NCBI GenBank assembly: GCA_026388255.1
Contig: JAPLKC010000131.1
Span: 17,373 to 41,372 of the forward strand
Reading direction: 5' to 3'
Length of the DNA: 24,000 nt
From: Pseudomonadota bacterium
GTDB taxonomy: Bacteria > Desulfobacterota > Syntrophorhabdia > Syntrophorhabdales > Syntrophorhabdaceae
Shown: positions 1-24,000 of the stretch, piece after piece
How the letters are laid out: each line of letters begins with the position of its first letter
How positions within the stretch are numbered: position 1 is the first letter of the stretch
Translations under genes and position numbers: made by a program
Notes under the pieces: generated by a model
Databases searched by the model: none
What the model was told of the DNA's origin: nothing
What the model saw: the letters and a program-made list of their open reading frames with translations, nothing else

Positions 1-1075
1 GCAGGTTAAGCAACGTTGATTTGCCTGAATTTGTATACCCGACAATAGATACGATGGGTATAAGTGAATCCCTCCTTCTTTCCCTCTTTTTATCCCTTAT
101 TTTTCGTATCTCTTCCAGCTTCTTTTGCAGAAATGAGAGCCTTGCCCGTATCCTGCTCTTATTCACCTCAAGTTTTGTCTCGCCGGGACCCCTGGCACCT
201 ATTCCGCCGGTCAATCGTGAAAGAGCGGCATTTTTCTCTGCAAGACGCGGAAGAATATAATTAAGCTGGGCAAGTTCTACCTGTATTTTCGATTCGTTTG
301 TATTAGCGCGTTGGGCAAAAATATCGAGTATCAACTGATTTCTGTCAATAACCTTAAGTTCGGTCAGGGCTGAGATATTCTTTATCTGGCCAGGGGTCAA
401 TCCCTCATCAAAAACAAGGAGGTCTGCTTCCTGCTGCCGGCATTTCATTATAGTTTCCTCCAGCTTACCCTTGCCGATAAGGTACTTTGGATGCAATTCC
501 TTGGTCCTTTGTATAGCCGTATCCAATACGGCTATCCCTGCCGAATAGCAGAGGTCTCTTGCTTCAGCTATGCTGTCTTCAACATCCTTGTGCCTGCCGG
601 GCAGGACAACGCAGACAAGGACGGCTTGTTCCCTGCCTTCAGCAAGCGTATAAAGACTCCCTTTAGCCTTGGCAAACTCATTCTCAAGCTCGGTTACAAG
701 TCCGATGAAATCAATTTCAAGGTCTTGTATAACCACGGGACCGATAAATTCCCATGCCTTTCCTTTTTTATCCTCCGGTATAAGATGACCGATATGTATC
801 ATCTCTATTGACTCACCTCTTCTTTCGGTGATAGCAGCAACAAGATCAAGCTGTAATATGGCAAGGTCGGTTAAGTCCTCTTTTGAGAGAAGCTCCCCCT
901 CTATGTGCGTGTGGACAAAACGCACCCCTCTGAACCTTTCCCGCCCAACTCTCTCAGTCACAAGTGGAGGTATTTCGATCCTTCCTTTTTCTCCAATCAC
1001 TACATATTCAACAAGACCCCGCCTGTTTATGATAAGACCTACCTGTCTCGATATCTCCCTCGAAATTTGCATCAT
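1..1075 (-). CDS. hflX: GTPase HflX, partial (C-terminal part continues beyond window start)
   Basis: The reverse-complement frame is open from 1216 down to position 1. It is absent from the ORF track because it runs off the edge. The translation reads ...ELHPKYLIGKGKLEE...NQLILDIFAQRANTNESKIQVELAQLNYILPRL...LTGGIGARGPGETKLEVNK...IPIVSIVGYTNSGKSTLLNL. That gives HflX N-domain motifs plus the G1 P-loop GxxxxGKS. The first ATG is at 1075 (MMQISREISRQVG). The HflX-like sequence ELYGKTQGLNRLIKRRLLNLY continues upstream to ~1192, where there is no ATG/GTG/TTG, so the true start is uncertain. Confidence 0.85.
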   Translation of the reverse strand, partial: MMQISREISRQVGLIINRRGLVEYVVIGEKGRIEIPPLVTERVGRERFRGVRFVHTHIEGELLSKEDLTDLAILQLDLVAAITERRGESIEMIHIGHLIPEDKKGKAWEFIGPVVIQDLEIDFIGLVTELENEFAKAKGSLYTLAEGREQAVLVCVVLPGRHKDVEDSIAEARDLCYSAGIAVLDTAIQRTKELHPKYLIGKGKLEETIMKCRQQEADLLVFDEGLTPGQIKNISALTELKVIDRNQLILDIFAQRANTNESKIQVELAQLNYILPRLAEKNAALSRLTGGIGARGPGETKLEVNKSRIRARLSFLQKKLEEIRKIRDKKRERRRDSLIPIVSIVGYTNSGKSTLLNL

Positions 1076-1249
1076 GTTTTTTGCTGTGTCAAAGGTGATA
1101 ATCCGGGAAGGCTCGATTTTTTTTGTGTAGAGATTGAGAAGCCTTCTTTTTATAAGGCGATTAAGCCCCTGTGTTTTGCCGTAGAGTTCTATGGTCTGCC
1201 TCGTTTTTAAATTGTTTTAGCCATTTGTTAGGGTTTAAACAACCTTTAG

Positions 1250-1744
1250 TTATTCGTTGACAATAAGATCTCCGTCTATCTCTACAGATACAGAGAATTT
1301 GACACTGTCGAGGAGTATCATTACACGGTCTTTACCTTCCAGTTCCTTTTCAAATATCCCGCTTATACCTTTAAAAGGTCCGTCTTTAACCAGAATTTTT
1401 TCACCCTTTTTAAACTGTTTCTTTTCAAGCGTTGCTACACCGTCTTCAAGTCTGTATCTGATAAATGCTATCATCTCATCTTGTACAGGGACAATCTTGC
1501 CGCCAAAATGTACGATTGTCTTCACGCCCCTTGTATACTTTATAAGGTGAAAATCATCTATAGGATGAAATCTTGCAAAGATATATCCCGGGAACATCTG
1601 CTCAACCACATAGATAAATTTACCATCCTTATATTTTCTCAGTTTAAGCTTCGGGGCAAGAACTTCTATATCTCCGCTTGAAAGATTGTTTGCAGCCCTG
1701 TCCTCGTTTTTTGGTTTAGTATTCACGACAAACCATCTCTTCAT
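1250..1744 (-). CDS. NusG/RfaH-family transcription antitermination paralogue (NGN + KOW domains)
   Basis: 164-aa ORF. The NGN-type N-terminus reads MKRWFVVNTKPKNEDRAANNL...FPGYIFARF. The C-terminal KOW-like segment reads FKKGEKILVKDGPFKGISGIFEKEL..DRVMILLD. It is too short and divergent to be housekeeping NusG. It sits directly upstream of hflX on the same strand. Confidence 0.75.
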   Translation of the reverse strand: MKRWFVVNTKPKNEDRAANNLSSGDIEVLAPKLKLRKYKDGKFIYVVEQMFPGYIFARFHPIDDFHLIKYTRGVKTIVHFGGKIVPVQDEMIAFIRYRLEDGVATLEKKQFKKGEKILVKDGPFKGISGIFEKELEGKDRVMILLDSVKFSVSVEIDGDLIVNE

Positions 1745-1978
1745 ATAGTTCCCTTAATCATATTTACCACTCATTATCATTTAAAATACACAATTTTGCA
1801 AGTCAAATGAATGCTCATCAAATCCATTATCCAAGACATACCTCGAATGATGTTTTCCATTGCAGTTTTCATTCGATGCCGGGAGAGGCTTTTATCCCGA
1901 AACTTTACAGGCAATTGGGGGTGCCCTTTCTCTCAGATATTCTGAAAGATCTTTTATATAAGAAATCTGCTAAATAAC

Positions 1979-2007
1979 TTGACATAATTAAGTATTTTTA
2001 ATATCAT
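1979..2007 (+). promoter_or_regulatory. Candidate sigma70 promoter for the phosphodiesterase operon; possibly a leaderless transcript
   Basis: TTGACA (1979-1984), a 17-nt spacer, then TATCAT (2002-2007). The ATG at 2015 lies 8 nt after the -10 box and no Shine-Dalgarno precedes it. Confidence 0.3.
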
Positions 2008-2014
2008 GAAATAA

Positions 2015-2779
2015 ATGAAGATAGAAATACTCGGGTGTTATGGAAATGTAACGGGCAATTACAGGGCAACGTCGTTTCTTGTAAACGATACCCTTCTGAT
2101 AGACGCAGGCACGGTTACTGAAGTGCTTGACGATAAACAGTTGGGTCGTATAAAAAATGTGATTATAAGTCATACGCACATTGATCACGTTAAGGGTATT
2201 TTCCCCTTTGCTGATGAGCTTGCCATGATGAATATAGAAGGCTTGAAACTCCTGAGCGTGAAAAACATACTTGATATTATATCTAAAAACCTCTTCAATA
2301 ACCTCATATGGCCTGATTTTACCATAATACCTTCTGTGAACAACGCCATCATAAATCTGCAGGAAATAGCGCTTGAGCAGGAATCACTCATAGATAACAT
2401 CATCATAAAACCTGTTCTCATGACACACACCGTTTATACAGTCGGGTATGTGATAAAAGAAGGCGAAAAGGGCTTCATGTTCACTGCAGACACCGGTCCT
2501 ACGAAAAGGTTCTGGGAGGTGGCAAGAGAAGAGAAAGGCATAGAATTTATTATTGCCGACGTCTCATTTCCAAACCGCTTAGAGGGCATGGCAAAGATTT
2601 CCGGACACATGACGCTGTCCATACTCATTGAGCATCTTGACAGGTTCGGGCTTGACGATATGCCGGTTTATATAAGCCATATAAAACCCATTTTCCTGAA
2701 TGAAATTCTGAATGAATTAACTCTATCAGAAAGAAGTAATATCAAACCTCTTGAACAGGGGGCCAGGATAGTATTATGA
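2015..2779 (+). CDS. MBL-fold hydrolase resembling class-II 3',5'-cyclic-nucleotide phosphodiesterase
   Basis: 254-aa ORF. The N-terminus is MKIEILGCYGN...SFLVNDTLLIDAGT. The metal motif ISHTHIDHVKGI is close to the class-II cNMP phosphodiesterase signature HxHLDHxxG. Confidence 0.7.
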   Translation: MKIEILGCYGNVTGNYRATSFLVNDTLLIDAGTVTEVLDDKQLGRIKNVIISHTHIDHVKGIFPFADELAMMNIEGLKLLSVKNILDIISKNLFNNLIWPDFTIIPSVNNAIINLQEIALEQESLIDNIIIKPVLMTHTVYTVGYVIKEGEKGFMFTADTGPTKRFWEVAREEKGIEFIIADVSFPNRLEGMAKISGHMTLSILIEHLDRFGLDDMPVYISHIKPIFLNEILNELTLSERSNIKPLEQGARIVL

Positions 2780-2827
2780 TATACTATAGGTGATTTTAAA
2801 TATAAATCTAATATAACGGGGTGGGTT

Positions 2828-4405
2828 ATGAAGAAATATTTTATTACTTTTGCTTCATGTTTTTTTATTTTATTTCTTGCGGGTTTTGCCTTTAGTGAAA
2901 CCTTATTTGACCAAGGCCTCAAAGACTTCAAAGATGAAAACTATGAAGAGGCCCTTGCAAACCTCATTGAGGCTCGTAAGCTTGAACCCACCTCAACAAC
3001 GGCAGCCTTTTATCTCGGACTTACCTACAAAATCCTGGAGAATTACAAAGAGGCTGTGCCTCATCTGCGGGATGCCGTCACCTTCAGCCCTCCTGTCAGG
3101 GAAGCCCTTGTAGAGCTGATAGACTCATTATATCAGACTGAAAACTTAGATGAAGCAAATAAATGGATTGCAGTGGGTGAAAAAGAAGGCATCGCTCCTG
3201 CACGTATTCAATTCCTGAAAGGGCTCAATTTGCTTAAAGAAAACAAAAACGCCGACGCCATTGTTGCCTTTGAGAAAGCAAAGGAGATGGACAAGACCGT
3301 TGCCCAGGCAGCCGATTTCCAGATCGCCAGCGCCTATATGAAGATAGGAAAGCTAAAGGACTCACAGAAACGTTTTAAATCATTGATTACCCTTGATCCC
3401 ACATCAGACCTCGCCACCTATGCAAGGGATTACGACAGGGCCGTAACAGACAAGATAGAGGCGGAACGACCTTTCAGGTTCAATGTGAGCCTCGGCTACA
3501 AATACGATTCCAACGTGAATGCACGGCCTGCATCAGGTACTGTCTTCGATAACCCGAATAACTCATCTATGGTTTCCGGTCAGGAAGACACAGCGCTCAA
3601 TGCAAACATCCGTGCCATTTACATCGCACCTTTCTCTTTCAAAACCCCCTATAGCCTTTCCGTGCAGTACACCCTATCTGCCGACCGTTATATGAGAAGG
3701 GACGATTACAACTTGGCGCAACAGTCTGTCACGGTCACCCCCGGATACAGCTTCAGCAAGGTTGCTCTTACCGTACCGCTTCTATTCGGCTATATCAACC
3801 TGCAGAGGGAAAAGGGCAATGATTTCCTGAACAAACTTGACTGGTGGTCGGATACCCGGTATCTCCTTACTATGGGACTCACCCCTACAGCAAGATATAT
3901 GATCAACGACAAGAATATTCTGGAGCTTACTTACGGGTTTATGCGGAATAAATATTACAATACTACCGAAATTACCGTGGCTCCGGACCCCAATGAAGAC
4001 CGGGACGGCGAGAGCAACAGTGGCTCTCTCGGATGGACATACTTTTTTAAAGAAGGAACAGGAATATTTACCATTAAGTATACCTATACCGCCATGGGAA
4101 CCGACGGGCACAACTGGTCCTATGATGAGGACAGGTTCAGCCTGAGTTTCCTCTATCCACTGAAGAAGAACCTCAAGTTCCAGTATTCATCGGATGCCGC
4201 ATTTACAAAATACAAACACGACAACACGATCTTTAACATCGCAAGAAGGGACGATACATTCACCAACTCCATCGGCCTTATCTATACGCTTTTCAAGAAT
4301 ATGGACATTATCGGACAATTTACCTATACTAAGGACAATTCCAATATAAGCACATACGATTATGACAAATCCATTGCTTCTATCAGTGTAGAATACAGGT
4401 TTTAA
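2828..4405 (+). CDS. Outer-membrane protein: signal peptide + N-terminal TPR region + C-terminal beta-barrel (Slam/DUF560-like architecture)
   Basis: 525-aa ORF with a signal peptide (FITFASCFFILFLAGFAFS). TPR-like helices cover aa ~25-200 (YEEALANLIEARKLEP, AAFYLGLTYKILENYKEAVPHLRDAV, ADAIVAFEKAKEMD). The C-terminal ~320 aa show an alternating aromatic/polar strand pattern. The protein ends in a typical OMP beta-signal, ISVEYRF. Confidence 0.75.
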   Translation: MKKYFITFASCFFILFLAGFAFSETLFDQGLKDFKDENYEEALANLIEARKLEPTSTTAAFYLGLTYKILENYKEAVPHLRDAVTFSPPVREALVELIDSLYQTENLDEANKWIAVGEKEGIAPARIQFLKGLNLLKENKNADAIVAFEKAKEMDKTVAQAADFQIASAYMKIGKLKDSQKRFKSLITLDPTSDLATYARDYDRAVTDKIEAERPFRFNVSLGYKYDSNVNARPASGTVFDNPNNSSMVSGQEDTALNANIRAIYIAPFSFKTPYSLSVQYTLSADRYMRRDDYNLAQQSVTVTPGYSFSKVALTVPLLFGYINLQREKGNDFLNKLDWWSDTRYLLTMGLTPTARYMINDKNILELTYGFMRNKYYNTTEITVAPDPNEDRDGESNSGSLGWTYFFKEGTGIFTIKYTYTAMGTDGHNWSYDEDRFSLSFLYPLKKNLKFQYSSDAAFTKYKHDNTIFNIARRDDTFTNSIGLIYTLFKNMDIIGQFTYTKDNSNISTYDYDKSIASISVEYRF

Positions 4406-4415
4406 GGAGGTTATT

Positions 4416-7157
<2,742 letters not shown>

Positions 7158-7162
7158 ACGAC

Positions 7163-7687
7163 ATGCATATGACAAAAAGAACGGTCATTGCCTGCTTCTT
7201 TATAATCTGTATTGTTGCCGTACTGGATATGCTCCCGGTTTCAGCACAGGAACTTAAAATCGGGATTTTCGACCTCCAAAAGATCATGAGGGAGTCAAAA
7301 ACCGTTGGCGGTTACCGCCAGGATTTTCTGAAAAGCATTGAAACAAAAAGAAAGCCTCTACAGGATAAAGAAGAATTTGCAAAGGCTATTGAAGACAAGA
7401 TCAAAAAGGATGGCAGCAGTCTTTTGCCGGGGGACAGGAAGGCCATTGAAGAAAAGCTTGTTGACGAAAGCAAGGAAATCAGAAGGATGAAAGAGGATTT
7501 TAACGCCGAGGCGATGAAGATGGACAGGGAACTGGCACAGAAGGCCTTTTTGGAAATAGATGTAATTATCAAAAAAATAGCCGAACAGGAGAATTATACT
7601 ATCATATTTGAAAAAACTGCTGCCGGAATAGTCCACTTTAAAAACACGGTTGATATCACAGGCAAGATACTTGAACAATTCAAGTAA
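7163..7687 (+). CDS. Skp/OmpH-family periplasmic chaperone
   Basis: The track ORF 6983..7687 overlaps the previous gene. A sensible start is the in-frame ATG at 7163 (or 7169), which gives MHMTKRTVIACFFIICIVAVLDMLPVSAQELKIGIFDLQKIM. That is a signal peptide followed by the charged coiled-coil-like body typical of OmpH/Skp. Confidence 0.7.
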   Translation: MHMTKRTVIACFFIICIVAVLDMLPVSAQELKIGIFDLQKIMRESKTVGGYRQDFLKSIETKRKPLQDKEEFAKAIEDKIKKDGSSLLPGDRKAIEEKLVDESKEIRRMKEDFNAEAMKMDRELAQKAFLEIDVIIKKIAEQENYTIIFEKTAAGIVHFKNTVDITGKILEQFK

Positions 7688-7698
7688 GTATTACAGTA

Positions 7699-7726
7699 AG
7701 CCCTGCCTTACAGTCAGGGCTTTTTT
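7699..7726 (+). terminator. Rho-independent terminator between convergent genes
   Basis: The stem agccctg (7699-7705) pairs with cagggct (7715-7721) around a 9-nt loop. A T6 run follows at 7721-7726. It lies between the skp stop (7687) and the cyclase stop (7728). Confidence 0.75.
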
Positions 7727-7727
7727 A

Positions 7728-9686
7728 CTACTTCTCAGAAAACTTCACCACTTCTTTTTCTGCAGAACACTCTGCAATAGCGCATTCCTCTCCCTCTCCT
7801 AAAGATGATATCGCATAGATTGCAACAGGCTCGGCTTTGCCCTTTACCGCAACCCTGTCAAGCCCTTCGACTTTTAGTCTCCACATCTTCCCTTCGGTGA
7901 TTATCCCTCTTATTTTATCGAGGGTAGATTCTGTAATAATGACGTCCGAGTCGTATTTACGTGTAAGTCCCTCCACCCTTGCGCCCAGGTTCACATTGTC
8001 GCCAATAACCGTATAATCCATCTTTTTCCCTTCAGCACCGATATTGCCTACGATAACCTCACCGGTATTGATGCCGAAACCTGCATAAAGAGACTCTCTG
8101 CCTTCAGATTCCCATTTTGCATGAAGCTCACCCAACCTCCTCTTCATATGAAGCGTACATTTGACTGCAAGCTCTGCATGGTTTTCCTGGGGCAAGGGGG
8201 CGCCCCAGAAGGCGACAATCTCATCCCCCACAAACTTGTCAAGGGTGCCCTCCCATTGGAATATTATATCCGTCATCTCTCCAAGATATTCATTGAGAAT
8301 TTGCACAACCTGCTCCGGCGAATGTTTCTCTGAAAATGTTGTAAAACCCCGCACGTCTGAAAACATGACGGTAATTTCCCTTCTCTCGCCGCCAAGTTTT
8401 GCAAGGCTTGGATTCTTTATAAGTTCATTGACAACTCTTTCCGTCACATAACTCGAGAACATGCCCCGTATCCTTTTGGCATACCGCTCCTCTGTTGCAT
8501 ACCGGTAAGCCGTTATAGTAAAATATGTAATTACCAGGTTGCTCCCTGTAAAGCTTAAGTCAATCCATATATTTTTCTCGAAAAAGAAATAATTGGCAAT
8601 CAAATAAAGCGCTCCTATAAAAACAAAGGAGAGAAGGGCGCCGAATAACGCTTTTAGCCTTACAATCAAAATAGAGAAAATTATGCCGGAGATAAGAATA
8701 ATCAAAATATTTGTAAGATTTGTGATTCTAAAAATAAAATCTTTATGCAATATAGATGTTATAACATTCGCGTGCTTCTCCACACCGGCCATGATCCCTG
8801 TGGGTGTTACCCTCAAATCATATATCCCTACCGCAGTTGCCCCGATAAGAACGATCTTGTCTTTAATTTTAGATGGGGCTACCTTGTTCTGAAGAACATC
8901 AAGAGCAGATATTTGCGGCGTCGTCCCCTCCGGCCCATAGTAGCGTATGAGCGTCCTACCCCAGAAATCCGTAGGGATAAAGCTATCCCCCAGTTGAATC
9001 CCATCGGTTGCCTTCAGCGTCATTGCCTCCATTGGCAAGCCCATAAAAACCCTTGCTGCCTGGAGGCTTATGGATGGAAATATTTCCCCGTCGAATTCCA
9101 CGGCCATTATTTCCCACCTGAGGACCCCGTCCTTGTCCGGGATCATATTAATATGACCGAGTGTCTTTGCACCCGCTGAAATTTCCTTTAACGGCATAAG
9201 GACTTTATTGGCGCTTATAGGTGGAAATATCTTAAAATTACCGGAGTCGCGCACCATAGGGAAAGAACTGTCATACAGAATATTCTCGCTTATCTTGCTT
9301 TTTTCACCCTTAAAATCAAAAACAACAGGGAGGATAACGTTTCCGGCTTTTTTTATGGATGCTGCAAGAACATCATCGTCTTTCCAGGGTTCGCTGAAAA
9401 TAATATCCAGAGCAATGACCTTTGCTCCCATTTCATTTAAAGCATCTATCATAAGGGCTACTTTGCTCCTGTCCCAGGGCCATCTTCCTATTTTTTCAAG
9501 GCTTTTGTCGTCAATCCCCACAATTACGACCTCTTTCAACGGAGCTTTCATTCCATGAATATGATATCTTACATCGTAGAGAAGAAGTTCAAGGCGCTCA
9601 AGAGGAACAAATTTGATGACAACAAGTGTAGCAAATATAAGTGTAATAATGACCCCGATTATTGTTGGAAGGAGTGTTTTTCTCAT
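7728..9686 (-). CDS. CHASE2-sensor class III adenylate/guanylate cyclase
   Basis: 652-aa ORF with an N-terminal TM helix. The periplasmic CHASE2-like region reads VVIVGIDDKSLEKIGRWPWDRSKVALMIDALNEMGAKVIALDIIFSEP. TM helices follow around aa 330-400. The C-terminal class III cyclase motifs are REITVMFSDVRGFTTFSE...KFVGDEIVAFWGAP...GINTGEVIVGNIG...DYTVIGDNVNLGARVE. Confidence 0.9.
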   Translation of the reverse strand: MRKTLLPTIIGVIITLIFATLVVIKFVPLERLELLLYDVRYHIHGMKAPLKEVVIVGIDDKSLEKIGRWPWDRSKVALMIDALNEMGAKVIALDIIFSEPWKDDDVLAASIKKAGNVILPVVFDFKGEKSKISENILYDSSFPMVRDSGNFKIFPPISANKVLMPLKEISAGAKTLGHINMIPDKDGVLRWEIMAVEFDGEIFPSISLQAARVFMGLPMEAMTLKATDGIQLGDSFIPTDFWGRTLIRYYGPEGTTPQISALDVLQNKVAPSKIKDKIVLIGATAVGIYDLRVTPTGIMAGVEKHANVITSILHKDFIFRITNLTNILIILISGIIFSILIVRLKALFGALLSFVFIGALYLIANYFFFEKNIWIDLSFTGSNLVITYFTITAYRYATEERYAKRIRGMFSSYVTERVVNELIKNPSLAKLGGERREITVMFSDVRGFTTFSEKHSPEQVVQILNEYLGEMTDIIFQWEGTLDKFVGDEIVAFWGAPLPQENHAELAVKCTLHMKRRLGELHAKWESEGRESLYAGFGINTGEVIVGNIGAEGKKMDYTVIGDNVNLGARVEGLTRKYDSDVIITESTLDKIRGIITEGKMWRLKVEGLDRVAVKGKAEPVAIYAISSLGEGEECAIAECSAEKEVVKFSEK

Positions 9687-9772
9687 ATGCGAATTTGTCC
9701 TTTTTCAAGCATTACTAATGTGGTATAGTAGACAGATAGTATCATATTGAATTATTAAATTAAATATTTATC

Positions 9773-9826
<54 letters not shown>

Positions 9827-9936
9827 TGGACCTTATGGAGCTCGAAAATATTGGTTAATTAGTTGTTTTTACTTACTATTTAAGAAAATTAATTTCATGG
9901 GGTTTTAATAAAATACCCTATTTTTTAATGTTTTTT

Positions 9937-9969
9937 ATCACAGTTTTATTACAGTTTTATCACAGTGGG
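9937..9969 (+). repeat. Three tandem 11-nt direct repeats next to the tRNA fragment
   Basis: The units are atcacagtttt, attacagtttt and atcacagtggg, contiguous from 9937 to 9969. Confidence 0.8.
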
Positions 9970-10061
9970 CATTCAATAAGAGCCGAGAAAATATTAGCGC
10001 AAATAATGGATTTGTCATAGGCATCTATTTTGAATGGAGTATGTATATTTGCACAAAAGTG

Positions 10062-10574
10062 TCAGAATTTATCTGAACAAAAGTACTTGACGAATGTACC
10101 GATTATGTACTCCCTGCCACCGGCGTTGTCTTTGCCGTGTATTGTGATCGTTTCCCCGGTCCTGTTTATAACAACTTGATATACATTTCCGTACTGGTCG
10201 GTCAACATAGTATCGTATCCTGTCACCTTTATCCGCCAAAGTTCCACCTGAGTAAAGCAAATGCTGGAGGTGATATAACAGTAGTATTTATCTTTAAGAT
10301 ATTCATAAAGTACCAGGGTCATGTCCTTTAGCTCAAGATATACGTCACGAGATGGATTATTCGGTGCTCTTTGCCAGGCACAGCCATTGAATTTGGCAAG
10401 AAAACTCTCTATTTCGTTTTTTTGATATGTTCCATCAGATACATTGCCGGATGATAGGGGCGGCGTTGCAGATTGAAGATTCTGAGAGCAAACGGATACT
10501 GGAAGGAAAACAAGACAAAGCAAGCACGCAAGCAGCGCAACGAAAAACAGGTATTGTCTTTGAATATCAAACAT
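10062..10574 (-). CDS. Exported hypothetical protein
   Basis: 170-aa ORF with a hydrophobic signal-like N-terminus (LFFVALLACLLCLVFLPVSVCSQ). I recognise no motif. Several Cys residues are present. Confidence 0.55.
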   Translation of the reverse strand: MFDIQRQYLFFVALLACLLCLVFLPVSVCSQNLQSATPPLSSGNVSDGTYQKNEIESFLAKFNGCAWQRAPNNPSRDVYLELKDMTLVLYEYLKDKYYCYITSSICFTQVELWRIKVTGYDTMLTDQYGNVYQVVINRTGETITIHGKDNAGGREYIIGTFVKYFCSDKF

Positions 10575-10736
10575 TCTTCTGTTCCATAGGATAGTGGGAT
10601 AGTCTTTTAATTAGGCTATACTGAAAATGGACTTTTTACAAGTGCCAAACCGGCATGACCCATATCCCCTCTATTCACCAATTGTTGATGTAGCCTTTAT
10701 CGATTCTCTTTGCCGTGGCATATCCTGCAAGGGTGC

Positions 10737-10765
10737 TTGACACATATAACTTCATGTGCTATTAC
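10737..10765 (+). promoter_or_regulatory. Candidate sigma70 promoter firing into a non-coding structured region
   Basis: TTGACA (10737-10742), a 17-nt spacer ending in TGc (extended -10), then TATTAC (10760-10765). The predicted start at ~10771-10773 coincides with the 5' arm of the long stem at 10769. Confidence 0.35.
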
Positions 10766-10768
10766 AGC

Positions 10769-10886
10769 AAACAAGGGACACTCATAGCCAGATATGGTAT
10801 GAAGCCCGTAGCAACCTTATGGGGTGGAATAAAAATGAAGCCCGTGATGTTTTTGCGAGCTAATTAACTCTGGGTGTCCCTTGTTT
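10769..10886 (+). ncRNA. Candidate structured RNA or MITE-like element: a 16-bp closing stem around ~86 nt
   Basis: aaacaagggacactca (10769-10784) pairs with tgggtgtcccttgttt (10871-10886). Thirteen pairs are a perfect run, followed by one G-T and two further pairs. The interior holds a direct repeat of atgaagcccgt at 10799-10809 and 10835-10845. It also holds a small hairpin, cccgta/tatggg. No ORF covers it. Confidence 0.3.
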
Positions 10887-10999
10887 CATACATTGCTTAT
10901 TTTTCTCAGCCCTTTTAATGAAAGCCCCACCTATTTTGATATTCGTTACTTGGTTTTATTGATTCTTTCCTGTGAATAGCAGAAAATTATCGCTTCTAC

Positions 11000-11255
11000 C
11001 CACCTATCAAACATACAGGCTTTCCTGCAAATCTGAGAATTATTGAAGTCGAGATTTGCAACTGGTGCGTTTGTGTAGCAGCTTTCATTCGATAATGCAC
11101 AAGGATGATCAATATGAAAATTGTTTTACCAAATTATTAAAGCCACCTACCAATCAAGCCTATGGCCCTTTCAATGGATCCGATGATTATTTATTGAAGT
11201 CGAGATTTGCAACTGGAGCGTTCGAATGGCAGCTTTCTTTCCGTAATCCGCAAAA
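11000..11255 (+). repeat. Tandem duplication of a ~145-151-bp non-coding unit with a 26-nt identical core
   Basis: The core ttattgaagtcgagatttgcaactgg occurs at 11040-11065 and again at 11191-11216. Similarity continues downstream (gcgtt..gcagctttc.tt..g.taat.c.caa) and upstream (ccacctaYcaa at 11000 and 11143). The two copies fall in different reading frames, and copy A hits a stop codon. Confidence 0.85.
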
Positions 11256-11442
11256 GTAATCAGTGGGAAAATTAAATTCGCCGGTTATTAACGCCGCCCA
11301 TAAAACTTGCAGGCCAGGGCATAAGTAAAATTGTCGGTTGCCAGTTGAAATATTTTATCGCCATCGAAGAAATATTATTTAAAAATATTGTCTGTTAATT
11401 ATCAAACTTATATTCAGCATTTTTTTCAAAATATATTTTCCA

Positions 11443-11476
11443 CTGCCATACACTTGGCAGTCAGGCATGGTATAAA
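11443..11476 (+). promoter_or_regulatory. Palindromic operator + extended -10 promoter of WYL regulator 1 (site 1)
   Basis: CTGCCA (11443-11448), tacact, TGGCAG (11455-11460), then 10 nt ending in TGg, then TATAAA (11471-11476). The RBS ggagg and the ATG at 11504 follow. Confidence 0.6.
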
Positions 11477-11503
11477 ATACACAAGAAACATGTGGAGGTA
11501 TAA

Positions 11504-12451
11504 ATGTCATTTAAATTTGATTCATTAATGAGGATTCTTAACATGCTTGACAGAAAAGAAAAGGTAACAGTACAGTCGCTTATGTATGATTTGAATATCA
11601 GTGAGAGGAGCACCTACCGCTATGTGACAACCCTGAAAGATGCCGATTTCCCCATCAACTTTGACAGGGAAAAGGGTACATATACCTTCGAAGAAGGGTA
11701 TAGCCTGAGCAAGCCGGACCTTACACTGGAAGAGATCCTTGCCTTCTCTCTGGCCAGGAAACTCCTCGGTAATTTTGGCCCCGGCATGGAAACTACCCTT
11801 GATCAGATAGAAAAAAAGATTTCCATAAAGAAATCCGGGGTATTAAAGAATGTTATTTTCTCTCATGAAGATTTTTCAGCCAAGGTTGGAGAGTACCTTT
11901 TTTCCATTCACCAGGCAATTCAGAATTTTCAGAAGATTGAACTTGTTTACAGGGCGCTCTATTCAGACGAAGTGACAAAACGTAAGGTAAACCCTTACTA
12001 TCTTTTTTCCCAGGATGATTTATGGCATTTCAGGGCATATTGTAATCTGAGAAAAGATTTTAGAACTTTTGCTCTTGATCGTATAAAATCAATGAGAATA
12101 CTCGATGAACACTTTGTCCCTGGAAGAATCCCGCAAGAAGATGAACTTGCAGGTGCTTTCGGAACATATATCGATGGTGAACCCGTAGAGGTAGTCATGA
12201 GATTTGATGAAGATATAAAACCCTATATTCTGCGGAAAAAATGGCATAAAAGCCAGCAGGATCACCCTCTTGATGACGGGAGAATTGAACTGACCTTTAT
12301 TGTTAACGGCATTGAAGGCATAAAGCAATGGGTATATAAATGGCTCCCATATGTTGAGGTTATAGAACCGAAAGAACTTAAGGCAACACTATTGGAAGAC
12401 TTGACTAGATCCATTGAGAAAAACAGGAAAACAATGAAAGGTAAAACGTGA
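11504..12451 (+). CDS. HTH-WYL-domain transcriptional regulator (BrxR/CapW/YafY-like), paralogue 1
   Basis: 315-aa ORF. The N-terminal wHTH reads RILNMLDRKEKVTVQSLMYDLNISERSTYRYVTTLKDADFPI. The central WYL-type region reads YRALYSDEVTKRKVNPYYLFSQDDLWHFRAYCNLRKDFRTFALDRI. The C-terminal WCX-like part reads KWHKSQQ...VNGIEGIKQWVYKWLPYVEVIEPKEL. Confidence 0.85.
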   Translation: MSFKFDSLMRILNMLDRKEKVTVQSLMYDLNISERSTYRYVTTLKDADFPINFDREKGTYTFEEGYSLSKPDLTLEEILAFSLARKLLGNFGPGMETTLDQIEKKISIKKSGVLKNVIFSHEDFSAKVGEYLFSIHQAIQNFQKIELVYRALYSDEVTKRKVNPYYLFSQDDLWHFRAYCNLRKDFRTFALDRIKSMRILDEHFVPGRIPQEDELAGAFGTYIDGEPVEVVMRFDEDIKPYILRKKWHKSQQDHPLDDGRIELTFIVNGIEGIKQWVYKWLPYVEVIEPKELKATLLEDLTRSIEKNRKTMKGKT

Positions 12452-12544
12452 AGGGTCAAAAAACAATATCGGATAGCTGTTTTGTAGATCGATGAATAGG
12501 AGCACAAATCAGCAATAAAGACTTTTGTAAAAAAAGGGAGTACC

Positions 12545-14026
12545 ATGGAATATAACAAGAAAGATGAAATATACCTAAACAAGTCGCTCTTTATCAGGGC
12601 TCTCCAGTGCCACAAATCACTCTATCTCAAGAAGCACCAACCTGATTTGGCAGAGACGCCTTCTGAGGACCAGCAGGCAAGAATGGAGAGCGGACAAGAA
12701 GTCGGCATCCTTGCTCAGGATTTATTCCCGGGAGGCATAGAGATTCCGTATGAGGGATTAAGTTATGATGAGCAGCTTGCAAGAACAGATGAAGCAGTCA
12801 GGACGGGCCATACGATCTATGAAGGCGCCTTCAGATATGACAATATTTTCATTAAAGTTGATATCCTTTACAAAGGTGCTGACGGCTGGGAACTCTATGA
12901 GGTAAAGGGATCAACGGAGGTCAAGGAATACCACACAAACGACATTTCCCTTCAGTACTATGTCCTTAAAAATGCCGGTATCCCCGTATCGAGGGCATGT
13001 CTTGTCCATATCAACAACCAGTATATACGTAACGGTGAAATAGAGGTTGGTAAACTCTTTATCTCAGAGGACCTTACCGGTATGGTTCAGGAGAAAGAAA
13101 GCTTAGTCAGGGAAGAGGTTGCAAAGATGCGGGAGATGCTGAATGGTGACGTGCCTCAAATTGATATTGGAAGTTACTGCGACGACCCGTACCCATGTGA
13201 TTTTAGCAGCCACTGCTGGAAACACATTCGGGAAGGGTCTGTCTTTGACCTGGCAGGCAGGGGCGTTGACCGTTACGACCTTTACTACAAGGGGGTCAAA
13301 AGACTCATCGACATCCCCACAGACATTCTCACGAACAGCCAGAGGATTCAAGTTGAGTGCGCAAGGGACAAAAGCAGCATAATTGACAAGGAACAGTTAA
13401 GGAAATTCCTTTCACGGCTCTGGTATCCGCTCTATTTTCTTGATTTCGAGACATATATGCCTGCCATCCCCCTTTATGACGGGATGTCACCCTACCAGCA
13501 GATGCCTTTTCAGTATTCTCTATTCGTGCAGATAAATGAAGGAGTGCCCCTTCAACACTATGAATACATTGCTCAACCCAACGTTGATCCGAGGAGAGAG
13601 CTTATCGAAAAACTCCTTTATGAGATTCCCCAGGGGTCATGCGGACTTGCCTACAACTCCTCTTTTGAGGTAAACAGACTGAATGAACTTGCTGTATGGC
13701 TTCCAGAATACAAGGATACAATTGCTGAAATTACAGAAAACATTATTGACCTGGCAATACCTTTCAGAAGCAAATATGTCTACTCATGGGAAATGTGTGG
13801 TTCTTACTCACAGAAGGCTGTACTGCCTGCTCTTGTACCTGAGCTGAGTTATAACGGTATGGAAGTTGCTGACGGCGGTATGGCTATGGATGCCTACTTC
13901 CAGATGTGTACCTCCAAAGATCAGGACGAAATTGAAAGAATCAGGAAAGCCCTCCTCGAATACTGTAAGCTCGATACTTTGGGAATGGTGAAGATTTTGG
14001 AGAAGCTGAAGGCACTTATCTTATAG
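12545..14026 (+). CDS. DUF2779-type protein: N-terminal Cas4-like PD-(D/E)xK nuclease with a Cys cluster + C-terminal FET-motif domain
   Basis: 493-aa ORF with RBS gggag. The N-terminus LNKSLFIRALQCHKSLYLKK is typical of the family. The nuclease motif is VDILYKGADGWELYEVKGS (D...ExK). A Cys cluster, C-x5-C-x5-C (YCDDPYPCDFSSHC), is joined by the N-terminal Cys. The hallmark FLDFETYMPAIPLYDGMSPYQQMPFQYSL is present. Later AYNSSFEVNRL and ADGGMAMDAY suggest a DEDD-like exonuclease arrangement. Confidence 0.75.
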   Translation: MEYNKKDEIYLNKSLFIRALQCHKSLYLKKHQPDLAETPSEDQQARMESGQEVGILAQDLFPGGIEIPYEGLSYDEQLARTDEAVRTGHTIYEGAFRYDNIFIKVDILYKGADGWELYEVKGSTEVKEYHTNDISLQYYVLKNAGIPVSRACLVHINNQYIRNGEIEVGKLFISEDLTGMVQEKESLVREEVAKMREMLNGDVPQIDIGSYCDDPYPCDFSSHCWKHIREGSVFDLAGRGVDRYDLYYKGVKRLIDIPTDILTNSQRIQVECARDKSSIIDKEQLRKFLSRLWYPLYFLDFETYMPAIPLYDGMSPYQQMPFQYSLFVQINEGVPLQHYEYIAQPNVDPRRELIEKLLYEIPQGSCGLAYNSSFEVNRLNELAVWLPEYKDTIAEITENIIDLAIPFRSKYVYSWEMCGSYSQKAVLPALVPELSYNGMEVADGGMAMDAYFQMCTSKDQDEIERIRKALLEYCKLDTLGMVKILEKLKALIL

Positions 14027-14565
14027 TGTTAAACCTTAGGAATGATACGGAAATAAAACGAGCCCTGGAAGAAAGGGGTTTTGTTACAACCTGGAGCGAT
14101 CCTTTTTTTGACTGGATTCGCAAATCCAATGCCAACAGCTCCGAACTGCCAGAAAAACCACAGCGGTTTTTCATCACTGATCCTCCAGTTCCGAAGGTTG
14201 CTCCCTTTGACATCGCCACAATAAGAATAGACACCTCCAACGATTCCATCTACTTTGCCCTCACCTTCTATTTCTCCAGTGTTATGGAACCATGTCTTGG
14301 ACCGGAGGACTTCCATGAGGTCTTTCATAAACATGATACGTACTGGATCGTAAAGCTCGAAGAATATTTCAGTGAAATAGAACATCGGTTTAAGCTCAAA
14401 TGGAATATTGAATACGATTCAACCATTGAAGATACTCTCTACGGCTTGTTTCTATTTGATCAGGATGAAAAGGTTTTCGAAATTCTGGAAGCGTTAAAAA
14501 TATCGCAGGATTCTGTTTGCCGGAAGGCTGGCAATCAAATGGGTTTAACCAATTTAGGAGGATAG
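14026..14565 (+). CDS. Hypothetical protein (no recognisable motif)
   Basis: 179-aa ORF with a GTG start that overlaps the last base of the upstream stop codon, an arrangement consistent with translational coupling. The start codon is uncertain. Confidence 0.5.
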   Translation: MLNLRNDTEIKRALEERGFVTTWSDPFFDWIRKSNANSSELPEKPQRFFITDPPVPKVAPFDIATIRIDTSNDSIYFALTFYFSSVMEPCLGPEDFHEVFHKHDTYWIVKLEEYFSEIEHRFKLKWNIEYDSTIEDTLYGLFLFDQDEKVFEILEALKISQDSVCRKAGNQMGLTNLGG

Positions 14566-14570
14566 AAGAA

Positions 14571-15086
14571 ATGAAAGGAAGATCTCAATTCATTGGCGCT
14601 GCTGGTCAGCATTACGTCGCTTATTGCCTCTCAATCCGTGGTATACACGCCGCTATTACACTTGGCAATGTGCCTGCCGTTGATGTGATTGTAGCGAAGC
14701 CAGACGGAGAGCTTGCACTGTCAATTCAAGTCAAAACATCCAGATGGGCGCACCGGCCTAATCGATACGGCAAGGAGTTGTGTGAATGGGATGTCGGCTC
14801 CTCCGCTGTCAATCGCTTTAGTGACCATCTCTGGTATGCGTTTGTCGATTTGCAGGAAAGCGATACACCTCCATGGAATCCACGCGTGTTCCTTGTCCCA
14901 TCCTTATGGGTCGGCAAGTTCGTAAAGGATGAATGGTCACGGAAACTATATATGCTGCCAAAAGATGCTTGGCCTCTCTGTCTTGAACGTTGGGACAGGA
15001 TTAACGCTTTTTTTGACGGCGAATTAGAGACTTGCAATTGGTACAGCACTATTCCACCGGAGGCAGCAGATTGGGAAGCCTCCTAA
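14571..15086 (+). CDS. Small putative PD-(D/E)xK-fold (Hjc/Mrr-like) protein
   Basis: The track ORF starts at 14517. The ATG at 14571 has a strong RBS (aggagg, 14556-14561) and lies 5 nt after the upstream stop. The translation MKGRSQFIGAAGQHYVAYCLSIRGIHAAITLGNVPAVDVIVAKPDGELALSIQVKTS shows the G..G......L...G, D-x-I, QVK layout of restriction-endonuclease-fold proteins. Q sits where E is usual. Confidence 0.55.
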   Translation: MKGRSQFIGAAGQHYVAYCLSIRGIHAAITLGNVPAVDVIVAKPDGELALSIQVKTSRWAHRPNRYGKELCEWDVGSSAVNRFSDHLWYAFVDLQESDTPPWNPRVFLVPSLWVGKFVKDEWSRKLYMLPKDAWPLCLERWDRINAFFDGELETCNWYSTIPPEAADWEAS

Positions 15087-15147
15087 CTTTGGATGCAGCC
15101 AATCGACTATAAATTTTTCTATTACATTTCTTAGATAAAAAATACCG

Positions 15148-15181
15148 CTGCCAAACAGGTGGCAGAAGGGTCTGCTATACT
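15148..15181 (+). promoter_or_regulatory. Palindromic operator + extended -10 promoter (site 2) upstream of the 15203 operon
   Basis: CTGCCA (15148-15153), aacagg, TGGCAG (15160-15165), then 10 nt ending in TGc, then TATACT (15176-15181). The RBS aaggaga and the ATG at 15203 follow. Confidence 0.6.
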
Positions 15182-15202
15182 GACTTGTAAAGGAGAATCC
15201 TT

Positions 15203-15997
15203 ATGGACGGAGGAAGCTTGCAAAACGGTACATCTGGGCAGTTGCTGATGTGGGAAGCCATAGACTATTTTATTTCCGCCGGTAAAGTTGTTTGCCGGCT
15301 TTTCAAGGATGATTTAAGGGAATTGGTCTCTAAGTCAGATAACAGGTTTAAATCTATGCACCTCAGAGAACCGTTCACCGTTGATTTGGGTCAGAATAAA
15401 TTGTCTGCCGGTAATTATAAGAGAGAAGAAGAAGGATATGCCGACTGGCTTATATGGATTCTGATGCAGCTCAGCGGTGCACAAATATTGAGTATATTCG
15501 GGATAACAGACGAAACAACCCTGAAATCCTGCACTTCTTTGACGCCTGTTATTAAGAAGGAGGTAAGTGTTCGGCCATGTCCGGAAACACCGTATGTCAG
15601 GACCGATATCCTGATAATTTATACAGATATACTTTTAATACACGTTGCAGTGAAGGTAATCGACGCCAGAATAGCTCATGTTCAGGAGCAAGGTGTTTAT
15701 AGAAAATCGCTTGAAGGGAGAGGGTTTGAACATATTCCGAAGTGCCACCATATACTGCTTGTAATTAATTCATTCCATGAAGAATACGATGGATATAAAG
15801 TGCTGAGATGGGCTGATTTATGTCTTAACCTCAGACAAATAATTCTTACAGAAGGGAGTCTTGATAATCTACTCGTTAAATCAGCAATAGCAATATTTGT
15901 CGGTATAGTCGAACAAACTTTGTTAGGCCTTTCAGTCAGCGGTTTTTCCGGCAGCTCAAAATTGATAGATTATATGGAATTAATATTAAGGCGATAA
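15203..15997 (+). CDS. PDDEXK_4-like protein, apparently degenerate (ExK replaced by AVK)
   Basis: 264-aa ORF. EEEGYADWLIWILMQL resembles the N-terminal E..hs.wLa.LL motif of the neighbouring 16708 protein. The core is YVRTDILIIYTDILLIHVAVKVID, with Ala at the catalytic Glu position. Confidence 0.5.
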   Translation: MDGGSLQNGTSGQLLMWEAIDYFISAGKVVCRLFKDDLRELVSKSDNRFKSMHLREPFTVDLGQNKLSAGNYKREEEGYADWLIWILMQLSGAQILSIFGITDETTLKSCTSLTPVIKKEVSVRPCPETPYVRTDILIIYTDILLIHVAVKVIDARIAHVQEQGVYRKSLEGRGFEHIPKCHHILLVINSFHEEYDGYKVLRWADLCLNLRQIILTEGSLDNLLVKSAIAIFVGIVEQTLLGLSVSGFSGSSKLIDYMELILRR

Positions 15998-16001
15998 CAA
16001 T

Positions 16002-16637
16002 ATGGATAATCAGAAAAACCTGAATGTTTCTCTCGATAATTTATTGGAACAAGGAATGCAATCGTATCTGTTTGCGTTACTTACAGTACAACAGTTCAGG
16101 GTAGAGGTTCAAAAACGAACATTAAATGCCCTAACAGGAAAAATCAAAGAACTTGGCGATGCCATGGGCAGGGATATTGATGAAAGCTGGTTAAAACCCT
16201 ATATAAATCCTGATGGTCTGTCAGACCCAGGCTATGATGGAAGCAGAGCCGAGGTTTCGTTAAAGCTTTTTGTAGCTCCGGTGGACTGCTATTTTGGAAT
16301 GCGCTTCGAGCTTGATGGTGAGGGGAAAACAGAATCTTATGTCACGGTAAATATGTGGCCATGGACAAAGGAGCAGATGCATTTCTTACTTCAGAAAACC
16401 AAAGAAGTTACTGACGACTTTAATAACAATATGGGAAATGAAATAGAAATTCGTGAAATTCTCAACCCGGCAGAGCATGAGTTTTTTGAGAAAAAATTGA
16501 TTGCCCTGATAGATAAATGGATAGCTGTTTGGAAAAAAGTGGGCGGCATTGATACAATGAATAATGGTTTTCCATCTGAGTTTGCAACTGCCTACCCCTT
16601 GAAAGCAAGTCCAGAAGCTGCGCCAGGTCATCCCTAA
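16002..16637 (+). CDS. Hypothetical protein
   Basis: 211-aa ORF that starts 4 nt after the upstream stop. I recognise no motif. Confidence 0.55.
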   Translation: MDNQKNLNVSLDNLLEQGMQSYLFALLTVQQFRVEVQKRTLNALTGKIKELGDAMGRDIDESWLKPYINPDGLSDPGYDGSRAEVSLKLFVAPVDCYFGMRFELDGEGKTESYVTVNMWPWTKEQMHFLLQKTKEVTDDFNNNMGNEIEIREILNPAEHEFFEKKLIALIDKWIAVWKKVGGIDTMNNGFPSEFATAYPLKASPEAAPGHP

Positions 16638-16707
16638 GGTACACTTTCTTTGCCTTGTTTTATTTGTTCCCTTGAAGTAAAATGTTAACAATTTTAGAGG
16701 ATAGATT

Positions 16708-17871
16708 ATGAATATAGATGAATTTCTTAGAGGCCTACACGGAAGACTCGAAAGCTTTCAGCATGCACGGGAATTGTATGCACCACGGCTGGCCCCTGAT
16801 TTTAATAGCTTTAATGTTATCTCTCCGGATGAAATGCGATTGTCAAAAATCCTGGCAACATTGCTTGATCCTGCCGGTGAACATGCACAAGGTCCAGCGT
16901 TTCTAAAGGCGTTCCTGCACTGGGCCCAACTTGAAGGCTACTTGGCTGAATCCAATCCGGTAAAGGTTCAAACTGAAGTGGTTACTGACCGCATCGACAA
17001 TCCAATGCGCCGAATGGATATTATCATAGACTTCGGGGATGCGGCCATTGTCATCGAAAATAAGCCATGGACCGGCGATCAAAGTGAACAGGTAAGCGAT
17101 TATGTCAAACAGGTGAAGAGTAGCCATCCTAACAATTTTTGCCTGTTATATTTATCTGGTACAGGCGAACCACCAACTGAAGCGAGTGTTTTGCCAACCA
17201 ATAGGGCGGAATTAGAGAGAAAAGAACAGCTCAAAGTTAAACCATACTCTACCCTATTGGATTGGCTAACTGGCTGCAAGGCTGTCTGCCAGTCTGAAAG
17301 GGTAAGACATTTTCTTGATGATTTTTCGGATTATATCCGTCAGCAATTTATGGGGGTACACGACATGACTGAATTTAATGAAATCTCCAACGCCGTAAGA
17401 AAAACGAAGGAAACGCTTCGGGCAGCCCTTAAGGTAGCTGCCAATATTGACGGCATCAAGATAGATTTACTTGATCAGCTTAAAGCCCAACTTACCGACA
17501 GAGTTCAAAAAAGGTCCTGGATTCTTGACTGGCATATTGAGTATTGGAATAAATATTCATGTTTCGGGATTTCCTTTGCTAAGGAGCAACAACAATATGA
17601 AGTATGGTTTGAATTTGATGGCAAACAATGTCAGGGATTGCATTATGGTATATTAGATAAAAATCTCTTAAACCAAGAAGAAATCCGGAATCGCCTCAAT
17701 AGCAATATTACAACTGGCAAAAATGGCGACGGGTGGCTTTGGAGAATAGATGGTCCTGAACCTTACCTTTATTGGCTCAATAGCGAAGAACCATGGATGG
17801 ACATTATTTGCAACGATAAACTTGCGGATATGGTAATCGAGTATGCCGAGAAAATTTATCAAGCGTTGTAG
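16708..17871 (+). CDS. PD-(D/E)xK nuclease family protein (PDDEXK_4-like)
   Basis: 387-aa ORF with RBS agagga. FNVISPDEMRLSKILATLLDPAGEHAQGPAFLKAFL matches the family's N-terminal motif. The catalytic core is RRMDIIIDFGDAAIVIENKPWTGDQSEQVSDY, giving D, ExK and QxxxY. Confidence 0.7.
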   Translation: MNIDEFLRGLHGRLESFQHARELYAPRLAPDFNSFNVISPDEMRLSKILATLLDPAGEHAQGPAFLKAFLHWAQLEGYLAESNPVKVQTEVVTDRIDNPMRRMDIIIDFGDAAIVIENKPWTGDQSEQVSDYVKQVKSSHPNNFCLLYLSGTGEPPTEASVLPTNRAELERKEQLKVKPYSTLLDWLTGCKAVCQSERVRHFLDDFSDYIRQQFMGVHDMTEFNEISNAVRKTKETLRAALKVAANIDGIKIDLLDQLKAQLTDRVQKRSWILDWHIEYWNKYSCFGISFAKEQQQYEVWFEFDGKQCQGLHYGILDKNLLNQEEIRNRLNSNITTGKNGDGWLWRIDGPEPYLYWLNSEEPWMDIICNDKLADMVIEYAEKIYQAL

Positions 17872-18125
17872 GCGGGACCAAGTCTCTTGGATAAATTGCG
17901 GTAATTATGCCCATCTCTTAGAATTAGAATTTGAGCACATCGAACATTAACCGGACTCACATTTAGAAACACAATGGAAGGATTCTTATCACTCCCCATC
18001 ACTAAAACTTCGTATCATTGTAGTATTTTCCTTCCGTTAAAAAATATATTTGAAAAATAGGGACGGGAAACAACCTTTAAAAGCATTCACGATAGGTACT
18101 AATAAAAACCCAAAGGATAAAAAAC

Positions 18126-18470
18126 ATGCCAACTCAAAAAAGCAACATCATCAATGCCCTGAGAATGCTCAACACCCAAAACTTATTTTCCAAGGATGAT
18201 CTGTCCATTGTCATCCCTGCTCTTGTTTTTATGGCAGAGAAATTCAACTGGGAATCCTACAGTCTGATGAAAAAATACGGCAACAACTGGAAAAAAATAT
18301 CAGTAGGCCTTGCGCAAGTATTATTCCAGGGAGACGAGGGCGCCGAAAGTGATTTAAGGGCGCTCCACAGTGAGTATTATACGATGCGCGGGTTATCGTC
18401 AGGAATGTCGCTCTTTCTGGATAAGCTGACTCTAAACATGAAGCAGGAAGACATTAAGAGGAAGGCGTAA
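18126..18470 (+). CDS. Hypothetical protein
   Basis: 114-aa ORF with RBS aaagga. No motif recognised. Confidence 0.5.
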   Translation: MPTQKSNIINALRMLNTQNLFSKDDLSIVIPALVFMAEKFNWESYSLMKKYGNNWKKISVGLAQVLFQGDEGAESDLRALHSEYYTMRGLSSGMSLFLDKLTLNMKQEDIKRKA

Positions 18471-18494
18471 AATATTATGTAAAAAAAGAACACA

Positions 18495-18528
18495 CTGCCA
18501 GACTGTTGGCAAAATGATTCGTTATACT
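18495..18528 (+). promoter_or_regulatory. Palindromic operator + -10 promoter (site 3) upstream of the WG-repeat gene
   Basis: CTGCCA (18495-18500), gactgt, TGGCAA (18507-18512), then 10 nt, then TATACT (18523-18528). The spacing is identical to sites 1 and 2. Confidence 0.55.
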
Positions 18529-18540
18529 GTCATAGGGAGG

Positions 18541-19578
18541 ATGACTTTGGACAGACGAACATTTCTTAAGTTTCTTGCCGGCACGGGCGCCATGTTTTCA
18601 CTTTGGCTCACACCCTCATTGAATGGCAAATCCCGCCATACAAACATCAGATATGGTTTTATCAACAGGACAGGTAAAATAGTCATTGCACCTCGCTTTG
18701 AATTAGCCTTAGGATTCTTGGATGGCCGCGCTGCTGTTCAGATCGATGGGAAATGGGGATATATAGATGAAAATGGTAAACGTGTCGTTCCGGCACAATT
18801 CGATGAAGCCATGGATTTTAATGAAGGTCTTGCATGTGTAGAGTTGGATGGAAAATGCGGTTATATCGATAAAAGTGGTAAATTCGCTGTCCCGCCACAA
18901 TATGAACTTTCATTCTCCGCTTTTTCAGATGGCCTTGCATGTGTGAGGGTAAACGGCAAATATGGGTATATCAATAAAACAGGTAAGTTTGTAATTGATC
19001 CTGTATTTGAGGAAGCATCAGGATTCTCCGAAGGATTGGCAAAGGTAAAAACTTGCAACAAATATTCATTTACTGACAAGACAGGGAAACAGGCTTTCCC
19101 GTATTCCTTTGATGGAGCCCTTCCGTTCTCGGATGGGCTGGCAAGTGTCGTGGTTGACGGACAATGGGGATATATCGACAAAACCGGCAAAATGGTGATA
19201 CGGCATCAGTATCATGGGCACGAGTATTTCAAGGAAGGCATGGTACCGATAATGAGTGAAAAAAAATGGGGGTATATCGATAAAACAGGAGCGGTTGTCA
19301 TTGAACCTCGCTACACTTTAGTCGGAGCTTTTTCCAAAGGTCTCTGCCCCGTTGAATTCGATGGCAAATGGGGATATATTGATGCAAAAGGAAACATGAT
19401 TATCCCGCCAATCTTTGCACATGCATCAGAGTTCAGTGAGGGGATAGCAGATGCACGAAATACTGAAAACGGTAGAGATGGATATATCAACCAAAAAGGC
19501 AAGTATGTTATTAAACCTCAGTTTTACGAAGCATGTTCATTCTCTGAAGGTCTTGCGGTAATAGGGGTAGAGATATAA
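18541..19578 (+). CDS. Exported WG-repeat (KWG-type) protein with a twin-arginine signal
   Basis: Repeated GKWGYID..GK.VI.P.F....F.EGLA units occur about ten times. The N-terminus MTLDRRTFLKFLAGTGAMF is Tat-like. The track start at 18514 lies inside the operator/-10 region and lacks an RBS. The ATG at 18541 abuts gggagg, and the in-frame TTG at 18547 has better spacing, so the start lies at 18541-18547. Confidence 0.75.
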   Translation: MTLDRRTFLKFLAGTGAMFSLWLTPSLNGKSRHTNIRYGFINRTGKIVIAPRFELALGFLDGRAAVQIDGKWGYIDENGKRVVPAQFDEAMDFNEGLACVELDGKCGYIDKSGKFAVPPQYELSFSAFSDGLACVRVNGKYGYINKTGKFVIDPVFEEASGFSEGLAKVKTCNKYSFTDKTGKQAFPYSFDGALPFSDGLASVVVDGQWGYIDKTGKMVIRHQYHGHEYFKEGMVPIMSEKKWGYIDKTGAVVIEPRYTLVGAFSKGLCPVEFDGKWGYIDAKGNMIIPPIFAHASEFSEGIADARNTENGRDGYINQKGKYVIKPQFYEACSFSEGLAVIGVEI

Positions 19579-19822
19579 ATAGCAGTAGCATTTGCAGAAG
19601 AGTATTACCCGCATTTGCGCAGAACAGAGTACGACCTCTAATGGCTACTCATAAATCTGTTGCACACCATTGGCAAGATCAAGGGATATGGGTAAATTGT
19701 GAAAACTTGGTGCATCCAGACCCTTGCAAACCTGTTTTTGAGGGCTCTAATGTTTATTACTGAATCAGTGGCAAGATACAGTACAACATCGTGGGATAGG
19801 GTAATGAGGGGGTGCGGGGAAA

Positions 19823-19850
19823 TTGACAAAAAATTATGCAATTCTATACA
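19823..19850 (+). promoter_or_regulatory. Candidate sigma70 promoter upstream of the WYL-2 operator
   Basis: TTGACA (19823-19828), a 16-nt spacer, then TATACA (19845-19850). This would place the palindrome at 19866-19883 just downstream of the transcription start. Confidence 0.35.
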
Positions 19851-19865
19851 CAATTTTATAAATCA

Positions 19866-19899
19866 ATGACATAATGCTGTCAGTTATGTGTGGTATTGT
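19866..19899 (+). promoter_or_regulatory. Palindromic operator + extended -10 promoter of WYL regulator 2 (site 4, variant half-site)
   Basis: ATGACA (19866-19871), taatgc, TGTCAG (19878-19883), then 10 nt ending in TGg, then TATTGT (19894-19899). The RBS aaggag and the ATG at 19926 follow. Confidence 0.55.
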
Positions 19900-19925
19900 T
19901 TTGTAAATAACGTAAGGAGCAGCAA

Positions 19926-20852
19926 ATGTCATATAAGTTTGATTCACTTGCTATTATCCTCAACAAGCTTGACAGTAAAGAAACCGTAACGGTTTTATCT
20001 CTTACGGATGAGCTTGAGGTAAGCGGGAGAACCGTTCACAGATATATAAGTACGTTGCAGGTAGCTGGATTCCCTATTGAATACGATAAAATAAAGAATA
20101 GCTACGTTTTTACCGAAGGCTATACTCTTAAAAAACCGACCCTTTCGTTAGAGGAGACTCTTGCCTTTGCTCTTGCGAAGAAATTACTCATAAACTTCGG
20201 ACCGGGTATGGAGAAAAGCCTTTCCGATATTGAGGATAAGCTTTCACCAAAAAAAGGGGACTTCAAACATATCATCCTATCTGCAGATGCTTTGCCTGTA
20301 GCATCTGAGCAGTATCTTGGTCTTATACACCAGGCCATAACGAATTATCAGAGGATCAAGCTCGTGTATAAAGCGCTGTATGCTGATAATCCAACGGAAA
20401 GTAGTATAGACCCATACTATTTGTTTTTCAGAGAAGGCATCTGGTATCTCAGGGGAGATTATCATCTGGAAAAAGCTGCAAGAACCTTCGCCCTTGACAG
20501 GATAGTTTCTTTAACGCTTCTTGATGAGCACTTTATCCCGAAGCCTACCTCCCCTGATGATGAGCTGTCCGCTGCCTTCGGGGCATTTATTGACGGTGAG
20601 CCTGTAGAAGTCGTACTGAGGTTTGACAAACTGAGCAAGCCACTTGTCCTGAGAAAGAAATGGCATAAAAGCCAGCAGATTAAAGAGCTTGAGGACGGAG
20701 GTATAGAGGCAAGATTCACTGTAAACGGCATAAAAGGCATACAACCATGGATCTACAGGTGGATACCTTTTGTAGAGGTTATTGCCCCTGAAGAGTTAAG
20801 AGATATGTTTATCAAGGATCTTGACGAAGCCATTAAAAGACATAAGAAATGA
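19926..20852 (+). CDS. HTH-WYL-domain transcriptional regulator (BrxR/CapW/YafY-like), paralogue 2
   Basis: 308-aa ORF that aligns by eye along its full length with the 11504 protein. Shared segments include MSxKFDSL..ILN.LD.KE.VTV.SL, FGPGME, RTFALDRI, LDEHF.P, DEL..AFG..IDGEPVEVV.RFD, LRKKWHKSQQ and VNGI.GI..W.Y.W.P.VEVI.P.EL. Confidence 0.85.
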   Translation: MSYKFDSLAIILNKLDSKETVTVLSLTDELEVSGRTVHRYISTLQVAGFPIEYDKIKNSYVFTEGYTLKKPTLSLEETLAFALAKKLLINFGPGMEKSLSDIEDKLSPKKGDFKHIILSADALPVASEQYLGLIHQAITNYQRIKLVYKALYADNPTESSIDPYYLFFREGIWYLRGDYHLEKAARTFALDRIVSLTLLDEHFIPKPTSPDDELSAAFGAFIDGEPVEVVLRFDKLSKPLVLRKKWHKSQQIKELEDGGIEARFTVNGIKGIQPWIYRWIPFVEVIAPEELRDMFIKDLDEAIKRHKK

Positions 20853-20983
20853 AACTGCATAAAATAGTTGTTGTAGAAAAGAATAAACTATTAACAAAAA
20901 TATCAGCTTGAATAAAGCTACTATATATGATTATTAGAAATCATATCTGCCTTATTAAAAACAGATTAAAAGGGAGGGGTTAA

Positions 20984-21082
20984 ATGGGACAAGAAGAATA
21001 TTTAGTAAAGTTTTACAAATTGGATTACCTCATCTTGGCAGATTTAAATATAAATTTAACAACAATTTGTTTTCAGAGATAG
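20984..21082 (+). CDS. Possible 32-aa small ORF with a strong Shine-Dalgarno
   Basis: gggagggg (20972-20979) lies 4 nt before the ATG at 20984. The translation is MGQEEYLVKFYKLDYLILADLNINLTTICFQR. No other support. Confidence 0.2.
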   Translation: MGQEEYLVKFYKLDYLILADLNINLTTICFQR

Positions 21083-21118
21083 AAAAAACTAACCTATCAA
21101 AAAAAGGAGTGAAAACAT

Positions 21119-21289
21119 ATGCCAAATGGAGGACATATTTCTTGTGTGCATTGCACGTACAATCGGCAGACATCAGGAACGTGTGATATCTTGAGGATTG
21201 AAACAAGCCCTTTTATCTTATGCAGAGCTTTCAGAAAACTCAAGCAATCTCATACCGAAGCACGAAAAAAAGTGGCCTATGCTAAATGA
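21119..21289 (+). CDS. Small Cys-rich (zinc-ribbon-like) protein, possibly the 5' part of a frameshifted gene
   Basis: The RBS aaggagtg lies 7 nt before the ATG at 21119. The translation MPNGGHISCVHCTYNRQTSGTCDILRIETSPFILCRAF... has four Cys including CxxC. It is too short for the ORF track. The frame ends at 21289, after an A7 run at 21265-21271. Confidence 0.45.
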   Translation: MPNGGHISCVHCTYNRQTSGTCDILRIETSPFILCRAFRKLKQSHTEARKKVAYAK

Positions 21290-21395
21290 TCTGAAGCCTG
21301 GGGTTGTATATGGGATCGATAATTCTTCTTTTTTAGCCGGAGATTCAAGACCGATATATAAACTACAAATTTTCAAAAAAGTGGAGAGAACATGA
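21198..21395 (+). CDS. Overlapping ORF in the +1 frame, probably the 3' part of the same gene
   Basis: Track ORF of 65 aa. Its TTG start has no usable RBS. Its 3' end overlaps the next gene's start in an ATGA junction (21392-21395). This supports translation of this frame downstream of the A7 run (…KKWPMLNDLKPGVVYGIDNSSFLAGDSRPIYKLQIFKK). Confidence 0.35.
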   Translation: MKQALLSYAELSENSSNLIPKHEKKWPMLNDLKPGVVYGIDNSSFLAGDSRPIYKLQIFKKVERT

Positions 21396-22351
21396 ACGAA
21401 GTAAGAAAAGAAGTCGAAAAGATATTATCAGAAAACCAACAGGATTGGGAAGAAAGATTTTATGAGTATTATGAAAAGATAATTAATAACTCGGAAAACA
21501 TAGAGAAAAATAGACAAAAATTTCATATGAGAGGATTTTTACGAGCGTATATGAATTTTGGACAGGCCATGAAAAAAACACCAAAATTTAGTATTCGTTA
21601 CGGAGGACAAATTGCTGGTATAATGAAATTTATGAAAAACAAAAAGGAACCTATCCTTGTAATCACCCCAAAACAAGCTAAAGATAACAATAAGTGGTTT
21701 AAGTTCGATCTTCCAAATGGAGAATACGCTTGGAGATCATCTGCTGAAGCTCAAAAATTTAGAGAGAGATTTGAAAAAAATCCACCGCCACCAGTTAGAC
21801 AAGACGAACACCGCTTAGAAACATTTATTCTTGATGAAATGTTCAACCCTACGATTAAAAAGTTTTGTGGAACTTTTAAAAATATTCAGCCAGTTTGTAT
21901 TGCAAACAATGTTCCTTTCCAGATGCTCATACCAATACGTGCACGCGGAGGAAAGATCGGTTACAAGGATGGTCACATAGATATTGTTGCTCGATATGGT
22001 AGAGGAACAACATCCTTGTTGGCAATTGAAATAAAAAGACCTGGTGGCCAATATCAAGGTGCTGCAAAGCAGGCATACATTTATGCGGTAACCATGTCCT
22101 ATATGTTTAATAAAACAGGAGATAACTTCAAGAAGCACTTATATACGTTATGTGGATATAAAAACGTATATTCAAATCTAAAAATTCATGCTGTGGTTGC
22201 AATTCCCGATACTTATAAATCTAAATTTTCTCAAGAACAAGAATTACTCAATGCTTCTAATATTAACGTTGATATACCTATACATTATATTACTTATCAA
22301 CTTGCAGACAATCAGAGAATTAAAGTTATAGGAACGAGCCTTGAAACTTAA
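21392..22351 (+). CDS. RecB/Cas4-like PD-(D/E)xK nuclease-fold protein (no Cys cluster)
   Basis: 319-aa ORF with RBS ggagag. The core is EHRLETFILDEM ... GHIDIVARYGRGTTSLLAIEIKRPGGQYQGAAKQAYIYA, giving E, D, ExK and QxxxY. I do not recognise the N-terminal ~140 aa. Confidence 0.65.
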   Translation: MNEVRKEVEKILSENQQDWEERFYEYYEKIINNSENIEKNRQKFHMRGFLRAYMNFGQAMKKTPKFSIRYGGQIAGIMKFMKNKKEPILVITPKQAKDNNKWFKFDLPNGEYAWRSSAEAQKFRERFEKNPPPPVRQDEHRLETFILDEMFNPTIKKFCGTFKNIQPVCIANNVPFQMLIPIRARGGKIGYKDGHIDIVARYGRGTTSLLAIEIKRPGGQYQGAAKQAYIYAVTMSYMFNKTGDNFKKHLYTLCGYKNVYSNLKIHAVVAIPDTYKSKFSQEQELLNASNINVDIPIHYITYQLADNQRIKVIGTSLET

Positions 22352-23660
22352 AATTCACCGTGGTACTCACGAAATAGGCGGTTCCTGTGTTGAGGTAAAG
22401 GACTCCGACACGCGTATCGTCATAGACATTGGAATGCCCCTTGTTACAAGAGAGAAAGAAAAATTCGATATGAAGGCATATAAGGAATTATCCGGCCCTG
22501 AACTCGTTGAAAAGCAGATACTGCCTGATATAAAAGGTCTGTATGAATGGGATACCGGCAACAAACCTATTGACGGGCTACTCATTTCACATTCCCATGC
22601 AGACCATTACGGCTTCATGGATTATATACGAGATGATATACGGTGTTTCTTGAGCGAAGGAACGCAGCGTATTATTGAACTTAACAAGAGTTTTTTTAAC
22701 AGGGGTAAACAGATAAAGAACCCCATCATTCTTCAGAGTGGAAAACCTACTCATATCAAGAGTCTAACGGTTACGCCTTACCTGATGGACCATTCTGCTT
22801 TTGATGCTCAGGCATTTCTCATCGAGAGCAAAGACCGTAAGATCATCTATTCGGGTGATTTCAGGGAACACGGGAGAAAAGAAAAAGCCTTTGAATGGTT
22901 TCTGGAAAATGTCCCAAGGGGAGTTGATGCGCTTCTGCTGGAAGGAACGATGGTAGGACAGGTTGACCGTAATTCGAAAACAGAAGAGGAGCTTGAAGTA
23001 GAATTGACCAATCTTATCAAAAAAAGCAATAAAATGACCATTGTATTCCAGTCGTCACAGAACATCGACAGGATTGTGACATGCTTCAAGGCTGCGTGGA
23101 AAGCAAAACGCCTGTTTGTTATCGACCTATATACTGCGCATGTCCTTCATACCCTAAAGAACACAACGAGATCCCCTCGAATCCCATATCCATCTCAGAA
23201 AGACTTCCCTACATTGAAAGTCTTTTTCCCAAAAAGGCTGTGTGACCTCCTTGCAAGAACTAACAAAAAAGAATTGATGTATGCGTTCAAAGACTTCAAG
23301 ATAGACCGGGGACAGATATCGGAAAATCCACAAAAGGTGGTTATGCTGGTGAGGCCTTCCATGCTTGGAGACTTGAAGCAGTTGCAGGGAATTCATGGGG
23401 CATCGGCAATATACTCCCAGTGGCAGGGATATCTTGATGAAACACCGATGAAAAGGATGATGGATTTTCTCAAAAGCCAGGACGTAGACATTATCCATCT
23501 TCATACGAGTGGTCATGCAGGTATGAGAACACTCAAGAAGGTCATTGATGTGGTAAAACCAAAAACGATAATACCCATTCACACTTTCTATCCTGAACTT
23601 TACGAGAAATTCGGCGCCAATGTGCTCAAGTTGGAAGACGGACAGGAGATTTCCGTATAG
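22341..23660 (+). CDS. beta-CASP-family metallo-beta-lactamase-fold nuclease
   Basis: 439-aa ORF whose TTG start overlaps the upstream gene by 11 nt. The MBL motifs are RIVIDIGMP, LLISHSHADHYGF, LMDHSAFD and IIYSGDFR. The beta-CASP-like motifs are ALLLEGTM and IHLHTSGHA, and the protein ends with IIPIHT. Confidence 0.8.
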   Translation: MKLKIHRGTHEIGGSCVEVKDSDTRIVIDIGMPLVTREKEKFDMKAYKELSGPELVEKQILPDIKGLYEWDTGNKPIDGLLISHSHADHYGFMDYIRDDIRCFLSEGTQRIIELNKSFFNRGKQIKNPIILQSGKPTHIKSLTVTPYLMDHSAFDAQAFLIESKDRKIIYSGDFREHGRKEKAFEWFLENVPRGVDALLLEGTMVGQVDRNSKTEEELEVELTNLIKKSNKMTIVFQSSQNIDRIVTCFKAAWKAKRLFVIDLYTAHVLHTLKNTTRSPRIPYPSQKDFPTLKVFFPKRLCDLLARTNKKELMYAFKDFKIDRGQISENPQKVVMLVRPSMLGDLKQLQGIHGASAIYSQWQGYLDETPMKRMMDFLKSQDVDIIHLHTSGHAGMRTLKKVIDVVKPKTIIPIHTFYPELYEKFGANVLKLEDGQEISV

Positions 23661-23666
23661 GTTTTC

Positions 23667-24000
23667 ATGGAAACACTTGGGCAGCCAGAAAGGAGATGGG
23701 ATCATGAATATACAGAGGTCTGGGAAAGATTGCTTCAAACCCTAAAATCAGATAAATGGGATACAGATATATATGATGAAGATTGTTCGGCTCATGAAGA
23801 AATATATGCATACAAAGTGAATGGTCCGCTTGGCGTATTTAACCATATTGAGATATTCTTGTGCGAACTTGACAACAACTCCAACAACGTCGAAATCAGG
23901 TTCATGTTTTTTGCGGATCCACGGTTAGCAGGTCAGAAAAAAAGGATTCTCGGGAAAAAGGTAAAAGAGAATGACTTTTTTACATTTAAAGACTTTTGTA
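23667..24000 (+). CDS. Hypothetical protein, partial (continues past window end)
   Basis: An open frame runs from the ATG at 23667, 6 nt after the upstream stop, to the window edge. It is therefore not in the ORF track. The translation is METLGQPERRWDHEYTEVWERLLQTLKSDKWDTDIYDEDCSAHEEIYAYKVNGPLGVFNHIEIFLCELDNN... Confidence 0.5.
   Translation, partial: METLGQPERRWDHEYTEVWERLLQTLKSDKWDTDIYDEDCSAHEEIYAYKVNGPLGVFNHIEIFLCELDNNSNNVEIRFMFFADPRLAGQKKRILGKKVKENDFFTFKDFC

What the first reader, a model, noticed from the sequence alone, without database searches (positions are those of the whole stretch)
11443..18528. One operator-promoter cassette recurs three times with identical spacing: a putative WYL-regulator regulon spanning 7 kb
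Three intergenic sites share the same layout.
- Site 1 (11443-11476): CTGCCA tacact TGGCAG tcaggcaTGg TATAAA, before WYL-1.
- Site 2 (15148-15181): CTGCCA aacagg TGGCAG aagggtcTGc TATACT, before the 15203-17871 operon.
- Site 3 (18495-18528): CTGCCA gactgt TGGCAA aatgattcgt TATACT, before the WG-repeat gene.

In each site an 18-bp palindrome is followed by exactly 10 nt and then a -10 hexamer. Two of the three carry the extended -10 TGn. None has a recognisable -35, because the palindrome occupies that position.

This is what a repressor operator overlapping an extended -10 promoter would look like. The adjacent HTH-WYL protein is the obvious candidate binder. If so, one regulator coordinates at least three transcription units (about 9 genes), which is more than the usual regulator-plus-one-operon arrangement described for BrxR/CapW-type regulators.
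Basis: seen in the sequence. Interest (0 to 1): 0.8.

Follow-up and report, generated by a model that had tools for sequence, protein, structure and literature searches.

The report
Repeated WYL-regulator promoter cassette
A 34-base unit, a palindromic protein-binding site placed exactly ten bases before a promoter -10 box, precedes at least four gene groups in this island and the related regulator genes of many other bacteria, so it marks a real WYL-regulator regulon that the regulator more likely switches on than off.

Summary
CTGCCA-N6-TGGCAG/A, then 10 nt, then a TATAxx box occurs at 11443, 15148 and 18495.

A matrix built only from sites in other genomes finds exactly four hits in the window. 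They score 24-31 bits; the next unrelated position scores 0.2. A fifth site lies 2.7 kb past the window end.

The same cassette precedes 22 WYL-homologue genes in other MAGs and contigs. It also precedes DUF2779 nucleases, a WG-repeat gene and an AAA ATPase. About half of the site-bearing loci carry 2-6 sites. So the regulon and the WYL binder are well supported.

The repressor reading is the weaker one:
- Characterised WYL repressors (CapW, BrxR) bind over or downstream of the -10.
- Characterised WYL activators (DriD, PafBC, SiwR) bind where the -35 would be, at a fixed distance from the -10, on promoters lacking a -35.
- That is the geometry here, including PafBC's hexamer-N10--10 spacing.
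- The protein is also closer to DriD and PafBC than to CapW and BrxR.

Verdict: a new, uncharacterised member of a known kind. No transcription data exist, so the direction of regulation is inferred.

The parts
11443..11476 (+). Cassette 1: palindrome CTGCCAtacactTGGCAG (11443-11460), 10-nt spacer ending in TGg, -10 box TATAAA (11471-11476). It drives WYL-1 and probably the next three genes.
   Evidence: 30.8 bits. The palindrome and TGnTATAAA are invariant in four orthologous promoters whose flanks diverge.
11504..12451 (+). WYL-1, a wHTH-WYL-WCX transcription factor of 315 aa and the candidate binder. Recognition helix SERSTYRY.
   Evidence: Pfam HTH_11, WYL and WCX. 90 homologues found. Fold and profile are closest to DriD and PafBC.
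12545..14026 (+). DUF2779 protein: a Cas4-like PD-(D/E)XK nuclease fused to a predicted 3'-5' exonuclease. It is the conserved partner of the WYL gene.
   Evidence: Pfam DUF2779, Cas_Cas4 and RNase_H_2. It sits next to WYL in L055, L057, L058 and JmHAV_89. It has its own cassette in five other loci.
14026..15086 (+). Two overlapping ORFs of unknown function (14026-14565 and 14517-15086). They are probably the distal genes of transcription unit 1.
   Evidence: No significant family hits. No cassette lies between them and WYL-1.
15148..15181 (+). Cassette 2: palindrome CTGCCAaacaggTGGCAG, spacer aagggtcTGc, -10 box TATACT (15176-15181).
   Evidence: 24.1 bits. A continuous 68-bp block from 46 bp upstream of the palindrome through the cassette is identical in L062, whose downstream gene is 81% identical, while the 5'UTR diverges.
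15203..17871 (+). Transcription unit 2: 264-aa and 211-aa proteins of unknown function, and a 387-aa PD-(D/E)XK nuclease (PDDEXK_4; PADLOC candidate family PDC-S26).
   Evidence: Homologues of the first gene occur only in WYL/DUF2779 islands.
18495..18528 (+). Cassette 3: palindrome CTGCCAgactgtTGGCAA, spacer aatgattcgt with no TGn, -10 box TATACT (18523-18528).
   Evidence: 27.2 bits. A WG-repeat homologue (45% identical) in L003 also has its own cassette.
18541..19578 (+). WG-repeat protein with a twin-arginine signal. The true start is probably ATG 18541 or TTG 18547, after the GGGAGG at 18535-18540, not the ATG at 18514 given by the ORF list.
   Evidence: Pfam WG_beta_rep in 9 stretches, plus TAT_signal. 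Sequence read.
19866..19899 (+). Half-sites are the A/T type.
   Evidence: 29.7 bits.
19926..20852 (+). WYL-2, a paralogous wHTH-WYL-WCX regulator of 308 aa, 55% identical to WYL-1. Recognition helix SGRTVHRY.
21392..23660 (+). A 319-aa protein of unknown function and a beta-CASP/metallo-beta-lactamase RNase-J-like protein. They are possibly co-transcribed with WYL-2. The same WYL/unknown/MBL order recurs in L064.
   Evidence: No cassette of their own.

Best explanation
Each cassette is a WYL-dependent promoter. A dimer of the island's wHTH-WYL-WCX regulator binds the 18-20 bp palindrome aCTG(C/A)CA-N6-TG(G/T)CAGt. The regulator is WYL-1, possibly also WYL-2.

The palindrome is centred about 19.5 bp upstream of the -10 hexamer, spanning roughly -40 to -23. 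That is where a -35 box would be, and these promoters have none.

From that fixed position the regulator most likely helps RNA polymerase use the -10 box, as DriD, PafBC and SiwR do. The likely trigger is a nucleic-acid ligand in the WYL domain, with single-stranded DNA as the leading candidate.

This would switch on, together, the regulator's own operon (WYL-1, the DUF2779 nuclease and two unknowns), the 15203-17871 nuclease operon, the WG-repeat gene, WYL-2, and an AAA ATPase just outside the window.

Shown: the sites, their spacing, their conservation, and their link to the WYL family.
Inferred: binding by WYL-1, the direction of regulation, and the ligand.
For: The sites are real and specific.
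- Exactly four hits of 24-31 bits in the window, using a matrix built from other genomes. The next unrelated position scores 0.2 bits.
- 58 exact palindromes in 753 kb of related loci, against about 0.7 expected from 10 specified bases (my arithmetic).
- No hit of 22 bits or more in shuffled loci.

Link to the WYL protein.
- The cassette lies directly before 22 WYL homologues of 39-88% identity.
- It is footprinted in four orthologous promoters.

Spacing is under selection.
- TANNNT falls at offset 10 in 44 of 116 orientations and at offset 11 in 12, against a 1.1% background. Spacer sequences differ between sites.
- In L003, two adjacent palindromes each serve one of two divergent promoters at their own offset of 10.
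- No -35 box: the best match is 3 of 6 or fewer in 42 of 46 family sites and in all four window sites.

The geometry matches known WYL activators.
- The PafBC motif is tGTCgg(N10)tA(N3)T (PMC8635444). Here it is TG(T/G)CAG-N10-TAnnnT.
- By my reading of the published DriD oligonucleotides, the GTC core starts 15 bp before the -10 hexamer. That matches both this site and PafBC.
- SiwR has a palindrome between -35 and -10 and is an activator (PMC10693628).

Protein similarity favours the activators.
- Family profile against PDB sequences: PafBC 1.5e-20 (its best stretch covers mainly the WYL region); DriD 1e-16, aligned over residues 18-307; CapW 7e-11 and BrxR 8e-8, over the WYL domain only.
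- Foldseek: DriD 9e-16, PafBC 9e-13, CapW 1e-10, BrxR 5e-10.
- The model has three linker helices, as DriD's three-helix bundle does.
- Six of nine DriD ssDNA-contact residues are kept or conservatively replaced.
Against: - There are no transcription or binding data of any kind.
- About a third to a half of the family's cassettes carry an extended -10 TGn, including 3 of the 4 in the window. Their -10 boxes are good (TATACT, TATAAA). Such promoters could fire unaided, which would suit a repressor that blocks them.
- Defence-island WYL regulators characterised so far (BrxR, CapW) are repressors, and part of the cargo here looks defence-like (PDC-S26).
- Similarity to DriD and PafBC is low (about 20% identity). 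The AlphaFold model is only moderate (pLDDT 70.9, pTM 0.35), and TM-scores are poor because domain arrangement differs.
- The DriD -10 assignment is my own reading of oligonucleotide sequences. The published figure was not available.
- In one deltaproteobacterial subgroup, a second TANNNT at offset 5 makes the -10 assignment ambiguous.
Confidence: 0.55

Rival explanations
1. The palindrome is an operator. The ligand-free WYL dimer sits at about -40 to -23 on self-sufficient extended -10 promoters and blocks RNA polymerase. A ligand such as ssDNA releases it, as for CapW and BrxR.
For: - 3 of 4 window cassettes, and 35-50% of family cassettes, have TGn plus a good -10, so they may not need an activator.
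- Autoregulation from a site before the regulator's own gene is typical of CapW and BrxR.
- The cargo includes nucleases and a PADLOC candidate defence family.
- The arginine after the W-x-x motif is kept: LWHFR in WYL-1 against RWHVR in the repressors.
Against: - Characterised WYL repressors bind over the -10 (CapW) or downstream of it (BrxR), not at the -35 position.
- A steric repressor does not need the strict 10-nt spacing seen across about 60 independent sites.
- The full RWHVR motif is absent.
- By sequence profile and by fold, the protein is closer to the activators.
Confidence: 0.3
2. The regulator has a dual function. It occupies the site in both states. It holds the promoter shut without ligand and activates it with ligand, or WYL-1 and WYL-2 act oppositely on the same sites.
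For: - The site position is compatible with both occlusion and RNA polymerase contact.
- Two paralogues with related sites sit in one island.
- Half-site position 4 is tolerant. L057 and L058 each show one called WYL gene of the Ser-36 type, yet have sites of both C/G and A/T types.
Against: - There is no precedent in the WYL literature read here: DriD and PafBC bind promoter DNA productively only with ssDNA, and CapW only without it.
- Most related loci show a single WYL match, so two regulators are probably not required.
Confidence: 0.1
3. The palindromes are not WYL sites at all. They could be sigma-54 -24 elements (TGGCAC-like), RNA hairpins or terminators, or recombination sites of a mobile cassette system.
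For: - TGGCAG resembles the sigma-54 -24 box.
- The terminator scan flags 15165-15148 and 18512-18495 on the minus strand.
- The cargo behind the cassettes varies between genomes, as in a cassette array.
Against: - Sigma-54 needs GC at -12. A C at the required spacer position occurs in 1 of 46 sites. The GG is replaced by GT in many sites, and the mirror half-site is unexplained.
- Conservation is of sequence (CTGNCA), not of pairing. The T-runs lie on the non-coding strand only.
- No recombinase gene was seen in the genes annotated.
- The tight coupling to a -10 box, a ribosome-binding site and a start codon 12-21 nt downstream marks a promoter.
Confidence: 0.03

Closest known systems
DriD of Caulobacter crescentus (homodimeric wHTH-WYL-WCX activator of an SOS-independent DNA-damage response)
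   Same: - Same domain order, and the best fold match (Foldseek 9e-16). The profile alignment is full-length.
- Binds a palindrome as a dimer.
- The site overlaps the missing -35 at an identical distance from the -10 in every regulated promoter, including its own gene's promoter (PMC13004042).
- The site centre lies about 19 bp before the -10 hexamer, against 19.5 bp here (my reading).
- Several promoters per regulator.
   Different: - The site sequence differs: ATACGAC-N7-GTCGTAT, 21 bp, against CTGNCA-N6-TGNCAG.
- About 20% protein identity.
- DriD targets are damage-response genes (didA, bapE, recJ, dnaG). Here the cargo is island-borne nucleases, a WG-repeat exported protein and an AAA ATPase.
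- Half the promoters here have an extended -10.
- Activation here is inferred, not shown.
PafBC of mycobacteria and Arthrobacter (WYL activator acting by sigma adaptation)
   Same: - The promoter motif is a hexamer, N10, then the -10: tGTCgg(N10)tA(N3)T (PMC8635444). This has the same spacing and the same GTC core as TGTCAG-N10-TAnnnT here.
- The promoters lack a -35.
- Best sequence match in the PDB (1.5e-20).
- JGI names one homologue 'proteasome accessory factor B'.
   Different: - PafBC is a heterodimer or fusion that reads one half-site only. Here the site is a full palindrome, which implies a symmetric homodimer.
- The PafBC regulon is chromosome-wide, about 150 genes.
- There is no proteasome or Pup context here.
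SiwR of Mycobacterium smegmatis
   Same: A homodimeric WYL activator that binds a 19-bp imperfect palindrome between -35 and -10. The -26 region is essential (PMC10693628).
   Different: It controls a single adjacent operon of DinB-like genes. Here there is a multi-promoter regulon with different cargo.
BrxR and CapW (WYL repressors of BREX, CBASS and defence islands)
   Same: - Same wHTH-WYL-WCX architecture and palindromic sites of about 20 bp.
- Autoregulated, and located in islands of defence-like genes.
- BrxR of pEFER has two R-boxes in one island (PMC9122601).
- ssDNA is the ligand of CapW (PMC11662680).
   Different: - Their operators overlap the -10 (CapW) or lie downstream of it (BrxR), not at -35.
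- Their RWHVR motif is not kept here.
- They are weaker sequence and fold matches than the activators.
DdaA of Moraxellaceae
   Same: A WYL activator with a palindromic motif, CGWCA-N5-TGWCG. It controls many promoters, including defence genes such as CRISPR-Cas and restriction-modification (PMC12392091).
   Different: - Its motif sits about 50 bp upstream of the start site, the classical upstream-activator position. It does not replace the -35.
- It is a chromosomal master regulator that replaces SOS.

Membership tests
wHTH-WYL-WCX transcription factors | N-terminal winged HTH, central WYL (Sm-like) domain, C-terminal WCX domain | tested here: met
   Pfam HTH_11, WYL and WCX in both WYL-1 and WYL-2. 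The fold matches DriD, PafBC, CapW and BrxR, all with probability 1.00.
wHTH-WYL-WCX transcription factors | Dimer binds a palindromic site of about 20 bp near its own gene | tested here: inconclusive
   A 20-bp palindrome is conserved before 22 homologous genes. Physical binding and dimer state cannot be tested here.
WYL activator-type promoters (DriD, PafBC, SiwR) | Binding site occupies the -35/-26 position of promoters that lack a -35 hexamer | tested here: met
   The palindrome ends 10 nt before the -10. The best -35 match is 3 of 6 or fewer in 42 of 46 family sites and in all 4 window sites. Literature definition.
WYL activator-type promoters (DriD, PafBC, SiwR) | Site at one fixed distance from the -10 in all regulated promoters | tested here: met
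   TANNNT at offset 10 in 44 and at offset 11 in 12 of 116 orientations, against a 1.1% background. All four window sites have offset 10.
WYL activator-type promoters (DriD, PafBC, SiwR) | Regulator groups with the activators rather than the repressors | tested here: met
   Profile E-values: PafBC 1.5e-20, DriD 1e-16, CapW 7e-11, BrxR 8e-8. Foldseek: DriD 9e-16, PafBC 9e-13, CapW 1e-10, BrxR 5e-10. The margins are modest, and no phylogeny was made.
WYL activator-type promoters (DriD, PafBC, SiwR) | ssDNA-binding pocket of the WYL domain | tested here: inconclusive
   Kept or conservatively replaced: DriD Y168, R178, Y192, R204, W206 and Y240 correspond to WYL-1 Y149, R160, H175, R187, F189 and Y222. 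Not kept: R176, R207 and R288. This rests on an HMM alignment only.
WYL activator-type promoters (DriD, PafBC, SiwR) | Regulator increases transcription and recruits or adapts RNA polymerase | not testable with these tools
   Needs reporter assays, in vitro transcription or structural work.
BrxR/CapW-type WYL repressors | Operator overlaps the -10 or lies between the promoter and the gene | tested here: not met
   The palindrome ends 10 nt upstream of the -10 at all four sites.
BrxR/CapW-type WYL repressors | Conserved RWHVR motif in the WYL domain | tested here: not met
   WYL-1 has LWHFR and WYL-2 has IWYLR. The family consensus is FWHLR: the first arginine is absent and the second is present.
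BrxR/CapW-type WYL repressors | Placed next to a recognised defence system (BREX, CBASS, restriction-modification and others) | tested here: inconclusive
   PADLOC gives only a candidate family, PDC-S26, for 16708-17871 and weak Cas4 hits for DUF2779. Relatives carry a TIR protein, a DUF4007/PAPS-reductase set, and HNH and ARPP-1 genes.
Sigma-54 promoter | GG at -24 and GC at -12 (TGGCAC-N5-TTGC) | tested here: not met
   A C at the required spacer position occurs in 1 of 46 sites. GG is replaced by GT in many sites.
Intrinsic terminator or RNA hairpin | Stem kept by compensatory change, with a T-run after it on the transcribed strand | tested here: not met
   The half-site sequence itself is conserved across genomes. 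T-runs follow only on the minus strand, opposite to all neighbouring genes.

The most novel reading that the evidence does not exclude
The WYL regulator and the DUF2779 double nuclease form a conserved sensor core. The 34-bp cassette is a portable 'plug' that wires newly acquired cargo genes into one ligand-triggered regulon. The cargo includes nucleases, an AAA ATPase, AAA-tubulin pairs, Tpt1, WG-repeat proteins, and TIR and HNH genes.

This would be a modular, horizontally exchangeable activator regulon for island-borne conflict genes in Thermodesulfobacteriota and Nitrospirota. The nuclease might itself make the ssDNA signal.

The identical position of the GTC core, 15 bp before the -10, in this family, in PafBC and in DriD would then mark an ancient, shared mode of polymerase engagement across WYL activators.
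Probability: 0.3. Interest if true: 0.65.

Novelty: new member of a known kind. Interest (0 to 1): 0.5.

Why it matters
It gives a ready-made, testable regulon for an uncharacterised WYL subfamily from poorly studied anaerobes: a defined 20-bp site, five promoters, and two paralogous regulators.

Three things would follow if the model holds.
- **Activation in an island.** It would show that island-borne, defence-like genes can be under WYL activation rather than the repression known for BrxR and CapW.
- **Functional leads.** It ties DUF2779 nucleases and several unknown proteins to a ligand-sensing, probably ssDNA-sensing, regulator. That is a first functional lead for these genes.
- **A shared rule.** The spacing shared with PafBC and DriD suggests a general geometric rule for WYL activators. 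That rule could be used to predict the direction of regulation from sequence alone.

Tried and rejected
- **Sigma-54 promoter.** Rejected: no GC at -12 (1 of 46), GG is not invariant, and the mirror half-site is unexplained.
- **Terminator or RNA hairpin.** Rejected: the T-runs are on the wrong strand, and conservation is of sequence rather than pairing. Rfam found nothing at gathering thresholds.
- **Palindrome half-site acting as the -35.** CTGACA resembles TTGACA but lies 22 bp from the -10. Rejected on spacing.
- **Recognition-helix against half-site covariation.** The aim was to assign sites to WYL-1 or WYL-2. All eight full-length proteins (a ninth, L049, is truncated) with pure A/T-type sites have Thr at position 36. 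All proteins with Ser-36 have at least one C/G half-site, including a switch within the WYL-2-like clade. But Thr-36 also goes with C/G sites in five loci, and Ser-36 loci carry A/T-type second sites. The result is suggestive only, and the sequences are not phylogenetically independent.
- **TGn in WYL-gene promoters against cargo promoters.** No difference: 13 of 24 against 25 of 55, p = 0.62.
- **Contig of P0094.** It had no DNA on file, so only its gene list could be used.
- **NCBIfam and PADLOC on cargo genes.** Nothing reached a curated cut-off. One PADLOC call failed on a bad coordinate.
- **A more distant WYL homologue in L064.** It has no such cassette and a different palindrome, ATGTGGCCAAAAATGTCACAT. 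The motif is therefore specific to this subfamily.

Full report
**Observation**

- Site 1: CTGCCAtacactTGGCAG at 11443-11460.
- Site 2: CTGCCAaacaggTGGCAG at 15148-15165.
- Site 3: CTGCCAgactgtTGGCAA at 18495-18512.

Each is followed by exactly 10 nt and then TATAAA, TATACT and TATACT respectively. Sites 1 and 2 have TGn before the -10. The pattern TGCCA-N6-TGGCA occurs exactly three times in the 24 kb, all on the + strand.

Each -10 is followed by a Shine-Dalgarno sequence and a start codon, giving predicted 5'UTRs of about 12-21 nt (read). For the WG-repeat gene, the ORF list starts at ATG 18514, which would lie inside the cassette. The likely start is ATG 18541 or TTG 18547, after GGGAGG, which gives a twin-arginine signal peptide.

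**A fourth and a fifth site**

Upstream of a second WYL gene (19926-20852, 55% identical to WYL-1) the same layout recurs with A/T-type half-sites. It reads ATGACAtaatgcTGTCAG at 19866-19883, then ttatgtgTGg, then TATTGT.

I built a 40-column weight matrix from 44 sites found only in other genomes and scanned the window with it. It returns exactly four hits, all on the + strand:

| Position | Score (bits) |
|---|---|
| 11443 | 30.8 |
| 19866 | 29.7 |
| 18495 | 27.2 |
| 15148 | 24.1 |

The best position that is not one of these or its mirror image scores 0.2 bits. The maximum over 200 shuffles of the window averaged 3.8 bits, with a largest value of 20.9.

An assembly contig from another data set, L060, is identical to window 22277-24000 over 1724 bp and extends it. 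It carries a fifth site on the minus strand, CTGCCATAGTGTTGTCAG, then catggtgTGg, then TATTTA. This lies about 40 nt before a 723-aa double-AAA ATPase gene, at window-equivalent position 26678-26695.

**Who binds it**

WYL-1 (11504-12451) has HTH_11, WYL and WCX domains. It has 90 database homologues of 29-88% identity.

An alignment of 26 of them retrieved 53 loci from species-representative genomes. Most are MAGs of Thermodesulfovibrionales/Nitrospirota, Syntrophorhabdaceae and other 'delta-proteobacterial' lineages.

In the 100 nt before these homologous genes, most carry CTG(A/C)CA-N6-TG(G/T)CAG followed by about 10 nt and TAnnnT.
- In 753 kb of these loci there are 58 exact palindromes. 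From ten specified bases, about 0.7 would be expected (my arithmetic).
- At 22 bits or more there are 71 sites in 58 loci, and none in shuffled copies.
- The first gene after a site is a WYL homologue in 22 cases outside the window.
- In four orthologous promoters (window, L055, L057, L058; proteins 84-88% identical), the block cACTGCCAnnCACnTGGCAGt and TGnTATAAA is invariant while the flanks diverge.

This is strong comparative evidence that the palindrome is the recognition site of this WYL subfamily. Binding itself has not been shown.

**The regulon is real and typical of the family**

Other genes that directly follow a cassette in relatives include:
- DUF2779 nucleases, in five other loci.
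- A WG-repeat protein 45% identical to the window's, in L003, transcribed divergently from the WYL gene with its own palindrome.
- The AAA ATPase (L058).
- A homologue of the 15203 gene (L062).
- A homologue of the window's 18126 gene (L062).
- An AAA plus tubulin/FtsZ operon (L055).
- Tpt1/KptA, HD, HNH, ARPP-1 and ORF6N proteins, among others.

Site 2 lies within a continuous 68-bp block that is identical between the window and L062. The block starts 46 bp upstream of the palindrome and ends one base after the -10. The 5'UTR behind it diverges.

Of the 58 loci, 17 have no site, 21 have one, 13 have two, 6 have three and 1 has six. The window, with four sites in 24 kb and five in the island, is at the high end but is not unique.

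WYL followed by DUF2779 is the conserved core, and the cargo behind it varies. DUF2779 is an uncharacterised fusion of a Cas4-like nuclease and a predicted 3'-5' exonuclease (PMC13621843 and PMC3985635).

**Repressor or activator**

Four lines of evidence point the other way.

1. *Position.* The palindrome ends 10 nt before the -10 hexamer, so it spans about -40 to -23. It replaces the -35. The best -35-like hexamer at 16-18 bp matches 3 of 6 in three window sites and 2 of 6 in the fourth. It matches 3 of 6 or fewer in 42 of 46 family sites.

2. *Spacing.* Over 58 exact sites taken in both orientations, TANNNT falls at offset 10 in 44 cases and offset 11 in 12. The background frequency is 1.1% per position. 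The spacer sequences differ between most sites, so the distance itself is being kept. In L003 two adjacent palindromes each serve one of two divergent promoters at their own 10-nt offset, although a single shared operator would be enough for a steric repressor.

3. *Precedent.*
   - Characterised WYL repressors bind elsewhere. CapW palindromes overlap the -10 (PMC9122588). BrxR of pEFER binds just downstream of the promoter (PMC9122601).
   - Characterised WYL activators bind where these sites lie. PafBC-dependent promoters have the motif tGTCgg(N10)tA(N3)T, with the upstream element at -26 (PMC8635444).
   - SiwR binds a 19-bp palindrome between -35 and -10 and activates (PMC10693628).
   - Here the promoter-proximal half-site is TG(T/G)CAG-N10-TAnnnT, which is the PafBC spacing with the same GTC core.
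   - From the DriD oligonucleotides printed in the paper (…CTGTCGCAA TGCGCGGA CAATCT…, with the 'optimised -35' placed in the centre of the site), I read the GTC core as also starting 15 bp before the -10 hexamer, and the dyad centre as about 19 bp before it. Here the centre is 19.5 bp before it. The -10 assignment for DriD is my inference, because the figure is not available.

4. *The protein.*
   - The family profile matches PafBC at 1.5e-20 (its best stretch covers mainly the WYL region) and DriD at 1e-16 over residues 18-307. It matches CapW at 7e-11 and BrxR at 8e-8, over the WYL domain only.
   - An AlphaFold model (pLDDT 70.9, pTM 0.35) has three linker helices, as DriD's three-helix bundle does.
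   - Foldseek ranks every DriD and PafBC chain above every CapW and BrxR chain: 9e-16 and 9e-13 against 1e-10 and 5e-10.
   - The repressors' RWHVR motif (PMC11662680) is LWHFR in WYL-1 and IWYLR in WYL-2.
   - Six of nine DriD ssDNA-contact residues are kept or conservatively replaced: Y149, R160, H175, R187, F189 and Y222. Three are not.

**What keeps the repressor model alive**

- Three of the four window cassettes, and 35-50% of family cassettes, have an extended -10 TGn and good -10 boxes. Such promoters may work without help.
- The characterised island-associated WYL regulators are repressors.
- The protein similarities to the activators are remote.
- A subgroup of deltaproteobacterial sites also has a TGnTAnnnT at offset 5, which blurs the -10 assignment there.

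I therefore put the activator model at about 0.55, the repressor model at about 0.3, and a dual-function variant at about 0.1.

**Which paralogue binds which site**

Sites 1-3 have C/G at half-site position 4, like WYL-1's own site. Site 4 has A/T. The recognition helices differ: SERSTYRY in WYL-1 and SGRTVHRY in WYL-2.

Across 26 regulator-site pairs, all pure A/T sites go with Thr-36, and all Ser-36 proteins have at least one C/G half-site. But Thr-36 also occurs with C/G sites. Loci whose only called WYL gene is a Ser-36 protein have A/T-type or mixed second sites. Position 4 is therefore tolerant, and cross-talk between WYL-1 and WYL-2 is likely. The assignment remains open.

**Other readings rejected**

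- *Sigma-54 promoter.* The required C of the -12 GC is present in 1 of 46 sites. GG is often GT, and the mirror half-site is unexplained.
- *Terminator or hairpin.* The scan flags two of the palindromes only on the minus strand, opposite to all neighbouring genes. Conservation is of sequence, not of pairing.
- *Known RNA families.* Rfam finds nothing.
- *Recombination sites.* No recombinase gene was seen among the genes annotated, and the coupling to a -10 box, a ribosome-binding site and a start codon marks promoters.

**Context**

The left 10 kb of the window looks like ordinary chromosome. It holds a NusG-like protein, TPR/SlipAM, FecR-like and OmpH-like proteins, and a CHASE2 adenylate cyclase.

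The island starts after about 10.6 kb, with roughly 870 bp of non-coding DNA that contains a hairpin and a 108-nt direct repeat.

The cargo is nuclease-rich:
- DUF2779.
- PDDEXK_4, the PADLOC candidate family PDC-S26.
- A beta-CASP RNase-J-like protein.

No recognised complete defence system was found.

**Novelty and score**

It is a WYL transcription factor with a palindromic site replacing the -35 at fixed spacing, serving several promoters. DriD, PafBC, SiwR and DdaA set the precedent, and even BrxR has two boxes.

Three things are new:
- This particular subfamily, its motif, and its fixed partner DUF2779.
- The use of a compact cassette to wire variable island cargo.

Interest is 0.5.

Noticed in passing
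window 11040-11147 and 11191-11298: A 108-nt direct repeat in two copies, 75% identical and 151 nt apart, lies in the roughly 870-bp non-coding stretch at the left edge of the island, just upstream of cassette 1. Its function is unknown. No tRNA and no Rfam match.
   Followed up: partly
window 10769-10886: An inverted repeat with 19-nt arms, 89% complementary and 80 nt apart (AAACAAGGGACACTCATAG / CTCTGGGTGTCCCTTGTTT), lies in the same non-coding stretch. It could be a structured RNA or an element boundary.
   Followed up: no
window 11504-14026; L055 10001-12507; L057 116-2531; L058 92-2605; JmHAV_89: The WYL regulator followed by a DUF2779 double nuclease is a conserved gene pair. Where the two are separated, DUF2779 has its own cassette, as in L002, L006, L012, L028 and L032. 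This is a first functional lead for DUF2779.
   Followed up: partly
window 19926-23660; L064 3946-7520: The order WYL-2, then a protein of unknown function of about 320-360 aa, then a beta-CASP/MBL RNase-J-like protein recurs in L064 next to a more distant WYL regulator. That regulator has a different palindrome, ATGTGGCCAAAAATGTCACAT.
   Followed up: partly
L055 1894-9965: In the closest long relative, the WYL island abuts SSB, PDDEXK_1, UvrD-helicase, two RadC genes and a DUF932 gene. To my knowledge this set is typical of the leading region of conjugative elements, so the module may travel on mobile elements.
   Followed up: no
L055 13040-15714: A cassette precedes an AAA ATPase plus tubulin/FtsZ-family gene pair, followed by DUF6915 and Tpt1/KptA genes. 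DUF6915 and Tpt1 also follow cassettes in L012 and L006. The cargo set is unusual and its function is unknown.
   Followed up: no
window 18126-18470; L062 7995-8402: The 114-aa gene at 18126 has no cassette in the window, but its homologue in L062 has one. That cassette's spacer, aagggtctgc, is identical to the spacer of site 2. This suggests whole cassettes are duplicated or lost between relatives.
   Followed up: partly
window 18514-18547: The mechanical ORF start of the WG-repeat gene (ATG 18514) lies inside cassette 3. The real start is probably ATG 18541 or TTG 18547, which gives MDRRTFLKF, a twin-arginine signal.
   Followed up: yes
related loci, spacer after the palindrome: The spacer is not random. 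T at offset 0 occurs in 38 of 46 sites, G at offset 3 in 30 of 46, and T and A at offsets 5-6 in 27 and 25 of 46. One subgroup reads TCTGGTAGGATAT, which holds a second possible extended -10 at offset 5. Window sites 1-3 keep the G at offset 3. The reason is unexplained.
   Followed up: partly
window 20986-21290: Two small ORFs lie between WYL-2 and the 21392 gene. They are called as 32-aa and 56-aa genes in another assembly, L061. The second has a CxxC…C pattern. They were not analysed.
   Followed up: no

Follow-up and report, generated by a model that had tools for sequence, protein, structure and literature searches.

The window, that is, the whole stretch of 24,000 nucleotides that was analysed, carries at positions 11504–15086 four plus-strand open reading frames (ORFs) that encode, in this order, a WYL regulator (WYL1), a DUF2779 nuclease and two small proteins, p3 and p4. 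The features of the locus and its surroundings are as follows.

11443–11460: operator O1, a perfect palindrome CTGCCA-tacact-TGGCAG, 44 nt 5′ of the WYL1 start codon
11468–11476, plus strand: extended -10-like element TGGTATAAA, read from the sequence
11494–11498, plus strand: GGAGG ribosome-binding site ahead of WYL1
11504–12451, plus strand: WYL1, HTH-WYL-WCX transcription factor, 315 aa (Pfam, PADLOC model)
12545–14026, plus strand: DUF2779 protein, 493 aa, with an N-terminal Cas4-like and a C-terminal DEDDy-like, RNase H-fold domain (Pfam, invariant residues)
14026–14565, plus strand: p3, 179 aa, GTG start, orphan family (homologue search)
14571–15086, plus strand: p4, 171 aa, predicted stand-alone PD-(D/E)xK-fold protein (alignment, AlphaFold, Foldseek)
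15148–15165: operator O2, a perfect palindrome CTGCCA-aacagg-TGGCAG, followed by TGCTATACT (site scan)
18495–18512: operator O3, one mismatch, ahead of a WG-repeat gene (site scan)
19866–19883: operator O4, one mismatch, upstream of WYL2 (site scan)
19926–20852: WYL2, a second WYL regulator (Pfam)

The four same-strand ORFs and their junctions reported in the first-pass annotation were confirmed: WYL1 and the DUF2779 gene are separated by 93 nt in the window sequence, the DUF2779 and p3 genes overlap by 1 nt (TAG/GTG, common base 14026), and the gap between p3 and p4 is 5 nt. Translation of p3 is probably coupled to that of the nuclease gene. The p4 ATG at 14571 is preceded, at a distance of 9 nt, by an AGGAGG Shine-Dalgarno sequence, and the 171-aa start of p4 is backed by the N-termini of its homologues and by independent gene calls. 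Because the four genes are bracketed by the operators O1 (11443) and O2 (15148), with none between the genes, they probably constitute a single transcription unit, and the operon limits initially proposed are reasonable for the same reason; the 93-nt gap before DUF2779 could harbor a promoter of its own. The additional claim of an island flanked by a broken tRNA gene fails: ARAGORN finds no tRNA in the window, Rfam yields nothing at E ≤ 1, and there is no T-arm-like fragment. Nor was an integrase seen in the window.

The identification of WYL1 as a WYL regulator is borne out by Pfam matches to HTH_11 (residues 9–58, 6e-6), WYL (131–198, 4.7e-18) and WCX (226–302, 1e-12), all in one chain of about 300 aa, which is the arrangement of the wHTH-WYL-WCX class; the PADLOC WYL model matches at 2e-39. 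The best relatives of WYL1 among solved structures are PafBC (4e-17), DriD (about 1e-9), CapW (3.5e-8) and BrxR (2e-5). WYL regulators that sense single-stranded DNA (ssDNA) have been documented (PMC11662680, PMC9186387, PMC11804915) and, by analogy with CapW, BrxR, DriD and PafBC, we infer that ssDNA is the likely ligand of WYL1.

The PF11074 (DUF2779) model is covered in full by the 493-aa protein (E = 1.2e-40, 139 bits against a 23.3-bit cut-off), Cas_Cas4 matches at 2.3e-5 (25 bits against the 22.7-bit Pfam cut-off), and RNase_H_2 reaches 21.9 bits, slightly below its 22-bit cut-off. Residues D106, E119, K121, Q137 and Y138 are invariant in 20 homologues, and so are four cysteines (C22, C212, C218 and C224), which is suggestive of predicted iron-sulphur cluster ligands; the Cas4-like plus DUF2779 composition proposed at first sight is upheld by these Pfam matches and invariant residues. 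The exonuclease motifs fared less uniformly: D300-x-E302 and N371..F374-E375 stand and are invariant in the same 20 homologues, but the third motif, originally read as ‘MD.Y’, is more likely the equally invariant Y473-x3-D477, which would make this domain the DEDDy type. Altogether, the protein combines the Pfam match, the D, ExK and QxxxY motifs of the Cas4/RecB type and the DEDD-type motifs that characterize the PF11074 family, with more than 6,400 homologues at E ≤ 1e-10. The architecture of two nucleases, Cas4-like and DEDD, has been published (PMC3985635, PMC13621843) and, in this respect, the system is not undescribed as had been suggested; the WYL–DUF2779 link and the operator, however, appear to be new.

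We considered a role of the Cas4-like domain in CRISPR adaptation and rejected it given that the window encodes no Cas1 or Cas2 domains (Pfam search) and contains no CRISPR repeat array. The PADLOC search proposed along with the original description matched no defined system: the hits of WYL1 and the DUF2779 protein are confined to generic WYL models and weak Cas4 models, and no system model in PADLOC-DB 2.0.0 includes this nuclease. The nuclease is rare on plasmids and nearly absent from phages and, at 47–60% identity across phyla, is unusually conserved for a defence gene; two copies can occur in a single MAG (L006/L007 and L062/L075).

At O1, an 18-bp palindrome of the form CTGNCA-N6-TGNCAG coincides in part with the WYL1 promoter; a TATAAA hexamer follows it after 10 nt. 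A TATACT box lies 10 nt 3′ of O3, and the TGnTAnnnT spacing recurs at most operator sites of other loci. The next transcription unit (genes 15203–15997 and 16002–16637) begins at O2, and homologues of this gene pair in L085 are preceded by an O2-type site. Alignment of the regions 5′ of five WYL genes, drawn from three genomes, places the palindrome in register. The window contains 5 matches with at most one mismatch against 0.48 expected, and the related loci (858 kb) contain 19 perfect palindromes against 1.0 expected. When sites with at most one mismatch located no more than 200 nt 5′ of a gene were counted in the related loci, the palindrome was found upstream of DUF2779 genes 8 times against 0.39 expected (P about 1e-8), of WYL genes 6 times (0.16 expected), of AAA ATPase genes 4 times (0.07 expected) and of ARPP-1 genes twice (0.04 expected). 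Two loci, L030 and L041, have the WYL gene on the 3′ side of DUF2779, and in them an operator with a TATAAT/TATAGT box directly precedes the nuclease gene. Such sharing of one palindrome by genes of different families indicates, at the level of sequence, a multi-operon WYL regulon. The notion of a WYL-repressed operon survives in part: WYL control is supported by the conserved operator-promoter and by gene adjacency across phyla, but ‘repressed’ is only an assumption because the operator is placed in a way that would suit a PafBC-type activator as well.

The association of WYL with DUF2779 is the sole widely recurring link among the four genes. A WYL gene is located immediately 5′ of DUF2779 in the 4 closest loci with a readable upstream gene (66–85% nuclease identity), the two genes overlap by 4 nt in L004 (8004/8001) and L094, and the pairing is present on an Aliarcobacter plasmid (42% nuclease identity). 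The anticipated co-occurrence is observed on a broader scale as well, with a WYL-family gene within about 4 genes of DUF2779 in 28 of about 77 genome loci (47–60% identity); direct adjacency is seen in only about 22% of the related loci, and about 60% have no WYL gene near DUF2779. The flanks of DUF2779 homologues are highly variable and, as predicted, contain many defence-type genes, with matches to IetA-like AAA, SIR2, PDC-S26, methyl-directed restriction enzyme, DrmD, Shedu, BrxH and DpdF, all of these being plain occurrences. Other neighbours in related loci encode ARPP-1, ADP-ribosylglycohydrolase and DSP phosphatase. Within the window, gene 16708–17871 matches candidate PDC-S26 (PADLOC), and the sister WYL2 module includes a beta-CASP metallo-beta-lactamase nuclease.

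The two small genes have distinct histories. p3, which had been described as featureless, indeed matches nothing in Pfam, NCBIfam, PHROG, PADLOC or PDB sequences; it has about 11 close homologues and 72 cluster representatives. Its AlphaFold model (pLDDT 84) gives only weak fold matches without sequence support, to 3cxj (TM 0.41/0.49, E > 0.01) and to the chaperones SycH, SicP and SigE (TM about 0.3–0.4, E > 0.01). p3 adjoins DUF2779 in four contexts, namely, the window, L085/L086, L094, where a UDG-family gene is inserted between the two, and L012, where p3 is convergent to DUF2779. It is missing from L001 and L004; the two closest loci with DNA (66–67% nuclease identity) have unrelated genes in its position. 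p3 is a lineage-restricted companion of DUF2779.

For p4, the D...QVK nuclease-fold layout noticed at the outset holds: D38 and Q53-V-K55 are invariant in an alignment of p4 with homologues, of which 89 are known from the search, the AlphaFold model (pLDDT 91.8) has a restriction-endonuclease-like alpha-beta-beta-beta-alpha-beta core, and its top Foldseek matches, including I-Ssp6803I, the SPARDA nuclease subunit, Hjc and EcoRV, are all PD-(D/E)xK enzymes (probability 0.97–1.00). Because the invariant Gln53 replaces the middle acidic residue of the canonical D...(D/E)-x-K triad, the predicted active site is a variant or possibly inactive one. The phage protein family phrog_29029 matches p4 at 7e-17, and PADLOC-DB 2.0.0 contains no match. 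p4 is absent from 80 genome loci, is replaced by two unrelated small genes in L085 and is missing from L094; elsewhere it is found beside serine recombinases or a large helicase. Among the loci examined, L087 is the single other DUF2779 locus with p4, where its closest homologue (88% identity) adjoins the DUF2779 gene on the upstream, not the downstream, side. p4 appears to move independently and to be a passenger of the WYL1–DUF2779 unit. Given its single recurrence and the narrow lineage distribution of p3, the conserved four-gene system initially envisaged is not supported.

We tentatively favor, as the explanation of the whole, a WYL-regulated dual-nuclease unit with an inducible anti-invader role. 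The promoter overlapping O1 (11443–11460) would drive the four-gene unit, and WYL1, most likely bound to O1 as a dimer, would set its own synthesis along with that of the downstream genes. By analogy with characterized relatives, the WYL domain would turn the unit on when it senses ssDNA arising from DNA damage or from an invading replicon. The conserved cargo would be the DUF2779 enzyme, a putative Cas4-like iron-sulphur nuclease joined to a DEDDy-type 3′–5′ exonuclease; to judge from these motifs, such an enzyme could degrade DNA ends of both polarities. p3 may bind or restrain the nuclease. Given that the operator precedes three more units in the window and genes in relatives, the module would belong to a WYL regulon of several operons and lie in an island of conflict-type genes with fast turnover. 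It is plausible that the WYL1–DUF2779 pair is an inducible defence or DNA-damage module, not a fixed four-gene system. Several observations count against the preferred reading: the 93-nt gap, the 22% adjacency, the high conservation of the nuclease and its rarity on mobile elements, the quasi-essential mycoplasma homologue, the position of the nuclease outside all PADLOC systems, and the match scores of WYL1, which are better for two activators (PafBC and DriD) than for two repressors (CapW and BrxR).

We narrowly prefer an anti-invader role of the nuclease to routine repair. A DNA-damage repair regulon, in which WYL1 would be an ssDNA-activated activator and DUF2779 a co-induced repair or end-processing nuclease, appears possible albeit on the unlikely side. 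It is consistent with the solved relatives of WYL1 and with the promoter geometry: at most sites, a TAnnnT box follows the right half-palindrome at a distance of about 10 nt, and this half lies near -26, where PafBC contacts promoters lacking a -35 element. The strong conservation of the nuclease, its quasi-essentiality in the minimal mycoplasma, the fact that the best published structural hit for the DEDD domain is MrfB, an exonuclease of mitomycin repair, the UDG-family gene of L094 and the beta-CASP nuclease of the WYL2 module point in the same direction. However, at some sites the operator covers the spacer between the -35 and -10 positions: its left half doubles as the -35 box, with a 17-nt spacer, a geometry typical of repression. 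In addition, the palindrome implies a homodimer, as opposed to the asymmetric PafBC site. The hypervariable neighbourhoods with recognised defence genes and the two DUF2779 copies in some genomes also argue against repair, and CapW demonstrates that ssDNA sensing is used by defence systems, too.

The remaining alternatives are both improbable. An integrated immune system with all four proteins as obligate partners would account for the tight junctions without an internal operator, for the nuclease-adjacent p4 of L087 and for the four contexts of p3, but is contradicted by the absence of p4 from 80 loci, its replacement or loss in L085 and L094, its upstream position in L087 and different company elsewhere, and by the lack of p3 in L001 and L004 and its convergent orientation in L012. 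Adjacency without shared function, where a constitutive DUF2779 gene borders a hot spot of WYL-regulated mobile modules, is compatible with the 93-nt gap, the highly variable flanks and the roughly 60% of loci without a nearby WYL gene; this option is hard to reconcile with operators directly 5′ of DUF2779 genes far above chance, the 4-nt overlaps in L004 and L094, and the recurrence of the pairing in Campylobacterota plasmids.

Several known systems resemble the inducible dual-nuclease unit that we favor. ARG-centric conflict systems (PMC9503650; Iyer, Burroughs, Aravind and co-workers 2022), as described in the passages searched, have a core of ADP-ribosylglycohydrolase, usually with a rhodanese-phosphatase-type phosphatase, and WYL or Nudix regulators; those passages do not mention DUF2779. 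Similarly, in related loci the operator and WYL regulators occur together with ARPP-1, ADP-ribosylglycohydrolase, DSP-type phosphatase and restriction-fold genes beside DUF2779, and the fold class weakly matched by the p3 model, type III secretion chaperone/YbjN, is reported in the same source. The window itself, however, contains no ADP_ribosyl_GH, ARPP-1 or phosphatase gene (Pfam) and does not belong to these systems. The modelled fold of p4 resembles I-Ssp6803I, Hjc and the SPARDA DREN domain (TM-score 0.44–0.54 on the query), and p4 shares with small PD-(D/E)xK nucleases an N-terminal G-x-x-G helix followed by D38 and x-K55; unlike these, it shows no detectable sequence relationship and has the invariant Gln in its (D/E)xK motif, which makes catalytic competence uncertain.

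The DUF2779 protein shares the Cas4-like and DEDD-like fusion, with conserved D, ExK and DEDD(y) residues, with MMSYN1_0389 of JCVI-syn3.0 and the UU173 family; the mycoplasma protein, in contrast, has two cluster cysteines instead of all four, is longer than the 493 aa found here and is encoded in a minimal core genome rather than in a WYL-controlled variable island. PafBC of mycobacteria and DriD of Caulobacter, WYL activators of SOS-independent DNA-damage regulons, are the best sequence matches of WYL1 among solved structures and likewise control multi-promoter regulons, with a half-site near -26, upstream of the -10 box, and no clear -35; PafBC, however, forms a heterodimer that lacks symmetry and has a non-palindromic motif, as opposed to the symmetric palindrome here, and the putative regulon described here has different members (ARPP-1, AAA and DUF2779). 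Compared with CapW in CBASS and BrxR in BREX, WYL1 is nearer in sequence to PafBC and DriD, its cargo belongs to neither CBASS nor BREX but consists of a single uncharacterised dual nuclease and a changing set of additional genes, and one operator would serve several separate units. The shared layout comprises a regulator with the same three domains, effector genes downstream on the same strand, a palindromic site overlapping the promoter ahead of the regulator gene and, by analogy, ssDNA as the expected ligand (PMC11662680).

The four genes under study are co-directional, and the ORFs read in the window bear out the junctions proposed in the first-pass annotation:

11504-12451, forward strand: WYL1, the WYL regulator gene
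12545-14026, forward strand: the DUF2779 nuclease gene
14026-14565, forward strand: p3, with a GTG start
14571-15086, forward strand: p4, with an ATG start preceded by AGGAGG

A gap of 93 nt, in which no inverted repeats were found, separates WYL1 from the nuclease gene, the TAG stop codon of which shares its final base with the first base of the p3 GTG start codon (14026); p3 and p4 are 5 nt apart. The p4 start yielding a protein of 171 aa is backed by the N-termini of homologues and by gene calls made independently on further contigs from this organism; a longer TTG-start ORF lacks such support. A scan for consensus promoters and terminators produced counts at or below the shuffle level and was uninformative.

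When the upstream regions of five WYL genes were aligned (the two paralogues of the window, two genes from the related locus L001 and one from L004), a conserved 18-bp palindrome emerged, CTGNCA-N6-TGNCAG, followed by an extended -10-like element, TGnTAnnnT. The window contains five matches to this operator with at most one mismatch, compared to 0.48 expected:

11443-11460: no mismatches, upstream of WYL1
13239-13256: one mismatch, within the nuclease ORF and lacking a -10 box, probably a chance match
15148-15165: no mismatches, in the 116-nt spacer after p4, ahead of a pair of genes encoding proteins of 264 and 211 aa
18495-18512: one mismatch, ahead of a WG-repeat gene
19866-19883: one mismatch, ahead of WYL2, the second WYL regulator gene of the window

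Thus, two operator-promoters bracket WYL1, the nuclease gene, p3 and p4, and none lies between these genes, in support of the prediction that this genome transcribes them as one unit. The presence of the operator ahead of three further units (the 264/211-aa pair, the WG-repeat gene and WYL2) implies a putative regulon common to units of a block (11.4-23.7 kb) that lies on the forward strand throughout. At 18495-18530, the operator and a TATACT box overlap the called ATG (18514) of the 354-aa WG-repeat ORF, and the true start of this gene probably lies further downstream.

The same operator recurs in the related loci, with 19 perfect sites in 858 kb compared to 1.0 expected. When sites with at most one mismatch were counted, eight were found within 200 nt upstream of DUF2779 genes (0.39 expected; P ~1e-8), six upstream of WYL genes (0.16 expected), four upstream of AAA genes (0.07 expected) and two upstream of ARPP-1 genes (0.04 expected). 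In two loci (L030 and L041), the WYL gene is located downstream of the nuclease gene, and the nuclease gene itself is directly preceded by an operator that has a good -10 box. That the nuclease is truly subject to WYL control has its strongest support, judging from sequence, in this distribution, which also shows that such control would reach several operons, as a regulon. In some sites, the left half-site coincides with the -35 box and the palindrome fills the 17-nt spacer, a repressor geometry; in most, the right half lies near -26, upstream of the extended -10 box, and PafBC contacts its -35-less promoters at about the same place, near -26 (PMC11804915). Upstream of the WYL1 promoter, there is also a direct repeat of ~108 nt (11040-11147 and 11191-11298; first 26 nt identical, ~75% identity overall) that gave no RNA-fold signal and has no copies in the related loci.

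The proteins of the 264/211-aa pair (15203-16637) have no family match, and L085 (1633-3073) conserves the pair at 81-89% identity, again preceded by this operator, with DUF6915 and more unknown genes after it; DUF6915 is found near DUF2779 in five genome loci. Two additional features of the block belong here:

16708-17871: a 387-aa PDDEXK_4 protein that matches the PADLOC candidate defence family PDC-S26 (2.8e-44)
19926-23660: a second module encoding WYL2, a 319-aa protein without a family match and a 439-aa metallo-beta-lactamase/beta-CASP (RNase J-like) protein

Relatives of the PDDEXK_4 protein are encoded near DUF2779 in L017 and L041, and the WYL2 module is conserved as a block beside the DUF2779 locus of L001 (2262-5741, minus strand).

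Among close homologues of the nuclease (66-85% identity), a WYL regulator is encoded immediately upstream in all four loci with a readable upstream gene, and in two of these the genes overlap by 4 nt. The downstream company is patchy. In L085 and L086, the nuclease gene is directly followed by p3 and then by two unrelated small genes in the place of p4; in L094, with a nuclease 73% identical to that of the window, a gene for a 290-aa protein of the UDG superfamily (1873-2745) lies between DUF2779 and the p3 homologue; and in L001 and L004 the genes downstream of the nuclease are unrelated. Kinship of p3 with the genes for 179-214-aa proteins that follow DUF2779 in the latter two loci was rejected, with no similarity detected by BLASTP or profile-profile comparison. 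In a wider survey of 80 species-level genomes (nuclease identity 47-60%; mostly MAGs of Desulfobacterota and Nitrospirota), p4 is found with the nuclease gene in none and p3 in one, where the two genes converge, and the first-pass grouping of all four genes as one set is not supported; two MAGs carry two copies of the nuclease each. The recurrent unit, therefore, consists of the regulator and the nuclease.

The p3 family is small (~11 close relatives; 72 representatives at 50% clustering) and matched no family in any library searched. The matches of its structural model (pLDDT 84) were weak and limited to an uncharacterised archaeal protein and type III secretion chaperones, with nothing meaningful among viral structures; p3 is a lineage-restricted companion of the nuclease. 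For p4, with 89 relatives, the model is confident (pLDDT 91.8), and the best structural matches are all PD-(D/E)xK nucleases, namely, I-Ssp6803I, the SPARDA nuclease subunit, Hjc and EcoRV, in agreement with the previously proposed restriction endonuclease-type fold. D38 and K55 are invariant and the expected acidic residue is replaced by an invariant glutamine; the predicted fold stands and the activity is uncertain. Given that I-Ssp6803I is the top fold match, a homing endonuclease was considered as a possible identity of p4. Relatives of p4 are encoded upstream of a DUF2779 gene in L087, beside a 1,792-aa DEAD/MZB helicase in L088 and, at 66-72% identity, immediately after genes for small serine recombinases (resolvases) in L090 (1043-2184), L091 and L092 (3976-5513); p4 also matches the phage protein family phrog_29029. 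It is a wandering gene that may be cargo of small mobile elements. Sequence-profile searches against the PDB returned only noise for p3, p4 and the nuclease.

The WYL domain assigned to gene 1 was upheld by a Pfam profile search, which identified a complete HTH_11-WYL-WCX regulator; among its solved relatives, PafBC is the best match (4e-17), followed by DriD, CapW and BrxR. The nuclease matches DUF2779/PF11074 (1.2e-40) and, above the cut-off, Cas_Cas4, with RNase_H_2 just below it. In 20 homologues, the PD-(D/E)xK residues D106, E119 and K121, the RecB-type Q137-Y138, all four cysteines (C22, C212, C218 and C224) and the exonuclease motifs D300-x-E302, N371..F374-E375 and Y473-x3-D477 are invariant. 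The domains and the first two exonuclease motifs are as initially described; the third had been read as MD.Y, which is less conserved than Y-x3-D. This protein is a PF11074 member and not a CRISPR Cas4, because the window contains neither cas genes nor a CRISPR array. Majorek et al. 2014 placed DUF2779 among 3'-5' exonucleases and noted its fusion with DUF83/Cas4 (PMC3985635). In a 2026 analysis of JCVI-syn3.0, both active sites of the quasi-essential protein MMSYN1_0389 were dissected, and the family was called functionally uncharacterised (PMC13621843). DUF2779 proteins, predicted dual nucleases, form a large family with more than 6,400 detected relatives; no report of a tested role was found in the literature searched.

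Gene content around 77 distinct DUF2779 loci is extremely variable. The neighbours that recur are limited to WYL regulators (28 loci), WHD-AAA ATPases (16), ARPP-1 (9), ADP-ribosylglycohydrolase (7), FtsZ-like proteins, DSP-type phosphatases and DUF6915. Full-length tubulin/FtsZ-family genes, an unusual companion, lie near WYL/DUF2779 in L016 (for example, 3133-4332), L043, L058, L066 and L071. Among the two genes on each side of DUF2779, PADLOC models matched WYL (22), IetA-like AAA (7), SIR2 and PDC-S26, and, once each, a methyl-directed restriction enzyme, DrmD, HEC-05, Shedu, BrxH and DpdF. The expected defence-type surroundings are thus apparent, and the enrichment is only qualitative because these counts have no matched background. 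The nuclease is essentially absent from phage genomes and rare on plasmids (33 of 72,556 records): on an Aliarcobacter plasmid, it adjoins a PD-(D/E)xK protein and a WYL protein, and on Arcobacter, Helicobacter and Selenomonas plasmids, large ATPases. A Planktothrix plasmid (NZ_LR882954.1, 2433-8443) encodes, co-directionally, a DEAD/DEAH helicase, an ATP-binding protein, DUF2779 and a phospholipase D-family protein, which looks like a different, defence-like DUF2779 operon.

PADLOC matched no defined system at the window locus itself. The first-pass proposal of an island beside a broken tRNA gene was not corroborated: ARAGORN, an Rfam scan (E<=1) and a T-arm pattern search detected no tRNA or fragment, nor was an integrase seen among the proteins encoded in the window. 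Ahead of the WYL1 locus, where genes are sparse, there is a 19-nt inverted repeat (10769-10787/10868-10886; 89% complementary, 80-nt spacer). Upstream of a minus-strand gene encoding a CHASE2-type adenylate cyclase-like protein (7728-9686), an intergenic 11-nt unit is repeated three times in tandem at 9933-9966 (TTTTATCACAG) and may be a regulatory site.

Gene order, domains, conserved catalytic residues and the operator with its distribution are directly apparent; the mechanism that we propose on top of these is conditional. WYL1 would bind the palindrome as a dimer, with ssDNA as its likely ligand by analogy with CapW, BrxR, DriD and PafBC (PMC11662680, PMC9186387 and PMC11804915), and the nuclease would degrade DNA ends in both polarities. 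Such an enzyme could also serve DNA repair, a role to which the strong conservation of the nuclease sequence, the quasi-essentiality of the mycoplasma homologue, the affinity of WYL1 to PafBC and DriD, and repair-type neighbours (UDG and the beta-CASP nuclease) all point. However, the variable, defence-rich neighbourhoods, the paralogues within genomes and the modular partners argue for a defence-type role, and we narrowly favour an inducible anti-invader enzyme over repair.

A broader scenario, possible although doubtful, is that a hitherto undescribed WYL regulon of several operons, defined by the CTGNCA-N6-TGNCAG operator, exists in Desulfobacterota and Nitrospirota, with DUF2779 nucleases as its core effectors. 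In this regulon, an ssDNA-triggered, SOS-independent response to invading or damaged DNA would co-induce the two-polarity DNA-end nuclease, ARPP-1/ADP-ribose-processing modules, AAA ATPases and other nucleases. If true, this would give a family with a quasi-essential member in the synthetic minimal cell JCVI-syn3.0 its first functional handle, extend WYL/ssDNA-sensing control beyond single operons, to a network of several operons in anaerobic lineages, and establish a link to ADP-ribose-processing conflict systems that so far have been only computationally predicted. The conserved regulator and the defined 18-bp operator open DUF2779 to experiments on the inducing signal and the DNA degraded.

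In Iyer et al. 2022 (PMC9503650), several of the recurrent neighbours are components of predicted 'ARG-centric' conflict systems, and WYL-ARPP gene pairs are noted; those systems are defined by ADP-ribosylglycohydrolase, whereas the window lacks that gene. A WYL regulator upstream of nucleic acid-targeting cargo is already known, and the Cas4-plus-DEDD nuclease architecture has been published. Within the literature searched, the conserved WYL-DUF2779 coupling, the operator sequence and the candidate multi-operon regulon tying DUF2779 to ARPP-1/AAA modules appear to be new.

Follow-up and report, generated by a model that had tools for sequence, protein, structure and literature searches.

The WYL proteins BrxR and CapW are repressors. 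The WYL proteins PafBC of Actinobacteria and DriD of Caulobacter are activators of LexA-independent damage responses. PafBC works through the RecA-NDp promoter (PMC6789036), for which the consensus tTGTCRgtg-8nt-TAnnnT has been published (PMC5656591). The locus described here lies in a window of 24,000 nucleotides, the whole stretch of DNA analysed, and comprises the run from the regulator gene WYL-2 through the last gene, termed module B. This run is a genuine operon with two different nucleases. Tentatively, it is read as an accessory nucleic-acid-processing module induced by ssDNA or damage, in preference to inducible defence, and as a transcription unit belonging to a small regulon island under PafBC/DriD-like WYL activators.

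Operon layout and gene products

The features of the window are as follows.

11443-14026, + strand: WYL-1 sister unit with box CTGCCAtacactTGGCAG (11443-11460) and TATAAA, WYL-1 (12451 as end, 11504 as start) and a DUF2779 Cas4-like/exonuclease protein (12545-14026)
15148-17871, + strand: boxed unit with CTGCCAaacaggTGGCAG (15148-15165) and TATACT, a 264-aa ORF, a 211-aa ORF and a PDDEXK_4 nuclease (16708-17871)
18495-19578, + strand: boxed unit with CTGCCAgactgtTGGCAA (18495-18512) and TATACT, RBS AGGGAGG, ATG at 18541 and a Tat-signal WG_beta_rep protein
19866-19883 and 19894-19899, + strand: WYL box ATGACAtaatgcTGTCAG and, after 10 nt, the -10 hexamer TATTGT, 27 nt upstream of the WYL-2 ATG; predicted WYL-2-dependent operon promoter
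19926-20852, + strand: WYL-2, 308 aa, with HTH_11, WYL and WCX (Pfam)
20853-21118, + strand: AT-rich spacer of 266 nt between WYL-2 and the small ORF
21119-21289, + strand: N-terminal Cys/His-rich part of a small protein, 56 aa, with H6, C9, C12, C22 and C35, cut by a +1 frameshift in an A7 run
21279-21395, + strand: C-terminal part of the small protein in the +1 frame, beginning MLNDLKPGVVYGIDNS, with ATG at 21279; its stop forms an ATGA overlap with the next gene
21392-22351, + strand: 319-aa protein with a RecB-like PD-(D/E)xK domain in the C-terminal half and a conserved N-terminal half
22341-23660, + strand: 439-aa beta-CASP metallo-beta-lactamase-fold protein with a TTG start, His at motif C and an RMMBL match
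23667-24000, + strand: last operon gene, ending at window-equivalent 24203 on contig L001, 178 aa there

An earlier note on this DNA had described the genes from WYL-2 onwards as all translationally coupled. WYL-2 was present as described, but 266 nt part it from the small ORF, so not every gene is coupled. The spacer contains no full box (the half-site TGGCAG stands alone at 21036-21041), no predicted + strand terminator and no remnant of a TPR gene. Such a gene fills this position in the homologous loci L011 and L012, while L010 is without it, like the window. The CxxC-containing small ORF of the note exists as a 56-aa Cys-rich reading frame but is frameshifted: the run at 21265-21271 is A7 in the window against A6, and three homologous loci carry one unbroken ORF of 83-92 aa in place of the two pieces. 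The claimed ATGA overlap at 21392 is likewise real, but it is formed by the +1-frame continuation, as the ORF from 21119 stops at 21289. The same frameshift occurs, with 0 mismatches, in 6/6 Logan contigs covering the site (L002, L003, L006-L009), which stem from different sequencing runs. The remaining junctions agree with the note, namely an 11-nt overlap of the 319-aa and beta-CASP ORFs (22341-22351) and a 6-nt gap thereafter (23661-23666). The ORF that leaves the window was followed on contig L001, which is 100% identical and carries the operon end. It is frameshifted relative to an intact 237-aa homologue in L012, whose C-terminus is Cys-rich. A convergent 723-aa double-AAA+ gene comes after it. 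Since two operon genes are frameshifted, the window copy may be partly decayed; these frameshifts speak against a role in damage processing.

By its sequence, the 319-aa protein is the founder of a RecB-like PD-(D/E)xK family without prior annotation. The E / D / EIK / QAYIY core noticed earlier corresponds to the pattern E139, D197, E213-x-K215 and Q227xxxY231, which is invariant or nearly so among 65 family members (E139, D197, E213, K215 and Y231 are invariant). In the N-terminal half (~135 aa), R69, G72, Q73, N99, W114 and R124 are conserved. No significant sequence match was obtained in Pfam, NCBIfam or PDB. The AF2 model (pLDDT 95) retrieved nothing at E<1e-3 from PDB or BFVD with Foldseek; SfsA, the ACE1 Cas4-family protein and AdnAB resemble it weakly in structure.

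The 439-aa protein has the full set of metallo-beta-lactamase and beta-CASP motifs that had been assigned to it (H84xH86xD88H89, H151, D173, E201, H388/H392, H414), and the set is kept in an alignment of 33 sequences with H414 of motif C invariant. Its nearest relatives are the uncharacterised E. faecalis EF2904 (PDB 2AZ4), which is the closest structure, and RNase J. The RMMBL Pfam score exceeds the cut-off (24.6 vs 21.6 bits), whereas the RNase J family model (89.7 vs 400 bits) and the Cas14 model (14.8 vs 800 bits) stay below theirs. A His at motif C is reportedly typical of RNA-acting beta-CASP enzymes, and substrate preference in beta-CASP proteins is not readable from sequence alone. This residue, together with the RMMBL and RNase J similarity, is an 'RNA-type' trait and runs counter to a damage-processing function.

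WYL regulators and the palindromic box

The nearest solved structures to WYL-2 are DriD (7tzv, 8tp8) and PafBC (6sj9), with PDB sequence matches at E about 1e-14; BrxR and CapW structures were absent from the matches at E<=0.01. The WYL genes heading homologous operons are 69% (L012), 64% (L010) and 49% (L014) identical to WYL-2. A palindromic box with a -10 element, CTGMCA-N6-TGKCAG-N10-TAnnnT, precedes WYL-2, WYL-1, two more units of the window and, on L001, the downstream AAA+ gene. Four such sites were observed in the window vs 0.11 expected. The site of WYL-2 is the sole exact TGTCRG-N10-TAnnnT match in the window, and the WYL orthologues of L012 and L014 are preceded by the same arrangement. 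The proximal half of the box and the spacing equal the published mycobacterial RecA-NDp consensus. A scan of 1.07 Mb of fetched loci yielded 19 strand-hits for the box (about 1.3 in shuffles), all within the window/L001, L012 and L014, the three loci with this WYL subfamily. Nearly all lie ~20-60 nt before a start codon; an exception is the site at 1876 in L014, for which the next called gene is ~190 nt away. The boxed regulons include a SLOG-domain gene and the PDDEXK_4 nuclease gene (16708-17871), which matches the PADLOC candidate PDC-S26.

The earlier note had regarded the second WYL module as an oddity of the neighbourhood. It is not a coincidence, because WYL-1 and WYL-2 are paralogues (55% identical) and the same box with its -10 element stands at both modules, at two further units and at the AAA+ gene. 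The nuclease pair being under a WYL regulator, as also noted, applies to roughly every second informative context of this subfamily. The majority of beta-CASP pairs lack a WYL neighbour. This rarity, and the confinement of the box to three loci, count against the damage-processing reading.

The nuclease pair and its possible functions

In 5/6 contexts that were retrieved independently with the 319-aa family as the starting point (window, L010, L011, L016, L017), the 319-aa gene adjoins the beta-CASP gene. The pair is also adjacent in L012, L014, L071, L075, L076, L085 and L089, and beta-CASP proteins are naturally fused to a 319-like domain in P0131 and L087; P0157 is an RNase_T fused to such a domain. 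Gene overlap, conserved adjacency and fusions suggest that the two nucleases probably form one complex, as the earlier note had supposed. The beta-CASP family is nearly always encoded beside a highly variable partner of ~300 aa, often PD-(D/E)xK-like and drawn from at least five sequence-unrelated families. It is scattered over many phyla and plasmids and was not found in sequenced phages. The surroundings show no conserved synteny (170 Pfam families among 150 neighbouring proteins). Patchy distribution, variable neighbours and plasmid occurrence argue against the core-genome housekeeping operon that the note had named as a refutation. The pair is widespread and hitherto unstudied.

The favoured, still tentative role of module B is damage-induced DNA processing or resection. 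It would then be an accessory cassette for repair or damage tolerance that moves horizontally, and not a constitutive housekeeping function. If WYL-2 acts like DriD and PafBC, it would form a homodimer whose WYL domain binds a signal of nucleic-acid stress, ssDNA from damage or from stalled or foreign replication being the likeliest candidate. WYL-2 would then bind the CTGMCA-N6-TGKCAG sites seen at the -35 position, 10 nt upstream of TAnnnT, and activate its own promoter. As the spacer has neither full box nor predicted terminator, transcription is expected to read through into the genes for the small Zn-type protein, the RecB-like and beta-CASP nucleases and the 178/237-aa product. A box of its own would serve the Cdc48-like AAA+ gene, which is convergent. 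In the putative complex of RecB-like and RNase J/SNM1-like nucleases, both with conserved catalytic residues, the variable PD-(D/E)xK subunit may recognise and nick or cut a DNA structure, leaving 5'-phosphate ends, from which the conserved beta-CASP subunit would degrade 5' to 3'. The AAA+ partner may serve to remove bound protein. In support of this link, the AAA+ gene carries a box in L001 and L012, is joined to beta-CASP in one fused gene in L068, and stands immediately before the beta-CASP gene in L049 and L090.

The main rival is inducible anti-phage or anti-plasmid defence, a possible but rather doubtful reading. On sensing ssDNA that derives from infection, or a nucleotide ligand, WYL-2 would switch on a two-nuclease effector, with AAA+ help, that destroys nucleic acid of the invader or, in an abortive-infection mode, of the host, the PD-(D/E)xK subunit recognising the target as in restriction endonucleases. 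WYL regulators control BREX (BrxR) and CBASS (CapW), and the sporadic occurrence without synteny and the fast-evolving partner fit such a role. So do the neighbours: N6-methylases, a GIY-YIG nuclease and TcmP/DUF5131 beside a Rhizobium plasmid copy, a Gp49/HTH toxin-antitoxin pair beside one member, NurA/HerA in L016, OLD/AriA-like genes and the IetA-like AAA+ protein. PADLOC models matched neighbours as well (WYL, mad2/mad3, PDC-S26, PDC-M72A, AriA/PtuA-like, MTase_II, capP), but these are raw matches. The patchy spread, the hypervariable partner, the plasmid copies near methylase and GIY-YIG genes, and the toxin-antitoxin, OLD/AriA-like, PDC-S26 and SLOG genes are defence-island-like traits, at odds with damage processing. 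However, neither nuclease nor any tested partner family matches a model of PADLOC-DB v2.0 (2023), the sole defence library searched, in line with the note's failure to name a defence architecture, and no methyltransferase or other self-protection gene consistently accompanies the pair. Promoter and regulator resemble damage-response activators, not the known defence repressors, and DnaE-type polymerases occur in or next to the operon (4/88 loci). Further DNA-metabolism neighbours in favour of damage processing are DUF2779, near the pair in seven loci, ADP-ribosylglycohydrolase in four, and RecQ and a PIF1-like helicase in L012. WG_beta_rep genes flank the pair in four loci. The RecA-NDp-like box, the DriD/PafBC kinship, the missing BrxR/CapW match at E<=0.01 and the DnaE and DUF2779 neighbours move the balance from defence towards a damage- or ssDNA-induced nucleic-acid-processing regulon.

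It is improbable that the module is RNA-directed, with an RNase J-like 5'-3' exo-/endoribonuclease and a partner cutting RNA or RNA-DNA hybrids in stress-induced RNA decay or quality control. The RMMBL score, the RNase J family as best named relatives and the invariant H414 suit this proposal, but the RNase J score is far under its cut-off, the closest structure is uncharacterised and a beta-CASP sequence does not by itself reveal the preferred substrate. The QxxxY RecB-type partner, the DnaE, DUF2779, RecQ and PIF1 neighbours and the ssDNA-type regulator all point to DNA. A decaying remnant without present function, kept by chance after horizontal acquisition, is very improbable. Decay would fit the two frameshifts seen against the closest intact relative, the missing TPR gene and the spacer without a clear promoter. 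Against it, neither WYL-2 nor either nuclease ORF is broken, no catalytic or conserved residue is lost from them, box and -10 element are preserved, and L010 likewise has no TPR gene. The identical sequence in at least nine independent sequencing runs indicates an allele stable in the population.

Comparison with known systems

Type VII CRISPR resembles module B in that its effector Cas14 is a beta-CASP protein; the Cas14 model fails here by a wide score difference, and neither cas genes nor a CRISPR array are present. With BrxR-BREX and CapW-CBASS, the module shares a WYL transcription factor beside nucleic-acid-targeting effectors. RecB, AddAB and Cas4-type nucleases have the motif order E...D...ExK...QxxxY of the 319-aa protein, which differs in having no Fe-S cysteines and in its additional N-terminal domain. 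RNase J, CPSF73, SNM1-Artemis and 2AZ4 share metallo-beta-lactamase motifs 1-4 and beta-CASP motifs A, B and C with the 439-aa protein, and 2AZ4 is also alike in size (~430 aa) and in having no extra domains. In contrast to RNase J, the C-terminal domain is missing and, unlike in RNase J, CPSF73 and SNM1-Artemis, a PD-(D/E)xK-like protein is an obligatory partner. To our knowledge, no characterised beta-CASP enzyme has been described with an obligate partner of this kind.

The imuA-imuB-dnaE2 cassette is accessory, horizontally spread, damage-regulated and found on chromosomes and plasmids, as is proposed for the module, and L014, L068 and L074 have a DnaE-family polymerase gene within the operon or adjoining it. 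However, the module has no ImuA or ImuB homologues, its regulator is a WYL protein and not LexA, and its core is made up of nucleases in place of a polymerase. PafBC and DriD resemble WYL-2 in the HTH-WYL-WCX architecture, as best PDB matches and in having nucleic-acid enzymes as targets, and the module promoter has the RecA-NDp layout of TGTCRG, 10 nt and TAnnnT. The module comes from a Desulfobacterota-like 'Proteobacteria' MAG rather than from an actinobacterium; the boxes observed on its contig cluster in one island, and the ligand is predicted by analogy. PafB-PafC is a fused heterodimer with a non-palindromic site, whereas the single 308-aa chain of WYL-2 and its fully palindromic operator suggest a homodimer like DriD.

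Gene organization of module B

The ORF listing and translation gave the following arrangement for module B (window positions).

19926-20852: WYL-2, a WYL-domain regulator gene
21119-21289: Cys-rich small ORF, 56 aa
21279 (ATG) to 21395: 38-aa piece of the small Cys-rich gene, in the +1 frame
21392-22351: 319-aa ORF
22341-23660: 439-aa ORF with a TTG start
From 23667, past the window edge: last ORF of the operon (ORF listing)

The earlier note had placed WYL-2, the 56-aa, 319-aa and 439-aa ORFs and the ORF from 23667 at these positions, with an 11-nt overlap between the 319-aa and 439-aa genes (22341-22351) and a 6-nt gap after 23660, all of which were recovered. It had also described the whole run as translationally coupled. 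This does not apply to WYL-2, which is separated from the small ORF downstream by 266 nt. The 21119 ORF ends at 21289 and does not reach the ATGA overlap at 21392, which is formed by the +1-frame continuation (21279-21395). In three related loci (L010, L011 and L012), the small protein is encoded by one unbroken ORF of 83-92 aa, reading MPNGGHICC..C..TEARK(K/Q)WPMLNDLKPGVVY... in its intact form. A DNA alignment revealed an A7 run in the window (21265-21271) versus A6 in L012, and this run splits the gene into the 56-aa and 38-aa pieces. The frameshift was present with zero mismatches in all six Logan contigs covering the site, derived from six different sequencing runs, and thus represents a real allele. 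All nine Logan contigs of the module B locus were identical to the window. Programmed -1 frameshifting on A_AAA_AAG was rejected, because restoring the frame takes a shift of +1 (or -2). The small ORF could be restored by slippage of transcription on A7.

The operon end, to be sought beyond 24000 according to the earlier note, was located on L001, a contig with 100% identity to the window across 1,724 bp that continues past its edge. The last gene encodes 178 aa on L001 and stops at window-equivalent 24203. A short ORF follows, then a convergent 723-aa double-AAA+ gene. In L012, the 178-aa gene and the next ORF form one intact protein of 237 aa. Compared with L012, a 1-nt insertion (L001 1860-1930, window-equivalent ~24136-24206) causes the truncation to 178 aa and leaves the Cys-rich C-terminal domain in another frame. 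The TPR gene found in L011 and L012 has left no remnant in the 266-nt spacer. No arrays and no Rfam matches were found, and a CRISPR or ncRNA basis was therefore rejected.

The first part of the window carries an outer-membrane cluster (2828-7687) of a TPR+SlipAM/beta-barrel protein, a 913-aa FecR-domain protein and an OmpH-like chaperone. The 913-aa ORF contains a 24-nt tandem repeat (x3.2, 5121-5197) and a (CCG)x17.7 tract (5274-5326). A CHASE2-adenylate/guanylate cyclase is encoded on the minus strand (7728-9686). Between its gene and the 10062-10574 ORF, an 11-nt unit (TTTTATCACAG) occurs x3.1 (9933-9966, intergenic).

The nuclease pair and its partner families

Pfam, NCBIfam, PADLOC and PHROG contained nothing matching the 319-aa protein, and a word-index search retrieved only five relatives. 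An exhaustive profile search yielded 588 clusters at E<=1e-3, mostly of ~320 aa, corresponding to a family of ~590 clusters at 50% identity. The RecB-type E/D/ExK/QxxxY pattern, previously read from the single sequence, is conserved across 65 family members. E139, D197, E213, K215, Y231, G72 and W114 never vary, and at least 90% of the sequences have Q227. E139, D197, E213 and K215 provide the PD-(D/E)xK core, D...(D/E)xK with a preceding acidic residue on helix 1, while Q227 and Y231 provide the QxxxY element of the RecB-like branch. An AlphaFold2 model was obtained with a pLDDT of 95 and a pTM of 0.92. Foldseek returned nothing at E<1e-3 for the model in PDB or BFVD; the weak top matches were the PD-(D/E)xK nucleases SfsA, ACE1 (Cas4 family), AdnAB and BsmI. 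Assignment to Cas4 was rejected, as the 65 sequences lack conserved cysteines for a four-Cys Fe-S cluster and PF01930 did not match. These proteins probably make up a new PD-(D/E)xK family, for which the structural model is confident and no solved relative was found. No tblastn match to the 319-aa protein was obtained in the plasmids or phages searched.

The 439-aa protein scores above the Pfam cut-offs for Lactamase_B_2 and RMMBL. The complete MBL and beta-CASP motif set claimed for it, including beta-CASP motifs A, B and C, is conserved in 33 homologues, with H84, H86, D88, H89, H151, D173, E201, H388/H392 and H414 invariant or nearly so. RNase J was rejected as an identity: TIGR00649 gave 89.7 bits (cut-off 400) and NF047419 61.6 bits (820), and the protein stops right after the MBL core, so that the C-terminal dimerisation domain of RNase J is absent. 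Type VII CRISPR-Cas (Cas14) was likewise rejected (NF045584 14.8 bits, cut-off 800; no CRISPR arrays or Rfam CRISPR matches). Among solved structures, the uncharacterised 2AZ4/EF2904 lies nearest (4e-21), with RNase J next. The beta-CASP family is very large (at 90% identity, over 6,500 clusters) and has the unexplained 2AZ4 as its sole PDB representative. A second, unrelated MBL-fold protein of the window (254 aa, 2015-2779) resembles class-II cAMP phosphodiesterases.

The co-occurrence of the two genes, proposed earlier as a check, appeared both as conserved adjacency and as natural fusions. A beta-CASP gene adjoins the 319-family gene in five of six contexts retrieved with the 319-aa family (window, L010, L011, L016 and L017), in inverted order in L016. 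In the sixth, a 2.9-kb contig, beta-CASP is not adjacent and the neighbours are a Gp49/HTH toxin-antitoxin pair. P0131 (753 aa) and a 742-aa protein of L087 are fusions of beta-CASP with a 319-like domain, and in P0157 a DEDD RNase_T exonuclease is fused to such a domain.

With the beta-CASP protein as query and one genome per species, at least 350 loci were confirmed. The best 80 of these derive from Desulfobacterota, Bacteroidota, Omnitrophota, Chloroflexota, Bacillota, Spirochaetota, Planctomycetota and others, and were analyzed for partners by local HMM searches and clustering. Nearly every one has some partner of 250-350 aa directly beside beta-CASP. The 319-aa family accounts for ~12 of the 80 loci; four other families, c1, c3, c4 and c5, were found in 26, 9, 4 and 3 loci, respectively. 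Each of the c-families possesses a D...ExK...Q..Y-like core and a similar N-terminal hS-h-R/Y-x-G motif. None matched Pfam, and comparisons with PADLOC yielded either nothing or weak PDC-S11 and CARF_PDDEXK matches to the ExK core. Relationships between partner families in hhalign ranged from weak to strong (c1-c5 96.8%, c1-c4 69%, 319-family to c4 34%). Motifs and weak profile matches suggest that the c-families are PD-(D/E)xK proteins. The partner analysis indicates that the general unit joins a conserved beta-CASP protein to a variable, PD-(D/E)xK-like one. The beta-CASP family is systematically paired with interchangeable partners, many of them PD-(D/E)xK-like. In L055 and L068, two c3-type copies flank or precede one beta-CASP gene, which hints at interchangeable specificity subunits.

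AAA ATPases are recurrent direct partners, adjacent in L049 and L090 and fused in L068; adjacency was also seen in the window lineage and L012. The wider neighbourhood is heterogeneous (170 Pfam families in 150 sampled neighbour proteins) and includes TPR, Ank, SAM and N6/N4 methyltransferases, WYL, ADP-ribosylglycohydrolase, PDDEXK_4 and AAA_15. Raw PADLOC matches among the neighbours included WYL, mad2/mad3, PDC-S26, PDC-M72A, AriA/PtuA-like and capP. Among 88 loci, WYL was near the pair in 9-11, DUF2779 in seven (one common operon in L085), a DnaE-type polymerase in four (within the operon in L014), ADP-ribosylglycohydrolase in four, WG_beta_rep in four and a terminase in three. The WG_beta_rep cases include L015, L020 and L021, an odd flank for a presumably exported protein. 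Homologues of the beta-CASP protein with 31-35% identity reside on 10 plasmids, one copy adjoining methylases, a GIY-YIG nuclease and TcmP/DUF5131. None was detected in 50,697 phage genomes and just eight in 2.9 million viral contigs. The varied neighbours, the plasmid copies and the distribution across loci characterize the pair as accessory and mobile; the conserved core-genome housekeeping operon that the earlier note had named as a refutation is not what was found.

WYL-2 and the promoter box

HTH_11, WYL and WCX all exceed their cut-offs in WYL-2, giving the wHTH-WYL-WCX architecture of PafBC/DriD-type activators, and DriD and PafBC were the only PDB relatives at E<=1e-10. DriD and PafBC are activated by ssDNA; BrxR and CapW are repressors. 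Screening k-mers in the sequences upstream of WYL genes uncovered a palindromic box, CTG[AC]CA-N6-TG[GT]CAG, followed after 10 nt by TAnnnT. A sigma-70/terminator scan of the intergenic regions, and a search there for short inverted repeats, gave no useful signal. Within one mismatch, the box occurs four times in the window, versus 0.11 expected, and again on L001.

11443-11460: box upstream of WYL-1, the other WYL regulator gene
15148-15165: box upstream of the 15203 operon, which ends in the PDDEXK_4/PDC-S26 gene
18495-18512: box upstream of the WG-repeat gene
19866-19883: box upstream of WYL-2; -10 hexamer TATTGT at 19894-19899
L001 4402-4419: box ~55 nt upstream of the AAA+ start

The box and an RBS (AGGGAGG) imply that the WG-repeat gene starts at ATG 18541 rather than 18514; its product (WG_beta_rep, 18514-19578) has a Tat-like signal. 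The PDDEXK_4 nuclease (16708-17871), last of the boxed three-gene unit 15203-17871, matches the PADLOC candidate PDC-S26 (2.8e-44), and its homologue in the L012 island (11580-12995) adjoins a PIF1-like helicase. Under WYL-1 stands a DUF2779 protein (12545-14026; Cas4-like nuclease plus RNase H-like exonuclease).

In L012, the box with its -10 element precedes the WYL operon, the AAA+ gene, a 118-aa gene and an ARPP-1 gene. The 118-aa gene (1923-2279) has VDTRE...GDY...ERK motifs and no Pfam match, and by eye its product looks like an ERCC4/XPF-type nuclease fragment. L014 (2499-11148, Schekmanbacteria MAG) has five boxed promoters, serving a DnaJ-WYL-DnaE-319-like operon, a 63-aa/beta-CASP unit, a TPR gene and a SLOG/DprA-like gene. 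The DnaE of this operon is short (793 aa) and has no HhH and OB domains. The spacing is identical in the five sites of the window/L001 island and the nine of L012/L014. The 1.07 Mb of fetched loci contained 19 strand-hits, versus ~1.3 in shuffles, all in the window/L001, L012 and L014 lineages; the WYL proteins of the latter two are 49-69% identical to WYL-2. The boxed genes seen, with coverage of this genome limited to ~27 kb, encode nucleases and AAA+, DnaE-like, DnaJ-like, TPR, SLOG-like and WG-repeat proteins.

Within two mismatches, no box lies in the 266-nt spacer, which contains just a lone TGGCAG half-site (21036) and lacks a predicted terminator. Read-through from the WYL-2 promoter is therefore the simplest account of how the nuclease genes are transcribed; in L012, a single tight operon begins with WYL. 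The five boxes define one regulon island, uniting modules A and B of the earlier note; the two seemingly separate WYL modules constitute one regulon family. The three WYL-1-side boxes have TGGCA(G/A) as their proximal half-site and the WYL-2 and AAA+ boxes have TGTCAG, which suggests two sub-regulons, one per WYL paralogue. An operon of undescribed function gains a concrete, testable regulatory logic, with an operator, a -10 element, a regulator and a likely signal.

Possible roles and comparison with known systems

In the proposed mechanism, ssDNA would prompt a WYL-2 homodimer to bind the box and activate transcription. The two nucleases would form one complex. Recognition and cutting would fall to the PD-(D/E)xK subunit, and from the 5'-phosphate ends left by this cut the beta-CASP subunit would degrade 5'-3'; the AAA+ protein would assist. 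A role in DNA processing, repair or damage tolerance, induced by damage or ssDNA, is tentatively preferred as a nearly even prospect, based on the type of regulator and promoter and on the links to DnaE, DUF2779, RecQ, PIF1 and ADP-ribosylglycohydrolase. The patchy distribution of the pair, its hypervariable partner and the defence-like neighbours argue for an inducible anti-phage or anti-plasmid defence, but the core genes match no PADLOC model, and this role is considered somewhat unlikely. The absence of a nameable defence architecture had been noticed before; the small ORF, the 319-aa gene, the beta-CASP gene and the last gene are all without a model match in PADLOC-DB v2. The His at motif C of the beta-CASP protein and its RMMBL match would fit an RNA-directed role, which is judged improbable, and a functionless, decaying copy in this genome is more improbable still.

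A broader proposition, rather unlikely as it stands, is that the pair, often with a Cdc48-like AAA+ ATPase, constitutes a previously unrecognised pathway in at least several hundred species of more than 15 phyla. It may correspond, in bacteria, to the eukaryotic SNM1/Artemis plus p97-type route for handling blocked DNA ends, cross-links or DNA-protein adducts; alternatively, it may be a new class of inducible immune nuclease. In one lineage the pathway would be wired to a PafBC-style 'sigma-adaptation' promoter, placing RecA-NDp logic well outside Actinobacteria. Whether repair or defence applies, the module is a good candidate for biochemistry.

Both enzyme folds and the regulator class are already known. 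Three elements are new: the 319-aa PD-(D/E)xK family, the systematic PD-(D/E)xK-like/beta-CASP pairing (plus AAA+) and, beyond Actinobacteria, a palindromic promoter that is RecA-NDp-like. No paper describing the two-nuclease module was found in the literature searched, and no profile library searched describes the two-gene module. PafBC activates a LexA-independent DNA-damage regulon via the RecA-NDp motif (PMC6789036, PMC8223512), the mycobacterial consensus of which is tTGTCRgtg-8nt-TAnnnT (quoted in PMC5656591). The box sites share the PafBC-type arrangement, with the operator standing in for the -35 element. If the RecA-NDp-like promoter works as in mycobacteria, WYL-driven LexA-independent damage responses would extend far beyond what the actinobacterial and Caulobacter examples indicate. 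The promoter-proximal half and the spacing of the box match the mycobacterial RecA-NDp motif, whereas the palindromic geometry and the occurrence outside Actinobacteria distinguish it.
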